From: Clostridia bacterium
Lineage (GTDB): Bacteria > Bacillota > Clostridia > Christensenellales > QALW01
Direction of reading: 5' to 3'
DNA: 64,000 nt
NCBI GenBank assembly: GCA_045652205.1
Contig: JAZRTX010000030.1
Coordinates: 38,433 to 102,432 of the forward strand
The position numbers and the translations under genes were made by a program. Below are positions 1 to 64,000 of this stretch, piece after piece (positions within the stretch are counted from its first letter, which is position 1; the number at the start of each line of letters is the position of its first letter). The notes below the pieces were generated by a model. That model was not told where the DNA came from, did no database searches, and was given only the letters and a program-made list of their open reading frames with translations.

Positions 1-1481
1 TTAATTAACTGTGTTGCTTCCTTGTTTCTGAAAAGGCGCTGTAATTTTCTTTCTTCAGGAGCATTACCCTTCTGAACTTCTGCACCGCAGGTTTCAAGGC
101 TTTGTGCAGTATGTGATTTTGATGAACCTGTTGCACCGCCGCAACCGTCACGACCTGTTGAACCACCTAAAAGCACAACAACATCGCCAGGTGTTGGCAC
201 TTCCCTGCGAACGTTTTCCTGTGGAGCAGCAGCGATAACTGCACCGATTTCCATACGCTTTGCAGCGTAGCCGGGATGATAGATTTCATCAACAATACCT
301 GTTGCAAGACCGATTTGGTTACCGTAGGAGGAATAACCTGCCGCAGCAGTAGTAACGATCTTTCTTTGTGGTAATTTACCTTTAATTGTTTCAGAAACAG
401 GCTTTAAGGGGTCTGCGGCACCTGTTACACGCATAGCACCGTAAACGTATGCTCTGCCTGAAAGGGGATCGCGGATAGCACCGCCGATACAGGTTGCTGC
501 GCCACCGAAAGGCTCAATTTCTGTGGGATGGTTGTGGGTTTCATTTTTAAAGAGTAAAAGCCAAGGCTCTTTTTTGCCATCTACTTCTACTTCAATTTTA
601 ACGGTACAAGCGTTGATTTCTTCGGATTCATCAAGCTTGTCTAACTTGCCGTGTTTTTTAAGATATTTAACTGCAACTGTTGCAAGGTCCATTAAGCAAA
701 TAGGCTTTGTACGGTTTAATTCCTTACGAACTGCAATATATTCTTCATAAGCGCTTTGTAAAAGCTCGTCTTCAAACTTAACGTCATCAATAATAGTTAA
801 GAAAGTTGTATGACGGCAGTGGTCTGACCAATACGTATCAATCATTCTGATTTCAGTAATGGTGGGATCACGGTCTTCTGTTTTAAAGTAATCCTGACAG
901 AACTGAATATCGTCAGCATCCATAGCAAGACCGTATTCCTTAACGAAATCTTCTAAACCTTTTCTATCTAATTTAATAAATCCTTCTAAGGTTTTAACAG
1001 ACGTAGGAATTTCGTAATTTACCTTTAAGGTTTCGGGCTTTTCTAAGGTTGCTTCCCTTGCTTCAACAGGGTTGATAACGTATTTTTTGATTTCTGCAAT
1101 TTCTGATTCAGTTAAATCACCGTAAAGCACGTAAACCTTTGCTGTACGAACTGTTGGGCGGTCGCCCTGTGAAATAATCTGAATACACTGTGCTGCTGAA
1201 TCTGCGCGCTGATCAAACTGACCGGGAAGATATTCAACTGCAAAAACGTATCCGTTTTCAGCTGTAATTTCATCAGTTACAATGTCAAGCTGAGGCTCAG
1301 AAAAAACAGTTTTTTTAGCATAATCAAAAAGCTCTTCAGTGATGTTTTCTGCATCATAGCGGTTGATTACGCGAACGTCCTTTAAATTTACAATACCAAG
1401 AAGGTTATTAGCTTCACTAAGAAGCGCATTTGCTTCATTGGCAAGTTCTTTTTTCTTTTCAACAAAAACTCTGAATACCAT
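1..1481 (-). CDS. purL: phosphoribosylformylglycinamidine synthase (single-chain PurL type), 5' part only (~493 codons); gene continues past the left window edge
   Basis: Absent from the ORF track because no stop lies in the window. Hand translation from ATG 1481..1479 gives MVFRVFVEKKKELANEANALL... In-frame ETHNHPTEIEPFGGAATCIGGAIRDPLSGRAYVYG around 430-545 is the FGAM-synthase signature. The ATG lies 1 nt after the purD stop. Confidence 0.9.
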   Translation of the reverse strand, partial: MVFRVFVEKKKELANEANALLSEANNLLGIVNLKDVRVINRYDAENITEELFDYAKKTVFSEPQLDIVTDEITAENGYVFAVEYLPGQFDQRADSAAQCIQIISQGDRPTVRTAKVYVLYGDLTESEIAEIKKYVINPVEAREATLEKPETLKVNYEIPTSVKTLEGFIKLDRKGLEDFVKEYGLAMDADDIQFCQDYFKTEDRDPTITEIRMIDTYWSDHCRHTTFLTIIDDVKFEDELLQSAYEEYIAVRKELNRTKPICLMDLATVAVKYLKKHGKLDKLDESEEINACTVKIEVEVDGKKEPWLLLFKNETHNHPTEIEPFGGAATCIGGAIRDPLSGRAYVYGAMRVTGAADPLKPVSETIKGKLPQRKIVTTAAAGYSSYGNQIGLATGIVDEIYHPGYAAKRMEIGAVIAAAPQENVRREVPTPGDVVVLLGGSTGRDGCGGATGSSKSHTAQSLETCGAEVQKGNAPEERKLQRLFRNKEATQLI

Positions 1482-1482
1482 T

Positions 1483-2751
1483 TTATTCTCCTTTGGCTTT
1501 TAAAGCCTTCTGACCAATATCGTTACGGTAATATGCATTTTCAAAGGAAATAGTTTTTACCATTTCATAAGCCTTTTTAATTGCATCTTCCAATGTTTCG
1601 CTTACTGCGGTTGCACCAAGAACTCTACCGCCGTTTGTTACAAGCTTGTTATTCTTAAAGGAAGCGCCTGCAACGTAAACGCTGTTTGTGATATTCTCGG
1701 GGATTATCATTTCAAAACCTTTATCATAACTTTGTGGATAACCCTTTGATGCCATAATTACGCAACAAGCGTTTTTATCCATAAATTCAACGTTTATTTC
1801 ATTTAACGTTTCGTTAGTTACTGCCTGCATTACAGTTAAAAGGTCTGTTTTTAATAAAGGAAGCACAACCTGTGTTTCAGGATCACCGAAACGACAGTTG
1901 TATTCAATAACCTTTGGACCGTTTTTAGTAAGCATTAAGCCAAAGTATAAGCATCCTTTAAAGGTTCTGCCTTCACTATTCATCGCGTTTATTGTAGGAA
2001 CAAAGATTTTTTCCATACATTCTTCTGCGATTTCTTTGGTGTAATAGGGGTTAGGAGCAATAGTTCCCATACCGCCTGTATTAAGACCTGTATCGTTATC
2101 CCCTGCCCTTTTATGATCCATTGAAGAAATCATAGGTACTACTGTTTTACCATCGGTAAAGGATAAAACGGAAACCTCAGGACCTTCTAAAAATTCTTCA
2201 ATAACGATATTGTCACCGCTTGCGCCAAACACCTTATCTTCCATCATTGATTTAACGGCATCTATTGCTTCTTCCCTTGTTAAAGCGATAATAACGCCTT
2301 TACCTAATGCAAGACCATCAGCCTTAATAACCGTTGGAATAGGTGCGGTTTCAAGATATTTTAACGCGCTTTCAATATCGTTAAAAACCTCATATTCCGC
2401 TGTGGGAATATTGTATTTTTTCATTAAGTTTTTTGAAAACACCTTACTGCCTTCAATGATAGCGGCATCTTTTTTAGGACCGAAGCATTTTATACCTGCT
2501 TCTTCCAAAGCGTCAACCGCGCCTAAAACAAGGGGATCATCAGGGGCAACAACTGCGTAATCAATATTGTTTTCCTTTGCAAAGGCAACGATTTTATCAA
2601 TTTCCTTTGCGCCGATATCAACTAAAACCGCATCCTTTGCCATACCTGCATTACCGGGCAGGGCAAAAATTTCAGTAACGGTTTTGTTTTCTTTAAGTTT
2701 TTTAATGATGGCGTGTTCTCTGCCGCCACCGCCAACAACCATTATTTTCAT
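1483..2751 (-). CDS. purD: phosphoribosylamine--glycine ligase
   Basis: 422-aa ORF starting MKIMVVGGGGREHAI, with an ATP-grasp layout typical of PurD. Sits inside the pur operon. Confidence 0.95.
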   Translation of the reverse strand: MKIMVVGGGGREHAIIKKLKENKTVTEIFALPGNAGMAKDAVLVDIGAKEIDKIVAFAKENNIDYAVVAPDDPLVLGAVDALEEAGIKCFGPKKDAAIIEGSKVFSKNLMKKYNIPTAEYEVFNDIESALKYLETAPIPTVIKADGLALGKGVIIALTREEAIDAVKSMMEDKVFGASGDNIVIEEFLEGPEVSVLSFTDGKTVVPMISSMDHKRAGDNDTGLNTGGMGTIAPNPYYTKEIAEECMEKIFVPTINAMNSEGRTFKGCLYFGLMLTKNGPKVIEYNCRFGDPETQVVLPLLKTDLLTVMQAVTNETLNEINVEFMDKNACCVIMASKGYPQSYDKGFEMIIPENITNSVYVAGASFKNNKLVTNGGRVLGATAVSETLEDAIKKAYEMVKTISFENAYYRNDIGQKALKAKGE

Positions 2752-2765
2752 TTATTAAGTTCTCC

Positions 2766-3890
2766 TTAGTGATGGAAAAGGCGCATTCCTGTAAATGCGA
2801 TTACCATACCGTATTTATCTGCACATTCAATAACTAAATCGTCCCTGATTGAACCACCGGGCTCAGCGATATACTTAACACCGCTTCTCTTTGCCCTTTC
2901 AATGTTATCAGAGAATGGGAAGAATGCATCTGAACCAAGCGCAACGTTATCAATAGTTGCAAGATATTCTTTTGCTTCCTTATCTGTTAAGGGTTCAGGC
3001 TGACTTGTAAAATACTTCTGCCAAATACCGTCTGCACAAACGTCTTCTTCGTTCTTATTGATATAGCCATCAATAACGTTATCCCTGTCAGGACGTGCGA
3101 TATTTTCCTTAAAAGGAAGGTTTAATACCTTATCGTGCTGACGAAGGAACCAGGTATCTGCCTTTGTGCCTGCTAAACGGGTGCAGTGAATACGTGATTG
3201 CTGACCTGCGCCAACACCGATAGCCTGTCCGTCATAAGCAAAGCAAACTGAGTTTGACTGTGTATATTTAAGTGTAATTAAAGCAATTATAAGGTCGCGA
3301 ACGGCTTCAGAAGGAAGCTCTTTATTTTTTGTAACAAGGTTTGATAAAAGTGCTTCGTTAATTTCAAAGTTATTTCTGCCCTGTTCAAAAGTGATGCCGT
3401 AAACCTGCTTATGCACAATAGGAGCAGGAACAAAGTTTGCATCAATCTTAACGATGTTGTAGTTGCCGTTGCGCTTGGTTTTTAAGATTTCAAGTGCTTC
3501 GGGTTCATATCCTGGGGCAATAACACCATCGGAAATTTCCCTTTTAATCATTTTTGCGGTTGTAACGTCGCAAATATCAGAAAGTGCAACCCAATCACCG
3601 AATGAGCACATTCTGTCTGCACCACGGGCACGGGCATAAGCGCAAGCTAAGGGAGAATCGTCAAGACCTTCAATATCATCAACAAAGCAAGCCTTTTTAA
3701 GCTTTTCGGGCAATTTAACGCCAACTGCCGCTGAAGTGGGTGAAACGTGCTTAAAGGAGGTTACTGCAGGAAGCCCTAATGCTTCCTTTAATTCTTTAAC
3801 AAGCTGCCAGCTGTTAAAAGCATCAAGAAAGTTAATGTAACCGGGTCTGCCTGAAAGGATTTCAATAGGAAGCTCGGTGCCGACGTGCAT
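2766..3890 (-). CDS. purH: AICAR formyltransferase (PurH AICARFT domain only, no IMP cyclohydrolase/MGS domain); the reading frame extends upstream but is broken by an in-frame TAG
   Basis: 374-aa ORF containing SFKHVSPTSAAVG and GVGAGQQSRIHCTRLAG motifs of the AICARFT domain. The conserved family N-terminus (MKEFELKYGCNPNQ) lies in frame upstream at 3909..3950. Confidence 0.85.
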   Translation of the reverse strand: MHVGTELPIEILSGRPGYINFLDAFNSWQLVKELKEALGLPAVTSFKHVSPTSAAVGVKLPEKLKKACFVDDIEGLDDSPLACAYARARGADRMCSFGDWVALSDICDVTTAKMIKREISDGVIAPGYEPEALEILKTKRNGNYNIVKIDANFVPAPIVHKQVYGITFEQGRNNFEINEALLSNLVTKNKELPSEAVRDLIIALITLKYTQSNSVCFAYDGQAIGVGAGQQSRIHCTRLAGTKADTWFLRQHDKVLNLPFKENIARPDRDNVIDGYINKNEEDVCADGIWQKYFTSQPEPLTDKEAKEYLATIDNVALGSDAFFPFSDNIERAKRSGVKYIAEPGGSIRDDLVIECADKYGMVIAFTGMRLFHH

Positions 3891-3950
3891 AAAGATTTTT
3901 GCAGGCTACTGATTAGGGTTACAACCGTATTTTAATTCAAATTCTTTCAT
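3891..3950 (-). other. severed 5' end of the purH reading frame: ATG 3950..3948, 14 codons, then TAG at 3908..3906, in frame with the ATG at 3890
   Basis: The reverse complement reads ATG AAA GAA TTT GAA TTA AAA TAC GGT TGT AAC CCT AAT CAG TAG CCT GCA AAA ATC TTT ATG. This translates as MKEFELKYGCNPNQ*PAKIFM. As I recall, homologues have Lys (AAG) at the TAG position. Confidence 0.8.
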
Positions 3951-3962
3951 ATTTAACACTCC

Positions 3963-4679
3963 TTACTTGTTTTTGTTTACAATTCTTGAATCATATTCAC
4001 CTGTTTTAAGGTCAATATAACGAACAAAAAGTGAAACTTTATTATCTTCGTTTAAGTTCTTCCAGATAATATCGGTTAAAGCATCAATATCAACGTTTGG
4101 AAGTTCAAGTGTTTTAGGCTCACCCTCAAAGCTTGGAAGGGGGTTGCCATCGCACTTGTAGGTATGTATAAATTTTGCCTTAGCAGGTAAGGGATTTGAA
4201 TAAGCAAAAGTATATCTCTGACAGGATGAACCGTCACCGTCTGCTGATTTTAAAATTGACATTGCAAAATTCATATCTTCGTTTTCAAGACGGATAATAC
4301 CTGAAATTCTTGGTGTAAAGTTAGGTGCATCATCTTCAAACTCACGGGTGCGAAGCGCTTGTTCAAAGGTCATCTGCCTATCCATAAGCTCGTAAATGGT
4401 ATCGGTCTGATCACCGTTAGTTACGATGGTTTTATTACCAAGAACACGCACAGGTGCATATATGATCAAATGTGGATCTGTCATTTTTGAAGGGTCAAAA
4501 GCCTGTGTTCTGATGCCTTGACCGTCTTCTATAAAAACGCGGTTACGGCTGTTTTCACTTCTGCCCATAATAAAGTATGCTGTGATTGCTTTTGTGCCGT
4601 CAGCACTTTTACCTATAATAATACCTCTGCCGTGGTAAGCCAAAGAATTAAGTTCTTCCTGAAGAGTTTTAATTTCCAT
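3963..4679 (-). CDS. purO: IMP cyclohydrolase, archaeal PurO-like type
   Basis: 238-aa ORF (HGRGIIIGKSADG...AYFIMGRSENSRNR...) that resembles the PurO/IMP_cyclohyd family from memory. It lies directly upstream of the cyclohydrolase-less purH in the pur operon. Confidence 0.75.
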   Translation of the reverse strand: MEIKTLQEELNSLAYHGRGIIIGKSADGTKAITAYFIMGRSENSRNRVFIEDGQGIRTQAFDPSKMTDPHLIIYAPVRVLGNKTIVTNGDQTDTIYELMDRQMTFEQALRTREFEDDAPNFTPRISGIIRLENEDMNFAMSILKSADGDGSSCQRYTFAYSNPLPAKAKFIHTYKCDGNPLPSFEGEPKTLELPNVDIDALTDIIWKNLNEDNKVSLFVRYIDLKTGEYDSRIVNKNK

Positions 4680-4694
4680 TTTTATGCCCTCTCT

Positions 4695-5318
4695 TTATAA
4701 AATATACGTTCTGCCGTTTTTAACTAAAATTTTATCATCGCATAAAAGCTGAACTGCCTTAGGCAGTATCTTCCATTCTGCCTGTTCCATTATGCGTTTT
4801 TGAAGCGTTTCGGGAGTATCGTCATCTTTTACCTCAACTGCTTTTTGAAGGATAATAGGTCCGCCGTCACACTCATTTGTAACAAAGTGCACCGTTGCAC
4901 CTGAAACCTTTACGCCTTTTTTAAGGGCTTCTTCGTGAACGTGAAGACCGTAATAGCCTTTTCCGCAGAAAGACGGGATTAAAGCAGGATGAACGTTTAC
5001 CATTTTATTGGGGAATGCATCGCAAACTGCATCGCCTAAAATAGTCATAAATCCTGCGTAAACGATAACGTCAGCCTTTTCTTCAAGTAATAATTTAAGC
5101 ATATCTTCTGTGTACTTATCTACGTTATCATAATCTTTTCTGATTAAGGTTCTTGTTTTAATGCCACTATTTTTAGCGCGGGTTAATGCATAGGCATCTT
5201 CCTTTGAAGCTACAACGCAGGTTATCTTGCCGTTTCCAAGCTCGTTTCGTTTTTCAGCATCAATTAACGCCTGAAGATTAGTTCCGCCACCTGAGGTAAG
5301 TACAACAATGTTTTTCAT
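4695..5318 (-). CDS. purN: phosphoribosylglycinamide formyltransferase
   Basis: Starts MKNIVVLTSGGGTNLQALID and carries the NVHPALIPSFCG formyltransferase motif. Start moved from the track's 5345 to ATG 5318, which sits 1 nt after the purM stop (TAAtATG coupling). Confidence 0.92.
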   Translation of the reverse strand: MKNIVVLTSGGGTNLQALIDAEKRNELGNGKITCVVASKEDAYALTRAKNSGIKTRTLIRKDYDNVDKYTEDMLKLLLEEKADVIVYAGFMTILGDAVCDAFPNKMVNVHPALIPSFCGKGYYGLHVHEEALKKGVKVSGATVHFVTNECDGGPIILQKAVEVKDDDTPETLQKRIMEQAEWKILPKAVQLLCDDKILVKNGRTYIL

Positions 5319-5319
5319 A

Positions 5320-6360
5320 TTATTCAATGATAACACCCTCATCACTCTTTATAACTTCGCCAATGATATAAGCATCTTCGCCCATTGCTTTTAAGATTTC
5401 CAATGCCTTTTGAGCTTCTTGGGCAGGAACAACAATGCTCATACCAACACCCATATTAAAGGTGTTAAACATATCTCTTTCGGAAATTCCGCCAACCTTC
5501 TGAATTAAATCAAAGATTGGTAAAATTTTAAGTGTTGACTTATCAACCTTTACAGAATAGCCTTCTGGCAAGCTTCTTGGAATGTTTTCATAGAAGCCAC
5601 CGCCTGTGATATGTGAAATAGCGTGAACGTCAACCTCTTTTAAAAGAGCAAGCACGCTTTTAACGTAAATCTTTGTAGGAGTAAGTAAAGCTTCGCCCAA
5701 AGTTTTACCGTTTAATTCTTCTGTGTAGGCATTTAAATCGCAGTTGCCGATATCAAAAACCTTACGAACAAGTGAGAAACCGTTTGAATGAACACCTGAT
5801 GATGCAAGCGCAATAACTGTATCTCCTTCATTAACCTTGTTGTTATCTAAAATCTTCTTTTTATCAACAACGCCTACTGCAAAACCTGCAAGGTCATAAT
5901 CTTCTAAAGGCATCATACCTGGGTGTTCTGCAGTTTCGCCGCCGATTAAAGCTGCGCCTGACTGAACACAGCCTTCACAAACACCGCTTACGATAGAAGC
6001 GATTTTTTCGGGGTAATTCTTTCCGCAAGCAATATAATCAAGGAAGAAAAGTGGCTTTGCACCGCAACAGATAATATCGTTTACGCACATAGCAACTGCA
6101 TCAATACCGATGGTATCGTGCTTATCCATTAAAATTGCAAGCTTAACCTTTGTTCCGCAACCGTCTGTTCCGCTTACAAGTACAGGTTCTTCAACACCTG
6201 CTAAATTAAGACCAAAACAACCACCGAAACCGCCAACATCATCAAGGCAGCCTTCGTTACGGGTTCTTTTGATATGTTCTTTCATAAGTTCAACTGATTT
6301 ATAGCCTGCGGTAATATCTACGCCTGCTGCTGCATAACTATCGGATTTTGATTTTAACAT
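5320..6360 (-). CDS. purM: phosphoribosylformylglycinamidine cyclo-ligase (AIR synthetase)
   Basis: Contains DDVGGFGG, SGTDGCGTK and HITGGG motifs. Start moved to ATG 6360 (MLKSKSDSYAAAGVD), preceded by GGAAAGGAA. The track's longer start overlaps the end of purF. Confidence 0.93.
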   Translation of the reverse strand: MLKSKSDSYAAAGVDITAGYKSVELMKEHIKRTRNEGCLDDVGGFGGCFGLNLAGVEEPVLVSGTDGCGTKVKLAILMDKHDTIGIDAVAMCVNDIICCGAKPLFFLDYIACGKNYPEKIASIVSGVCEGCVQSGAALIGGETAEHPGMMPLEDYDLAGFAVGVVDKKKILDNNKVNEGDTVIALASSGVHSNGFSLVRKVFDIGNCDLNAYTEELNGKTLGEALLTPTKIYVKSVLALLKEVDVHAISHITGGGFYENIPRSLPEGYSVKVDKSTLKILPIFDLIQKVGGISERDMFNTFNMGVGMSIVVPAQEAQKALEILKAMGEDAYIIGEVIKSDEGVIIE

Positions 6361-6364
6361 TTTT

Positions 6365-7786
6365 TTATTCCTTTCCACTCCAACAATAAGTACAAAGGTT
6401 TTCCCTATCAATACCTATTGCTTTAATAATGCCCTCAAGGGACTGAAAATCAAGTGAGTTAAACTGTAATTTTTCACAAATTGCTTCTCTTAATTTCTGA
6501 CCGCGCTCTGTTTTTGAATCAGAGTATTCTTCAAGGTGATTTAAACCTTCTTCACCTTCAAGCTCAATAACCGTTCTTCTTGCGATTAACTCTAATTCGT
6601 TGCCTGAACGGGAGAAGCTTAAAAATTTACAACCGTACATAATAGGCGGACAGGCTGAACGCATATGAACTTCCTTTGCGCCGTTATCGTAAAGGAAATC
6701 AACTGTTTCCTTTAACTGTGTGCCACGAACGATGGAATCATCTACAAACAGTAAGCTTTTATCCTTAATAAATTCGTGCACAGGAATTTGCTTCATTTTA
6801 GCAACCTTATTGCGCTGTGCCTGATTTGCGGGCATAAAGCTTCTTGGCCAGGTAGGTGTATATTTAATAAACGGGCGCGCAAAAGGTATTCTGCTTTTAT
6901 TTGCATAGCCGATTGCGTGGGGAGTACCTGAATCAGGAACACCGCAAACGTAATCTATACCTTTATCTTTACCTGTTTCTTCATCCGTCTCAGCCATAAT
7001 TTCACCGTTTTTACAACGCATGGCTTCAACGTTTACGCCTTCATAGGTTGAGGTTGGGTAACCGTAATAGGACCAAAGGAAAGCACAGATTTTCATTTTA
7101 TCCTTTTTTTCCATTAAGGTTGTAACCTTATCTTCTGTAATTTCAACTATCTGTGCAGGGCCAAGCTCTAAATAATCTTCATACTCAAGCTTTTTATAAG
7201 CAAAGGATTCAAAGGCTACTGCAAAACCGTTTTCGTTTTTACCTATTAAGCAAGGTGTTCTTCCGTAAAAATCACGGGCGGCGATTATAGTGCCTTTATC
7301 CGTAAGAATCAAACAGGTTGCTGAACCTTTTATCTGTTCCTGTGCAAAGCGGATACCTTCTTGGAAGCTATCCTTCATATTGATAAGGCCTGCAAAAATT
7401 TCAACTGAGTTGACTTTGCCGCCTGTCATAGCACCGTACTGACCGCCATCTTTAAGGTATTTTTCAATAAGTTCTTCTGAATTATTGATAGCACCTATAA
7501 GAACGATAGCATAAGCACCTAAATGTGATCTGAATAAAAGTGGCTGAGGCTCGGAATCGCTTATGCATCCAATTGCCGCAGTACCTTTCATTTCTTCAAA
7601 TAGGTCTTCAAACTTTGTGCGAAATGGTGAATTTTGTATATTGTGTATTTCCCTTTGTAAGCCAAGTTCCTTATCCCAGGCGGCAACGCCAGCCCTGCGT
7701 GTTCCTAAATGAGAATGGTAATCTGTACCAAAGAACACATCGGATATGGCATCCTGCTTACAAACTGTGCCGAAAAAGCCTCCCAT
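6365..7786 (-). CDS. purF: amidophosphoribosyltransferase homologue (PurF family) with Gly in place of the N-terminal nucleophile Cys
   Basis: 473 aa with a class-II GATase-like N-domain (QPLLFRS, AINN) and the PRTase motif LLFVDDSIVRGTQ. The start is well supported by AAGGAG 6 nt upstream. The N-terminus reads MGGFFG rather than MCG[IV]FG. Confidence 0.85.
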   Translation of the reverse strand: MGGFFGTVCKQDAISDVFFGTDYHSHLGTRRAGVAAWDKELGLQREIHNIQNSPFRTKFEDLFEEMKGTAAIGCISDSEPQPLLFRSHLGAYAIVLIGAINNSEELIEKYLKDGGQYGAMTGGKVNSVEIFAGLINMKDSFQEGIRFAQEQIKGSATCLILTDKGTIIAARDFYGRTPCLIGKNENGFAVAFESFAYKKLEYEDYLELGPAQIVEITEDKVTTLMEKKDKMKICAFLWSYYGYPTSTYEGVNVEAMRCKNGEIMAETDEETGKDKGIDYVCGVPDSGTPHAIGYANKSRIPFARPFIKYTPTWPRSFMPANQAQRNKVAKMKQIPVHEFIKDKSLLFVDDSIVRGTQLKETVDFLYDNGAKEVHMRSACPPIMYGCKFLSFSRSGNELELIARRTVIELEGEEGLNHLEEYSDSKTERGQKLREAICEKLQFNSLDFQSLEGIIKAIGIDRENLCTYCWSGKE

Positions 7787-7798
7787 AAACGTCTCCTT

Positions 7799-8287
7799 TT
7801 AAAGTTTAGAAGCAATATCAGCGTCCTTTTCCAATACCTTTTTAGCATCAGAAACGCGCTTCAAATCAAGTTTTTCTTGTAACTGTTTATCTTCAACTGC
7901 AATTATCTGTGCCGCAAGTAAAGCCGCATTTGCGCCACCGTTAATAGCAACTGTTGCAACAGGAATACCTGTTGGCATCTGTACTGTTGCTAAAAGCGCA
8001 TCCATTCCATCAAGATTCGTACTTGAACAAGGAATACCGATAACCGGCAAAGTTGTGTTTGCAGCAATAGCACCTGCAAGGTGAGCTGCCATACCTGCTG
8101 CGGCAATTAAAACGCCAAAGCCGTTTTCACGGGCAGAAAGCGCAAAATCTCTTGCTTCAACAGGTGTGCGATGTGCTGAATAAACGTGCACCTCAAATGG
8201 AATATCAAGAGTTTTTAACATATCTGTTGCTTTTTTAATAATTGGAAGATCACTATCGCTTCCCATAACGATTCCAACTTTTTTCAT
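7799..8287 (-). CDS. purE: 5-(carboxyamino)imidazole ribonucleotide mutase (class I PurE motif SAHRTP)
   Basis: Starts [15 protein letters not shown] and contains SAHRTP. Start set at ATG 8287, preceded by GGAGGT. Confidence 0.93.
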
Positions 8288-8300
8288 TCTTTTACCTCCA

Positions 8301-8350
8301 AACAAAAATAAGAAAAGGCACAGTTACCCGAAAAATCAAGTAATTGTGCC
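8301..8350 (-). terminator. intrinsic terminator forming the expression platform of the ZTP riboswitch
   Basis: The minus strand reads GGCACAATTAC-ttgatttttcgg-GTAACTGTGCC followed by TTTTCTTATTTTT. The 5' arm overlaps the CUGGGCA end of the aptamer. Confidence 0.8.
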
Positions 8351-8420
8351 CAGACGGTCGGCAATAATAATTCTTTGTTCCTTTGTGGTTTTTCCACTTT
8401 TATCCGTCAGTTACAAAGAA
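8347..8420 (-). promoter_or_regulatory. ZTP (ZMP/ZTP-sensing, pfl motif) riboswitch aptamer
   Basis: The minus strand reads TTCTTTG-TAACTGACGGATAAAA-GTGG-AAAAA-CCAC-AAAGGAA-CAAAGAA, an ttattatt linker, then GCCGACCGTCTGGGCA. This gives a P1 helix, a P2 hairpin, and the conserved 3' module CGACCG(U/C)CUGGGCA. GACGG and CCGTC form the pseudoknot and are co-varied relative to the consensus GGCG/CGCC. Confidence 0.85.
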
Positions 8421-8437
8421 CTTTATTTATACCTGAA

Positions 8438-8466
8438 ATTATACAATAAAAACAGGTTTCTGTCAA
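8438..8466 (-). promoter_or_regulatory. sigma-A promoter of the pur operon
   Basis: The minus strand reads TTGACA, a 17-nt spacer, then TATAAT. Both hexamers match consensus perfectly. It lies about 20 nt upstream of the riboswitch. Confidence 0.8.
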
Positions 8467-8499
8467 GGCAACAACCCTAATACATTAAAGATTTTATAT

Positions 8500-8919
8500 T
8501 TATTTTTTTGCCTGTGTTTCGCAATATAAACAGCGGTAAACGCCCTTTTCTTTATCGGTTAATTTAAAGATATGGTCAATCTCCTGCTCGCAGGAAGAAA
8601 TGCAACGGGGGTTTTTGCACTTAATTACGTTTACTAAGGTTTTTGGCATTTCAATGGTCTTTTTTTCTACTAAAACGCCACCTTTAATAATATTTACCGT
8701 TGCGCTTGGATCCACGTAACCGATAACATCAAAATTAACAGGGATATCCGCATCAATTTTAATAATATCTTTTTTGCCCATTTTTTTACTGCCTACGTTT
8801 TTAATTAAGGCAATTGAGCAATCTGCTTTTGAAAGTTCTAATAGTTCATAAAGTTCCATACCCCTGCCTGCAGAAATATGGTCAATAACAACACCGTTCT
8901 GGATTGAATCTATTTTCAT
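8500..8919 (-). CDS. pyrI: aspartate carbamoyltransferase regulatory subunit
   Basis: 139 aa starting [15 protein letters not shown], with a C-terminal Zn cluster CxxxxC...CxYC. Overlaps the pyrB stop by 4 nt. Confidence 0.92.
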
Positions 8920-9839
8920 AATAAATCTGCCTCCTTTAACAGTTTAAGAATGAGAGCCATACGCATATATTTTCCGTTTAACACCTGCTTAAAGTATACT
9001 GCCCTTGGGTCTTTATCAATTTGAACGCTGATTTCGTTTACCCTAGGAAGCGGGTGCATAATTGAAAGATCTTCTTTTGCATTTTTAAGCTTTTCACCTG
9101 TTAAGATATAGCTATCCTTTAAGCGAAGATAATCTTCTTCATTAAAGAAGCGTTCCTTTTGAACCCTTGTCATATAAAGAATGTCAAGTTTAGGCATAAC
9201 TGCTTCTAAATCAGTAGTCTGTTCATAAGGAATATTGTTCTTTTGTAAAACGTCTTTTTTAACGTAGCTTGGTAATTTTAATTCTTCAGGCGAAATCAGA
9301 ACAATATTGATGTTAGCATACCTTGAAAGTGCATTGATTAAAGAATGAACTGTTCTGCCAAACTTCAAATCACCGCAAAAACCAACGGTAAGATCCGTAA
9401 ATCTTCCTTTTTCGCGATAAATGGTCAAAAGGTCAGCCAAGGTTTGTGTAGGGTGATTATGACCGCCGTCACCTGCATTGATAACAGGAATGCTTGCGTT
9501 AACGCTTGCAACATAGGGCGCGCCTTCTTTGGGATGGCGCATAGCGATTATATCTGCATAACAGCTGATGGTTTTTGCAGTATCTGCAACGCTTTCACCT
9601 TTTGCAGAGGATGAGCTTGCAGCTTCGGAAAAGCCGATAACGTTTCCGCCAAGCTCATACATAGCCGCCTCAAAGGAAAGGCGTGTTCTGGTTGAGGGTT
9701 CAAAAAATAACGTTGCAAGTTTTTTACCCTTACATATTTCGCTGTATTTTTTTGGATTTTCAATTATATCAAGTGCAACTTTAATAAGCTCATCTATTTC
9801 TTCAACCGTAAGGTCAAGCACATCAATAAGACTTCTCAT
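8916..9839 (-). CDS. pyrB: aspartate carbamoyltransferase catalytic subunit
   Basis: 307 aa with [13 protein letters not shown] and HPLPR motifs. Confidence 0.95.
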
Positions 9840-9857
9840 TATTTTCGCCTTTCAAAA

Positions 9858-10514
9858 TTAAATTTTTGCGCCGTTTATGGCTAAATAGTTTTTAATTCTT
9901 TCAACGTTTTCCGTGTTCTTGGGATCTTCTTCAAGATACTCAATAATATCATAAACGTCAACAACTGAATAAACAGGGAAACCGAATTCTTCGCCAACTT
10001 CCTGCATTGCTGATTTTTCGGTCTGACCCTTTTCCTTGCGGTCAACCATAACGAAGGTTGCGGCAACCTTTACGCCTTTAAGGGTAGAAAGATTTGCCAT
10101 ACTTTCGCGGATTGCGGTGCCTGCGGTAATAACGTCTTCAACGATTACAACTTCTTCACCTTCCTGTGGCTTATAGCCAACGAACACACCGCCTTCGCCG
10201 TGGTCTTTTTCTTCCTTACGGTTAAAGAAGAAGGGAACGTCAAGATTTTGTTTTGAAAGCGCACAGGCAACGGAAACAGCTATGGGAATACCCTTATATG
10301 CAGGACCGTAAAGTACTGTTTTTTTGTTGCCGATTTTTTCAAAATATGCTTTTGCATAAAATTCGCCTAACTTTGAAATCTGGTCGCCTGTTTTAATATC
10401 CCCTGCGTTAATAAAGTAAGGAATTTTTCTGCCTGATTTTGCAGTGAAATCACCAAATTTAAGTACGCCTGCGCCTTCTAAAAATTGAATAAACTCTCTT
10501 TTATAACTTTCCAT
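9858..10514 (-). CDS. pyrE: orotate phosphoribosyltransferase
   Basis: 218 aa with the PRPP-binding motif VVIVEDVITAGTA. Confidence 0.93.
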   Translation of the reverse strand: MESYKREFIQFLEGAGVLKFGDFTAKSGRKIPYFINAGDIKTGDQISKLGEFYAKAYFEKIGNKKTVLYGPAYKGIPIAVSVACALSKQNLDVPFFFNRKEEKDHGEGGVFVGYKPQEGEEVVIVEDVITAGTAIRESMANLSTLKGVKVAATFVMVDRKEKGQTEKSAMQEVGEEFGFPVYSVVDVYDIIEYLEEDPKNTENVERIKNYLAINGAKI

Positions 10515-10526
10515 TTTTATTTCTCC

Positions 10527-11225
10527 TTAATCGCAAAATTCTTTTACGCATCTTTCGTAGGCTTGAACGGGATCTTCTGCCGCAGTAATGGGTCTGCCCA
10601 CAACGATATAATCTGAACCGATTTTTTTAGCCTGTTCAGGAGTCATAACGCGCTTCTGATCACCGATTTCACCATCGGCAAAGCGAACGCCTGGGGTAAC
10701 GGTAACAAAATCCTTACCGCAGGTTGAATGTACCTTTTCAGCTTCTAAGGGTGAACAAACAACACCGTCAAGCCCTGCAAGGCTTGCATTTTTTGCATAG
10801 TGCATAACAACCTTATCAATAGGTTCTTTTATAAGAAGGTCTTTTTCCATACTTTCCTGATCAGTGGATGTAAGCTGAGTAACCGCAATTAAAATGGGGC
10901 GGGTACCATCTTCCCTTGTTAAGCCTTCTAAAGCGGCTTTCATCATATTTACTGTGCCCGAAGCGTGAAGGTTAGTCATATCAACGTCTAAGCGTGAAAG
11001 CACTGCCATTGATTTTTTTACTGTGTTAGGAATATCGTGTAATTTTAAATCAAGGAAAATCTTATGACCTCTTTTTTTGATTTCCTTAACGATTTCAGGA
11101 CCTTCGGCATAAAAAAGCTCCATACCGATTTTTACAAAAGGCTTTCTGCCTTTGAATTTATCTAAAAAGTTAAATACTTGTTCTTTTGAAGCAAAATCGC
11201 AAGCAATAATAACGTCCTTTCCCAT
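10527..11225 (-). CDS. pyrF: orotidine-5'-phosphate decarboxylase
   Basis: 232 aa with [10 protein letters not shown] and VVGRPI motifs. Confidence 0.93.
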
Positions 11226-12136
11226 TATAAAACACCTCCGATAATATCACTTAATTTATCTATTTTATATTCTTCCATTTTCTTAGGAAGCTCTTCAATA
11301 ATTGTTTTGCAGATAAAGGGGTCAACTAAGTTCATAGCGCCAACTTCAACTGCAGTTGCCCCTGCAAGCATCATTTCAATAACGTCATCAGCTGAAGAAA
11401 CACCGCCCATACCAACAACGGGAATTTTAACGGCATTTGCAACCTGATAAACCATTCTTACTCCAACAGGGAAAATTGCGCTACCTGAAAAACCGGCCAT
11501 TTTATTTTTTATAACAGGCTTTCTTGTTTTAAGGTCAATGCGCATACCTAAAAGAGTATTTATAAGGCTTATTCCGTCTGCCCCTGCATCTTCACAGGCT
11601 TTTGCAATAGAAACAATATCCGTTACGTTTGGTGAAAGCTTAATAATAACAGGTTTTGTTGTTACCTTTTTAACTGCCTTTGTAACTTCCGCTGCATTTT
11701 CAGGGGAAGTACCAAAGCTCATTCCGCCGCCGTGAACGTTAGGACAGCTGATATTAACTTCTAACCAGCCAACCTGATCACAGGCATCTAACTTTTCACA
11801 GGTGTAAGCGTAATCTTCAATGGAAAATCCGCTTACGTTTGCCATAACAGGCTTATGAAAACACTGTTTTAATAAAGGCAGTTCGTGGCTGATTACCTTT
11901 TCAACACCGGGGTTTTGTAAGCCTACTGCATTTATCATACCGTTAGGACATTCGGCAATTCTTGGGGTGGGATTGCCAAAGCGTGCATCTTTTGTTGTTC
12001 CTTTAAAGGAAAAAGTACCTAAAATGTTTATATCGTAAAGTTCATTGAACTCGTAACCGTAGCCAAAGGTTCCGCTTGCGGGGATTATGGGGTTATCAAG
12101 TTCAATACCACAAAGGTTTACGCTTAATTTTCCCAT
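11225..12136 (-). CDS. pyrD: dihydroorotate dehydrogenase 1B, catalytic subunit
   Basis: 303 aa with a class-1 DHODH pattern (NISCPN, GGV) and pairing with pyrK. Confidence 0.93.
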
Positions 12137-12855
12137 AAGATTTCCTCCTTTTCTAAAACGGGACCGTCTTTACAGATACGCTTATAGCCTGTAACTGTTT
12201 TGCAGGAGCATCCCATACAAGCACCAAAGCCACAGCCCATTCTTTCTTCAAAACTGAACTGACCGCTTGTTACGCTTTTTTTGTAAATTGCTTTAAGCAT
12301 TGGTTCGGGACCGCAGGTGTAGAAATAGGAGTATTCCCTATCCATTTCATCAGTTACAAAGCCTTTTGTACCTTTTGTTCCATCAACCGTTGTAACGAAG
12401 ACTTTTGCGCCAAGATTTTTAAACTCCTGTTCATAAAAAACCTCTTCCGCGGTATTAAAGCCTAAAATTACCGTAACGTCTTTACCAAGTTCAATAAGCT
12501 TTTTGCAAAGCATAAACATTGGGGGAACGCCTACACCGCCACCGATTAAAAGCGGTTTTTCGCCTGCTTTTGATAAATCGTAGCCGTTGCCAAGGCCCGT
12601 TAAAATATCTAAACTGCCCGTTTTCATTTCTGCCATAGCTTTTGTGCCTTTACCAACCACCTTATAAATGATTGTAAGTTCATCACCAACAACGTCGCAA
12701 ACAGAAATAGGTCTTCTTAAATAAAAACCGTCAAGCTTAATATTAACAAACTGACCTGATGCAGTTATTTCACTTGTATCCCCTTTAAGCACCATTTTAT
12801 AAACGGTGCTTGTTAAAGGGGTGTTTTGTAAAATTTCAAATATGCTTTGCTTCAT
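12124..12855 (-). CDS. pyrK: dihydroorotate dehydrogenase electron-transfer subunit
   Basis: 243 aa with an FNR-like fold and the C-terminal 2Fe-2S cluster motif CGFGACMGCSC. Confidence 0.92.
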   Translation of the reverse strand: MKQSIFEILQNTPLTSTVYKMVLKGDTSEITASGQFVNIKLDGFYLRRPISVCDVVGDELTIIYKVVGKGTKAMAEMKTGSLDILTGLGNGYDLSKAGEKPLLIGGGVGVPPMFMLCKKLIELGKDVTVILGFNTAEEVFYEQEFKNLGAKVFVTTVDGTKGTKGFVTDEMDREYSYFYTCGPEPMLKAIYKKSVTSGQFSFEERMGCGFGACMGCSCKTVTGYKRICKDGPVLEKEEILWEN

Positions 12856-12865
12856 TTTTCACCTT

Positions 12866-15800
12866 TTAAGCATCAATAGTGGAAATTGTAAGTGTTACTT
12901 CTTCAATAACGTCAAGTAAAACCTTAACGGTATCAAGGGATGTAAACATTGTTACGTTGTTTTCAGTTGCGTACCTTCTGATTTCGTAACCATCGGTCAT
13001 CTGACCTGAACCGATATCGCGGGTGTTGATTACGTATGCGATATGACCCTGACGAAGTGCATCCGGAATCTCATCGGCATCTTCGTGAATCTTATGTAAT
13101 ACGTGGGTGCGGATACCGTTTTTCTTTAAGAATTCAGCAGTACCTGCTGTTGCCTGAATATTAAAGCCTAAATTATAGAAACGGCGGATTAAAGGAAGTG
13201 CTTCTTCTTTATCCTTATCTGCAATTGTAGCAAATACTGTGCCGTAATTCTGTAAGTGCATTCCTGAAGCCTGTAATGCTTTATAAAGTGCCCTTGTAAG
13301 CTTATCATCGTAGCCGATAGCTTCACCGGTGGATTTCATTTCAGGTGAAAGGTAAGCATCAAGACCGCGGATCTTATTAAATGAGAATACGGGAACTTTT
13401 ACGTACCAGCGGTTCTTTTCGGTAGGATAGATACCGAAGATACCCTGTTCTTTAAGTGTTTTACCCATAATAACTTCAGTAGCAATATCTGCTAATGAGT
13501 ATCCTGTTGCCTTTGATAAGAAAGGAACTGTTCTTGAAGAACGTGGGTTAACCTCAATAATAAACACGTTATCATTTTCATCAACGATAAACTGAATGTT
13601 ATAAAGACCTACAATGCCGATACCTAAACCGAGCTTTTTAGCATACTGTAAAATTATGCCTTTAACCTTATCGGAGATTGAGAAGGTAGGATAAACGCTG
13701 ATTGAGTCGCCTGAGTGGATACCTGTTCTTTCAACAAGCTCCATAATACCGGGAACAAAAACATCGTGTCCATCGCAGATAGCGTCAACTTCAACCTCTT
13801 TACCCTGAATGTATTTATCAACTAAAACAGGCTTGTCCTCGTCAATTTCTACCGCAGTTTTAAGGTAGTGGCGAAGCTGTTCTTCGTTAGCAACAATCTG
13901 CATAGCGCGTCCGCCTAAAACGAAGCTTGGGCGAACAAGTACGGGATAGCCGATTTCTTTTGCGGCGTTAATACCGTCTTCAATCTTGGTTACTGCCCTA
14001 CCCTGTGGCTGAGGAATGTTAAGTTCTTCTAAAACTTTTTCAAAGCTATCGCGGTTTTCAGCGCGTTCAATAGCATCGCAATCTGTACCGATGATCTTTA
14101 CGCCCCTTGCCATTAAAGGCTCTGCAAGGTTAATAGCAGTTTGTCCACCTAAGGAAGCAATTACGCCTTCGGGCTTTTCAAACTCAATGATATTCATAAC
14201 GTCTTCAGTAGTTAAGGGTTCAAAGTAAAGTTTATCAGCAGTTGTATAGTCAGTTGAAACGGTTTCAGGGTTGTTGTTGATAATGATTGCTTCATAGCCT
14301 GACTGTTTAATTGTTGTTACGGCGTGAACTGTTGAATAGTCAAACTCAACGCCCTGACCGATACGGATAGGACCTGCGCCTAAAACGATAATCTTTTTGC
14401 TATCCGTTAATTTAGAAGCATTTTCGCCCTGATATGATGAATAGAAATATGGGATATATGCGTTAGTATGGCAAGTATCAACCATCTTAAAGATTGGGAA
14501 GATATTTTCCTTTTTACGAAGATTGAAGATTTCAATTTCCTGCATTTGCCAAAGCTTTGCAATAAACTTATCAGAGAAGCCCATTTTCTTTGCTTCTTTA
14601 AGAGTGTTAATATCGTTTTTATTTGCTTTAACCGTTACTTCCATTTCAACGATGCGCTTAATTGCTTCAAGGAAATAGCGGGTAATCTTTGTAATATCGT
14701 AAAGTGTTTCAATATCAGTTCCGCGCCTTAAAAGTTCTGCAACTGCAAAGATGTTATCATCTTTAAATTCCTTGATGTAATCAAGAAGCTCATCAGTTGA
14801 CATATTATCAAACTTATTAAGGTGGAAATGGTATGCACCGATTTCAAGTGAACGAACTGATTTTAATAAGCACTCTTCCAAGGTTGAGCCAATGCCCATA
14901 ACTTCGCCTGTTGCCTTCATCTGCGTGCCAAGTGTGTTTTTGGCAGTTGCAAACTTATCAAAGGGGAATCTTGGAAGTTTTGCAATTACGTAATCTAACT
15001 GAGGCTCAAAAGAAGCGTTGGTGTTTGCGATCTTAATATCTTCTAAAGCCATACCAACTGCAATCTTTGCAGTAACGCGGGCAATCGGATAGCCTGATGC
15101 CTTTGATGCAAGTGCAGAAGAACGGGAAACGCGGGGGTTAACCTCAATTAAGTAATACTGGCTTGAATTGGGGTCAAGTGCGAACTGAACGTTACAACCG
15201 CCTTCAATTTTAAGTTCACGAATAATCTTAATTGCTGAATCGTTAAGCATTTTAAGGTCATGATCGCTTAAAGTCATAATAGGAGCAACTACCAAAGAGT
15301 CACCTGTATGAACGCCAACGGGGTCAATGTTTTCCATACCGCAGATGGTGATGGCGTGATCGTTGGAATCGCGCATAACTTCAAATTCAATTTCCTTATA
15401 ACCTTTAACGCTTTTTTCAATTAAAACCTGATGAACAGGTGAAAGCTTAAATGCGTTAATACCAACCTCAACAAGCTCTTCTTCGTTATAAGCAAAGCCA
15501 CCGCCTGTACCGCCTAAGGTAAATGCAGGGCGAAGAACTACGGGATAACCGATTTCCTTTGCTGCTTTTTTTGCTTCTTCAAGATTGTATGTAATTTCTG
15601 AAGGAATAGTAGGCTCACCGATTGACTGGCAAAGCTCTTTGAACATTTCGCGGTCTTCAGCGCGTTCAATACTTTCACTGCTTGTACCTAAAAGTTCAAC
15701 ACCGCATTCCTTTAAAACGCCTTTCTTTTCTAATTGCATCGCAAGGTTAAGACCTGTCTGTCCGCCGATACCTGGAACGATAGCGTCAGGGCGTTCATAC

Positions 15801-16036
15801 CTTAAAATCTTTGCAATATACTCTAACGTTAAAGGCTCCATATAAACCTTATCTGCTATTGTTGTATCGGTCATAATGGTTGCGGGGTTGGAGTTGCATA
15901 AAACAACTTCATAACCTTCTTCCTTTAATGCAAGACAAGCCTGTGTGCCTGCATAGTCAAACTCAGCTGCCTGACCGATTACGATGGGACCTGAGCCAAT
16001 AATAAGTATTTTCTTTAAATCTGTTCTTTTTGCCAT
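12866..16036 (-). CDS. carB: carbamoyl-phosphate synthase large subunit
   Basis: 1056 aa with duplicated ATP-grasp halves (IIGSGPIVIGQAAEFDYAGTQ and VLGAGPIRIGQGVEFDYSTVH) and a C-terminal MGS-like domain. Confidence 0.96.
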   Translation of the reverse strand: MAKRTDLKKILIIGSGPIVIGQAAEFDYAGTQACLALKEEGYEVVLCNSNPATIMTDTTIADKVYMEPLTLEYIAKILRYERPDAIVPGIGGQTGLNLAMQLEKKGVLKECGVELLGTSSESIERAEDREMFKELCQSIGEPTIPSEITYNLEEAKKAAKEIGYPVVLRPAFTLGGTGGGFAYNEEELVEVGINAFKLSPVHQVLIEKSVKGYKEIEFEVMRDSNDHAITICGMENIDPVGVHTGDSLVVAPIMTLSDHDLKMLNDSAIKIIRELKIEGGCNVQFALDPNSSQYYLIEVNPRVSRSSALASKASGYPIARVTAKIAVGMALEDIKIANTNASFEPQLDYVIAKLPRFPFDKFATAKNTLGTQMKATGEVMGIGSTLEECLLKSVRSLEIGAYHFHLNKFDNMSTDELLDYIKEFKDDNIFAVAELLRRGTDIETLYDITKITRYFLEAIKRIVEMEVTVKANKNDINTLKEAKKMGFSDKFIAKLWQMQEIEIFNLRKKENIFPIFKMVDTCHTNAYIPYFYSSYQGENASKLTDSKKIIVLGAGPIRIGQGVEFDYSTVHAVTTIKQSGYEAIIINNNPETVSTDYTTADKLYFEPLTTEDVMNIIEFEKPEGVIASLGGQTAINLAEPLMARGVKIIGTDCDAIERAENRDSFEKVLEELNIPQPQGRAVTKIEDGINAAKEIGYPVLVRPSFVLGGRAMQIVANEEQLRHYLKTAVEIDEDKPVLVDKYIQGKEVEVDAICDGHDVFVPGIMELVERTGIHSGDSISVYPTFSISDKVKGIILQYAKKLGLGIGIVGLYNIQFIVDENDNVFIIEVNPRSSRTVPFLSKATGYSLADIATEVIMGKTLKEQGIFGIYPTEKNRWYVKVPVFSFNKIRGLDAYLSPEMKSTGEAIGYDDKLTRALYKALQASGMHLQNYGTVFATIADKDKEEALPLIRRFYNLGFNIQATAGTAEFLKKNGIRTHVLHKIHEDADEIPDALRQGHIAYVINTRDIGSGQMTDGYEIRRYATENNVTMFTSLDTVKVLLDVIEEVTLTISTIDA

Positions 16037-16046
16037 AATATTCTCC

Positions 16047-17252
16047 TTAATCTATGCTGTATACAATCTTATCGTTTGAAACGGTTAAAATACACTGTGC
16101 ATTTAATTTCATATTTTCAAAGGGCGTTGCCTTGCCCATAGTTTTAAAGTTTTTAGGATCTACGATGAACTCTTTATTTAAGTCCCATACAGTAAAGCCG
16201 TTATCTTGAATACCAAACCGCTTTTTTGGATTTTCACTTAACAGTTTTATTAAGTTTTCCATCGTTATGATATTTTCTTTAACAAGCTTTGTATATAAAA
16301 CGGGGAACGCCGTTTCAAGCCCCACTATACCAAAGGCGCTTTTTTCAAGACCTTTTGATTTTTCTTCCTTAGAGTGTGGCGCGTGGTCTGTTGCTATCAT
16401 ATCAATAGTGCCGTCAATTATACCTTCAACCAACGCTTCCCTGTCTTTTTTACTACGTAAGGGCGGGTTCATTTTAAATCTGCCGTCTTCTTGTAAGAAG
16501 CTATCATCCATAACTAAGTAATGGGGTCCTGTTTCGCAGGTTATATCCACGCCGTCTTTTTTGGCTTTGCGGATTATATCAACGCTTTCCTTACAGGAAA
16601 TGTGGCAAACGTGGTATTTACAACCTGTTTTTTTTGCAAGCTCAATATCCCTTGCAATCTGCAAGTATTCACTTTCAGAGCAGATACCCTTATGGTTGTG
16701 TGCTTTTGCATATTCGCCATCGTGAATGTATCCGCCATTAAGAAGTGAATTAACTTCGCAGTGTGCAACGATTGTTTTGTTAAGCTTTTTTGCTTTTTCC
16801 ATAGCAGCAAGCATCATCTCATCGTTTTGCACGCCTCTGCCATCATCAGAAAAGGCTATTGCATAAGGTAGCATATCTTCAAAATCTGCTAATTCTTCAC
16901 CCCTTTGCCCTTTTGTAATTGAGCCGTAAGGGTAAACGTTGATGCAGGCATCTTTATCAATTATTTCTTTTTGCAGTAAGATGTTTTCTTTTGAATCAGG
17001 CACAGGGTTTAAATTGGGCATTGTAAACACCGTTGTATATCCACCTGCGGCCGCGGCAAGAGAGCCTGTAAGAATGGTTTCTTTATATGAAAAACCCGGC
17101 TGGCGAAAATGCACATGCACATCCACGAAGCCGGGAAAAATATAATATTCATTTGTTTCTTGGGGACACTTATCCAAGGAAGATAAAAATGAAGATACTT
17201 TACCTATCATCTGTTCATTAAGACAAACGGTTTTTGCTGATATCTTACCCAT
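16047..17252 (-). CDS. pyrC: dihydroorotase
   Basis: Contains DVHVHFRQPG and ATDHAPH metal-ligand motifs. Start moved from 17342 to ATG 17252 (MGKISAK), preceded by AAAGGAAGGG. The track's extension runs through a terminator hairpin. Confidence 0.92.
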   Translation of the reverse strand: MGKISAKTVCLNEQMIGKVSSFLSSLDKCPQETNEYYIFPGFVDVHVHFRQPGFSYKETILTGSLAAAAGGYTTVFTMPNLNPVPDSKENILLQKEIIDKDACINVYPYGSITKGQRGEELADFEDMLPYAIAFSDDGRGVQNDEMMLAAMEKAKKLNKTIVAHCEVNSLLNGGYIHDGEYAKAHNHKGICSESEYLQIARDIELAKKTGCKYHVCHISCKESVDIIRKAKKDGVDITCETGPHYLVMDDSFLQEDGRFKMNPPLRSKKDREALVEGIIDGTIDMIATDHAPHSKEEKSKGLEKSAFGIVGLETAFPVLYTKLVKENIITMENLIKLLSENPKKRFGIQDNGFTVWDLNKEFIVDPKNFKTMGKATPFENMKLNAQCILTVSNDKIVYSID

Positions 17253-17273
17253 AAAAAATGCCCTTCCTTTTTT

Positions 17274-17307
17274 AAAAAAAGCCTTGCCCTGAAAACAGCG
17301 GCAAGAC
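17274..17307 (-). terminator. leader (attenuator) terminator of the pyr operon
   Basis: The minus strand reads GTCTTGCC-gctgttttca-GGCAAGGC followed by TTTTTTT. It lies 20 nt upstream of the pyrC RBS and downstream of the promoter at 17407..17435. Confidence 0.7.
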
Positions 17308-17406
17308 ACACAAAAAGCGAACACAACCTGCGCTGCATTCAAGCAAATATATGTAATCTTACCGATATCACAGTATCGGCCTTTAAAGATTTATTTTACA
17401 TTAAAA

Positions 17407-17435
17407 ATTTTATCACTTTAAGCCAAAAATGTCAA
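17407..17435 (-). promoter_or_regulatory. sigma-A promoter of the pyr operon
   Basis: The minus strand reads TTGACA, a 17-nt spacer, then TAAAAT. Confidence 0.65.
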
Positions 17436-17609
17436 CCGACTTTTAGGCTTTTTTGCCTGTTTTTAACGGATATTTTTAAATATTTTTCTTATTGCTAAAT
17501 GCGTTCAAATGCGCAATCGTGCATCTGTTAAAATTGTATTAAAAACATTTGCTGTTTTGATGCGTTCCGAGTTCTTCGCATTTAACCAAACCATTATAGC
17601 TTGAACCAG

Positions 17610-17716
17610 CCTTAAACTGCTGAATTTAGGCATATTTCGGCTTGTCGTCCTTTTAAGGCGACCTGCCTTAACGCGTCCTCCGCACCTAAATCTCACCAAA
17701 ATTGAGCAGTTTAAGG
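17610..17716. ncRNA. candidate structured RNA/DNA element with three nested helices; strand and class unknown
   Basis: Three nested pairings are visible: CCTTAAACTGCT (17610-17621) with AGCAGTTTAAGG (17705-17716), 12 bp; ATTTAGG (17624-17630) with CCTAAAT (17685-17691), 7 bp; and GTCG(T)CCTT (17644-17652) with AAGGCGAC (17655-17662). It sits in a ~490-bp non-coding gap. Confidence 0.35.
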
Positions 17717-17836
17717 TCGCAGATTGAAAAATGGTAAAATTTTTGTTTTAAGAAGGAAAAGCCCGCAGACAATATAGGAAATATTATCAAGGGTTTTGAC
17801 GCAATTAAAACGTAAATTTTACATTTTACAACTGAT

Positions 17837-18853
17837 TCAAGTTACAATGGTTTGGTTACCACAGCGATAGCAGATTTCATTATTACAAACATCATTCGCG
17901 AAATAATTTGTTAAATTACTTACCGTTATTTTTGCAATATTATCTAATGCTTCTTCGGTTAAAAACGCCTGATGGCTTGTTAAGATAACGTTAGGCATTG
18001 AAATAAGCTTTAAAAGTGTATCATCGTTAAGAGCATTTTCAGAATTATCTTCAAAGAAAACGTCTGATTCTTCTTCGTAAACGTCTAAGCAGGCGCCACC
18101 TATTTTTTTAAGGCGGATACCTTCTATTAACGCTTCAGCATCAATTAAAGCGCCCCTTGAAGTATTTATTAAAATAACACCGTCTTTAAGAGTTTTAAGG
18201 GTTTCTTTATTTAGCAAGTGGTAGGTTTCATCAGTTAAGGGACAATGGAAAGAAATAATATCGCTTTCTTTAAAAATCGTATCAATATCCACGTATTTTA
18301 TATCGCTGTTTTTATCGGGGAATTTATCGTTTGCAATAACGTTCATTTTAAAGCCTTTGCAAATATCAATAAACACCTTGCCTATTTTTCCTGTTCCAAC
18401 AACGCCTACGGTTTTATTATGAAGGTCAAAGCCTGTCATTCCATTAAGACTAAAATTAAAATCGCGGGTACGGATATAGGCTTTATGGGTTTTTCTTACC
18501 TGTGTTAATAAAAGCGCCATAGCGTGTTCGGCTACTGCATAAGGAGAATATTGAGGAACGCGGACTATATGAATTTTATTAAACGCGCCTTTAACGTCAA
18601 CGTTATTATAGCCTGCGCTTCTTAATGCAAGAATTCGTATGCCCATTTTATAAAGGGTATCAATAACTTCCTTATCCACCGTATCGTTTACAAAAACGCA
18701 TACACCCTGGCAGTTTTTTGCTAGTTCTACCGTATCCTTATTTAATTTTGCTTCAAAATATCTGAATTTTAATCCTGTTTCTTTGGAATATTTTTCAAAA
18801 TACTGTCTGTCGTACGGTTTAGTATCAAAAAATGCAATATTCAAAACAATCAC
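17837..18853 (-). CDS. ldhA: D-isomer-specific 2-hydroxyacid dehydrogenase (D-lactate dehydrogenase-like)
   Basis: 338 aa with FFDTKPYD, the NAD motif GVVGTGKIGKVF, and a conserved R/E/H catalytic layout. GTG start as in the track; a TTG 9 nt downstream is also possible. Confidence 0.85.
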   Translation of the reverse strand: MIVLNIAFFDTKPYDRQYFEKYSKETGLKFRYFEAKLNKDTVELAKNCQGVCVFVNDTVDKEVIDTLYKMGIRILALRSAGYNNVDVKGAFNKIHIVRVPQYSPYAVAEHAMALLLTQVRKTHKAYIRTRDFNFSLNGMTGFDLHNKTVGVVGTGKIGKVFIDICKGFKMNVIANDKFPDKNSDIKYVDIDTIFKESDIISFHCPLTDETYHLLNKETLKTLKDGVILINTSRGALIDAEALIEGIRLKKIGGACLDVYEEESDVFFEDNSENALNDDTLLKLISMPNVILTSHQAFLTEEALDNIAKITVSNLTNYFANDVCNNEICYRCGNQTIVT

Positions 18854-18888
18854 CCGTTTTAGTATTTACATTTTTTGAAATATAATGC

Positions 18889-18918
18889 AAAAAGGCATCT
18901 CAAAAGAGATGCCTTTTA
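18889..18918 (-). terminator. intrinsic terminator after ispH-S1 (bidirectional shape)
   Basis: AAAAGGCATCTC-aaaa-GAGATGCCTTTT, a perfect 11-bp stem flanked by A and T runs. Confidence 0.8.
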
Positions 18919-18921
18919 AAA

Positions 18922-20880
18922 TTATTCTTCAGTTGTTTCTTCAACTGCTTCTTCAGCTTCTTCGTTTGCTTCTTCTTCAGGAAGAAGTGCTTTAATTGAA
19001 AGGCTGATGCGTTTTTCAGTAGGATCAACGTTTAAAACAAGAGCTTCAATTTCCTGACCAACCTTAACTGCTTCGTCAGCTTTTGTAACGAATTTGTTGG
19101 AAAGCTCGGAAATATGAACAAGACCGTCAATACCGGGTTCTAATGCAACGAATGCACCAAATGCAGTAAGGCGAACAACTGTACCCTTAACAACACTATC
19201 TACTGCATACTTTTCTTCTGCATTATCCCAAGGCTTTGGCTGAAGCTGTTTGTAGCCTAATGAAATTCTTTCCTTTTCCCTGTCCAGCGCAAGAATAACA
19301 ACCTGAATTTCATCGTTTACTTTAAGAACGTCTTCGGGCTTATTGATGCGATACCAAGCGATATCACCAACGTGAATAAGACCGTCAACTCCGCCAAGGT
19401 CAACGAATGCGCCGAAATCGGTAAGTCTGCGAACGATACCTGTTACGGTTTCGCCTTCTGCTAACTTGCCCCATGCTGCATCAAGTGCTGCCTGGCGTTC
19501 TTCCTGAACGATAGCGCCGTGTGTTGCAACTACCTTGCGGTGTTTTGCATCAATATCAATAGCACGTACGCGTAAGGTCTGACCAACGTAACGGTCAACG
19601 TCCTTTGCAAAGCCGTTTGCCCTGATCTGTGAACGGGGAATAAATACTCTTACACCGTCATAATCAGCGGTTAAACCGCCTTTCACTGCTTCTTTAACTG
19701 TAACTTCAAAGATCTCGCCGTTTGAAATTGACTGCAGGGTCTTATCTGCCTCAAGACGTGCAATAACCTTTTTTCTTGAGAGAATAACATTACCGTTGCC
19801 ATCGTTTACCTTGATTACTTCTACTTCAATCTCGTCTCCCTCTTTGAAGAGTGTTTTAGGATCTTCGGCACCGGAGGCTGTTAATTCCTCTTTGGTAATC
19901 AAGCCATCTGCTTTATACCCGATATCTACGCTTACTTCATCTTCCTTAGCGTAAATAACCTTACCCGTAATAATCTGTCCGGGACGGATTTTTACCATAG
20001 TCTTGTTCATTTCTTCTTCAAAACTAAGGTTTTGTGCAAAAACTTCATTTTCGCTCATTTTATCCACAACCTCCTTTATTAACCACTCCGGCGTGGATGC
20101 ACCGGCGGTTATCCCTATGATATCGTTTTTATGTATTTTTATGGTTGAAGCATCCATTGGTGTTTCAACCCCATAGGTTCTTTTGCAAAATTCACTGCAT
20201 ATCTTTTTAAGCTTTGCAGTGTTGGAGCTTTGTTTGCCCCCTATTACCACCATAATATCGGCTTTTTTGGCAATTTCCATAGCCTCACTTTGCCGTTGGC
20301 TTGTAGCATCGCAAATAGTTGAATAAACTTGTGTTTTATTAGGATATTTTTCCTTTAAAACTTCAATTATATCTTCATAAAGCTGATGCCTTGTAGTTGT
20401 TTGCGCAACTACACATACTTGTTTTTCTGTTTCAGGAAGCAGTTTTGCTTCTTCTTGGGAATTTACAACGTGCCCCTGATTTTCGGCATAACCGTTAATA
20501 CCGATAACCTCAGGGTGTTCTTTTTCGCCAATAATAACGATAAAATCCCCCTGATTAAAGGCTTTTTCAACAATTTTTTGAATACGCGCAACAAAAGGAC
20601 ATGTAGCATCAACAACAGTAATGTTTTTGCTTGTTAATTCTTTTATTGCACTTTTAGGCGCGCCGTGGCTACGGATAATAACTGCTCCTTCGTTTATATC
20701 TTTTGCACTGTTTATAGGATAAACACCGTTATCCTTAAACTTTTTTACTACCTGTGGATTATGGATAATTTCGCCTAACGTATAAAGTTTAACGTGCTTA
20801 CCCATATTATTTTCAACGGTTTCAACTGCTTTTTTTACACCAAAGCAGAAGCCCGCACTTTTTGCAATAATAAATTCCAT
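18922..20880 (-). CDS. ispH: 4-hydroxy-3-methylbut-2-enyl diphosphate reductase fused to four ribosomal-protein-S1 (S1/OB) repeats
   Basis: 652 aa. The N-terminal ~280 aa are LytB/IspH (AKSAGFCFGVKKAV, conserved Cys residues). The C-terminal ~370 aa contain four S1 repeats (G.V..L..FGAFV.L). Confidence 0.92.
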   Translation of the reverse strand: MEFIIAKSAGFCFGVKKAVETVENNMGKHVKLYTLGEIIHNPQVVKKFKDNGVYPINSAKDINEGAVIIRSHGAPKSAIKELTSKNITVVDATCPFVARIQKIVEKAFNQGDFIVIIGEKEHPEVIGINGYAENQGHVVNSQEEAKLLPETEKQVCVVAQTTTRHQLYEDIIEVLKEKYPNKTQVYSTICDATSQRQSEAMEIAKKADIMVVIGGKQSSNTAKLKKICSEFCKRTYGVETPMDASTIKIHKNDIIGITAGASTPEWLIKEVVDKMSENEVFAQNLSFEEEMNKTMVKIRPGQIITGKVIYAKEDEVSVDIGYKADGLITKEELTASGAEDPKTLFKEGDEIEVEVIKVNDGNGNVILSRKKVIARLEADKTLQSISNGEIFEVTVKEAVKGGLTADYDGVRVFIPRSQIRANGFAKDVDRYVGQTLRVRAIDIDAKHRKVVATHGAIVQEERQAALDAAWGKLAEGETVTGIVRRLTDFGAFVDLGGVDGLIHVGDIAWYRINKPEDVLKVNDEIQVVILALDREKERISLGYKQLQPKPWDNAEEKYAVDSVVKGTVVRLTAFGAFVALEPGIDGLVHISELSNKFVTKADEAVKVGQEIEALVLNVDPTEKRISLSIKALLPEEEANEEAEEAVEETTEE

Positions 20881-21464
20881 TACTTGTTACCTAATAATGA
20901 GTTAAGTTCTTCCGTTGCTTTTTCAGTAAATTCCTGTAAAACCTGTGAATTAGGTTTTTTATCCTGAAATTTACTTAAATCCATAGGCTTGCCTATAATT
21001 AAGACGTTCTTTTTGAAAAAACGTGGTTTTTCTTTAAACATCATCGGCACAACGGTTGCCCCTGTTTTTAAGGCTATCATACCAACGCCTGTGTGCATAT
21101 CATTAAGTAAAACTTGGGGTGAATCTTTTCTTGTACCCTGTGGGAATATCATTAAATTATCGTTTTCGTTTAACTTTGAACAGGCATACTTAATGCTTTT
21201 AAGATCAATACTTTGCCTGTCAATAGGAAACGCCCCTACTTTTTTTAACGCCCAGCCAACAAGTTTTATTTTAAAAACTTCCTTTTTAGCCATAAAAAAG
21301 GTGTTAAGTGGCAGGTGGGCAAGCAAAACAACAATATCGCAGATGCTTTGATGATTACAGATATAAAGGGTTTTATTGCTTTTAATATTTTCTTTACCGT
21401 ATATTTTGCAAGGAATAAACGGCCTTAAAACCGTAACGATAAAATATGCGATACGCCTTAACAT
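20880..21464 (-). CDS. plsC: 1-acyl-sn-glycerol-3-phosphate acyltransferase
   Basis: 194 aa with the HX4D motif NHQSICD and FPQGTR. Confidence 0.88.
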   Translation of the reverse strand: MLRRIAYFIVTVLRPFIPCKIYGKENIKSNKTLYICNHQSICDIVVLLAHLPLNTFFMAKKEVFKIKLVGWALKKVGAFPIDRQSIDLKSIKYACSKLNENDNLMIFPQGTRKDSPQVLLNDMHTGVGMIALKTGATVVPMMFKEKPRFFKKNVLIIGKPMDLSKFQDKKPNSQVLQEFTEKATEELNSLLGNK

Positions 21465-22121
21465 TTATTTACCCTCAATAACGTTTTCAACAAAAGCGAT
21501 AACTTCGTCAACGCTCATAAAAGTACTGTCAACTAAAACTGCATCTTCGGCTTGTTTAAGGGGTGCAAATTCCCTGTGGGAATCGTTATAATCCCTTTGT
21601 TCAATTTCTTTTTGAATTTGTTGAACGTCAACTACTTGACCTTTTTCAGCCAATTCTTTTGCGCGCCTTTTTGCTCTTTCAGAAGAATCAGCGGTAAGGA
21701 AAAATTTAAAATCTGCATCGGGAAGCACAAAAGTACCAATATCCCTGCCATCTAAAATGCAATGGTTTTTTCTGGCAGTTTCCTGTTGCATTTTTACTAA
21801 AAATACTCTAACAGGTTGCAGAGCAGAAAAATCTGATGCAGCTTTTGAAACTGCGTTTTCACGAATTCTTAAAGAAACGTCTTTCCCTGCAAGGTACATT
21901 TTTTGCATACCGTCTTCATATTTAACTACAAGGTCAATATTTTTAAGGGCTTCTTCAACCTTATCTTTTTGTTCAACAGTTATACCGTTATCAAGCATAT
22001 GTAACGCAACTGCGCGGTACATTGCCCCTGTATCAAGGTACATTATATCAAGTTTTTTGGCTAATGCCTTTGCAACTGTGCTTTTGCCTGCGCCTGCAGG
22101 GCCGTCAAGTGCTATCTTCAT
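21465..22121 (-). CDS. cmk: cytidylate kinase
   Basis: 218 aa with the P-loop DGPAGAGKST and the usual cmk-plsC-ispH/S1 order. Confidence 0.93.
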   Translation of the reverse strand: MKIALDGPAGAGKSTVAKALAKKLDIMYLDTGAMYRAVALHMLDNGITVEQKDKVEEALKNIDLVVKYEDGMQKMYLAGKDVSLRIRENAVSKAASDFSALQPVRVFLVKMQQETARKNHCILDGRDIGTFVLPDADFKFFLTADSSERAKRRAKELAEKGQVVDVQQIQKEIEQRDYNDSHREFAPLKQAEDAVLVDSTFMSVDEVIAFVENVIEGK

Positions 22122-22131
22122 ATAATCACTC

Positions 22132-23349
22132 CTACACGTTTTCGCCTGCTAAATATCCTGTGGATAACGCAAGCTGAATATTAAATCCGCCTGTTACGGC
22201 ATCAATATCAACCATTTCACCTGCAAAATACAGGTCTTTTATGATTTTGCTTTCCATAGTGGAAGGGTCAATTTCTTTAACGTTTACGCCACCGCGGGTA
22301 ATAATGGCTTCATTTATTGGGCGTAAGCCGTTAACTGAAATATTAAGCCCTTTTAGTGTTTTAACTATTCTTTGGCGTTCTTCCTGTTTTAACTGATTGA
22401 TGCATTTATTTTCATCAACCTGACTGTTTAATAAAACCGCAGAAATAAGCCGTGAAGGAAGCAGTTTTACCATAGCATTTTTAAGGGTTTTATTGCCTGC
22501 TTCTTTAAAATCACGTAAAATGCGTTGATCAAGCTGTTCAAAAGTGAGACCTGGCTTTAAATCAACTGTAATTTTTAATTTGGAAAAATCGTACTGTTTA
22601 AGCTTGGAACTTAAAGTAAGCACCAAAGGACCTGATATACCAAAGTGGGTAAAAAGCATTTCACCTAATTCCTGATATAAAAGTCTGCCGTTATATTCAG
22701 CTTTAAGGGTTACGTTTTTAAGGGAAAGCCCCTGTAAATCCTTAACCCATTGTTCGCTTGTGGTAAAAGGGATAAGTGATGGAATAAAATCTTCCACCTT
22801 ATGCCCTAAATTTTCAATATTAGATTTCCACGCCCCGTCTGAGCCCGTAGAAATATACGATGCGCCACCTAAGGCTAATATAACTTTGTCGCAAGAATAT
22901 ACCCTGCCGTTATATTTTATGCCTGTTACCTTATTTTCATTTACAATGACGTCTTCAAACTTAGTGTTTAAAAGTATTTTTGCCCCTGAATTTTTTAAAT
23001 ATTTTTCAAAGGCTTTAATGATATCACTTGATTTATCGCTTACGGGAAACACCCTTTGTCCCCTTTCGGTTTTTAAGGGTGTTCCGTTATTTGCGATTAA
23101 ATCCATTACGTTTTCGGGGGTAAAAGTATATATTGCAGAATAACAAAAGCTTGAATTTTTTGAGATATTTTCAAAAAAATCTTCAATATCGCAGGCGTGT
23201 GTAACGTTACATCTGCCCTTACCTGTTATAAACAGTTTTTTAAAAAGCTTTTCGTTTTTTTCAATTAAGGTTACGTCATGCCCCTTATAAGATGCCTGCG
23301 CCGCCGCAAGAACACCTGCAGGTCCGCCGCCTACAACATATATTTTCAT
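22132..23349 (-). CDS. NAD(P)/FAD-dependent oxidoreductase, HI0933/YhiN-like flavoprotein
   Basis: 405 aa starting MKIYVVGGGPAG, with KGRCNVT and a C-terminal FAGE..D.....GG motif. Ends in TAG. Confidence 0.8.
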   Translation of the reverse strand: MKIYVVGGGPAGVLAAAQASYKGHDVTLIEKNEKLFKKLFITGKGRCNVTHACDIEDFFENISKNSSFCYSAIYTFTPENVMDLIANNGTPLKTERGQRVFPVSDKSSDIIKAFEKYLKNSGAKILLNTKFEDVIVNENKVTGIKYNGRVYSCDKVILALGGASYISTGSDGAWKSNIENLGHKVEDFIPSLIPFTTSEQWVKDLQGLSLKNVTLKAEYNGRLLYQELGEMLFTHFGISGPLVLTLSSKLKQYDFSKLKITVDLKPGLTFEQLDQRILRDFKEAGNKTLKNAMVKLLPSRLISAVLLNSQVDENKCINQLKQEERQRIVKTLKGLNISVNGLRPINEAIITRGGVNVKEIDPSTMESKIIKDLYFAGEMVDIDAVTGGFNIQLALSTGYLAGENV

Positions 23350-23374
23350 CTTTTATCCCTTTTAAAAATTAGGT

Positions 23375-24769
23375 TTATAAAATTTCGCTTACGCTAACCT
23401 GAATGTTAAGGTCTTTTTTGCCTTCTTTGGCTTCTTTTCTTGCCTTAAAGAAGTTCATGGCAACCTGTGGGAAGAGCGCATAAGAAAGTACGTCTTCTTC
23501 CTGTTCAAGATATTCAGTAATTTCAGCCTTTAAGGATTCATATTCAGGCTTTAAGTTATCAGCAGGTCTGCCTGTAATAACAGGTGTATCACCAATGCAC
23601 TTTTTACGAACGTCCTCATTAACGGGAGCAGGAAGCTGACCGTATTCGCCGGCTAAAAGACCTTTTGATTCCTTGGTAACCATCTTGTATCTTTCACCTG
23701 TTAAGATGTTTAATACTGCCTGTGTACCAACAATCTGGCTTGTAGGTGTAACAAGGGGTGGATAACCAAAGTCCTTACGAACGTTAGGAACTTCTGCCAA
23801 GCAATCGTAGAGTTTATCTTCCTTACCTGCTTCTTTTAATTGTGAAAGAAGGTTTGAGAACATTCCGCCGGGAACCTGATATAAAAGAGTGTTGATATTA
23901 ACAGCTAAAACCTTGGGATCAAGAATCTTATCGTTTGTTAAGCGCTGTGCAACCTTTTTAAAGTGGTTGCTTGCTTCAACAAGCTTATCAAGTTCTAAGC
24001 CTGTATCATACTCTGTTCCTTTAAGTGTTGCAACCAAGGATTCAGTTGTAGGCTGGCTTGTTCCGTTTGCAAGGGGTGAAAGTGCAGTATCTACAATATC
24101 TACACCTGCTTCAATAGCCTTTAAGATTGTCATATCACCGGTACCTGACGTGTTGTGGGTATGAAGGTGAATAGGACATTTAACTGCTTCTTTTAATTTT
24201 GAAACAAGTTCATAAGCATCGTATGGAAGAAGAAGGTTTGCCATATCCTTAATACAAATGATATCAGCACCTAACTGTTCCATTTCCTTTGCTAAATTAA
24301 CAAAGTAATTGATATCGTGAACAGGGCTTGTGGTATAGCTCATAGCAAGTTCGGCAATACCGCCGTACTTCTTTGTGCTTTTTGCAGCCTGCTCCATATT
24401 TCTTAAATCGTTTAAAGCATCAAAGATACGAATAATTTCAATACCGTTTTCAATACTTTTCTGAACGAATTTATCAACAACGTCATCAGCATAGTGGCGA
24501 TAGCCTAAAATGTTCTGACCGCGAAGAAGCATCTGTAATTTTGTGTTGGGAAGTGCTTTCTTTAATTTGCGTAATCTATCCCATGGATCTTCGTTTAAAA
24601 AGCGAAGACATGAATCAAAGGTTGCGCCGCCCCAAGCTTCTAAAGAATGGTAGCCGATGCTATCCAAAACTTCACAAGCGGGAAGCATTTCTTCAATACG
24701 CATACGTGTTGCCGCTTGTGATTGGTGGGCATCACGCAATATGGTATCTGTAATTAAAACTTTTGCCAT
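23375..24769 (-). CDS. oadA: biotin-dependent decarboxylase carboxyltransferase (alpha) subunit, oxaloacetate-decarboxylase / 5S-transcarboxylase type
   Basis: 464 aa with an HMGL-like domain (ITDTILRDAHQS, HLHTHNTSG). There is no C-terminal biotinyl domain; BCCP is encoded separately. Confidence 0.85.
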   Translation of the reverse strand: MAKVLITDTILRDAHQSQAATRMRIEEMLPACEVLDSIGYHSLEAWGGATFDSCLRFLNEDPWDRLRKLKKALPNTKLQMLLRGQNILGYRHYADDVVDKFVQKSIENGIEIIRIFDALNDLRNMEQAAKSTKKYGGIAELAMSYTTSPVHDINYFVNLAKEMEQLGADIICIKDMANLLLPYDAYELVSKLKEAVKCPIHLHTHNTSGTGDMTILKAIEAGVDIVDTALSPLANGTSQPTTESLVATLKGTEYDTGLELDKLVEASNHFKKVAQRLTNDKILDPKVLAVNINTLLYQVPGGMFSNLLSQLKEAGKEDKLYDCLAEVPNVRKDFGYPPLVTPTSQIVGTQAVLNILTGERYKMVTKESKGLLAGEYGQLPAPVNEDVRKKCIGDTPVITGRPADNLKPEYESLKAEITEYLEQEEDVLSYALFPQVAMNFFKARKEAKEGKKDLNIQVSVSEIL

Positions 24770-24784
24770 TATTTTTTTCCTCCA

Positions 24785-26038
24785 TTAACCGTAAATAGCA
24801 AGAAGCACGCCTGCTGCAACTGCTGAACCGATAACGCCTGCTACGTTGGGGCCCATTGCGTGCATCAAAAGGAAGTTCTTGGGGTTTGCCTTCTGACCTT
24901 CAACCTGTGAAACACGTGCTGCCATAGGTACTGCGGAAACGCCTGCAGAACCGATAAGGGGATTGATTTTTCCGCCTGTAAGCCAGCACATTACTTTACC
25001 TAAAAGCACACCGCTTGCAGTAGCAACGCCAAATGCAAACAAGCCCATAAGAATGATGAGAACTGTCCAGATATTAAGGAAGCTTTCACCAACTGCCGTT
25101 GCGCCAACAGTTGTACCAAGGAAAATTGTTACGATATTACAAAGTTCATTCTGAACTGTTTTGCTTAAACGTTCCGTTACACCGCACACTCTTAAAAGAT
25201 TACCGAACATCAATGAGCCGATAAGCGGTGCAGTTGAAGGAAGAATAAGAATAATTATCGCTGCTGTTGCTATTGGGAAAATAACAAGTTCGCGCTTAGA
25301 AACAGGACGAAGCTGTTCCATAACGATTTCCCTTTCCTTCTTTGTGGTAAGAAGACGCATAATAGGCGGCTGAATAATAGGAACAAGTGCCATATATGAA
25401 TATGCAGCAACTGCAATAGCCGCAAGTCTATGCGGTGCAAGAATACTTGTTACCAAAATAGCGGTAGGACCATCAGCACCGCCGATAATGCCGATACTTG
25501 CAGCTTCTTCACCTGTAAAGCCAAGAACACCTGCTAAAATAAAGGTAACGAATATACCAACCTGTGCAGCTGCACCTAAAAGAAGACTTTTAGGGTTAGC
25601 AATTAAGGGTGAGAAATCAGTCATAGCACCAACGCCCATAAAGATAAGGCAAGGATAGATGCCTAATTTAACACCTAAGTATAAATAGTCAAAAAGACCT
25701 GCTTTAACGATTGTGCCGTCTTCCATAGCCATACCAACACCGTTAAAGGCTTCCCAATGAACGTGACCTTCAGCAAAGCAGGCTGAGTTAAAAATTTCAC
25801 CGCCGCCGATATTTGCTAAAAGCATACCTGTTGCAATAGGAACAAGTAATAAAGGCTCAAACTTTTTACCGATTGCAAGGTAAAGAAGAACGCAGGCAAT
25901 AATAACCATTACAAGCGTTTGCCAGCCTGTTCCTAAAAAATCTGAGAAAATATCGTAAATTCTGCTTGATTCCCAAAGATTTTTAAGAATATCAAGCACG
26001 TTTACGCTATTTCCTTGTGATAAAATAGCGTAATCCAT
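24785..26038 (-). CDS. oadB: Na+-translocating decarboxylase beta subunit
   Basis: 417 aa, polytopic membrane protein of the OadB/GcdB/MmdB type. Confidence 0.88.
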   Translation of the reverse strand: MDYAILSQGNSVNVLDILKNLWESSRIYDIFSDFLGTGWQTLVMVIIACVLLYLAIGKKFEPLLLVPIATGMLLANIGGGEIFNSACFAEGHVHWEAFNGVGMAMEDGTIVKAGLFDYLYLGVKLGIYPCLIFMGVGAMTDFSPLIANPKSLLLGAAAQVGIFVTFILAGVLGFTGEEAASIGIIGGADGPTAILVTSILAPHRLAAIAVAAYSYMALVPIIQPPIMRLLTTKKEREIVMEQLRPVSKRELVIFPIATAAIIILILPSTAPLIGSLMFGNLLRVCGVTERLSKTVQNELCNIVTIFLGTTVGATAVGESFLNIWTVLIILMGLFAFGVATASGVLLGKVMCWLTGGKINPLIGSAGVSAVPMAARVSQVEGQKANPKNFLLMHAMGPNVAGVIGSAVAAGVLLAIYG

Positions 26039-26052
26039 AGTAGCCCCCCTGA

Positions 26053-26409
26053 TTATTCAAGGCCAACAAGGATATCACCGGTATTAACTGTTGAACCCTT
26101 TGTAACTACTGATTTAACTGTGCCATCCTGAGGTGCAAGGATTTCGTTTTCCATCTTCATAGCTTCAAGAACACAAAGAACGTCACCCTTTTTAACAGCA
26201 GAACCAACCTGAACCTTAACATCTAAAATAGTGCCGGGCATAGGTGATTCAACGTTTACTGCACCGCCTGTAACTGCAGGTGCAGGAGCAGGAGCTTCAA
26301 CTTTTGGTGCTTCAGCCTTGGGAGCTTCTTTTACAGGTGCTGCTGCGCCTGTTTCTTCAATCTCAACAACATATATTTTTCCGTTTACATTTACATTAAA
26401 TTTGCGCAT
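26053..26409 (-). CDS. biotin carboxyl carrier protein of the decarboxylase
   Basis: 118 aa with an Ala/Pro-rich linker and the biotinylation motif EAMKMENEI. Confidence 0.9.
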   Translation of the reverse strand: MRKFNVNVNGKIYVVEIEETGAAAPVKEAPKAEAPKVEAPAPAPAVTGGAVNVESPMPGTILDVKVQVGSAVKKGDVLCVLEAMKMENEILAPQDGTVKSVVTKGSTVNTGDILVGLE

Positions 26410-26429
26410 TTTTATTTTTCTCCTTTTAA

Positions 26430-26774
26430 TTAACCTTTTTTAATTGATTTGATTTTAAAGTTAGCATTACCTGTTGCACAAGTAATCGCAGCTGAAACGG
26501 CTGCTATAAAATCGCCGTCATCCTGTGCTTTATCTGCTTCAGGAACTTCAGCCATAACGCCTGCGGAAATTCGTTTTTCTTCAACAGGGTTTGCTTTTTG
26601 TTGTGTTTTTTCAACAGGAGTTTGTTTATCTTTTAACATTACGTGCAAGCTTTCAATAAGCACGATTAAAATTACAAGCACAGCAAATACAACAAGGACA
26701 CCTATTGCAGTATATTTAAGTGAATCCACAAGCTGAAGCTGTGTTCCTGCTAATAATTGAAACGTTGATACCAT
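26430..26774 (-). CDS. OadG-like small membrane subunit
   Basis: 114 aa with a single N-terminal TM helix. First gene of the decarboxylase operon; RBS GAGAGGTGAGAG. Confidence 0.7.
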   Translation of the reverse strand: MVSTFQLLAGTQLQLVDSLKYTAIGVLVVFAVLVILIVLIESLHVMLKDKQTPVEKTQQKANPVEEKRISAGVMAEVPEADKAQDDGDFIAAVSAAITCATGNANFKIKSIKKG

Positions 26775-26821
26775 TTATTCTCTCACCTCTCTATGTAAAA
26801 TAAAAAACGTCTTTTAATTAT

Positions 26822-26875
26822 AATAAAAAAGCACAGCAAAGCGCATTCTTATAGAAAAATTCGCTTAAGCTGTGT
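26822..26875 (-). terminator. long interrupted hairpin plus U-tract, 48 nt upstream of the decarboxylase operon start (leader attenuator or distal rluB terminator)
   Basis: GCACAGC/GCTGTGT and AAGCG/CGCTT stems are followed, on the minus strand, by TTTTTTATT. Confidence 0.55.
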
Positions 26876-27109
26876 ATTTTTTAGAAAAGTAATTTAAATA
26901 AAGACGCTGAGCCTTTATTTTTTTAATTTTATGCAAGTTTGTCTGCTTAATAAAATTGCCCATTTCGGCCCTTTCGTCAAATGCTTTTTCGGCTTGCATA
27001 GAACCTTAAAAAGCATAAATTTTGTTCAAAGATTATCGCACTTTATAATAACATATATTACGTACTTTTGGCAAGCAGTTTTTGGTTATTATTTTGATAT
27101 TTTTCGTAA

Positions 27110-27814
27110 TTATTTGATATTTTCTAAGTATGCTATTTCTTCTTTTGTAAGGTAGCGCCACTGACCAGGCTTTAACCCTGAAAGCACAAGCTCACCGTGG
27201 CGGAAACGTGTAAGGTGAATAACCTTTTTGTTTATGGCTTCAAGCATTTTTCTTACCTGCCTGTTTCTGCCTTCGTGGATAATTACGGAAAGGCTTGTGG
27301 TGTGGTCGGTAATTTCAGTTATCATTACTTTTGCAGGCGCAGTTTTTTGCCCGTCAATAACAACCCCTGATTGAAGTTTTAATACTTCTTCCCTTGAAAC
27401 CTCACCCTGAACAGTGACAAGGTATTCCTTTTCAATTTCAAATTTAGGGTGGGTTAAATGATATGCAACGTCGCCATCGTTTACAAGCAAAATAAGACCT
27501 TCGGTATGATAGTCAAGCCTGCCAACAGGATAAAGGCGCACTTTTTCATCAACAAGATCTAAAACCGTAGTTCTGCCTTCGGGGTCTGAAACGGTACTCA
27601 TAACCTTATCGGGTTTATAAAGCATTATGTAAACCCGCTTAGAAACGGGTTTTATCAAAGAACCATCAAAGGTAACCTTATCGCCATCATTAACTTTAAC
27701 GCCAAGTTCTGTAACGGTTACGCCGTTAATCATTACTCTGCCTTCTAAAATAAGCTGTTCGCTTGCGCGCCTTGAAGCAATACCGCAATCAGCCATATAT
27801 TTTTGCAATCTCAT
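27110..27814 (-). CDS. rluB: 23S rRNA pseudouridine synthase, RsuA/RluB family
   Basis: N-terminal S4 domain (MRLQKYMADCGIASRR) and catalytic motif GRLDYHTEGLILL. Start moved to ATG 27814, preceded by GGGGGAT; the track start is a TTG. Confidence 0.9.
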   Translation of the reverse strand: MRLQKYMADCGIASRRASEQLILEGRVMINGVTVTELGVKVNDGDKVTFDGSLIKPVSKRVYIMLYKPDKVMSTVSDPEGRTTVLDLVDEKVRLYPVGRLDYHTEGLILLVNDGDVAYHLTHPKFEIEKEYLVTVQGEVSREEVLKLQSGVVIDGQKTAPAKVMITEITDHTTSLSVIIHEGRNRQVRKMLEAINKKVIHLTRFRHGELVLSGLKPGQWRYLTKEEIAYLENIK

Positions 27815-27836
27815 TATTTTATCCCCCAAACGAGTC

Positions 27837-28865
27837 TTAATTAAAGAAAAGTGGCGCTTGTTTTACCATTTTATCATCAAGGTAATAATAGGCTTTGCCT
27901 GCGCTTTCCCCTTTTTTAACAGGCGCTTTTATATTTTGCTGAAAATCATAATGCGCTTTTATATATTCGCCTTTTTTTAAAGGGTAAAAAACGTCTTCTT
28001 TTGTTATTATATCACACTTTTGTTTTTTTGCACCAATAATATTTACAGAAGTTATTTTTTTATCTTTTTCTGCTATTTTTACCATAGAATATTCTTTAAA
28101 CGCCTTTTCCATTAAAGAAGCAGAATTATTAAACCAGTTATAGTCGTTAAGCACAACGCAAATAAGTTGCATACCATTTCTTTTTATTGACGAACAAAGG
28201 CATCTGCCTGCTTTTTTAGTATAGCCTGTTTTAATGCCGTTACCGCCCTGAACATCTAAAATTCTGTTTTTATTATAAAGATACCTTGTGCCTGTTTCGC
28301 CATTTATCTGATAAGTTTTTGTTGCAACGATTTCATTAAATAATGGATTATTCATAGCGTAAGCGCAAAGGAAAGCAAGTTCTTTACTTGTAGTATAATG
28401 TCCATCGCTTCTTAGACCGCAGGGGTCGGAAAAGTGAGTGTTTTTTAAGCCTAATTCCTGTGCCTTTAAATTCATCTGATAAATAAATTCTTCTGTGCTT
28501 CCGCTTGTTAATATTGCAAGGGCGTAAGCCGCATCGTTACCGGAAGCCAGCATTAACCCGTAAAGTAAATCCAAGCCTGTTAGTTTTTCGCCTTTTTTTA
28601 AATAAATGGATGAACCCTCAATGCCAACTGCTTCATCAGGAATTGTATATTCTTTTTGTAAATCAAGATTTTCAATAACAAGCATCGCCGTCATAACCTT
28701 TGTGGTGCTTGCCATAGGCATTTTTTGGTTATCATTTACAGAATATAATATTCTGCCCGAAGATTGTTCAACAACAGTATAAGCACTTAAAGATGCGCAC
28801 TTGGGGTTTATATTAAATGCAGAAACACTGATAATTATAAGCATAACTGCCAATAGTTTTTTCAT
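27837..28865 (-). CDS. D-alanyl-D-alanine carboxypeptidase (serine-type, PBP5/DacB-like)
   Basis: 342 aa with a signal peptide and the SxxK (ASTTK), SxN (SGND) and KTG (KTGYT) boxes. Confidence 0.9.
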   Translation of the reverse strand: MKKLLAVMLIIISVSAFNINPKCASLSAYTVVEQSSGRILYSVNDNQKMPMASTTKVMTAMLVIENLDLQKEYTIPDEAVGIEGSSIYLKKGEKLTGLDLLYGLMLASGNDAAYALAILTSGSTEEFIYQMNLKAQELGLKNTHFSDPCGLRSDGHYTTSKELAFLCAYAMNNPLFNEIVATKTYQINGETGTRYLYNKNRILDVQGGNGIKTGYTKKAGRCLCSSIKRNGMQLICVVLNDYNWFNNSASLMEKAFKEYSMVKIAEKDKKITSVNIIGAKKQKCDIITKEDVFYPLKKGEYIKAHYDFQQNIKAPVKKGESAGKAYYYLDDKMVKQAPLFFN

Positions 28866-28934
28866 AAATTTTCACCTTTAAAAAATAAAAAATAGGATAA
28901 AATCCTTTACCCTATTTTGTTTCTTTTTCGTTTT

Positions 28935-29318
28935 TTAAATCGCGGAATCTTCTTCCTGTTTGATATTTTTTATTTGTTCCATCACCTGTGGAACCAAATC
29001 AATCAATTTATCATAACTTGTATTTTTTTGAATTGGTAAAAATCTTATGGCATCGCCCATAATCACTAAAAATCCGCTTGGTTTTACCGTTACGCCTGCA
29101 CCTGAAGCAGATAAAAAAGGAAATCCTTCCTTTTTACTGTGTTCAACCTCATATTCGCCGCCGCCTGTTAAAAAGCCAAAGGAAACCTGCGAAACAGGAA
29201 TAACCGTTGCGCCGTTTGGCGCAATTACCGCGTTGCCAATAACCTTGTCAACGTCAATCATATTGTTAAGGTTTTCCATTGTAGTTCCCATTATGTTTTC
29301 AATCGTATGCTTTTCCAT
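28935..29318 (-). CDS. ytfJ: sporulation protein YtfJ (GerW family)
   Basis: 127 aa; the segment VIPVSQVSFGFLTGGGEY is typical of GerW/YtfJ. Confidence 0.85.
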   Translation of the reverse strand: MEKHTIENIMGTTMENLNNMIDVDKVIGNAVIAPNGATVIPVSQVSFGFLTGGGEYEVEHSKKEGFPFLSASGAGVTVKPSGFLVIMGDAIRFLPIQKNTSYDKLIDLVPQVMEQIKNIKQEEDSAI

Positions 29319-29809
29319 TTTTTCTTGCCCCCTGAAAATTTAATTTTTGCAAATATAATAATTATTTTTATTAAAGTAAGAGAAAATATACATTCGCCCC
29401 GAAGATAAAACGTACTTTTTTCAAAATCAGGAACAACTTCAACATTGCTTCTTCCTTTTGAAAGGTTTAATGCATAAGGTGTAATCAAGCCTAACGCTTG
29501 TCCTGCTAAAAGTGCAGTTGTTGATGCATCGCCTGTACCTATTTTTAATAAAACGTCAAGTTTTTTTATTTTAGCGTGTCTTTTAACAATATTGAAGATC
29601 GGTGCTTTATGCTTTTTTGGATTTTTGCGTGAGAACAGTGACGTAATAACGCTTTTTGCAGTGATGCTTCTTTTAAGAAATTTTATCCCCGAGTTGAACG
29701 GGAGCATAATTTCCGCCTGTATGATTATTGCGTCCGTTTCGGTGTCCGCCCAGAACCTTATTTTAAAAGGAATGAGAAAGACCGCAATAAAAATCAAAAA
29801 ATAAAGCAC
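29291..29809 (-). CDS. ytfI: DUF2953-type sporulation membrane protein (YtfI-like)
   Basis: 172 aa with a GTG start, an N-terminal TM helix and pairing with ytfJ as in Bacillus. Confidence 0.7.
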   Translation of the reverse strand: MLYFLIFIAVFLIPFKIRFWADTETDAIIIQAEIMLPFNSGIKFLKRSITAKSVITSLFSRKNPKKHKAPIFNIVKRHAKIKKLDVLLKIGTGDASTTALLAGQALGLITPYALNLSKGRSNVEVVPDFEKSTFYLRGECIFSLTLIKIIIIFAKIKFSGGKKKWKSIRLKT

Positions 29810-29860
29810 AGATCTTCACCTCAGTAAAAATTCTGTGCTTATTTTTATTAAAATATACCT

Positions 29861-31945
29861 TTAAATTAAAACTTTTTCATCTTTTTCAACTTGTTTTGAA
29901 TAAAGATTTTCTTTTACCTTTGTAAAGCCTTGAATTTCTGTTTCGGAATACACTAAAAACGTGCCTTTTTCAAGTGCTTGTACTCCACCTGCAATCTTTT
30001 TAAAGGTTTTGGGCATTAAGTATTTTTCTTTTAATCCTAAAACTGCTTTGCCATTTTTTATGGGTGTAAAAATAAGCAAACGGAAATCATCGTAATTGTT
30101 TAAGGTAAGATTGATTGTTTCATCAGTGGAAATTCTTTGGTTAAACCAATCATAACAAACGTATTTACCTTGCTTTAACCCCATATCACTTACGGTAATT
30201 TCACCCGTAACGGCTTTTTCATTTTTATCAAGGTTAAATGCGGTAATTACACCCGTATCCTTAAAGGTGTTATAAAGTTTAAATATCTTTTTGTTCTGAC
30301 GGGCATCTTCAAAAAGACAGTCCTTTGTGATTTTAGGCGGATTTTCAAATCTTAAAATTCTGCCATCAGAGAACACAAGGGGCATAAGGATTTCCTGTTT
30401 ACTGCGATTCAGTTTATCAGAAACATAAATAGGTCCGCCGCTTAAAGCCCTTAAAACAGAGTTCTTTTTGGCTTGGGCATCATCTGACCAGAACATATCC
30501 CAATCCCCTGTAAACAAGGTGCTTTGGAACAAGCTGTTATAACTGCATTGAAGCAAGTGATCAATAAACCATAATCTATCTTCGGGCAAGAAATCACCGC
30601 TGAAACGATTGATATTTGAATAAGTACGGTTCCAGAAGTTTTCGTTAGGCATACCCATACAGTTGATAATGGTTTTATTAAAGTATTTTTTAGTTGCCTT
30701 TTCAACGGCTTCGTGAAGGTTTTTAGAAGTTTCACCAACTCCGCCTTTAAAGTAGGAAAAACGCATTGTTGACCCCTGGTTATCTACCTTTACGAAATCA
30801 CCGCCGCAATCTTTATAAAACTTATACTGATAATCGTAGTATTTTTCAATCTTCTTTTTATCGTAAGAATGCATAAGCCTTGGGCCATCGGGGTAAAAAC
30901 CGGGAATGGTGTATTCTAAAAGCTCGGGAATTCTTTTTGCAAGGGGGCCGTTAGGATTGATACCGTACCAGTATCCGCTGATTGGATGCCAGATGCCAAC
31001 GGTTAAACCGTAATTTTCTTTTATTCTTGTAATGCAATCCTTTAAGCCTTTGGGAAATCTTTCAGGCGCTGCTTCAAAATCATTAAGCTCACGCATATTT
31101 TTTGTTTCGTTATCAATACTTGTAACATCATTCCAGGTATCATCAAGTATTGCCCAACGCACCGGGATATTTTTATCCTTAAATTCCTGACACTTTTCAA
31201 GAAGCTTTTCAGTTGTAACGTGATGCTGAAATGCATCCCATGAACACCAGCCAAGGTATTCAAAAGTTTCGGGGTATTTTTTATTCTTGCGTAAATCCCC
31301 TTTCTTGTTCATCTTTTTTAAGCCAAATTCTACTGCTTTTTCAGGTAAATCGTATTCATTTTCACCGATTGCACCTATGAGCAGATGTTCATTTATACTA
31401 TCGCACAAGGTATTTGAACATGCAATCAAAGAAACCCTGTTGTTTTCACATGGAAAGAGTTCGGTTTTGAACATTTGATCGCAAAGGGTAATCAAGCACA
31501 CGTTTTGCTCGTTCATTTTATATAATAATGCCTGTGTGCGTTCTTTAAGGTTACTTAACTTATCGTTTACAAAAGGTTGTTGCCAGAAAATATAGCTCAT
31601 AAACCCTGAAACGTAAGAGCCTGTATGTTTAAGGTTGAAATCAAGGCCTAACGAGCATAAGGAATTAAGGTGATGACCGTGCCCCATTAAGCCTTCATTT
31701 TTATAACCGCCCTGAAGTTTTAATATGAAGCTGTTATTTTCTTCAACAACAGAAAGGGTGAAGCTTGCATTGCCCCCATCACTTTCAAAATATATGTTTT
31801 TTTCATCCCAATTTTTATATTCAAGATAGATTTTATCTTTGGAATCCTGTTCCCAAGGCAGAAGTTTTGTGTTCACCCAAGGGATAATATTTTTTAAAAG
31901 TACTTTATTTTTAAAGTAAAGAGAATTTTCTTTAAAGTAATACAT
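29861..31945 (-). CDS. GH36-clan glycosidase of the raffinose-synthase / Sip1 alpha-galactosidase family
   Basis: 694 aa with YLGWCSWDAF, FVKVDNQ (nucleophile KxD) and GDWDMFWSDD...RALSGGPIYVSDK, all hallmark raffinose-synthase family motifs. No signal peptide. The start lies 5 nt after the activase stop. Confidence 0.8.
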   Translation of the reverse strand: MYYFKENSLYFKNKVLLKNIIPWVNTKLLPWEQDSKDKIYLEYKNWDEKNIYFESDGGNASFTLSVVEENNSFILKLQGGYKNEGLMGHGHHLNSLCSLGLDFNLKHTGSYVSGFMSYIFWQQPFVNDKLSNLKERTQALLYKMNEQNVCLITLCDQMFKTELFPCENNRVSLIACSNTLCDSINEHLLIGAIGENEYDLPEKAVEFGLKKMNKKGDLRKNKKYPETFEYLGWCSWDAFQHHVTTEKLLEKCQEFKDKNIPVRWAILDDTWNDVTSIDNETKNMRELNDFEAAPERFPKGLKDCITRIKENYGLTVGIWHPISGYWYGINPNGPLAKRIPELLEYTIPGFYPDGPRLMHSYDKKKIEKYYDYQYKFYKDCGGDFVKVDNQGSTMRFSYFKGGVGETSKNLHEAVEKATKKYFNKTIINCMGMPNENFWNRTYSNINRFSGDFLPEDRLWFIDHLLQCSYNSLFQSTLFTGDWDMFWSDDAQAKKNSVLRALSGGPIYVSDKLNRSKQEILMPLVFSDGRILRFENPPKITKDCLFEDARQNKKIFKLYNTFKDTGVITAFNLDKNEKAVTGEITVSDMGLKQGKYVCYDWFNQRISTDETINLTLNNYDDFRLLIFTPIKNGKAVLGLKEKYLMPKTFKKIAGGVQALEKGTFLVYSETEIQGFTKVKENLYSKQVEKDEKVLI

Positions 31946-31950
31946 TCTTC

Positions 31951-32784
31951 TTAAAACGCTTTGGCGTTTATTCCTTCCTGTAAAAATATTTCTGTTTTTT
32001 TGTTTAACGGTGCGTTTTCATCAAAAGGCGGATTATATTCCCTGCCTAAATTTTTATATTTTGCACCCGTCATTTTGTTATAAGGGATAAGTTCAACCGT
32101 TACGTTATTTTTATAAGGTGCTAAAAAATCTGCGATGCCTTGTAAATTCTTATCAGTATCGGTTAAATTTGGTATTAAAGGAATTCTTACGGTTATAAAC
32201 CTTTTACTTAATATCGCTTTTGCATTTTTTAAAATCAGTTTGTTGCTTACGCCTGTGTGTTTTATATGCTCATTTTCATCAATCAGTTTAATATCCATAA
32301 AGATATCGTCAATTTTATCAGTTACACGCAAAAAAACTTCCTGTTCAACGTATCCGCAAGTTTCAACCGCAGTTTTAATACCGTTAAGATTTTTTATAAC
32401 TTCAAGAATAAAATCCCCCTGACAAAGAGGCTCGCCCCCTGAAAACGTTACACCGCCTTTTTGTAAAAACACTTTGTTTTTTAAAAGTTTTTCACTAAGG
32501 CTCTCAGGTGTAAACTCCTGCCCTACCACCTTGATATTATCATTGTGGCAGATTTTTAAACAAAGACCTGCATCCCTACATTCTTGGTGGCTACAAGGTT
32601 TTTGGCAAAGTCCGCAAGAAGTGCATTTACTTTGATTTTTGCTTATTTCTTTAATAAAACTTTGCCCTTCGGGATTATGGCACCAAACACATTTTAACGG
32701 ACAACCTTTAAAAAACACCGTAGTGCGAAGCCCGCTGCCATCGTGTAATCCAAATTCCTTAATATCAAAAATAAGACTATTCAT
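31951..32784 (-). CDS. glycyl-radical enzyme activating protein (radical SAM)
   Basis: 277 aa with CPLKCVWCHNPE (CX3CX2C) and a ferredoxin-like Cys insert (CTSCGLCQKPC...CLKIC). Overlaps the GRE stop (ATGAATAG). Confidence 0.92.
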   Translation of the reverse strand: MNSLIFDIKEFGLHDGSGLRTTVFFKGCPLKCVWCHNPEGQSFIKEISKNQSKCTSCGLCQKPCSHQECRDAGLCLKICHNDNIKVVGQEFTPESLSEKLLKNKVFLQKGGVTFSGGEPLCQGDFILEVIKNLNGIKTAVETCGYVEQEVFLRVTDKIDDIFMDIKLIDENEHIKHTGVSNKLILKNAKAILSKRFITVRIPLIPNLTDTDKNLQGIADFLAPYKNNVTVELIPYNKMTGAKYKNLGREYNPPFDENAPLNKKTEIFLQEGINAKAF

Positions 32785-34834
32785 TAAATTCCTGCCTTAA
32801 AATAAGGTGATCCTGATATTCCTTATCAAGTTCAACGAAATAGGCACTCCAGCCCCAGATGCGAACTATAAGATTTTTGTAATTTTCAGGATTCTTTTGG
32901 GCATCAAGCAGTTTTTGGCGGTTAATAGAGTTAAGCTGAAGCTGATGGCCGCCTAAATCAATATACTGTTTAACTAACCCTGCAACTTGTTCAATACCTT
33001 CGTCAGTTTCAAAGATGCTTGAATGGAATTCCATGGTTAAAGGTCCGCCGTTAATGGCCCTTTGAAGTGGTTGCTTGGTAAAGGACTGTATTACTGAGAA
33101 AGGTCCTTTTGATTTAACGTAAATGCTTGGTGAATAGTTTGCACCAAAGGGTTCACCTTTTCTTCTGCCGTCAGGGGAAGCATCCAATTCATCAGCGTGC
33201 CATAAGTAATACATTGCAGAGCCGGGACCTGTTCTGAACTTTCCGCCCCTTTCGTTTACCTTGCCATCAACTGCATCCTGATACCAGTTCATTAAAGTTG
33301 ATGCAATATTATCTACGCTATCAACGTTATCGCCCATTTTGGCGTTTTCAAATCTGAAAAGATGCAATAATTCTTCAAAGCCTTTAAAATCGTTTTTAAT
33401 AGCGTTGATTAAATCCTTTTTAGAAACGTCTTTTTTATCAAAAATATGGTTGCGGATAACTTCTAACGAATCAGAGGCAGTTGCAACACCTGTTCCGTGA
33501 ATACCAAAGTAATTGTATTTTCCGCCCTTTGAAATATCCCTTGCATTTTTTACACAATGGGGCATTAAAACTGAATAAAACGGTGCAGGAACAAAGTAAA
33601 TATTTTTATATTTTTCAAGCATAGTTTCAGTTTCTTCTTTGATTGCTTTACGGATGTATTCCATAAAATCATCAAAAGTTTCGGCTTTTTCAAGGAACTG
33701 ATAAATCGCCTGTTGAACGATTTTAGGATATGAAAGGGCATCAATATTAACTATATCTGCTTCACCGGGTAAAATAAATTCCCAGCATGCAGCAACGGAA
33801 TAATTACGGGCATCCTTTAAATCATAGCCTAAATCAACTAAACCTTTAATTACTACGTCATCATTAGAATACTGTGGAAAGCCAAGCCCCGCCTTTGTTA
33901 AGTGAGTGCCTTCAATATAGCGTTCAAAAGGCGTATCCTTTGAAACGCGTAAGTTTATCTTAGGATCAATAAGTTTAAGCTGGCAACTTGTTCTTAAACA
34001 CATCTCAGATAAAAGATTATATGCATCCCTGCCATCTTCATCACATCCGCCAAGCATCATTGATTGGCCGTTATCACCAAGCTGAATACCAACGTATTTA
34101 TCGTTATCCCAGTTAAACGACATAAAAAATTCTTCTAAAATATCTTCTGCCTGTTCCTGTGTTAAAACACCTTTTTCAAGGTCGTTTTTAAGATAGGGAT
34201 ACATATATTGATCAAATCTGCCAACAGTGTTATGATATTCCCCTTCTGCCCAAAGGGTATAGTGAAGTATGCGGAAAAACTGCAATGCTTCAATAAAACT
34301 TTCTGCTTTTTTATGGGGAACCTTTGTTAAGATTTTAACAATATCTTCGCGATTTTGTTTTTTGGCTTCCTGAATATATTTATCGGTTAAATAAAAAATA
34401 CTGTCAATCTGATTTAATGCGGCATTTAAAAATGCAACGCCTTCTGTATCGTTTTCATTTTCAGCTTGCTTTAAGCGCACCAGAATTTCTTCCTTGCGGG
34501 CATCTAAACCGCAGGCAATGGTATCGCCGTAGCAAGCACAACCGTTGGAAAAATAGCCAAGTTCGTGAATATAATGATTGTTTTTAATTTTTTCCCATTC
34601 ATCTTCTTCAAAAACACTTGGAACGTCAGTAACTGTACGGATAAAAACTATCCTTTGTCCTTGTAAAATTACAGCGTTTTCCTGGGCAAAAACGTCCTTT
34701 AATCGCATTGCCATTCGTGTAACAGGTAAAATTGCAGAATTTGTAAAATCCGATGCAATCTCTTTATTGAATTTTTTTCTGAACGCATGATGTTGTTTAT
34801 TTAACACCTGTTTATATAATGTTTCGTTATACAT
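32777..34834 (-). CDS. glycyl radical enzyme, short form (685 aa), eliminase-type Cys loop; substrate unknown
   Basis: C-terminal glycyl-radical motif LIVRIWGWSAYFVELDKEYQDHLILR (Gly661). Cys loop NYSVAACWEF (Cys350, Glu352). Also ASPDGRRKGEPFGANYSPS and GFPQYSNDD motifs shared with PFL-family enzymes. Confidence 0.88.
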   Translation of the reverse strand: MYNETLYKQVLNKQHHAFRKKFNKEIASDFTNSAILPVTRMAMRLKDVFAQENAVILQGQRIVFIRTVTDVPSVFEEDEWEKIKNNHYIHELGYFSNGCACYGDTIACGLDARKEEILVRLKQAENENDTEGVAFLNAALNQIDSIFYLTDKYIQEAKKQNREDIVKILTKVPHKKAESFIEALQFFRILHYTLWAEGEYHNTVGRFDQYMYPYLKNDLEKGVLTQEQAEDILEEFFMSFNWDNDKYVGIQLGDNGQSMMLGGCDEDGRDAYNLLSEMCLRTSCQLKLIDPKINLRVSKDTPFERYIEGTHLTKAGLGFPQYSNDDVVIKGLVDLGYDLKDARNYSVAACWEFILPGEADIVNIDALSYPKIVQQAIYQFLEKAETFDDFMEYIRKAIKEETETMLEKYKNIYFVPAPFYSVLMPHCVKNARDISKGGKYNYFGIHGTGVATASDSLEVIRNHIFDKKDVSKKDLINAIKNDFKGFEELLHLFRFENAKMGDNVDSVDNIASTLMNWYQDAVDGKVNERGGKFRTGPGSAMYYLWHADELDASPDGRRKGEPFGANYSPSIYVKSKGPFSVIQSFTKQPLQRAINGGPLTMEFHSSIFETDEGIEQVAGLVKQYIDLGGHQLQLNSINRQKLLDAQKNPENYKNLIVRIWGWSAYFVELDKEYQDHLILRQEFNE

Positions 34835-34868
34835 ATTTTCACCTAAAAATCCAAATTCTTCTATTTAA

Positions 34869-34897
34869 ATAATATCATACAGAAAGTCAAAAGTCAA
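34869..34897 (-). promoter_or_regulatory. sigma-A promoter of the GRE-activase-GH36 operon
   Basis: The minus strand reads TTGACT, a 17-nt spacer, then TATTAT. It lies directly after the upstream terminator. RBS AGGTG is 5 nt before the ATG. Confidence 0.6.
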
Positions 34898-34902
34898 TAT
34901 AA

Positions 34903-34925
34903 AAAAGCCTGCAAAAAGCAGACTT
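34903..34925 (-). terminator. intrinsic terminator after the GH42-like gene
   Basis: The minus strand reads AAAAAGTCTGC-ttttt-GCAGGCTTTTTT. Confidence 0.75.
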
Positions 34926-34926
34926 T

Positions 34927-36876
34927 TTAGTATTCCATAACGATAATATCGTGGCATAAAAGTTTATCTACAGTGAACATAATTTCGTTATTATTTTGAG
35001 TAAAATCATATTCCTTGTCAGTTACAGGCGAATAAACTTTTTTAATGGTTTCCCGAACCTTTATTTTGATCGGTATATTGTAAATCGGGATAATATCTTC
35101 AATAATTTCTGCCTTGCCTCTTTTAACAGGTGAAGCGTAAAGCATACCAAGACAATATCTGTTTTGTTCCTTTTGTTTTAAGAAAGATATTCTGCCTTGT
35201 GAGTAAAGTTCAATTTCAACCTGTGGCTGATACACTTTATCAAGAGCTTCCATAAAAATACGCTTATGCATTACTGCACCGAACTCAAAATAATTTGCCG
35301 TCAAAGGATTAGCAATATATATTACATTACCCTTCTTAATAATACCTGCATATTCTTGGGCATCTTTATTGTACGGGGTATTTTTATGACCGCAATAGTG
35401 ATCGTAGGTTCTTGAAAAATACGGGTGGCTGACTGTTGCAAGAACTGTGCCATCAATATTTTTAACTTTGTTTGAAGTTATATAGCAAAGTATCGGTGCA
35501 TCGGGAATATCTCTTTTTGCATTTATTAAATGCATATAATCGCAATCAAATTCACATTTGCCTATATACTCTCCACCGCAATCAAGTAAAAATTCATTAT
35601 CTTTTATTAAAGAATCACCTTCAAAAAGCACTTTACCGCCATTAAAAACAAACTCTTTGATTTTTGCTATGGTGCTTTCATTAAGCTTACATCCATTAGG
35701 GAAAATTACCGTCTGATACTTATTAAAATCATCATTTAGAATAATATCAAACTCGTACTGATTTTCGCAAAGAATCTTTACTACGCCGTGGTTTGCATCA
35801 GGATTTTTTGAAAAATATACACCTAATTTTGTTTCGGTTTCGCCACTATAAACGTAAGGTGTAATTTTTTCAAGATAATTAAAAGCGTAACCAATATTAT
35901 CATAGGTTGCCATTTCAATTTCACCGTCAGGATGCAAATGATCACCGATATAACAGCCTGCGCCGTAAAGAGACATAGCGCAAAGCTCGTACTTTAAAGC
36001 TTCCTTGGTTTTAAAACCGCCGAATTCACCCCAATCGTAGTGGAATTTTGCCGTCATTCCAAGATAATCCTTGCCCAGTTGCTTAAATACCTTAGCCCTT
36101 AACGGCATTTTATCGTATCCTCCCCAAGCCGTAGGAAGATCTTCCATTTCAATATGGGTTTCGTATTGTGTACGATGAAGATTGTTTATATCTGCGCCCC
36201 CTGAATTGAAAAACACGGTAGCATCAGGGTAATATGAGTGCAAAATCTCAGCACACTTTTTAGTGAATAAAACGCGTTTTTGTTCAAAATAAGCTTTGCA
36301 ATCCTGTAAGTTTTCGGGGGCCATATTATTTTCAAGCATACCCTTTTTACATTCATCACAAACACAATACTGGCTTACAAAACAAATATCATATATGATG
36401 CCGTCAACCTGATAATTACGGCAGATTTCGTGGGTAATATCATAAATATACTGAGCATAAGAATTATCACTTAAACAAAGATTTATCCACGAAGCGTGTG
36501 GTTTTTTATCTGTGCCTTTGGCGTTAATATCATAATTCATGGTAAATGTGCCGTCAAAATGTTTTGAAATCCATTCCGGATGTTCAACAGCATCAAGCTG
36601 TGACCAGCCAACAGGAATATAAATAGGTGCATTAACACCGATTTCGTGAGCGGCATCAAGCATTTCACCTAACAAATCAAATTTAAGTTCAGGGTGCATG
36701 GTGCCTATTTTTGTAGGATAATATGAGTATCCGTGATGGCATTTTGCAAATATATTTATGCTTTGTGCATTTGCCCTTTTAAGCGCCTGTTGAAATTTTT
36801 CTTTTGAAAATTTTGCACCTATCCCCTTAATTTCAGGCGAAGTATGAAAATCAAGGTGTATACATCTTTTTTTCAT
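34927..36876 (-). CDS. putative glycoside hydrolase, GHL6 / GH42-like TIM barrel with beta-galactosidase-trimerisation-like middle domain
   Basis: 649 aa. The N-terminus HLDFHTSP...FAKCHHGYSYYPT resembles the 'hypothetical glycosyl hydrolase 6' family from memory. The Cys cluster CFVSQYCVCDEC recalls the GH42 Zn site. No signal peptide. Confidence 0.65.
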   Translation of the reverse strand: MKKRCIHLDFHTSPEIKGIGAKFSKEKFQQALKRANAQSINIFAKCHHGYSYYPTKIGTMHPELKFDLLGEMLDAAHEIGVNAPIYIPVGWSQLDAVEHPEWISKHFDGTFTMNYDINAKGTDKKPHASWINLCLSDNSYAQYIYDITHEICRNYQVDGIIYDICFVSQYCVCDECKKGMLENNMAPENLQDCKAYFEQKRVLFTKKCAEILHSYYPDATVFFNSGGADINNLHRTQYETHIEMEDLPTAWGGYDKMPLRAKVFKQLGKDYLGMTAKFHYDWGEFGGFKTKEALKYELCAMSLYGAGCYIGDHLHPDGEIEMATYDNIGYAFNYLEKITPYVYSGETETKLGVYFSKNPDANHGVVKILCENQYEFDIILNDDFNKYQTVIFPNGCKLNESTIAKIKEFVFNGGKVLFEGDSLIKDNEFLLDCGGEYIGKCEFDCDYMHLINAKRDIPDAPILCYITSNKVKNIDGTVLATVSHPYFSRTYDHYCGHKNTPYNKDAQEYAGIIKKGNVIYIANPLTANYFEFGAVMHKRIFMEALDKVYQPQVEIELYSQGRISFLKQKEQNRYCLGMLYASPVKRGKAEIIEDIIPIYNIPIKIKVRETIKKVYSPVTDKEYDFTQNNNEIMFTVDKLLCHDIIVMEY

Positions 36877-36948
36877 AAGTGAAACGCTCCTTTTGAATTT
36901 ATTATATTATAACCTTTTTTCAGTTTCTTTGTAAACACCAAAAAATTA

Positions 36949-36978
36949 AAAAAGACTGTAAAAACACAGTCTTTTTTT
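36949..36978 (-). terminator. intrinsic terminator after the metallophosphoesterase gene
   Basis: AAAAAGACTGT-aaaaac-ACAGTCTTTTTTT. Confidence 0.75.
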
Positions 36979-36981
36979 AAG

Positions 36982-37986
36982 TTATTTAATAATCAGCCTT
37001 GTAATAACGCCCCAGGGTAAGCAATAAGGTGTTGAACTTACCATATACTGATCAATAGGCTGATCGTGCTTAACGCCTTGCTCATCAACGTAATAAGCAG
37101 GAAGCTTTGTGTGGTTTCCATCGTGGAAATGTCCGCAGAAAATACCTTTAATAACATCAGAATTGCTTTGAATAAGTTCAAGCATCTTTTTATCGGTTTC
37201 GTTTGTATATTGAGGATTACCGATAAGCCTGCGGTCATAAACGTTTGAAGTTTCAAAACGGTTTACAAAGAAGTTAGGTGCTTCCTTATCTTCTTCCTTA
37301 CCTGTTGCGATTGCGGTATGTTGAAAAAGTAAAATAATATTGTTGTCCTTGCGTGCTTTTTCAATTTCTACCTTCAATTTTTCAACCTGATCTTCAAAAT
37401 AGTGTTCTGTTGTATCGTTATCAAGGCCAACAAGCACTACCTTATCACCTAAAACTCTTGTATCATAGCGTACATCATTAGGCCAATAGGGTTTAAGAAT
37501 ATTTATGCGTTCTTCATAAGGAAGCTTATCGGGAAGATTGGTCATATTGTTTTTTGAAACGTCGTGAATAGCGATGGTACACATAATATTAGGCAACCTA
37601 TCAAAAAAAAGTTCTTTAGCGTAATCAAGGGCGCCGTAGGTAAGGTAATCAATAACGTCCCCTGCAATAACGGTGCAATCACAGAATTCTGCCGCCTTAG
37701 TTGCGTTTTCTAACGCTTTAAAACAGCTTGGATGCCTAAATATCATTCCGCGGCATTTACTGCTAAGTTGAACCTCTTCATCGTTAGCATCCTTTTCGCT
37801 TACAACGTGAATATGTGTATCTGCCATAATTGCAACGTCAATAGGCTCGCCACCTTTTTTAGTTTCAATGGTAAGCTCACAAATAACCTGCTTTGTATCA
37901 GCAAGTTGATAGCAGTTTACGTTTGGATTTGGGCGCATATTATCCACGGGCAACTTTTCTTGTGCAAAAAATTCTTGTTTTGTCAT
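36982..37986 (-). CDS. calcineurin-like metallophosphoesterase
   Basis: 334 aa with the motifs DTHIH, AGDVID, (A)IHD, QHT and CGHFHD in canonical order. Confidence 0.8.
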   Translation of the reverse strand: MTKQEFFAQEKLPVDNMRPNPNVNCYQLADTKQVICELTIETKKGGEPIDVAIMADTHIHVVSEKDANDEEVQLSSKCRGMIFRHPSCFKALENATKAAEFCDCTVIAGDVIDYLTYGALDYAKELFFDRLPNIMCTIAIHDVSKNNMTNLPDKLPYEERINILKPYWPNDVRYDTRVLGDKVVLVGLDNDTTEHYFEDQVEKLKVEIEKARKDNNIILLFQHTAIATGKEEDKEAPNFFVNRFETSNVYDRRLIGNPQYTNETDKKMLELIQSNSDVIKGIFCGHFHDGNHTKLPAYYVDEQGVKHDQPIDQYMVSSTPYCLPWGVITRLIIK

Positions 37987-38083
37987 TTTAAATACTCCTT
38001 TTGTATATACAATTTCCTAATAATTATACTATTGTTAATTGTTAAAATCAAGACCTATTTTATTTTTTATTGCTTTATTTTGT

Positions 38084-38112
38084 TTGACAAAACCTATCTT
38101 TTTGTATATACT
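38084..38112 (+). promoter_or_regulatory. sigma-A promoter of tRNA-Pro
   Basis: TTGACA, a 17-nt spacer, then TATACT, ending 16 nt before the tRNA 5' end. Confidence 0.65.
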
Positions 38113-38128
38113 TAAATGGCACTATGAA

Positions 38129-38205
38129 CGAGGCGTAGCGCAGTTTGGTAGCGCGTTGCGTTCGGGACGCAAAGGCCGCAGGTTCAAATCCTGTCGCCTC
38201 GACCA
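38129..38205 (+). tRNA. tRNA-Pro (anticodon CGG), CCA encoded
   Basis: Manual cloverleaf: acceptor CGAGGCG/CGCCTCG, D stem GCGC/GCGC, anticodon stem TTGCG/CGCAA with loop TTCGGGA, T arm GCAGG-TTCAAAT-CCTGT, 3' ACCA. Confidence 0.9.
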
Positions 38206-38210
38206 AAAAT

Positions 38211-38242
38211 AAAGGCATCCAACACGGATGCCTTTATTTTTT
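38211..38242 (+). terminator. intrinsic terminator after tRNA-Pro
   Basis: AAAGGCATCC-aacac-GGATGCCTTT followed by ATTTTTT. Confidence 0.85.
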
Positions 38243-38245
38243 GTC

Positions 38246-38288
38246 CGACAGGATTTGAAGTTTAAGAAGGTATAACGCGTTAAGAAAA
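38246..38288. repeat. copy 1 of a ~40-nt element that begins with an inverted copy of the tRNA-Pro T-loop/3' segment
   Basis: cgacaggatttgaa (38246-38259) is the exact reverse complement of tRNA positions 38183-38196 (14 nt). It is followed by gtttaagaaggtataacgcgttaag, which recurs at 38420-38440. Confidence 0.7.
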
Positions 38289-38394
38289 CAGTACGGTGTA
38301 CTGTTTTTAGCGTTATATACGTGAGTTGGGTACTGCGAGCATTGTGCAACAAGCGGAGCGGTCAACGAACGTGGCAAGGTGCAAAGCACATTGC

Positions 38395-38447
38395 ATCCTG
38401 TCGCCTCGCAGGATTTGAATCTTAAGAAGGTACGAGGCGTAAAAAAA
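38395..38447. repeat. direct 14-nt copy of the tRNA-Pro 3' end abutting copy 2 of the ~40-nt element
   Basis: atcctgtcgcctcg (38395-38408) is identical to tRNA positions 38188-38201. It is followed by caggatttgaatcttaagaaggtacgaggcgt. CGCCTCG (38402-38408) and CGAGGCG (38432-38438) can pair. Confidence 0.7.
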
Positions 38448-38523
38448 TAGTGCATATTTACTATAAAAGAAATTTATGGTATAATGGCATAAAAGATATT
38501 TATAAAAGTGAGGTGCCAAGGTT

Positions 38524-40389
38524 ATGGCAGAGAAGAAATACGTTATCGATAATGCCGAACTGATGGCAGAATGGAACTGGGAAAAGAACGCAGAATTTAA
38601 CCCAAATCAATTGACTCACGGAAGTCATAAAAAGGTATGGTGGAAATGTATCAAAGGCCATGAGTGGCAAGCGACAATAGTTGATAGAAATAATAGACAT
38701 GGATGTCCATATTGTTCGAATAAAAGAGTGTTAAAAGGCTATAATGATTTACTGACAATCAATCCAACTTTAGCAAATGAGTGGAATTACGAAAAAAATA
38801 ATGAATTAACTCCTAGCGATGTAATGCCCAATAGCGGGAAAAAAGTTTGGTGGAAATGTAAAAATGGTCACGAGTGGCAAGCGACAATAGGGAGCAGAAA
38901 CGGTGGACGTGGTTGTCCGTATTGTTCAGGATATTATGTCATTAAAGGACAAAACGATCTGCAAACGGTAAATCCCTCTTTAGCAAAAGAATGGAATTAT
39001 GAAAAAAACAATGGATTAACCCCTACGGATGTAATGCCCAATAGCGGAAAAAAAGTTTGGTGGAAATGTAAAAATGGTCACGAGTGGCAGGCATCAATTA
39101 ATAGTAGAAACAATGGCATTGGATGTCCATATTGTTCGGGACGATTCGCTATTAAAGGTCAAAATGATTTACAAACGGTAAATCCCTCTTTAGCAAAAGA
39201 ATGGAATTATGAGAGAAACAATGGCTTAACACCTATGGATGTAACACCCAATAGTGATAAAAAAGTATGGTGGAAGTGTAAAAAAGGGCACGAATGGCAA
39301 GCGATAATAGGCAGTAGAAATAGAGGAAATGGATGCCCTGTTTGTAATTCCGAGCGAAACACTTCTTTTCCCGAATATGCTATAGTTTTCTATCTTAGAA
39401 AATATGGTTTAGAAACAATTCATTCGTACAAAGAAAACGGATACGAATTAGACATTTACATTCCATCTAAAAAAGTAGCCATCGAATATGACGGGCATCT
39501 TTGGCACAAAAACAAAACGAAACAAGATTTGATAAAAAACCGTAAATGCGTAAATGATGGAATTAAACTATATCGAATAAGGGAAGGACTACCGCTCCTA
39601 AATGACAGTTCTATAGATTATGTTGTTCAAAGAAACCAAGACGATCTCTCAAAAATACTCAAACTTCTTTTAAGTAAAATCACTGAAACTATCGTAGATG
39701 TCGACTTAAAAAGAGATGCTATTGCTATAGAAAACCTGAGAGAATATACAGAAAAAGAAAATTCTATTTCATTTGCTAATCCTAAAATAACGAAAGAGTG
39801 GAATCACGAAAAGAACTGTAATTTAAAACCGGAACATTTTGCAGCAAATAGCCATAAAAAAGTTTGGTGGAAATGCCCCAAAGGTCATGAATGGCAAGCG
39901 ACAATACAAGACAGAAACAATGGAAACGGATGTCCATATTGCTCGAGCAAAATAGTTTTACAAGGCTATAATGATTTACAAACGGTCAATCCAAGCTTAG
40001 CAAAAGAATGGAATTATGAAAAAAACAATGGATTAACCACCATGGATGTAATGCCAAATAGTTCTAAAAAAGTCTGGTGGAAATGTAGTGTAGGACACGA
40101 ATGGCAAGCAAAGATAGCTGATAGAAATCAAGGACGCGGATGTCCATATTGTGCAGGTAAAAAAGTGTTAAAAGGATTTAATGATTTGCAGACAGTAAGT
40201 CCAACTTTGGCAGCAGAATGGCATTATGAAAAGAATAATGGATTAACACCTATGGAGGTATCACCTAATAGTCATAAGAAAGTCTGGTGGAAGTGTGACA
40301 AAGGACACGAATGGCAAGCATTGATATACAATAGACAAAGAGGGAACGGTTGCCCTATTTGTAGAAAACTAAAAAATAAAGAGGTTTAG
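38524..40389 (+). CDS. zinc-ribbon repeat protein (7 x ~70-aa DUF4379-like treble-clef repeats) with a central Vsr/DUF559-like PD-(D/E)XK nuclease-fold core
   Basis: 621 aa. The repeat is L..EW.YEKN..L.P.DV.P.S.KKVWWKC..GHEWQA.I..RN.G.GCPYC. There are four copies at aa 13-276 and three at aa 422-621. The core at aa ~283-353 reads FPEYAIVFYL...GYELDIYIPSKKVAIEYDGHLWH...LYRIRE. An extended -10 (TGgTATAAT) lies at 38477-38485, with RBS GTGAGGTG. Confidence 0.8.
   Translation: MAEKKYVIDNAELMAEWNWEKNAEFNPNQLTHGSHKKVWWKCIKGHEWQATIVDRNNRHGCPYCSNKRVLKGYNDLLTINPTLANEWNYEKNNELTPSDVMPNSGKKVWWKCKNGHEWQATIGSRNGGRGCPYCSGYYVIKGQNDLQTVNPSLAKEWNYEKNNGLTPTDVMPNSGKKVWWKCKNGHEWQASINSRNNGIGCPYCSGRFAIKGQNDLQTVNPSLAKEWNYERNNGLTPMDVTPNSDKKVWWKCKKGHEWQAIIGSRNRGNGCPVCNSERNTSFPEYAIVFYLRKYGLETIHSYKENGYELDIYIPSKKVAIEYDGHLWHKNKTKQDLIKNRKCVNDGIKLYRIREGLPLLNDSSIDYVVQRNQDDLSKILKLLLSKITETIVDVDLKRDAIAIENLREYTEKENSISFANPKITKEWNHEKNCNLKPEHFAANSHKKVWWKCPKGHEWQATIQDRNNGNGCPYCSSKIVLQGYNDLQTVNPSLAKEWNYEKNNGLTTMDVMPNSSKKVWWKCSVGHEWQAKIADRNQGRGCPYCAGKKVLKGFNDLQTVSPTLAAEWHYEKNNGLTPMEVSPNSHKKVWWKCDKGHEWQALIYNRQRGNGCPICRKLKNKEV
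38560..39351 (+). repeat. in-frame 210-bp tandem coding repeats (4 units); three more units at 39787..40386
   Basis: For example, gtaatgcccaatagcgg(g/a)aaaaaagtttggtggaaatgtaaaaatggtcacgagtggca occurs at 38821 and again at 39031, an offset of exactly 210 bp. Confidence 0.85.
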
Positions 40390-40433
40390 TATGTTTGAGT
40401 GGATTAAAAAGCATATTTTATGGAGTGTTAACT

Positions 40434-40952
40434 ATGGATTTTGAAAAGATAATTGACGAAAGATATTCCGTTAGAAGTTTTAAAGATGAGCATTTACCCC
40501 AAGACGTTCTTGATAAAATTTTAGAAGCGGGACACAAGGCGCCTACGGGTTGTAATTTTCAGCCACAGCGTATTCTTGTTTTAAACAGTGATGAAGCTAT
40601 CTTAAAATTAAAGGATTGTACCCGTTGTCATTTTAATGCGTCCACCGCAATGTTAATCTGCCACAACAAAGACGAAAGCTGGAAAAGAGCTTACGACGGG
40701 GCATTATCTTCACCTGTTGATGCAACAATCGTAACAACCTTTATGATGCTTGCAGCACAAAACCAAGGTGTTGGAACTTGTTGGGTAATGCATTTTAATC
40801 CTTTTAAAATAAAAGAAGCCTTTAATATCCCTGAAAACTATGAACCTTGTGCGTTACTTGTTATGGGTTATCCAGACGAAAATGCAAAGCCCATTGATAT
40901 GCATTTTAAAAATCGCGATATGAAAGAAACAGTTTTTTATGATAAATTTTAA
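40434..40952 (+). CDS. nitroreductase family protein
   Basis: MDFEKIIDERYSVRSF...APTGCNFQPQRILV matches the nitroreductase N-terminus. Start moved to ATG 40434, with GGAG 9 nt upstream. Confidence 0.85.
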   Translation: MDFEKIIDERYSVRSFKDEHLPQDVLDKILEAGHKAPTGCNFQPQRILVLNSDEAILKLKDCTRCHFNASTAMLICHNKDESWKRAYDGALSSPVDATIVTTFMMLAAQNQGVGTCWVMHFNPFKIKEAFNIPENYEPCALLVMGYPDENAKPIDMHFKNRDMKETVFYDKF

Positions 40953-40956
40953 AATA

Positions 40957-40982
40957 AAAAGCACCGTTTTTACGGTGCTTTT
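40957..40982. terminator. bidirectional intrinsic terminator
   Basis: AAAAGCACCG-ttttta-CGGTGCTTTT, lying between convergent genes. Confidence 0.85.
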
Positions 40983-40986
40983 AATT

Positions 40987-41871
40987 TTATACCATATTAT
41001 ATTTTTTAAGCATTTCCTTTTCAAAATCAAGAAGATATTTTGCTTCGGCATCAATTTTTGCTTCGGTGGGATCTTCTAAAAGATCGCGGTAAACGTGGAT
41101 ATCGCGTCCAACTTCGCCACCCTGCATAATAAAGGGTTCGGAAACAATACGGCCTTTATAGTTAATATCGGAAAGAGCCTTGAAAACTTCATCCCAATCA
41201 ATGTGGCCTCTACCCGGAGCGCGACGGTTGTTATCACCTGTGTGGAAGCTTGTAAGCTGGCTGCCAACAAGGCGGATAGCATCACCGATATTATCTTCTT
41301 CAATATTCATGTGGTAAGTATCAAGAAGAACGCCGATATTTTTGCTATCAATTTCTGAAACGTATTGAAGTGCTTCCTTTGCGGTGTTAATAAGGCAGGT
41401 TTCAAAACGGTTAACTGCTTCAACGCAATATGTAACATTGCAATCTTCGGCAACCTTGATAATTTCTTTCATACTTTTGATGCTCTGATTCCAGTAAGGC
41501 ATTTTTGAATCGCCCATATCGTCAGGCGTGCCCCATCCTGCATAGCTTACACCTGAAAGAAGTGTACCGCCACCAACGTGCATTTTTTTAACGATATTCT
41601 GAAGATATTCAACACCGCCCTTGCGGATTGTTTCGTTTAAGGAAGAAACGTCATAACGGCGGTCAAGACCTAAACTATAAGTAAGTTCAATGCCTTCATC
41701 ATCTGCTAATTTCTTTAAATCGCGGATATGGTCGTCAGTCATTTCTAAAAGCGGTTGAGCTTGGAATTCCAAAACGTCAAAGCCGATAGCCTTTGCTTTT
41801 TTAATGTACTTTTTATGGTCTGCTGCCCAGTTCTTCTCCCAGAAGTTCATGAAAATACCTAATTTATTCAT
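40987..41871 (-). CDS. xylose-isomerase-like TIM-barrel enzyme, ketose 3-epimerase (D-psicose/D-tagatose 3-epimerase) family
   Basis: 294 aa. The N-terminus GIFMNFWEKNWAADHKKYIKKAKAIGFDVLE parallels known DPEases. Metal-ligand pattern: E(CVEAVNRFE), D(LLDTYH), H, E(SEPF). Confidence 0.75.
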   Translation of the reverse strand: MNKLGIFMNFWEKNWAADHKKYIKKAKAIGFDVLEFQAQPLLEMTDDHIRDLKKLADDEGIELTYSLGLDRRYDVSSLNETIRKGGVEYLQNIVKKMHVGGGTLLSGVSYAGWGTPDDMGDSKMPYWNQSIKSMKEIIKVAEDCNVTYCVEAVNRFETCLINTAKEALQYVSEIDSKNIGVLLDTYHMNIEEDNIGDAIRLVGSQLTSFHTGDNNRRAPGRGHIDWDEVFKALSDINYKGRIVSEPFIMQGGEVGRDIHVYRDLLEDPTEAKIDAEAKYLLDFEKEMLKKYNMV

Positions 41872-41889
41872 AATTAAAATCTCCTTTAA

Positions 41890-43281
41890 TTAAAGTTTAA
41901 TTTCAGTATAGCCTAAATATTTACTTAATGCTTCACGGATTGCACAAGTATAATCACCTTCGGTAATAATTGCGTGATGCCTGAATCCTTCTTCTGCCAT
42001 GTGCTTTAATTTAGGTTGAAGTGAAGGAATTTCAACAACGCCGTAAGTACCAAAGAAGCGGCGGTCAAGTTCAGTATCAAGCACTTCTGCCTTTTCAACG
42101 AAATAACGTGTTTCGCCATTTTCAGTACGCATACCGCAAATTGTTATGGTGCAAGGTTTAATTTTGCCAACATTTACGCCCCAGGAGCAGTTTTCGCCCT
42201 GTGTTTTAGTAAACATTTTATGTTCTTCCATGTGACCTTTACCTGTAAGAAGATCAGAAGGCATAGGTCCGCAATGGAAAAGTATGCATTTATCAGGATC
42301 TGTGCCATAGTTATTATTAACGTCAAGACATCCAACACCTGTCATTGATGCCATAGCCAAAGCAAACATTGCAACGGCGTTAGTAACGTCAGTTTCGCAA
42401 ACAACGGGAATCTGCCTTTTATTTAAAATAGCCATTACTGTGCAGGGTGCAATCTTATATTCGTACTGAAGTTCACTCCAACACCTTATAGCCATAACGT
42501 CAAGCGCCATTTCTTCTTTAATTTCTTCCATAGCAACGCCTAATTTGCACTGATTAAGCATAGCGTAAGATGGCATATCGCTTATATCAGAAATACCGCA
42601 GATTTCCTTTTTCCAGTAATCAAGGCGGGGATCATCATCCTTAATATTTTTGATTTTATCAAAAATCTGGGTCATATCAAGGGTTTCAATATCACAGCCC
42701 CTTGCCTCTAAAGCACCTTCATCATAACGAACGCTTTTAAATGCGGTTGTTCTTGCACCAAGAACGCCTACGCGCATGTGCCTCATTCTTTTTACAATGC
42801 GACAAATTGCCATAAACTGTTTTAATTCTTTATTAAATTCATCACTTAAAGGATGAACGGTAAAGCTTTCAGTATGAACGATTTTAGCATTCATTTGCTT
42901 TAATACTGCACATAAACCAAGTTTGCCACAGAAAGCATCCCTACGGGAAGCAAAATCAAGTTTATCAAGTTCATCAGGATATGCCTGTAACAAAATAGGC
43001 ACGTTTATATCCTTAATAGCTTCCTTTATGCCGTTTTCATCACCAAAGTTTGGCAAGCATAAAATTAAACCATCATATTCCCCTTCGTGTTCTTTTAAAA
43101 ATTTATTAAAAATTTCACCATCAGGTCTCAATTCAACTGCACCGTATTTTGTGCAATCAGTGCCTAACATAAGTGCTTCTGCCCCTGCTTTTTTCAATGC
43201 CTCCGTCATTTCTTCCCTTGCTGAATCAATTACTGTGCTTGGAAAAAATCCACGATTTGCAATCAATACTGCTATTTTCAT
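41890..43281 (-). CDS. L-fucose/L-arabinose isomerase family protein (substrate unknown)
   Basis: ~463 aa starting MKIAVLIANRGFFP, with a FucI-like C-terminal domain. Start moved to ATG 43281 with GGAGG 8 nt upstream; the track start is a TTG. Confidence 0.75.
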   Translation of the reverse strand: MKIAVLIANRGFFPSTVIDSAREEMTEALKKAGAEALMLGTDCTKYGAVELRPDGEIFNKFLKEHEGEYDGLILCLPNFGDENGIKEAIKDINVPILLQAYPDELDKLDFASRRDAFCGKLGLCAVLKQMNAKIVHTESFTVHPLSDEFNKELKQFMAICRIVKRMRHMRVGVLGARTTAFKSVRYDEGALEARGCDIETLDMTQIFDKIKNIKDDDPRLDYWKKEICGISDISDMPSYAMLNQCKLGVAMEEIKEEMALDVMAIRCWSELQYEYKIAPCTVMAILNKRQIPVVCETDVTNAVAMFALAMASMTGVGCLDVNNNYGTDPDKCILFHCGPMPSDLLTGKGHMEEHKMFTKTQGENCSWGVNVGKIKPCTITICGMRTENGETRYFVEKAEVLDTELDRRFFGTYGVVEIPSLQPKLKHMAEEGFRHHAIITEGDYTCAIREALSKYLGYTEIKL

Positions 43282-43300
43282 TGTTTTATCCTCCTTCAAA

Positions 43301-43320
43301 TTACTTTAACGATAAAGTAA
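43301..43320. promoter_or_regulatory. candidate LacI-family operator
   Basis: TTACTTTAAC|GATAAAGTAA is a 20-bp palindrome centred on CG with one mismatched pair. It lies 20 nt upstream of the isomerase start, in the divergent region shared with the LacI gene. Confidence 0.55.
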
Positions 43321-43437
43321 TTATACCACATTTTACACTTAATGTCAATATTCAAAATTTATAATTTTAAAATTTTTCTTGACAAATTGCCGTTTATTTT
43401 ATATAAGTTAAGTATATATTATTTAAGGAGTTTAAGA

Positions 43438-44445
43438 ATGCCTGTAACTTTAAAGGATATTGCCGAAGAACTTAATCTTTCAGTTAATGCAGTTTCAAGA
43501 GCATTAAGAAATATGTCGGACATTGGCCCTGAAACTACAAAACTTGTGCAAGAAACTGCCCAAAGGCTTGGTTACCGCAAAAATCTTGCGGCAAGTTATT
43601 TAAAAACTGCAAAATCAATGATGTTTGGCATAATCGTGCCTGATATCTGCAACCCTGTTTTCTCATATATGTATAAAGGAATTGAAAAGATATGTAATCA
43701 AACTGATTACACTTTAATGCTTGGCAATTCAAACGAAAACTCAACAAAAGAAAACAAACTTATTGATAATATGGTTGCCCACGGGGTTGACGGTATTTTT
43801 ATCGTACCAAGCAAGGAATCGGATTTTAATTATCCCCGTATAGAGCAAGCAAATATTCCCTACGTGCTTTTACAGAGGAAAAATGAAACGCAAACGGATA
43901 ACTTTGTACAAAGTAACGACTATGAAGGCGGTTATCTTGCGGCAAAGCATTTGTTTGGTTTAGGGCACAGAAAATTTTTGCTTGTTTTTACCGATATGCA
44001 GATTTCTTCTGCCCGGGAAAGATATAACGGTTTTTGCGCTTTCTTAAATGAGCAGAATCTTGATAAAAACTGTATAGAAATACTTACCTGCGATAGTACA
44101 AGATTAGGCGGATACGAAGTAACGAAAGAATGGCTTAAAAAGCAGAATATTGAAAATTTAAGCGCCAACGCTATTTTCTGTTTTAGTGATTATATTGCTT
44201 ACGGTGTATACTCTGCTTTAATTGAAACCGGACTTAATATTCCAAATGACGTTTCAGTTGTGGGCTATGATAACAACGAATATTCCGATATTATTTATCC
44301 AAAGCTTACAACTATTGATATTCTGCCTTACGATATTGGCAAACATTCGGCAAAGCTGATGCTTGATTTAATTAAAAACGATGAATTAAAATCAAAAGGC
44401 ATAGTAATTACACCAACCCTTACAATTAAGGAATCAACAAAATAA
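43438..44445 (+). CDS. LacI-family transcriptional regulator
   Basis: HTH segment MPVTLKDIAEELNLSVNAVSRALRN plus a periplasmic-binding-protein-like core. Start moved to ATG 43438 (RBS AAGGAG). The promoter TTGACA-17-TATAAG lies at 43378-43406, inside the track's longer ORF. Confidence 0.9.
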   Translation: MPVTLKDIAEELNLSVNAVSRALRNMSDIGPETTKLVQETAQRLGYRKNLAASYLKTAKSMMFGIIVPDICNPVFSYMYKGIEKICNQTDYTLMLGNSNENSTKENKLIDNMVAHGVDGIFIVPSKESDFNYPRIEQANIPYVLLQRKNETQTDNFVQSNDYEGGYLAAKHLFGLGHRKFLLVFTDMQISSARERYNGFCAFLNEQNLDKNCIEILTCDSTRLGGYEVTKEWLKKQNIENLSANAIFCFSDYIAYGVYSALIETGLNIPNDVSVVGYDNNEYSDIIYPKLTTIDILPYDIGKHSAKLMLDLIKNDELKSKGIVITPTLTIKESTK

Positions 44446-44475
44446 AAAAAACGGCTTATAAAAGCCGTTTTTTTG
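44444..44475. terminator. bidirectional intrinsic terminator
   Basis: AAAAAAAACGGCTT-ataa-AAGCCGTTTTTTT, lying between convergent lacI-like and tkt genes. Confidence 0.85.
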
Positions 44476-44477
44476 TT

Positions 44478-46460
44478 TTATTTAAGAACACTTTTTGCTT
44501 TTTCTGCAACGTTTTGGGCAGTAAAACCAAATTTTTCAAAAAGAACTTTTGCAGGTGCGCTTGCGCCAAAGTGGTCAATACAAACTGTTGTGCCGTCTAA
44601 GCCAACGTACTTATACCAGGAGTATGCTGAGCCTGCTTCAACTGCAACACGAGCGCGAACATTTTTAGGAAGAACGCTTTCCTTATATTCTTCAGACTGC
44701 TTTTCAAAAACTTCAATTGAAGGCATTGAAACAACGCGGGCATCAATACCATCTTTAATAAGAAGTTCCTTTGCTTGCATTGCCTGTTCAACTTCAGAAC
44801 CTGAAGCCATTAAGATAACATCAGGTGTTTCTTTATTAGAATCTGCAAGGATATAGCCACCTTTAAGTGCATCCTTACCGCTATTTTCGTAGTAAGGAAG
44901 ATTCTGCCTTGTTAAAACGATTGCGGTAGGACCATCGTTATTCATAGCAACTGTGTAAGCTGCGGCAGTTTCCTTTGCATCACTTGGACGGAAAACCGTC
45001 ATACCGGGGATTGAACGAAGACCGATAAGCTGTTCAATAGGCTCGTGAGTAGGACCGTCTTCACCAACACCGATGGAATCGTGGGTTAAAACATAGGTTA
45101 CGGGAAGCTTCATTAAAGCTGCCATACGCATAGCGTTTTTCATATAATCGGTAAACACGAAGAAGGTTGCACAATATGGTGTTACACCGCCGTGAAGGTA
45201 TATACCGTTTACAATAGCCGCCATAGCGTGTTCGCGGATACCGTAGTGGATATTAGCACCTTCAGGTGTTTCAGCACTGAAATATTCTTTACCTTTAAGC
45301 TCGGATTTATTTGAAGGACCAAGGTCAGCACTGCCGCCGAATAAGTTTGGCTGCATTTTAGCAAGGCGGTTTAAAATTTCGCCTGAAATATTTCTTGTAG
45401 CGTTAGGCTTATTTTCAAATGCCCAGAAATCTTCGTTATTTTCAAGATCAACGGGGAATTCCCTGTTCATCCAAAGCTCATATTCCTTATAATCTTCGGG
45501 ATACTTTGTTTTATATGCTTCTAACGTTGTGTTCCAAGCGTCTTCAATAGCCTGTCCCTTATCTGCAATTTCTTTGGTGTGAGCTAAAACGTCCTCAGGA
45601 ATTTCAAAGGGAGCATAATTCCAACCTAAAGTTTCCTTTGCTGCTTTAAGGTTTTCTTCGCCTAAAGGTTCACCGTGTGCAGAAGCCTTACCTTGCTTTG
45701 CAGGGCATCCAAAGCCGATTTCAGTACGGCAGATAATAATTGATGGTTTATCTGTAACAGCCTTTGCTTCTTCAATAGCAGCAGCAACCCTATCTGTATC
45801 AGTACCGTCTTCAACCTGAACAACGTGCCAGCCTAATGCTTCATGGCGAGCACCAACATTTTCAGAGAAAGCAGTGTTAATATCGCCTTCAATAGTAATA
45901 TTATTTTTATCATAAATGCAGATAAGCTTGCCTAATTTTAAAGTTCCAGCTAAAGATGCGGCTTCATACTGAATACCTTCCTGTAAGCAACCATCACCAA
46001 CTAAAACGTAGGTGTAATGGTCAATAAGCTTTATATCATCCTTATTAAACTTTGCTGCCAAATGCTTTTCTGCCATTGCCATACCAACTGCGTTTGCAAA
46101 GCCCTGACCTAATGGGCCTGTTGAAGTTTCAACGCCTTTGGTGTGGCCGTATTCGGGGTGACCCGGGGTTTTTGAACCCCACTGACGAAACTCTTTAATA
46201 TCATCCATTGAAAGCGGATAGCCAAATAAATGTAAAAGTGAATACATAAGCATTGAGCCGTGACCTGCTGAAAGCACAAAACGGTCTCTATCCTGAAAAT
46301 CGGGATTTTTGGAATTAAATTTAAGATGCTTTGCCCAAAGTGCATAAGCAAGGGGTGCGCTTCCCATAGGAAGACCCGGGTGACCGCTGTTTGCTTTCTG
46401 AACACCTTCGGCTGAAAGAATTCTTATTGCGTTTACTGTTTTTAATTCAATGGGTTTCAT
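44478..46460 (-). CDS. tkt: transketolase
   Basis: ~660 aa with NSGHPG and the TPP motif VLVGDGCLQEG. Start at ATG 46460 with GGAGGT upstream. The promoter TTGCAA-17-TATAAT lies at 46504-46532 (minus strand). Confidence 0.95.
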   Translation of the reverse strand: MKPIELKTVNAIRILSAEGVQKANSGHPGLPMGSAPLAYALWAKHLKFNSKNPDFQDRDRFVLSAGHGSMLMYSLLHLFGYPLSMDDIKEFRQWGSKTPGHPEYGHTKGVETSTGPLGQGFANAVGMAMAEKHLAAKFNKDDIKLIDHYTYVLVGDGCLQEGIQYEAASLAGTLKLGKLICIYDKNNITIEGDINTAFSENVGARHEALGWHVVQVEDGTDTDRVAAAIEEAKAVTDKPSIIICRTEIGFGCPAKQGKASAHGEPLGEENLKAAKETLGWNYAPFEIPEDVLAHTKEIADKGQAIEDAWNTTLEAYKTKYPEDYKEYELWMNREFPVDLENNEDFWAFENKPNATRNISGEILNRLAKMQPNLFGGSADLGPSNKSELKGKEYFSAETPEGANIHYGIREHAMAAIVNGIYLHGGVTPYCATFFVFTDYMKNAMRMAALMKLPVTYVLTHDSIGVGEDGPTHEPIEQLIGLRSIPGMTVFRPSDAKETAAAYTVAMNNDGPTAIVLTRQNLPYYENSGKDALKGGYILADSNKETPDVILMASGSEVEQAMQAKELLIKDGIDARVVSMPSIEVFEKQSEEYKESVLPKNVRARVAVEAGSAYSWYKYVGLDGTTVCIDHFGASAPAKVLFEKFGFTAQNVAEKAKSVLK

Positions 46461-46621
46461 CAGTTTACCTCCGTAAACGGCTAAGCCGTAATTTTTCAAT
46501 TATATTATAGTATAATTAGCACTTTTTTGCAAGTAAATACACGCACATATCACAAAAGTTTTTCTTTCCTTATTGTTAATTTTTTGGTATAATGATTAAA
46601 AATCCAAATGGAGTGAATTTT

Positions 46622-47443
46622 ATGAAAAAATTTATTGCCTTTTTTTTAATATCAGTTTGTTTGTTTTCCTTTATTGGATGCAAGCAGGAAGTAAGTTTTA
46701 TTGAACTTAATAAAACAAAAGTTCCTGTTAATTACAGTGCAAAATATAATATTACAACTTCGGCAACGAATGCGCCTGATGGCAAACTTGAATATAATAT
46801 GGCATACGCCGTTACTTTAAATGAAGAAACCGGTCAATTAGAAATTAAAGGCAGTGCCAACGAACCTTGGATCAACGGCTTGAAAGATGAAGAATATAAA
46901 GAGGGTTATCAGATAATCACTACCTCTGCATTATTACAATATGCTGAAAAAGACGGTGTTTCATTTGGAATGCCCATTAAACTGGTGCAGGAATTTAAAG
47001 TTGACGTTGAAGAAAGCTTTTACACTTCATTTGATTATAGTTTTGATTATTCACTTAATTCAGGCTTTTTAAAAACAAAGGTTTATGAAAAGAATTCTGA
47101 AACAGGTTTTAAGGAAGAAGCCCATTCAATTCCATTAACAAAGCAGTTGTTTGATAAAGATGCGTTGCCATTTATAATGGCATCTTTTCCTGAAAGCGAT
47201 GGGGTTATAAATATTTGTTCAGGCAACAGAAATTCTTTACAAAGAGCAAGATACGAATTTATGGAAGACGAAACCGTTACAACAAGTTTAGGAGAATTTG
47301 CCTGCAAGGTTGTTCGTATAAGACCCGACACAAACTTTTCAGTAAACAGCGCAAGAATTTATTTTGATAAAGAAACAGGCGTGCCTGTTATGGTAACACA
47401 AGATAGTTCAAAAATGATTTTAACTGAATTAACGTTTAACTAA
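46622..47443 (+). CDS. hypothetical lipoprotein
   Basis: MKKFIAFFLISVCLFSFIGC is a signal peptide with a lipobox. Start at ATG 46622 (RBS GGAGTG). The extended -10 TGGTATAAT at 46585-46593 excludes the track's earlier start. Confidence 0.75.
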   Translation: MKKFIAFFLISVCLFSFIGCKQEVSFIELNKTKVPVNYSAKYNITTSATNAPDGKLEYNMAYAVTLNEETGQLEIKGSANEPWINGLKDEEYKEGYQIITTSALLQYAEKDGVSFGMPIKLVQEFKVDVEESFYTSFDYSFDYSLNSGFLKTKVYEKNSETGFKEEAHSIPLTKQLFDKDALPFIMASFPESDGVINICSGNRNSLQRARYEFMEDETVTTSLGEFACKVVRIRPDTNFSVNSARIYFDKETGVPVMVTQDSSKMILTELTFN

Positions 47444-47451
47444 ACAATATT

Positions 47452-47479
47452 AAAAGCGACCTGAAAAGGTCGTTTTTTT
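47452..47479 (+). terminator. intrinsic terminator after the lipoprotein gene
   Basis: AAAAGCGACC-tgaaaa-GGTCGTTTTTTT. Confidence 0.75.
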
Positions 47480-47483
47480 ATAT

Positions 47484-47513
47484 AAAAAAAACACCCTTGC
47501 GGGTGTTTTTTTG
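47484..47513 (-). terminator. intrinsic terminator after the 2177-aa secreted protein gene
   Basis: AAAAAAAACACCC-ttgc-GGGTGTTTTTTT. Confidence 0.8.
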
Positions 47514-47515
47514 TT

Positions 47516-50500
47516 TTAGATGTAAACGTAAAGTACCATATCGCAGGTTTTCTTATCGCCAATCTGATAGGTTCCGTAGTTGCCTGAATAGAACGTGCCT
47601 TTTTCTTCAATAGCGCCCGTAATTGGGTTAAACCAAATATAGTTATACGTTGTTTGAGTTTTAAGCGCCCTAAGTTTACCCGTTGCAGTACCATCAGTTG
47701 TATTTGCAAACTCAGCAACGCTTGAATCGGTATAGTTACAGAAGTAAACAACTACCTTTGATCTATCACTATTACTTGCAAGGAACGCAAATGCGCCTGC
47801 CTCACGTTCAAGGAAATTAGTATGACCAAAGCGAGGTGTGAGATTATACCAATCACCAACGGTTGTAGTAAAGAACTTACGCATATAGCCCATTTGTTCG
47901 GCGCTTACACGATTAAGGGCTTTTTGCCAATCGTTATCGGCAATACGATCTTCGATATAAATATCGTCGGCACCATCAGTAACGTGAGTACCTGCCCAAT
48001 CATCGCCGTAACTTCCACCATACTGCCACGTACCTTGCGCGCCCCATCCATAGCCGAACATACCGTTAAGATATGCCATCCAACCTTGTGCACGGGCACC
48101 GAAATCCTTGGTTTGAAGCCTATCGTAGTAGCCTTCGTAGTTAACTGCAACTTTGTTTGAATTCCAATATTCTTGTGCGCGTTCATACGTTTCGTTAATA
48201 TCTGCATTATAATTTTTGTCACGATATAAACCGCCAAAGTTAAAGGGGGTTTTAAACTGTGAAGCATACCAGGTATGAACTTCCTTATTTGCACTATTGA
48301 AAATATTATTAAAGCCTGAAGTTGCAACACGGTTACGGTTTGCAGTTTCCTGATGCGCGGTTATCGGGCTTGAATATGGATCTAAATCAGACATATACTG
48401 TGCCACAAGCTTATATGGGTTATTTGCATTACCCCACATTGCGTGGCCAAAGCCAATAACTGTTTTTTCAGTTTCGCCTTCCTTTAATGAAGGAATGTTA
48501 CCGGTACTGAACATAAAGTCATCATCAACTTCCTGACCTAACGTCCACATTACAGGATATGCTGAATATCTTGCAACCCAGTACCTTGCCGTAAGTTTAA
48601 GTTCTTCCTTTACTTTATCTGTAAGATCGTAAAGTTTAACTGTTATGCCACCTAAATCCTTGCCTTTTACCTCACCTTTATCATTTAAGTATGCTTGCCT
48701 ATATGCAGCGGTTTCAATACCAAGCAATTTACTTGTATCAAGACCGTAAACGGTTATAGGAGTTTTTTCATTGTTTAGAGAATTATATATAATTTCATCG
48801 TTTTCATCGGTAAGTACAACAGCCTTGTTACCGTAAAGTTGACCGTAGTAATCAATGAAATCATCCATCTTATCAGGGAAGAAGAATTGTGAATTTGCGT
48901 GTACCAAGCCTTTTTCTGCAACATACTGGAACTTTTCATCAAGTTTTTGAATTGTAATAAGGCTTGATGAATTAAAGCCCTTATGGAAAATACTGCTGTT
49001 TGCGCCTGATTCACTCTGATATACGGTAAAGCCTTGTTGTGTACGCTTATTTACAACGGTCTTGAAGGCATCAATAGGTTCGCTATCAAAGTTCCAATGG
49101 GTATCGCCCAAGTAGAAGAACGGCGTACCATCAGCATAGGTAAAGTATTTTTGCCTTGTAGCATTATTATATTTTGCAGTTACAAAGCCATGCTTGTAAA
49201 TATCGTATGCACCGGTGTATTCAATACATTCAATAGTTGAAGTTTGATTATTAAGACCTTTGTTTGTCTGATCGCTACATTCGGTAGTATATGTCCAGGT
49301 GCCAACGCTTGGGCAAACAAAGCGTGCGCGCCAGATCAAACCGCCATCCCAGAAGCAAGGAATAGTATAAGTTACGTGGCCGTTTGTTAATTTAAGATCC
49401 ACCGTTACATCGTGATAAGCATCTTCGTACCACTTGTTAGAAACGAATACTGCTTCGTTAGCGTACCAAGTTTCTGCGCTTGTAACAGGTTCTTTAATGG
49501 CTTCATAATCAACGGGTTTAACCACAACATCATCAAAATAAATTGCAGTTACGCCATCGTTTACTGTTTGTACGCCAAAGTTCCATTTACCGCCAATACC
49601 AATATCTGATTGTTTAACGTGTAATTTTGCTTCAAAGGTTTCCCATTTGCCTGCAACAACGCTCTTTGCATTACCACCAACACCACCGTAAGCAGTACTT
49701 CCGCTTCCATTGGTTGTGAAGGACGTATTACCACCGCTTGAACGGATTACACCGCTAAATGGCGAATTTCCTTGGCTATCGCCTGCGATTTTATATCTGA
49801 AGCTAATTACGTAATCGCCTTCTGCTTTAATATACTTAGAAAGATCGATTGCAATAGTATCGTAGTTTATACGTGTTCCCGATGAAGAAAGTTCTTGACC
49901 CCTTGTGTAATAGATACATTTACCGCCATTACCATCATCGGCAAGACCTACTTCAAGAATGTTTGGTGAACCTGCACCCTTTATCCAAGCGGTATCGCTT
50001 ACAGACAATGCATTATTAAAGTTTGAACTAATTGCAGGAATAAGATTTTCTACCTTTGGTGCAGATGTATTGCCACCTAAAAGGTCATCTTCATCTTCAA
50101 GATCATAATCGCCTTTGTACTTGCCATTTAACATATCCTGATAATTGTTAGCACAAACGCCGTAATTATTAAGTGCCTGAACAATTGCACCAACGGATGA
50201 ACTTGAATACTTTGCCTGAATATAAGCGTTTAAGTTGTATTGAACAGTAGTAATGGTTTCATCAGCTTTAATAAGTTTTAAAGTGAACACCTTATCAAAA
50301 TCTGTTGCTTTGATATCTTCTGAATAAAGAATGAAAGTACCATCTTGTTGCTTAACAAGGTTGCTTTTATCAACAAGTTCATCATTTAAAGTAATAACAA
50401 CGTTTTCATCTGTTAAAACCAAACGGAAATAAACCCTGTTTACGTTTGCCATATTAAGACTTGCTGATTTTACGCAGTTTTCTCTATCCTGATTACCTTC

Positions 50501-53500
50501 AATAACTTTAACACCAACAGGTGAAACAAATGAAGTTTTATAACTGTTAATCCATGAAGATGCATCCGCAGGATCATCAAGTTTATAATTCTGATTAATC
50601 TGTGCTTCTTTACCGTAAATCAAGGTAGCGGCAAGAAGTTTTCTTAAAACGTAAATATTCTTAACGCCTTTAATTTCACCTGCTGATTTACTTGCAAGAG
50701 AATCACAGTAAGCCTTTACGCTGTAATTATCCTTTACTGCTAAAACAGTTTCGCCATCTAAAAGAAGCTCTGCCTTGATGGTATCTGTCATACACTGAGG
50801 ATTGATGCCTGTATAGGTAAACCTATATAATTCATAAGTTTGGTCATAAACGCCATCAACTGTTCTGATTGCTCCGTTTTCATTGGTAAAGCGCATTGTA
50901 ATGCGGGAAGCATCAGCTTCAAAATAAGCATAATAATCAATATTAAGGCTTGTTCCAACGTTAAGGGTTGCACCTGCAATATCGTTTGCTTTATAGGTAA
51001 GAACTTTTATTAAAACTTCGTTATAACCTTTAACTTCTACACCGTCAGCAAATGCTTTTTGTGAGGAGAGATACTTTACATTAACTAACTTGTTGCAATT
51101 ATGGAATGCAAATGGTTCAACGGTTTTTATTTTGCTTGAAAGTACAACTTCACCTTCAAGTTCACTACAACCGCAGAAAGCGTGTGTGCCTATTTCGGTC
51201 ACGTTTCCATCCATAACAACAGATTTAAGATTTGCGCACTGTTCAAACGCAAAATCACCGATTTTTGTTACTGTTTCAGGTAACGTTACTTTTGTAAGCT
51301 GTGCGCGGTATCTGAATGCGCCTTCACCGATTTCTGTTACAGGCTTGTTTTCAATGCTGTAAGGGATAATAATATCGCCACGAATGTCCATTTTGCTGCC
51401 TGTAATTGTAACGCCATTCTCATTAACCTCATATTCAAGATAGTTTATGACTGAGTTTGCTGGAATAGCTGCCGGCTTAGGCGTTGGTGTTGGCATTGCC
51501 GGTACAGGTGTTGGTGTTGGATATAATTTTGAATAAATACCGTTTAAGCTTGTTGCATGGGTAATGGTTAATTCATCAATATAATATTCGTAGGATTGAC
51601 CGTTTGCATTGCCGTTAGCATCATTAATGCTATCATTGATTGAACCAAATGCGCTTGAAGAACCTGATCCATCAAGGCGAAGCATAAGATCATAAGTACG
51701 TGATGCGTATGTGTGATTGCTTTCACGAAGCTCTTTAAGCATCTTAAGCCAATCTTCTTCTACCTTAATGGTAACGGAGAACTTTTGCCATTCTTCTGTC
51801 ATTTTAATGGAGCTTGAAGCACCATCCGCACCGTTTATGAAAGTATTATAATCCGAATATTGCGTGTATTGCGCAACCGTGCTTTTCATTAAGTGGTTTT
51901 GTGAATTAAATCCTACAGAAAATACTGCGGTACTGCCTGCAGGTATTTTATTGGCTTTTGCCCAGAAGGTTATATTATAATAACCTGCCCCACAACCTGC
52001 AAGATTGTAATCACTATCGTTAATTATGGCAGGTGCAACATTAAATGCAATTGAATCATTTTTTCCCGTATAAACAGAAGGAATAAATCTTATTGCATTA
52101 TTTGTGCCGTTTGCGCCGGGTTGAACGTAGCCATAGCTACCGCCGTGAATGTTGCCCCAGTTTTGAATACCGCTTTCAGCATCGCCGTTATATACGGTTT
52201 TAATGCTATCGGGGTTTTGTGTGGGCTTTGCAATATGACTGCCTTCACGAAGTGAATCAAGGATTTCTTTTAAAGCTTCAAGCCTATCGTTATTGATAGG
52301 ATCGTTTTTAATAATATTGCCGTTTGCATCGCAGTTAAGCGTTGGGCAAAGCCATCCGCCTTCATCGTGTTCGTTCCAAGCATAAGAACAAATAAGGTTA
52401 GGTTGTGTTTTATCTGCGTATTTTTGTGTGTAATTATATACTGTTGCAATATGTTCTTGTAAACTTGGAATATCGGTTTTAAGTGTATATTTATTGCCAT
52501 AAGGTTTTTGTGAATCAATTGTACTGTTAACATCACCATCAATCCAGGAAACAGCCGTATCAATTCTTGGTCTGCAATCACGGCCTGCGGAGAATATAGG
52601 TATTACCTGATGATCACCTGCGGGATTTGCTTTAAGAATAGCTTCCCAAGTTTTTTCTAATCTTTCTGTATAGTTATCATAAGGCTCGCCTTGTGCAGAA
52701 GCACTGTAAGAATAAAGTGATACAGCATCCATACCCCTATTGTAAATAGTTTCATCAAACTTGGTATAATCTGAATTCATACCGATAATGTAAAGGGATT
52801 CGGTAATACCTGCGCGGTATGCCATACGGCGAATTGCATCAACCTGATCTTGCGTCCATTTTGCGCCATTTGAATGTGAAGCGCTTCTAACATCATAAAG
52901 GAACAATACCGGTCTTCCGCTTAAACGTAACCAGCAGGGATCTTTCATTGCTTCAAAAAGCTCGTTCATCGTTTGGTTTGAACGGATGCTTTCCAAAATA
53001 CCCGTCATCTGCATTAAGTTTTTATATTCACTTTGAAGATGCATTTTACGGGGTTGGCTCATTTCCGAAGTAGTTTCGTACCAAAGATATGAGAAATAAT
53101 CCAAGCCTGCTTCGTGGGCATAAATAGCTTCCTGCTCCCACGTTTTTACCGTATATTCAGGGAATGCAATCTTACCGCTATCAGTTACTGTTGCAAAGAA
53201 AGGAGCCTGATAGTGATATTGTGCAGGTGAAAGTGTATTTGCTACCTGAGATGCAGGTGTATAATTTGCAACGTTTGCGCCTGCAGGGATATCAATAGAT
53301 TTTGAATAAGCATCCCAACGGATAGCGCCAACCTTAGTATATGCTTCCCTTACGATTTCAGTTTTTTCGGCGTAAGCGTGATCCGCGTAGCACGCCATAA
53401 CGTTATCAATATAGAAAACGTCATCCACGGCAAAGGAGGAACCTTCACCTTTATTATTCTTTAAACCGTCAAAGCAAATGGTCCACGCATCAGTTGAAGC

Positions 53501-54049
53501 GTTATCAATATCTGCTTGTGTAATATCAATAACGTATTCAACCCTTTTCCAGCTACCTTTACTAACGTTAACGCTATTAGTTTTTTCTTCTGCATTGTTA
53601 ATAACGTCAGCACTATTATAAAGAGGACCGTGTTTGCCTCCTTCTTTTGTGCAGGCTGAAAGAATATTTGCGGTATTTGTGCGCACTGTAAAGGATGCAG
53701 AAATATTCTTATCTTCAGAATACAAATCAAAAGAAATATATATTCTACCCGGGTATTCAACAAATGGCCTTAAATCAAATGAAGGCGATTGCCAGGTGTT
53801 TACACCCGTATGGGTATATTTAAGCACCTTACCTTCACCTAAAGGATTGTTAACAACGGCAACAGTACCTGAACTGTATGCCTTCCAACCCGTTTGGCCA
53901 CCTTCAAAGGTAGAAGTTTTTTCATCAAGTATGTTGATATCAGTAACGCCTTTTGTTGCGTTCTGATTTGCGCTTACAAAAGAAATACCTAAATTAAAGC
54001 AGGCTAAAACTACTGCAAGCACCAAAGCTAAGCTTATGATTTTTTTCAT
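47516..54049 (-). CDS. giant secreted multidomain carbohydrate-active protein
   Basis: 2177 aa from ATG 54049 (MKKIISLALVLAVVLA...). The track's 27 extra codons overlap the promoter. Domain order in track aa numbering: signal peptide 28-55; CBM-like; GH99/WbsX-like 265-632 (VGAIRWDA..GRDCRPRID..YAWNEHDEGGWLCPTL); CBM-like; PT linker 870-890; BspA-LRR 895-1022; unknown module 1050-1335; CBM-like; DUF5060/DUF4038 (GH140-like) 1550-2100 (FWDG..W.ARF, YADGTPFFYLGDTHW). Confidence 0.85.
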   Translation of the reverse strand: MKKIISLALVLAVVLACFNLGISFVSANQNATKGVTDINILDEKTSTFEGGQTGWKAYSSGTVAVVNNPLGEGKVLKYTHTGVNTWQSPSFDLRPFVEYPGRIYISFDLYSEDKNISASFTVRTNTANILSACTKEGGKHGPLYNSADVINNAEEKTNSVNVSKGSWKRVEYVIDITQADIDNASTDAWTICFDGLKNNKGEGSSFAVDDVFYIDNVMACYADHAYAEKTEIVREAYTKVGAIRWDAYSKSIDIPAGANVANYTPASQVANTLSPAQYHYQAPFFATVTDSGKIAFPEYTVKTWEQEAIYAHEAGLDYFSYLWYETTSEMSQPRKMHLQSEYKNLMQMTGILESIRSNQTMNELFEAMKDPCWLRLSGRPVLFLYDVRSASHSNGAKWTQDQVDAIRRMAYRAGITESLYIIGMNSDYTKFDETIYNRGMDAVSLYSYSASAQGEPYDNYTERLEKTWEAILKANPAGDHQVIPIFSAGRDCRPRIDTAVSWIDGDVNSTIDSQKPYGNKYTLKTDIPSLQEHIATVYNYTQKYADKTQPNLICSYAWNEHDEGGWLCPTLNCDANGNIIKNDPINNDRLEALKEILDSLREGSHIAKPTQNPDSIKTVYNGDAESGIQNWGNIHGGSYGYVQPGANGTNNAIRFIPSVYTGKNDSIAFNVAPAIINDSDYNLAGCGAGYYNITFWAKANKIPAGSTAVFSVGFNSQNHLMKSTVAQYTQYSDYNTFINGADGASSSIKMTEEWQKFSVTIKVEEDWLKMLKELRESNHTYASRTYDLMLRLDGSGSSSAFGSINDSINDANGNANGQSYEYYIDELTITHATSLNGIYSKLYPTPTPVPAMPTPTPKPAAIPANSVINYLEYEVNENGVTITGSKMDIRGDIIIPYSIENKPVTEIGEGAFRYRAQLTKVTLPETVTKIGDFAFEQCANLKSVVMDGNVTEIGTHAFCGCSELEGEVVLSSKIKTVEPFAFHNCNKLVNVKYLSSQKAFADGVEVKGYNEVLIKVLTYKANDIAGATLNVGTSLNIDYYAYFEADASRITMRFTNENGAIRTVDGVYDQTYELYRFTYTGINPQCMTDTIKAELLLDGETVLAVKDNYSVKAYCDSLASKSAGEIKGVKNIYVLRKLLAATLIYGKEAQINQNYKLDDPADASSWINSYKTSFVSPVGVKVIEGNQDRENCVKSASLNMANVNRVYFRLVLTDENVVITLNDELVDKSNLVKQQDGTFILYSEDIKATDFDKVFTLKLIKADETITTVQYNLNAYIQAKYSSSSVGAIVQALNNYGVCANNYQDMLNGKYKGDYDLEDEDDLLGGNTSAPKVENLIPAISSNFNNALSVSDTAWIKGAGSPNILEVGLADDGNGGKCIYYTRGQELSSSGTRINYDTIAIDLSKYIKAEGDYVISFRYKIAGDSQGNSPFSGVIRSSGGNTSFTTNGSGSTAYGGVGGNAKSVVAGKWETFEAKLHVKQSDIGIGGKWNFGVQTVNDGVTAIYFDDVVVKPVDYEAIKEPVTSAETWYANEAVFVSNKWYEDAYHDVTVDLKLTNGHVTYTIPCFWDGGLIWRARFVCPSVGTWTYTTECSDQTNKGLNNQTSTIECIEYTGAYDIYKHGFVTAKYNNATRQKYFTYADGTPFFYLGDTHWNFDSEPIDAFKTVVNKRTQQGFTVYQSESGANSSIFHKGFNSSSLITIQKLDEKFQYVAEKGLVHANSQFFFPDKMDDFIDYYGQLYGNKAVVLTDENDEIIYNSLNNEKTPITVYGLDTSKLLGIETAAYRQAYLNDKGEVKGKDLGGITVKLYDLTDKVKEELKLTARYWVARYSAYPVMWTLGQEVDDDFMFSTGNIPSLKEGETEKTVIGFGHAMWGNANNPYKLVAQYMSDLDPYSSPITAHQETANRNRVATSGFNNIFNSANKEVHTWYASQFKTPFNFGGLYRDKNYNADINETYERAQEYWNSNKVAVNYEGYYDRLQTKDFGARAQGWMAYLNGMFGYGWGAQGTWQYGGSYGDDWAGTHVTDGADDIYIEDRIADNDWQKALNRVSAEQMGYMRKFFTTTVGDWYNLTPRFGHTNFLEREAGAFAFLASNSDRSKVVVYFCNYTDSSVAEFANTTDGTATGKLRALKTQTTYNYIWFNPITGAIEEKGTFYSGNYGTYQIGDKKTCDMVLYVYI

Positions 54050-54101
54050 TATTTTTTGTTCCTTTCTTTTAAAGCAAAAGCATAGACATATAATCTGTAT
54101 T

Positions 54102-54130
54102 ATTATATCATTATATATATGAAATGTCAA
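54102..54130 (-). promoter_or_regulatory. sigma-A promoter of the giant protein gene
   Basis: The minus strand reads TTGACA, a 17-nt spacer, then TATAAT. Both hexamers match consensus. Confidence 0.7.
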
Positions 54131-54171
54131 AAAATTTTAGATAAAATTTAATAAAATTTACATATTAGGAC

Positions 54172-54210
54172 AAAAAAACCGCTTGTTTTTATTTACAAGC
54201 GGATTTTTTT
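54172..54210 (-). terminator. intrinsic terminator after the 645-aa gene
   Basis: AAAAAAACCGCTTGT-ttttattt-ACAAGCGGATTTTTTT. Confidence 0.85.
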
Positions 54211-54214
54211 ATTT

Positions 54215-56152
54215 TTATTCTGTTTCTTCAGTTTTTTTCTTATTTTTTGCAATAATAACTGTTACAACAACACCTAAAATTACTACTGCGCCTGCGCATA
54301 CGCCGATAATAACAATACTGTTATCAGAATCATCATTTACTTCTGTGGGGCGTTCAGTTGTACTTGGTGTGTTTGTTGCCTGAGTAGAACTTGGCGCAGT
54401 TTGATAGTTAGGTCTTACAAACTCTTCATCAATAGAAACGTCCTTATCCAGCGTCCACTGGGCGTCAGGGCGTAACACCTTTTGAATTGCCTGTAATCTT
54501 CTTGTATCGCGGGCGTTTGTGCCATCGCTTCTCTTTGTAGGAATACCATCGCCATCATCATCTACTAACGTTGGGCAAAGCCATCCGCCTTCATCGTGTT
54601 CATTCCAAGCATAAATTAAAACGGTGTTAGCAGTTGTTAAATCAGGATTGTTTTTATTGAAATCCAATGCCTGTTTAAGATGGTCTGCAATTTCCTGTGG
54701 AGTTGCGGTATTTGTGAAATCAAGCTTATTTTTTGTTGGGCCTTCCCAGGTAACAGGGTTATCAATTCTTGGGCGACGGTCCCAGCCTGTTGAAACAAGG
54801 GGAACAATTTGTATGCCCTTTGTTTTCCATTCATACCATTGTAACCAGATATCGTGGGCAAGATCTTTAAACTCACCTGCATCAACACCGCCGCCTGCTG
54901 CGTAGTCGCCAAGGGCATCAAAGCCTAATTCTTTTACGTTTTCAGGTGTTGCGCCGAACTGTTCAAGTCCGATAATATAAGGATTGCCAAGACCTGCTTC
55001 CATACACTTGTTGCGGAACTTATTTACAATATGCGCTGTATAGCGGGAATCTGCTACGTTATCAGCATAAATCAAAGGTCTGTTACCATCAACCTTCTGC
55101 CAACAATCTAACTTAAAATTATTTATCCAATAATCATAATCATCATTGGTAACGGTTGCTATATTAAGCATAGCGCACATTTTTACGTTGTTCCTATATT
55201 GGCTATTTACGTGGTATTTACGGGCAGAAGACATAATATCATCATCCCCGTACCAGCAATACATAAAGTAATCAATGCCGGCTTCCATAGCGTAACGCAT
55301 TTCTTCATCAAACATTTCCTGTGTGTAATCAGGGAAAGTAATTTCGTTTGCTGATTTTACGATTGTGAAATATGGCGCACGATAGTGATATTTTGCCGCA
55401 CCAAGTGAACGTGCCATCTGTGCACCGATATAGTTTTTAGGCTTAACGTTAGCTTCGCCCCATTTTTCACTAGGGTTTACCCAAGCATCCCAACGGATTG
55501 CGCCAACAAGAGTTTTTGTTGCGCGATTATCTACCTTTTCAATTGGCATAGGTGTTGGTTCAACGTGTGGATTTTTAACCCCATCCTTTTTAACCATTGA
55601 AAAATTATCAACGTAATAATCGTAATTATTACCGCCTGATGCGTTTTGCAGATAAATAATACCTGAAGCATAGGATTCTTCCCAATCAATATTGATTGTG
55701 CCTTCAATCTTTGTAAAGCTTTCACTGTTAACAATTTTTGTACCTGTTGAAAGCCATACGCCTCCTGCAATACCATCTTTTTGATGATGGGTTACCACCG
55801 TCATTGAACTTTTTACGGTTTTTTCAGTAGGCGAAACCAACTTAACGTAAGCGCTGATTATATACTCGCCCTTACCCCATTCTTTAACAATTTCCGTAAT
55901 ATCCTGATAAAGCGAAGACCAAGGTGCAGTCCTGCCTGTAACAAGGCAGGACATTTCACCTTCATAAGCTTCATCAGCTTCTTCTAAAACTTCGTCCAAC
56001 GTATAAGATTTCCAATCCGCTGTAATACCGTCTTCAAAATCACCGTTTACAAGAAGGTTTTCACTGGGATTAGCAAAAGTGATATTGTTACCCATAAGAA
56101 TTCCGCCTGTAATAATGGCCAAAAGCAACAATATGCTTGTAAATTTTTTCAT
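54215..56152 (-). CDS. cell-surface protein: signal peptide, CBM-like domain, GH99/WbsX-like domain, Thr/Ser/Pro linker, C-terminal TM anchor
   Basis: 645 aa. Residues 214-562 are paralogous to residues 265-632 of the giant protein, with an identical 16-mer YAWNEHDEGGWLCPTL. The C-terminus IVIIGVCAGAVVILGVVVTVIIAKNKKK is a TM helix followed by a basic tail. Confidence 0.85.
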   Translation of the reverse strand: MKKFTSILLLLAIITGGILMGNNITFANPSENLLVNGDFEDGITADWKSYTLDEVLEEADEAYEGEMSCLVTGRTAPWSSLYQDITEIVKEWGKGEYIISAYVKLVSPTEKTVKSSMTVVTHHQKDGIAGGVWLSTGTKIVNSESFTKIEGTINIDWEESYASGIIYLQNASGGNNYDYYVDNFSMVKKDGVKNPHVEPTPMPIEKVDNRATKTLVGAIRWDAWVNPSEKWGEANVKPKNYIGAQMARSLGAAKYHYRAPYFTIVKSANEITFPDYTQEMFDEEMRYAMEAGIDYFMYCWYGDDDIMSSARKYHVNSQYRNNVKMCAMLNIATVTNDDYDYWINNFKLDCWQKVDGNRPLIYADNVADSRYTAHIVNKFRNKCMEAGLGNPYIIGLEQFGATPENVKELGFDALGDYAAGGGVDAGEFKDLAHDIWLQWYEWKTKGIQIVPLVSTGWDRRPRIDNPVTWEGPTKNKLDFTNTATPQEIADHLKQALDFNKNNPDLTTANTVLIYAWNEHDEGGWLCPTLVDDDGDGIPTKRSDGTNARDTRRLQAIQKVLRPDAQWTLDKDVSIDEEFVRPNYQTAPSSTQATNTPSTTERPTEVNDDSDNSIVIIGVCAGAVVILGVVVTVIIAKNKKKTEETE

Positions 56153-56205
56153 AAAATTATTTACTCCTAATTAGTTTGAATACTTAGTATAAGCTTCTAC
56201 CTGAA

Positions 56206-59200
56206 TTATTTAACTTTTTGAACAACTAAAACCCAGTCTTCTGCCGTTGGGCGTGAACCGATTCTAAATTGTGTGTTATTTGTCTTGTTAACTGCCTGTG
56301 CCTGACTGATTTCACCTGTTCTTGGGTTAAACCACTGATACGTGTATTGAGCAGTTGAATCAAGTCCTTTAATTGTTCCGGTATTAGTAGTACCCCTGTT
56401 TGCAATACCATCAAAAATGTATGCAATATACAGATCATTTCCAATTGAAGCAAGTGAGAAATGGCTTGCTGATTTGCTGATTTTATTGCTATCATCAAAG
56501 GCAGGTGTAAGCTTCCACCATTGGTAATTTTCAAAGAACTCTCTCATGTAGCCCATTTGATAACCTGTTGCATATTCAATTGAAGTGCCCCAATGCGTCC
56601 TTTTAGTTGCAGCACTAATGGTTACGCCGTTTCTTGAAATTTCGGGTTCACTATCAAAATTAGCGTTATACATCCACATATCAATAGCGCCGTAGCCGTG
56701 ACCTACCATACCGTTAAGGAATGCTACCCAACCCTGAGCCCTTGCGCCGTATTCATTGGTCCAATAGCCTTCATAGTTACCTTCGTAGCTTACGATAGGC
56801 TTACCTTTACCGTTGTTCCAATAATCCTTTAATATGCTATAATCAAAGGTATCATTAAGCTTTGCTTTCCATTGTGTTGCCCACCAGGTATGACCTGTAA
56901 CATCACGGAACGCTGAGTTTGATGCAGCAGTTTCATTATACCTATTATTGTTTATATCGTTTATATTGTGTTCTGCAGCTTCCTGATGTGCGGAAATAGG
57001 ATTCTTGTAAGGATCGTATTTATAAAGAGATTCACAAACAAACTTCCAAGGGTTGTTTGATGAGGTCATTGTAGTATTGCTGTCATCACGGTTATAGTAG
57101 TAGTCATTATCAACTTCCTGCGCTAAGGTGTACATAACAGGATATGCGCCAAAACGTGCAATCCAATAACGTGAAAGTGTATCAAGAAGTTTTTCATACT
57201 GTGCTTTCGTATAGTTCTTCATAACAACTTGGTTCATTTCGCTTGTGAAGAAGAACTGTGAGTTTGCATGAACAAGACCCTTATCTGCAATATACTTAAA
57301 GTATTTATCTGCAGCCTTAAAGCCCTTGATATCACTTGCATCAAGACCATCGGAAAGATCAAAGGAAGCTCCGATAGGCTCACTCTGATATACTGTAAAG
57401 CCTTGTTCAACACGTTTATCTACAATATACTTAAAGTGTGAATCTGTTTCTATATTGCCTGCTCTTGCGCCTGCTGAATCAAATTCTTCAGAAAGCATTG
57501 ACCAGTGGGTATCACCTAAATAGAAGAAGGGAGTGCCGTCAGCATACATAAAGTATCTTGTGTCAGGCTCAGTTTTTACAAAGCCGTGCTTATAAATATC
57601 AAGATCGCCTAAATATTCTTCTACGGTAATTTTGCCTGTCTTATTATGAAGACCGCTGTCAGTTGTATCGCTGAAGATGGTTTTATATGTCCATGTGCCT
57701 TCACTTGGAAGAGCAAAACGAACACGCCATACGTTATCGCCATCCCAGAAGCCAGGCATATTGAAGGTCTGGTGACCGTTGGTAAATTCAACGTCAAAAG
57801 TACGGGTATTTAACGGATCGGCTACAACATTATTTGCAATAAAGGTCATTTCATTTGCGATCCAGGTTTCTGTTTCCGTAACAAGTTTTTCTGTTTCCGG
57901 TGGCAAGTAAACTACTGTGAAATCATCAATACAGATAGTGCCTGAGCCGAAAATTCCGTGCATACAGAAATCAAGGCTGTTGTATGCGTCGTTTTCAGAA
58001 AGTGTAAAGGTTTCGTTAAATTTACCCCAAACGTTATTGCCAACAGGCTGAACTATGTTATCAAAGCTTGGGTGAGGTGTGTTAACATCCATACGAATGG
58101 TTGTGTTAAACGTTGCTTCACCTATAACCTTATATCTGAATGATACGGCGTATTTACCCGGTTTAACGTAAGGTGCGATATTAAACATTGCTGATTCATA
58201 GCTTTCACCAATAGTAAAGGCAAGTGCTTTTCCGCCGTTACCATCATCAACAAAGCTCATTGTTGTATTCCATCCAGCAGGAACAAACCAATCTACTGCT
58301 TCAGGTGAAATTGCATAATCAAAAGTACTTGCAAGTTCAGGAATAACGTTATCGGTTAAAAGTTCGCCATAACCAAGATCAAAATCAAGGTCAAGATCTT
58401 TGCTTATTGCCTTAATATAGTAAACTGCTGAATCGCCATAGTTACTAAGTGCTTTTGAAATTCCGCCAACACTTTCACTTGCGTGTTTTGACTGAACGAA
58501 TGCTTTAAGATTATATCTTGCATTGCTTATTTCCTGACCGTTTTTAGATAAAACAAGTTTAAATTCTTTATCAAACTGTGTTGCAGTAAGATCTTCGGTA
58601 TAAAGAAGATACGTGCCATCATCGTCCAATTTAAGCTGTGATCTATCAATAACCTTATTATTAAGGGTAATAACAACGTCTTCACTGTTTAAAACAAGAC
58701 GGAAATAAATGTTGTTTACATTGGATATTGAAAGACTTGCAGATTTAATCTGACCGTCGGTATCCTGATTACCCTTTACTTCCTTGATGCCCTGTGGGAT
58801 CTTAAAGGAACTTTCATTCTGCATTACCCAAGGTTCGCTGTTTGCAAGGGTATTAGTTTTATAATTTTGATAAAGCTGTGCTTCTGCGCCATAGTTAAGA
58901 GTATCTGCAAGTAAGCGAAGCATTGCATTATGCTGAACTTGTGTAAAATTATTTTCTTTTGCAGTTGTGCTTGCCATATTATTACAATACTGCCTTACGC
59001 TATAGCCGTTATAGGAATCAATCTCCTGACCGTTTGCATCAAGTAATTTTGCATCAACAATATCGTTCATACACTGTGGGTTGATACCGGTAAATGCAAA
59101 TTTATACAATCCCATTTTAGAATCGTAATCCCCATCAACTGTTCGTGTTTTGCCGTTCATTGTAAACTGCACTTTATAGCCTGCATCTGCTTTTGCATAA

Positions 59201-59355
59201 TAGTTAATAGTTAAGGTTGCACCAAGATCAAGGGTTGCGCCCTCAAACTGATACTTTTGGTTTGAGCTATCCTGTTGGGCAAAAGTAATCATTGAAAATG
59301 ACGACATAGTTAATACCATAACTGCAATCATCAATGCGCTTAAAATCTTTTTCAT
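56206..59355 (-). CDS. secreted multidomain protein: unknown N-terminal module, CBM-like domain, DUF5060/DUF4038 (GH140-like) catalytic region
   Basis: 1049 aa with a signal peptide. Residues 36-318 are paralogous to residues 1050-1335 of the giant protein (TGINPQCM, NYGAEAQ). Residues 495-950 carry FWDGDNVWRVRF and YADGTPFFYLGDTHW. The promoter TTGATT-17-TATAAT lies upstream at about 59405-59435. Confidence 0.85.
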   Translation of the reverse strand: MKKILSALMIAVMVLTMSSFSMITFAQQDSSNQKYQFEGATLDLGATLTINYYAKADAGYKVQFTMNGKTRTVDGDYDSKMGLYKFAFTGINPQCMNDIVDAKLLDANGQEIDSYNGYSVRQYCNNMASTTAKENNFTQVQHNAMLRLLADTLNYGAEAQLYQNYKTNTLANSEPWVMQNESSFKIPQGIKEVKGNQDTDGQIKSASLSISNVNNIYFRLVLNSEDVVITLNNKVIDRSQLKLDDDGTYLLYTEDLTATQFDKEFKLVLSKNGQEISNARYNLKAFVQSKHASESVGGISKALSNYGDSAVYYIKAISKDLDLDFDLGYGELLTDNVIPELASTFDYAISPEAVDWFVPAGWNTTMSFVDDGNGGKALAFTIGESYESAMFNIAPYVKPGKYAVSFRYKVIGEATFNTTIRMDVNTPHPSFDNIVQPVGNNVWGKFNETFTLSENDAYNSLDFCMHGIFGSGTICIDDFTVVYLPPETEKLVTETETWIANEMTFIANNVVADPLNTRTFDVEFTNGHQTFNMPGFWDGDNVWRVRFALPSEGTWTYKTIFSDTTDSGLHNKTGKITVEEYLGDLDIYKHGFVKTEPDTRYFMYADGTPFFYLGDTHWSMLSEEFDSAGARAGNIETDSHFKYIVDKRVEQGFTVYQSEPIGASFDLSDGLDASDIKGFKAADKYFKYIADKGLVHANSQFFFTSEMNQVVMKNYTKAQYEKLLDTLSRYWIARFGAYPVMYTLAQEVDNDYYYNRDDSNTTMTSSNNPWKFVCESLYKYDPYKNPISAHQEAAEHNINDINNNRYNETAASNSAFRDVTGHTWWATQWKAKLNDTFDYSILKDYWNNGKGKPIVSYEGNYEGYWTNEYGARAQGWVAFLNGMVGHGYGAIDMWMYNANFDSEPEISRNGVTISAATKRTHWGTSIEYATGYQMGYMREFFENYQWWKLTPAFDDSNKISKSASHFSLASIGNDLYIAYIFDGIANRGTTNTGTIKGLDSTAQYTYQWFNPRTGEISQAQAVNKTNNTQFRIGSRPTAEDWVLVVQKVK

Positions 59356-59528
59356 AATAAAATTCTCTCCTTTTTTACACAGGGATAATTACTCTATAAT
59401 ATTATACCATTTCTCAGTGCGCAAATCAATCATAAGAAAAAACCAAAAAATTATAAAAAATTATCACCAAGAATTCTTTATCACGTACCGTTGACGATTT
59501 TTTATTTTTATTGTAATATGTTTACTGG

Positions 59529-60005
59529 GTGAATAAAATGCAGTATCTTATCAATAAAAGCGCTGATTCAAAAAAAGAAGCAAAACTTCTTGCTATTTCA
59601 TTAGGAAAATCGGTGCTTAACAAGGATATAAAAATTGAATACGTTGATAGCGGAAAACCTTATATCAAAGATAGTTCCTACGATATCAGCATCAGCCATT
59701 CAAAAGATATGGCTTTGGTTGCAATTAACGAAGATGCAGTTGGCGTTGATATTGAAGTAATCCGTCCGTTTAACAAAAAGCTTATAAAAACGTATTTTTC
59801 TTTAAATGAAATCGCATTTATTGACAGTGATGAAAAGTTTTTTACCATTTGGACAGTTAAAGAAGCCTATTTAAAACTAACAGGTGTTGGGCTTAAAGGT
59901 ATCAAAAAATTAAACGTGGTAACCGACGGTAAAATCAAGATTGACGGCTATAATATTTTAACAAAAGCGGAAAACGGTTACGTTTTTTCAATAGTATATA
60001 AATAA
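59529..60005 (+). CDS. 4'-phosphopantetheinyl transferase superfamily protein (short Sfp-like)
   Basis: 158 aa with GKPYI, ISISHSKD.ALVA, VGVDIE and FTIWTVKEAYLKLTG motifs. The start is GTG 59529 or ATG 59538. The promoter TTGACG-17-TAATAT begins at 59491. Confidence 0.8.
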   Translation: MNKMQYLINKSADSKKEAKLLAISLGKSVLNKDIKIEYVDSGKPYIKDSSYDISISHSKDMALVAINEDAVGVDIEVIRPFNKKLIKTYFSLNEIAFIDSDEKFFTIWTVKEAYLKLTGVGLKGIKKLNVVTDGKIKIDGYNILTKAENGYVFSIVYK

Positions 60006-60035
60006 AAGAACCTGCGTTTTGCAGGTTCTTTTTTT
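60004..60035. terminator. bidirectional intrinsic terminator
   Basis: AAAAGAACCTGC-gtttt-GCAGGTTCTTTTTTT, lying between the convergent PPTase and GH127 genes. Confidence 0.85.
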
Positions 60036-61998
60036 ACCAGTATTTTTTTGTAGGAAGCCAACATGCGTAACGGGAATCTTCACGCCACGTTTTACCTGCG
60101 GAAGAATAATCTATTACAGTAAAGGTTTTATTATCCTTTGTTGGCACCTGATATTCTACTATTGTGTTAAAGGTTGCTTTATCGGATTCTGTAAGCAGAA
60201 CGTAACCATCTTCATCATAATCAACCAAAACAGCTTCATCAACAGTTCCATCAAGGCGTGCATCGCGGGCTAAAACAAGCGGTCCGCGCAAAAGTGCAAT
60301 ATGGAACATTGCTTCAGGTGATTGGTAAACAACCTGTGGGGTAATATAATTCTGCAACCAATGAATACCAAGCATTACAACGTCTTTTTCAAATTTAACA
60401 GGATGCATAACACGGGTACGCATATCAAGAATAACGGTTATTTTATCTCCGTTTTGCCATAAGCGTTTAATATCGGTATATCCTTTTGTTACTTCTATGC
60501 TTTCGCCGTTAACAAAAAGCGCAGTTTGTTTGCTCCAATCAGGTATCCTTAAAGAAATTTCAAAATCTTCCGTCTGTTCAACAGAAACATCAATCTGAAC
60601 CGTTGCTTCTTTGGGATATTCTGTTTTAAAGTTAAGGGTAAGGGGATTATTTAAGGGCGTTACGGTTTTTGTTGTGCCGTTAATATAAAGATTTACCGCT
60701 ATACCCGTATTTTTAACGTTGGTTGCAATTTTATGTACCATACCGATACCTGCCGCACCAATGCAGGCGCAACATCCGTAATAGTGGTTATCGGGCATAA
60801 CCTTTAAACCGCCTACTCCCCTACCCCTTGTGTTTGGTGTTAAAGAAGAATAACTATCAAAAGGCAAAGGAATTAAAACAGCTTCGGGATATTTTGTTAA
60901 AACGTGTTCATCAACAATTTTTTCAGTATTCACCGCACCTAAATATGCGTTATAAAAAGATTGTTCAAATAAATCTGCAAATTCGCTTTCACCTGTTAAA
61001 AGTAAAAGTTGCATACAAAACTTCATCCACGTTACAGTTACACAGGTTTCCTGCATAATGCCTTGCAACTTAGGATCAGTCTGCCTTAAAGCAGAATGGT
61101 CAAAATATTCGTGAACACAACCTGCCGTACCGATAATGGTTATATCGGTTTTTGCCAATCGCCTTGCAAAATTTATTGCGGCAGTTTTCCATTTTTCTTC
61201 TTTTGTTACCCTGTAATATTCTAAAAGACCTTCAAAGCATGAAATAGTTTCGTAGGCTTTCACGATGGGATACTGATAAGGGTCGGTTTTATCTTCGTAG
61301 GCAAGCTCAAAAATGTTTGCAATTTCTGCACCGCCTGAAGAAACAATATGCGTTGCAAAATCTAAAAATCTCTGCTCGTTTGTTAAAACGTAAAGCCTTA
61401 CAACAGGCTCTAAAATAGAAGATGAGTTTACACCGCGCCAGAAATTTGAAGTTCTTGTAATAGGCATTTTGCCTTCTTCATTGCCTATTTTAGAAATCAG
61501 ATAATCCACCTGTTTTATCATAGATTCAACGATACATTCGTTCAGTTGCACATCTGTGCATATTTCCATAAAATACTGCAAACCTAAAAGAACGTACTTT
61601 CTTGACCAGATATCCCAACCGTTGAGTTCCAAATGAACGGGATATGAGCTTATTCTGCCCAAAGAATCCATTGTTGAAAGCATATCTTTAACAGTTTCAG
61701 TTAAAATATCATACAGTTTTTGATTATTTGTATAAGAATACACAAAACAAGCACCGCGCATCATTTTGCCCCAGTATTCACCGCGCCAACCGTTATCGGT
61801 ATCGGATAAAATGCGGAACTGATCAACAAAACGCGCCCAGTCTTCTACATTAAAAAGTTGAAATTCTTCAATAAAATTATACGTTTCATCAACTATGCCT
61901 GTAAAATGGCTTTCGCTATTTTCATCAATAAATAATTTATCCGTTTGCGTACGAATAAAATTAACTGAATTTTTTTTATACAAATTGTTTATACCCAT
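60034..61998 (-). CDS. glycoside hydrolase family 127 (DUF1680, beta-L-arabinofuranosidase-like)
   Basis: 654 aa with WRGEYWGKMMRGA, ETCVT and YYGCCACIG (Cys-rich metal/catalytic site pattern of GH127). No signal peptide. Confidence 0.8.
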   Translation of the reverse strand: MGINNLYKKNSVNFIRTQTDKLFIDENSESHFTGIVDETYNFIEEFQLFNVEDWARFVDQFRILSDTDNGWRGEYWGKMMRGACFVYSYTNNQKLYDILTETVKDMLSTMDSLGRISSYPVHLELNGWDIWSRKYVLLGLQYFMEICTDVQLNECIVESMIKQVDYLISKIGNEEGKMPITRTSNFWRGVNSSSILEPVVRLYVLTNEQRFLDFATHIVSSGGAEIANIFELAYEDKTDPYQYPIVKAYETISCFEGLLEYYRVTKEEKWKTAAINFARRLAKTDITIIGTAGCVHEYFDHSALRQTDPKLQGIMQETCVTVTWMKFCMQLLLLTGESEFADLFEQSFYNAYLGAVNTEKIVDEHVLTKYPEAVLIPLPFDSYSSLTPNTRGRGVGGLKVMPDNHYYGCCACIGAAGIGMVHKIATNVKNTGIAVNLYINGTTKTVTPLNNPLTLNFKTEYPKEATVQIDVSVEQTEDFEISLRIPDWSKQTALFVNGESIEVTKGYTDIKRLWQNGDKITVILDMRTRVMHPVKFEKDVVMLGIHWLQNYITPQVVYQSPEAMFHIALLRGPLVLARDARLDGTVDEAVLVDYDEDGYVLLTESDKATFNTIVEYQVPTKDNKTFTVIDYSSAGKTWREDSRYACWLPTKKYW

Positions 61999-62109
61999 AA
62001 AAAAGTTCCTTTCTTAATACACACGTTAATTTTAACATTTAAAAGTCTTATCGTCAATATGTATTCTGTTTTTTTATAGTACAAAATTAACCTGTCTTAT
62101 ATAAAATGA

Positions 62110-62138
62110 TTGCAAAACAAGTTTGTTTCTGTTATAAT
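62110..62138 (+). promoter_or_regulatory. sigma-A promoter of glyA
   Basis: TTGCAA, a 17-nt spacer, then TATAAT, 35 nt upstream of the ATG. Confidence 0.6.
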
Positions 62139-62173
62139 ACTAAAAAATAATTATTTGTTTTTGAGGTATAAAA

Positions 62174-63415
62174 ATGTTTTACGATGAGCTTATGAATTAC
62201 GATGCTGAGGTGTATGCTTCCTGCAAGAAAGAATTTGACCGTCAGCAATTCAACATTGAATTGATTGCTTCTGAAAACGTTGTTTCAAAAGCAGTGCTTT
62301 TAGCAGCAGGCACTCCCCTTACTAACAAGTACGCAGAAGGCTATCCTGCAAAACGTTACTACGGTGGTTGCCAATTTGTTGACGAAGTTGAAGAACTTGC
62401 AAGAGAAAGGGCTAAAAAGCTTTTTGGCGCAGAGCATGCTAACGTTCAGCCACATTGTGGTGCAAGTGCAAACCTTGCAGTTTTCTTTGCGCTTTTAAAT
62501 CCCGGGGACACTGTTCTTTCAATGTCCTTAGCAGAAGGCGGACATCTTTCCCACGGTTCTCCCGTAAACATTTCAGGTAAATATTTTAACATCGTACCTT
62601 ACGGTGTAAACGAACAAACACAAACCATTGATTACGATTTAGTTGAAAAGCTCGCGTTAGAAAACAAACCCAAGCTTATTCTTGCAGGCGCATCTGCTTA
62701 TCCAAGAAAGATAGATTTTAAGCGTTTCAGAGAAATTGCCGACAAGGTTGGCGCTTACTTTATGGTTGATATGGCGCATATTGCAGGCCTTGTTGCCGCA
62801 GGCGTGCACGAATCACCTGTTCCCTATGCCCACGTTGTTACAACCACAACACATAAAACTCTTCGCGGACCACGTGGTGGTATGATTTTATGCAAAGAAG
62901 AGCTTGCAAAGCAGATTGATAAAGCAATATTCCCCGGAACTCAGGGCGGACCTTTGATGCACATTATCGCAGCAAAGGCAGTTGCTTTTGGTGAAGCTTT
63001 AACCCCTGAATTCAAAGAATATCAACAGCAGATCGCAAAAAATGCACAGGCGCTTGCTAACGCTTTAATAGAAGAAGGCTTTAACCTTGTTTCAGGCGGA
63101 ACTGACAATCATCTTATGCTTATTGACCTTCGCAACTTTAATTTAACAGGTAAAGAATTTGAGCGTATGCTTGACGAGGTTCACATTACTGCAAACAAAA
63201 ACGCTATTCCCGCTGATCCACAAAGCCCATTTATCACAAGCGGTATCCGTATCGGTACGCCCGCTGTTACAAGCCGTGGTTTCAAGGAAGAAGAAATGAA
63301 GAAAATTGCGCACTGGCTTAAACTTTGCGCAGTTGATTTTGCGCAAAATAAGGACCTTGTGCTTAATGAAGTAGTGGAACTTTGCAAAAAATTCCCAATT
63401 TATAAAGAAAATTAA
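62174..63415 (+). CDS. glyA: serine hydroxymethyltransferase
   Basis: 413 aa with the PLP-lysine motif [14 protein letters not shown]. Confidence 0.96.
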
Positions 63416-63503
63416 CAAATTGCCTTTAGTTTTTACTTTACAAAAAAGCTAAAGGCGATTATCATATTATACAATATAATTTTTTAAAAAAGGAGATAAT
63501 ATT

Positions 63504-64000
63504 ATGGCATCATTCTTTAATGAAGCATCCCACACTTTTAATGAATATTTGCTTGTGCCCGGTTATTCTGACAGCACCTGCATTCCACAGAACGTTAGCC
63601 TTAAAACGCCCCTTGTTAAATTTAAAAAAGGTGAAAAGCCTGCTATTGAAATGAACATTCCTATGGTTTCAGCAATCATGCAGTCCGTTTCAGGCGATAG
63701 ATTAGCAGTTGCCCTTGCAAGAGAAGGTGGCGTATCATTTATTTACGGCTCACAGTCCATTGAAGATGAAGCAGCAATGGTTGCCCGCGCAAAAGGTTAT
63801 AAGGCAGGCTTTGTAAAAAGCGATTCTAACCTTTCTCCTGAAGCTACGCTTAAGGACGTTTTAGCGCTTAAAGAAGCAACAAACCATTCAACAGTTGCTA
63901 TTACCGAAGACGGCACACCTAACGGCAAGCTTGTTGGTATCGTTACAGGCAGGGATTACCGTGTAAGCCGTATGAGCCAAGATCTTAAGGTTACTGATTT
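63504..64000 (+). CDS. guaB: IMP dehydrogenase, 5' part only (runs off the right edge)
   Basis: ATG 63504 with AGGAG upstream. [22 protein letters not shown]...[13 protein letters not shown]...[11 protein letters not shown] matches the IMPDH N-terminus entering the CBS region. Confidence 0.88.

Follow-up and report, generated by a model that had tools for sequence, protein, structure and literature searches.

A compact clade of glycyl radical enzymes encoded among sugar-releasing and sugar-uptake genes, with a probable role in carbohydrate breakdown

The window analyzed here, a stretch of 64,000 nucleotides from a Clostridia bacterium, carries on its minus strand three tightly coupled genes encoding a glycyl radical enzyme (GRE), expected to be oxygen-sensitive, a radical-SAM activase and a glycoside hydrolase of family GH36 (Table 1). 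Direct reading of the junctions showed that the end of the GRE gene and the start of the activase gene share 8 nt, ATGAATAG, and that 5 nt separate the TAA stop of the activase from the ATG of the GH36 gene; gene positions, overlap and spacing all agree with a preliminary description of this DNA. That description also assigned the operon a dedicated promoter. A promoter-like site is indeed present at the expected place, but taken alone it is weak evidence, since such sites are common in AT-rich DNA and exceed chance only slightly in this region (47 found versus 33 expected). It gains support from its position directly after a terminator-like hairpin and before a good ribosome-binding site (AGGTGA) 5' of the GRE gene. 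The hairpin (-13.7 kcal/mol, z = -5.48; none of 200 shuffled sequences folds as well) sets the GRE operon apart from the upstream GH151 gene, which forms a transcription unit of its own with its own promoter-like site and hairpin signals. The next gene upstream is likewise followed by a hairpin, so that the separate terminators previously proposed for both upstream genes were found.

Table 1. Genes, transcription signals and key codons of the GRE region (positions in the window).
Feature	Position	Strand	Basis
Cytoplasmic GH36, raffinose-synthase/alkaline alpha-galactosidase type, 694 aa	29861-31945	minus	PF05691
Radical-SAM GRE activase, 277 aa	31951-32784	minus	TIGR02494, Radical_SAM, Fer4_12
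Compact glycyl radical enzyme (GRE), 685 aa	32777-34834	minus	Pfam PFL-like + Gly_radical
GRE Gly661 codon	32852-32854	minus	
GRE Glu352 codon	33779-33781	minus	
GRE Cys350 codon	33785-33787	minus	
GRE Asn97 codon	34544-34546	minus	
Other key GRE residues: His201/Asn202, Asp254/Asn255, Arg534		minus	
Promoter-like site TTGACT, 17 nt, TG-extended TATTAT	34869-34897	minus	10/12 positions matched
Terminator-like hairpin, 11-bp stem + U-run, ends upstream GH151 gene	34902-34928	minus	RNA fold
GH151 alpha-L-fucosidase homologue, 649 aa	34927-36876	minus	PDB 6TVK, Pfam GHL6
Promoter-like site of GH151 gene	36906-36935	minus	11/12 positions matched
Hairpin terminator after 334-aa gene	36948-36977	minus	hairpin
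334-aa protein, family not recognized	36982-37986	minus	motifs by eye only

The identity of both upstream genes had to be revised. The nearer one, previously called a GHL6/GH42-like hydrolase, matches GHL6 in Pfam and is a homologue of the characterized GH151 alpha-L-fucosidase 6TVK over its full length (4e-113 over residues 3-648 in the PDB search); a related locus (L016) has a copy with 57% identity, two genes upstream of its GRE. The other one had been described as a metallophosphoesterase. However, the 334-aa protein showed no Pfam match even at E <= 1, the PF00149-type calcineurin-like metallophosphoesterase profile included, and none in NCBIfam or among PDB sequences. Metallophosphoesterase-like strings were spotted by eye (DTHIH at 56, GD at 109, GHFH at 285), and the assignment is possible but unsupported. 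In L001 and L013, the gene immediately preceding the GRE gene encodes a copy of this protein with 90% identity.

The GRE combines the PFL-like barrel (PF02901, 5.3e-87) with the C-terminal glycine-radical domain (PF01228, 6.4e-21), both above the Pfam cut-offs, and its AF2 model (pLDDT 88, pTM 0.90) matches glycerol dehydratase (GD), propanediol dehydratase (PD), CutC, HypD and PflD with Foldseek TM scores of 0.85-0.87; the Gly loop of the model (residues 655-663) has pLDDT below 50. Its AACWEF motif, beginning at residue 348 and containing C350 and E352, aligns with GCVEP of glycerol dehydratase 1R8W, and RIWGWSAYF, beginning at residue 658 and containing G661, aligns with RVAGYSAQF of the same enzyme. 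Cys350, Glu352 and Gly661 also line up with catalytic residues in GD, PD, PflD and HypD, which removes the earlier concern that Cys350 or Gly661 might be misaligned, and the radical Gly stands in the R-[IV]-x-G-[YFW] motif of the superfamily. The W-G-W radical motif is as unusual as first noted: in PROSITE pattern PS00850 the residue preceding the radical Gly is classically [CSA], and the Trp found here falls outside that set. The Glu two residues past the catalytic Cys (C350-W-E352), recognized earlier as an eliminase-type feature, is what defines the C-X-E class of GRE 1,2-eliminases and isomerases (PMC13450708). In a profile alignment, family position 95 pairs with residue 162 of glycerol dehydratase (787 aa), so that about 67 of the roughly 100 residues missing from the GRE are N-terminal; the remainder correspond to internal loops. 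This fits the 100-150 aa deficit first estimated. The GRE looks catalytically competent and is provided with a cognate activase.

The activase scored above the cut-off of TIGR02494 (244.7 versus 174.35 bits) and carries the CX3CX2C motif of a dedicated radical-SAM activase at C28/C32/C35 (codons 32680-32703), together with seven further Cys between residues 54 and 79 that make up a Cys-rich ferredoxin-like insert (C54-C79). Its best equivalog model is the HypD activase. As for the GH36 protein, its earlier assignment to the raffinose-synthase type was borne out by Pfam (Raffinose_syn, PF05691, 2e-59; 201.6 bits versus a cut-off of 20) and by its best PDB match, Arabidopsis RS6 (7EXF, 1.4e-49). 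The predicted nucleophile, Asp388 (KVD), aligns with KVD of RS6, a triplet that reads KVA in a second deposited sequence (7EXG), and the predicted acid/base, Asp451 (RFSGDF), aligns with RASDDF. With the profile match and both catalytic Asp, the protein belongs to the raffinose-synthase/alkaline alpha-galactosidase subgroup of GH36 and is predicted to be a retaining alpha-galactosidase-type hydrolase. It shares with the plant enzyme an alignable catalytic core, KVD and R-x-S-x-D-F, whereas it is bacterial and cytoplasmic and its N- and C-terminal regions give no sequence alignment with RS6; the comparison, made on sequence alone, allows for alpha-Gal or beta-L-Arap as substrate and for either hydrolase or transglycosylase activity.

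The GRE scored below every NCBIfam equivalog cut-off, the values being 323 bits for HypD (cut-off 1100; the best equivalog score), 285 for PflD (NF007437, cut-off 1109), 237-271 for HpsG/HpfG (cut-off 1000) and 229 for CutC (cut-off 1050). It also fell short of the PFL2/glycerol-dehydratase subfamily model TIGR01774 (326 bits, cut-off 678), and it is 18-25% identical to GREs of solved structure. Within its own clade, scores are 480-770 bits, versus 250-290 bits for canonical 790-aa GREs. By these measures the GRE is part of a distinct compact clade outside all characterized GRE clades, and the earlier concern that it might sit inside one of them is not borne out. The clade, with proteins of about 660-690 aa, is represented in gut and sediment bacteria, among them Clostridia and Bacteroidota, by at least 580 species genomes. 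Its hallmarks include AACWEF and R[IV]WGWS, both kept across the clade. In addition, the position that a general-acid His occupies in glycerol and propanediol dehydratases is invariably Asn, and two active-site loops are shortened, which is also the case in PflD, an isomerase of sugar phosphates. G661, C350 and Glu352 are each kept in 104 of 105 family members, and across the 105 members the predicted active site contains an invariant polar set (Asn97, His201, Asp254, Asn255, Gln257, Trp351, Asn363 and Arg534). Thus, the short, divergent sequence and unusual motif pointed out in the preliminary description are real, but they define a whole clade rather than being peculiar to this gene. The suggestion that the system is undescribed also held, as no enzyme resembling the clade is described in a 2026 GRE review and a literature search found no papers on it. 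With HypD (6VXC), whose model ranks second among all NCBIfam models for the GRE, some contact residues fall on invariant clade residues (Asp278 on Asn202, Ser334 on Asn255), whereas His160 is replaced by Asn97 and the Phe340 loop is missing; the GRE context contained no genes related to proline or amino acids.

Genomic context was compared in 82 non-redundant loci, genes lying up to four genes from the GRE being considered proximal and further genes of the same loci distal. The activase is the only universal partner of the clade: blastp on crude ORF calls placed it next to the GRE in 69 of 92 loci, window included, and tblastn recovered it in further loci where ORF calling had missed it. Among proximal genes, GH36 was found in 15 of the 82 loci, GH51 in 8, AraC regulators in 28, MFS sugar porters in 6, and mutarotases and HAD phosphatases in 4 each. 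All of these were much rarer among the distal genes (counts, proximal versus distal: 21 and 6 for GH36, 8 and 0 for GH51, 33 and 5 for AraC). GH43, CUT2-type sugar transporters and LacI regulators are further partners. In Bacteroidota, the order is [GH36/GH51/mutarotase]-MFS sugar transporter-activase-GRE-HAD; in Bacillota, a CUT2-type monosaccharide ABC transporter lies directly downstream in L039 and a mutarotase gene is present in L049. L025 reads Raffinose_syn GH36-DUF4886-AraC-Melibiase GH36-GRE-activase-GH63-like-GH94-like. The order GRE-activase-GH36, whose conservation had been in doubt, was kept in all seven species genomes with a GRE at least 68% identical (L013-L019), and GH36 genes recur near the GRE in seven more distant lineages. 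Nevertheless, conservation in the close subclade may partly reflect inherited synteny, since the downstream housekeeping genes DUF2953, YtfJ and DacB are kept too. The partners are also heterogeneous, and some of the adjacency between GRE and hydrolases could be due to chance, as the host bacteria are rich in glycoside hydrolases. The pairing of GRE and GH36 emphasized at the outset is conserved as a coupling, but GH36 is one of several partners.

The best sequence and fold matches of the GRE are GD (Clostridium butyricum, 1R8W/1R9D) and PD (Roseburia inulinivorans, 5I2G), the latter serving sugar (fucose) catabolism as well. The GRE resembles them in having a ten-stranded barrel, a Cys loop of C-x-E type, a Gly radical domain and its own activase carrying auxiliary clusters (5e-83, profile 2e-105, TM 0.85-0.87), yet identity is 24-25%, two active-site loops are deleted, and W-G-W replaces A-G-Y. 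The match invites the reading that the GRE is a compact analogue of these B12-independent enzymes, dehydrating a small diol, polyol or hydroxy acid released as a C3 aglycone; candidates are glycerol derived from galactosylglycerol or the head groups of galactolipids, 1,2-propanediol derived from fucose or rhamnose, and D-glycerate derived from glycosyl-glycerates. Some neighbors suit such substrates: a GH151 fucosidase homologue adjoins the operon here as well as in L016, and L019 has a GH78 rhamnosidase. Arg534, which is invariant, could hold a carboxylate group, and Trp351, bulkier than the Val of GCVE, could shrink the pocket. A C3 acid or polyol instead of a sugar is also hinted at by the glycerate kinase gene that directly precedes the GRE in L014-L016 and by the gene for a mannosylglycerate-hydrolase-like GH after the activase in L025. 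The residues that define diol dehydratases (H164, S282, Y339, D447, Y640) point the other way. In the profile alignment the general-acid His (GD H164, PD H166) is Asn97, S282 is Asn202, Y640 is Gly538, and Y339 and D447 sit in the missing loops; among the diol-site residues tested, H281 alone is kept, as His201, and four of the five positions that contact the substrate in GD are altered or lost. With Asn97 in place of the general-acid His, simple diol-dehydratase chemistry is not a given and the leaving-group chemistry is uncertain. Moreover, no genes for a microcompartment shell, aldehyde dehydrogenase or 1,3-propanediol dehydrogenase were found near any of the 82 loci, monosaccharide transporters and mutarotases are ill-suited partners for a C3 substrate, and the score lies far under the GD/PFL2 cut-off. 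We consider a C3 substrate unlikely.

Similarly unlikely is that the GRE is an isomerase of the YbiW/PflD kind (8ID7, 8ID0, 8YJO), which isomerize 1,5-anhydroglucitol- and 1,5-anhydromannitol-6-phosphate and are, to our knowledge, the only characterized GREs acting on sugars. Here, a ring C-O bond of a sugar phosphate or anhydro-sugar would be cleaved to give a deoxy-ketose (phosphate) for a kinase and an aldolase, in a non-PTS "anhydroglycolysis" of a galacto- or arabino-configured substrate. This GRE reaction class has been described (PMC13450708), and the likeness is considerable: both groups have a C-x-E loop and are encoded among carbohydrate-utilization genes, TM scores (0.86-0.87) are as good as for any GRE, and at the positions of GD Y339 and D447, where GD, PD and HypD carry insertions, the loops are of PflD length and E. 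coli PflD aligns without gaps. The invariance of Arg534, an FGGY kinase, class II aldolase and FucI/AraA-like isomerase beside MFS-activase-GRE in L067, and the MDP-1-like HAD phosphatase after the GRE in four Bacteroidota loci would also be in line with it. Against it, identity is 20-24%, similarity is far from equivalog level, YbiW/PflD are longer (765-810 versus 685 aa) and have GCVE and A-G-Y where the GRE has its ACWE Cys loop and W-G-W. Their PTS and aldolase context also contrasts with the GH36 or GH51 and MFS or ABC transporters found here: the loci analyzed showed no PTS genes, few of them contain the kinase and aldolase (FGGY in 2 of 82), and the window operon has neither.

Least probable is that GRE and activase form a mobile two-gene module for a non-carbohydrate fermentation substrate, one that by chance came to reside in glycan-rich genomes, the hydrolases being adjacent without pathway meaning. 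In its favor, partners other than the activase vary greatly, 36 of the 82 loci (many of them short contigs) have no recognizable sugar gene or AraC regulator within four genes, and where gene order is kept, in the close subclade, the housekeeping genes on the flanks are kept as well. Against it, sugar-related genes become rare beyond four genes from the GRE, the genes are spaced as in an operon (5 nt apart in the window, and elsewhere in same-strand runs whose gaps do not exceed 150 nt), the associations have separate origins in Bacillota and Bacteroidota and involve two GH36 subfamilies, and the regulators, AraC (cupin) or LacI, are of sugar type.

The occurrence of the GRE among sugar-uptake and sugar-releasing genes in hundreds of bacteria suggests that it probably carries out a radical step in anaerobic carbohydrate breakdown. 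Clade members with different partner genes have identical predicted active-site residues. A site that stays constant while the partner hydrolase changes makes it probable that the substrate is a common compound derived from a sugar and not, as initially proposed, an aglycone or sugar specific to alpha-galactosides. We therefore favor, with a probability of about 0.55, the view that the three genes form an operon serving a radical step in the anaerobic use of carbohydrates, and that this step acts on a common monosaccharide-level molecule, most likely a free sugar of galacto or arabino configuration or a compound closely derived from one, as opposed to a specific aglycone. Imported alpha-galactosides would be cleaved by the co-translated GH36 to yield the substrate or a precursor of it. 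The activase, through its radical-SAM [4Fe-4S] chemistry, would abstract the pro-S hydrogen of Gly661 to leave a stable glycyl radical, which in each turnover would generate a thiyl radical on Cys350. This thiyl would take a hydrogen from a carbinol carbon of the sugar-derived substrate while Glu352 of the C-W-E loop deprotonates the substrate hydroxyl; the resulting ketyl radical may then expel the neighboring C-O substituent (water, ring oxygen or ether oxygen), and the product radical would regain hydrogen from Cys350. Overall, the substrate would be dehydrated or isomerized internally to a deoxy-keto compound.

A narrower version of this reading can be put forward tentatively, the odds being against it: the clade may act directly on a free, unphosphorylated monosaccharide, dehydrating or ring-opening it to a deoxy-keto sugar or deoxy-lactone. 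Candidate substrates, which the GH36/GH51, sugar-porter and mutarotase partners would deliver, are alpha-D-galactopyranose and the homomorphous L-arabinopyranose. If so, the clade would represent a previously unknown, cofactor-free route by which hexoses and pentoses enter anaerobic catabolism, one that is widespread among the Clostridia and Bacteroidota of the gut.

The minus-strand arrangement of three ORFs at 29861-34926 described previously was confirmed by ORF calls, by Pfam and NCBIfam profiles, in which PFL-like, Gly_radical, the GRE-activase model and Raffinose_syn were all matched, and by reading of the gene junctions (see table). The stop of the glycyl radical enzyme (GRE) gene and the start of the activase gene share ATGAATAG, an overlap that was read directly, and the activase TAA is separated from the GH36 ATG by 5 nt. 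The activase carries a CX3CX2C motif (C28/C32/C35) and a Cys-rich insert spanning C54-C79, and the GH36 protein can be aligned to Arabidopsis alkaline alpha-galactosidase/RS6 (1.4e-49) and retains the two catalytic Asp residues. An AGGTGA ribosome-binding site precedes the GRE gene, and a promoter-like site lies between it and an 11-bp hairpin followed by a U-run (-13.7 kcal/mol, z = -5.5), located immediately downstream of the preceding gene's stop codon. Since such promoter-like matches are in only modest excess in the region (47 observed versus 33 expected from shuffles), this site is best regarded as a plausible promoter. Downstream of the GH36 stop, no terminator was seen before the DUF2953 gene that comes next.

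Coordinates of the features discussed, in the window and in fetched loci encoding GRE relatives (L handles)
Feature	Sequence	Position	Strand	Description
GRE	window	32777-34834	-	685 aa; PFL-like 5.3e-87, Gly_radical 6.4e-21 (Pfam)
W-G-W radical loop	window	32846-32872		GRE residues 655-663
GRE activase	window	31951-32784	-	277 aa; TIGR02494 244.7 bits, cut-off 174.35
GH36	window	29861-31945	-	694 aa; Raffinose_syn PF05691 2e-59
Promoter-like site	window	34897-34869	-	TTGACT/17/TG-TATTAT
GH151 alpha-L-fucosidase homologue	window	34927-36876	-	649 aa; full-length match to solved 6TVK, 4e-113
Sodium-pump cluster	window	23375-26774	-	oxaloacetate-decarboxylase type
DUF4379 protein	window	38524-40389	+	621 aa; seven treble-clef zinc-finger repeats, 2e-154
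Sugar-type cluster	window	40395-46499		
FucI/AraA-like isomerase	window	41890-43299		469 aa
Apiosidase-like protein	window	47516-54130	-	2204 aa
Glycerate kinase	L014	5117-6253		
Glycerate kinase	L016	6810-7991		
Mannosylglycerate-hydrolase-like GH	L025	10766-12352		3' of activase
Prophage end	L001	1-8532		upstream of 334-aa gene
Prophage end	L002	1-8152		upstream of 334-aa gene

The catalytic residues had been correctly numbered as C350, E352 and G661, with AACWEF beginning at residue 348 and RIWGWSAYF at residue 658. These motifs align with GCVEP and RVAGYSAQF of the B12-independent glycerol dehydratase (GD, 1R8W) and with the equivalent residues of 1,2-propanediol dehydratase (PD), PflD and trans-4-hydroxy-L-proline dehydratase (HypD). 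An AlphaFold2 model built from 37 family sequences (pLDDT 88, pTM 0.90) superposed onto GD, PD, CutC, HypD, PflD and YbiW with query-normalised TM values of 0.84-0.87, at 20-25% identity. Despite the overall confidence of the model, the W-G-W radical loop showed pLDDT values below 50, which may reflect either a shallow alignment or a loop unlike that of canonical GREs.

All NCBIfam cut-offs were missed, including those of TIGR01774 (326 bits, cut-off 678), HypD (323 bits, cut-off 1100), the PflD-type model (285 bits, cut-off 1109), HpsG/HpfG (237-271 bits, cut-off 1000) and CutC (229 bits, cut-off 1050), so that placement inside a characterised clade, which the preliminary description had named as one outcome that would overturn its proposal, was not found. 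Identities as PFL, CutC, HypD, HpsG/HpfG or IslA, and as HPAD, IAD, BSS, GrcA or YjjI/YjjW, were likewise rejected, the corresponding models being far under cut-off or without a match. By the features tested, the GRE is of the C-X-E class, and because it scores below the equivalog cut-offs and departs from GD in the substrate residues, its sequence places it outside every characterised GRE family.

The active site was mapped from profile alignments to solved GREs and from conservation in 105 members of the clade, not from model coordinates. The general-acid His of GD (H164) and PD (H166) is replaced by Asn97 in 104 of the 105 members. GD H281-S282 corresponds to His201-Asn202, the second of which aligns with HypD Asp278, whereas HypD Ser334 is replaced by Asn255 (102/105), beside Asp254 (103/105), and GD Y640 by Gly538. 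The GRE also lacks the loop bearing GD Y339/HypD F340 (5 residues) and GD loop 444-451, D447 included (8 residues); E. coli PflD aligns to it without gaps across both regions. Most of the size deficit relative to GD, about 67 of roughly 100 residues, is accounted for by the N-terminus. The predicted active site of the clade differs from that of every solved GRE.

When a single genome was scanned for each species, at least 580 loci encoding GRE relatives were found, the nearest being that of the Clostridiales MAG SIG404 (82% identity). The best 80 relatives belong to Clostridia, Acutalibacteraceae, Oscillospiraceae, Ruminococcaceae, Erysipelotrichaceae, Prolixibacteraceae/Maribellus, Bacteroidales and Brevinematales, and the genera named among the hits include Maribellus, Fumia and Ructibacterium. 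The clade is present in human, ruminant and sediment anaerobes; where an annotation is given in the source, it reads 'pyruvate formate-lyase' or 'formate C-acetyltransferase'. In a search of the window GRE against 1.84 billion cluster representatives, relatives of full length (640-710 aa) reached 480-770 bits (41-53% identity), and canonical GREs, at about 790 aa, 250-290 bits (31-35% identity). Every full-length member retains AACWE[F] and R[IV]WGWS, and similar motifs occur in wider short GREs. Thus, the unusual radical and Cys motifs are present as had been claimed, but they are hallmarks of the clade and not peculiar to the window gene. In the broader set of short GREs matched in the representative library (P0152-P0270, about 660-750 aa), the motifs read RVWGFS and ACWEP. 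A Trp before the radical Gly together with C-W-E therefore marks a larger uncharacterised superclade.

A literature search on GREs, including papers published since 2024, found no paper on the compact clade, and a paper on aminoacyl-radical enzymes contained nothing of relevance to it. A 2026 review lists six C-O eliminases, CutC, three C-S lyases and three isomerases, and notes that whole GRE clades are still without an assigned function (PMC13450708); no GRE in that review matches the compact clade. The radical machinery itself is known; the clade is uncharacterised, and both its active site and its carbohydrate setting suggest a new substrate.

Gene neighbours were labelled by BLAST and Pfam after crude ORF calling in all fetched loci, the Pfam scan covering 146 operon partners. 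The tight GRE-activase-GH36 order, whose conservation had been proposed as a check, was kept in the 7 of 7 species genomes with a GRE at least 68% identical to that of the window (L013-L019; tblastn), 3 of which contain a second GH36 gene in tandem. These loci also have DUF2953/YtfJ/DacB genes in common downstream, so part of this conservation is inherited synteny, although the upstream genes are variable. Within this subclade, a GH78 rhamnosidase gene follows GH36 in L019, and a glycerate kinase gene abuts the GRE gene upstream in L014-L016. The latter, together with a mannosylglycerate-hydrolase-like GH found in the more divergent locus L025, hints at glycosyl-glycerate or glycerate metabolism.

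Below about 61% GRE identity, a raffinose-synthase-type GH36 is not directly downstream, yet GH36 genes recur. The order is Raffinose_syn GH36-DUF4886-AraC-Melibiase GH36-GRE-activase-GH63-like-GH94-like in L025, where the Melibiase-type GH36 was assigned through cluster membership, GH36-MFS-activase-GRE-HAD in L078 (Prolixibacteraceae), and MFS-activase-GRE-HAD-GH36-like in L063. Across 82 non-redundant loci, a divergent AraC regulator was found in 28, GH51 alpha-L-arabinofuranosidase in 8 (e.g., AraC/GRE-activase-GH51 in L010), MFS sugar porters and GDSL esterases in 6 each, and aldose 1-epimerase, HAD/MDP-1-type phosphatase and DUF4867 in 4 each, some of the GDSL esterase genes lying between GRE and activase. 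Single loci contain a CUT2-type monosaccharide ABC system (L039), LacI (L034), or an FGGY kinase with a class II aldolase and a FucI/AraA-like isomerase (L067). Within four genes of the GRE versus more distal positions in the same loci, GH36 was counted 21 versus 6 times, GH51 8 versus 0 and AraC 33 versus 5. Loci for the utilisation of plant glycans or monosaccharides are a recurrent setting of the clade. Of the 82 loci, 27 have a sugar gene nearby (for a hydrolase, transporter, mutarotase or kinase), and 46 do so when AraC is included; the remaining 36, many of them short contigs, show neither a sugar gene nor AraC nearby.

An extra gene splits GRE from activase in five loci from Acutalibacteraceae and Ruminococcaceae. 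It encodes a GDSL/SGNH esterase in L042 and L048 (243-266 aa) and, via cluster membership, in L070 (243 aa); in L026 and L028 the 216-aa product appears to be DUF4867, via cluster membership only. The inserted gene may offer a hint at the pathway.

A 19-position predicted active-site signature is near-identical between GH36-linked members (window, L013-L019, L025, L028, L030 and L032) and GH51- or transporter-linked members. Its differences are small (positions 96, 197, 537, 542 and 664) and follow lineage, not partner type. From this constancy across partner types we infer a single substrate, or a single binding mode, for the core clade. The preliminary description had proposed a radical step on an aglycone or sugar released from an alpha-galactoside. 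This interpretation is partly supported, and the operon is a good, widely distributed target for enzyme discovery. The aglycone idea is weakened, because one signature spans GH36-, GH51- and transporter-linked members: an alpha-galactoside-specific aglycone would fit such a constant site poorly, and a monosaccharide-level molecule common to all contexts fits better. Mutarotases, AraC-type regulators and CUT2/MFS porters act in the handling of free monosaccharides, and D-galactopyranose and L-arabinopyranose are homomorphous. Given the shared site, these partners and the likeness of the two sugars, one possible reading is that the GRE acts by radical chemistry directly on a free sugar of galacto or arabino configuration.

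If the GRE works as all C-X-E GREs do (PMC13450708), the activase would install the radical on Gly661, the Cys350 thiyl radical would abstract hydrogen from a carbinol carbon of the substrate, and Glu352 would act as the base removing the proton from that hydroxyl; the resulting ketyl radical would expel the adjacent C-O substituent, and Cys350 would return hydrogen to the product radical. In GD, PD and HypD a His protonates the leaving hydroxyl, whereas the GRE has Asn97 at this position, and a different leaving group may therefore be expelled. One candidate is the oxygen of a ring or an ether, which is what leaves in YbiW/PflD, the isomerases of anhydro-hexitol phosphates. Alternatively, another residue might serve as the acid, with the invariant His201, Asp254 and His446 as candidates.

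GREs catalyse several highly consequential anaerobic reactions in gut microbes, among them the formation of TMA, p-cresol, skatole, H2S and propionate, and, to our knowledge, the anhydro-hexitol-phosphate isomerases are the only sugar-acting GREs. Identification of the clade substrate would extend carbohydrate fermentation by a new radical reaction and fix the widespread mis-annotation as 'pyruvate formate-lyase'. It would also provide a compact scaffold on which GRE mechanism can be studied, with the Trp residues flanking the radical Gly on both sides and the Asn that substitutes for the general-acid His as mechanistic questions.

Upstream of the GRE, the gene labelled earlier as a GHL6/GH42-like hydrolase encodes instead a GH151 alpha-L-fucosidase homologue, with its own promoter-like site and terminator. 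The adjacent 334-aa protein matched nothing in Pfam, in NCBIfam or among PDB sequences; metallophosphoesterase-like strings are visible by eye, but no profile confirms that earlier identification. Both genes are separate transcription units, in line with the separate terminators noted previously. A 57%-identical GH151 copy lies two genes upstream of GRE in L016; the 334-aa gene directly adjoins GRE in the closest relative, and GH151, which stands between the two in the window, is missing from the closest relatives, L001 and L002. Upstream of the 334-aa gene, these two loci contain a prophage end with tail-like proteins (DUF859, BppU_N, DUF6273), an RVT_1 reverse transcriptase, a CBM_5_12 protein, an amidase and a holin; this set may represent a diversity-generating retroelement.

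Elsewhere in the window, a sodium-pump cluster (OAD gamma, biotinyl carrier, OAD beta and carboxyltransferase), assigned by synteny with L001, lies downstream of YtfJ, DacB and RluB, genes of sporulation and the cell wall. The DUF4379 protein, with a weak REase_MTES_1575 match, is encoded on the opposite strand, where the GC/AT skew changes sign (+0.15, +0.19 at 38-40 kb). The sugar-type cluster comprises a nitroreductase, a xylose-isomerase-like TIM-barrel protein, the FucI/AraA-like isomerase, LacI and transketolase. This isomerase had no PDB sequence match and was rejected as an orthologue of the GRE-side isomerase of L067, being only 24% identical; the two belong to the same superfamily, and that of the window is context and not part of the system. 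Finally, the 2204-aa protein combines an apiosidase-like catalytic domain with BspA-type leucine-rich repeats and DUF5060, and probably represents a giant surface enzyme that degrades glycans.
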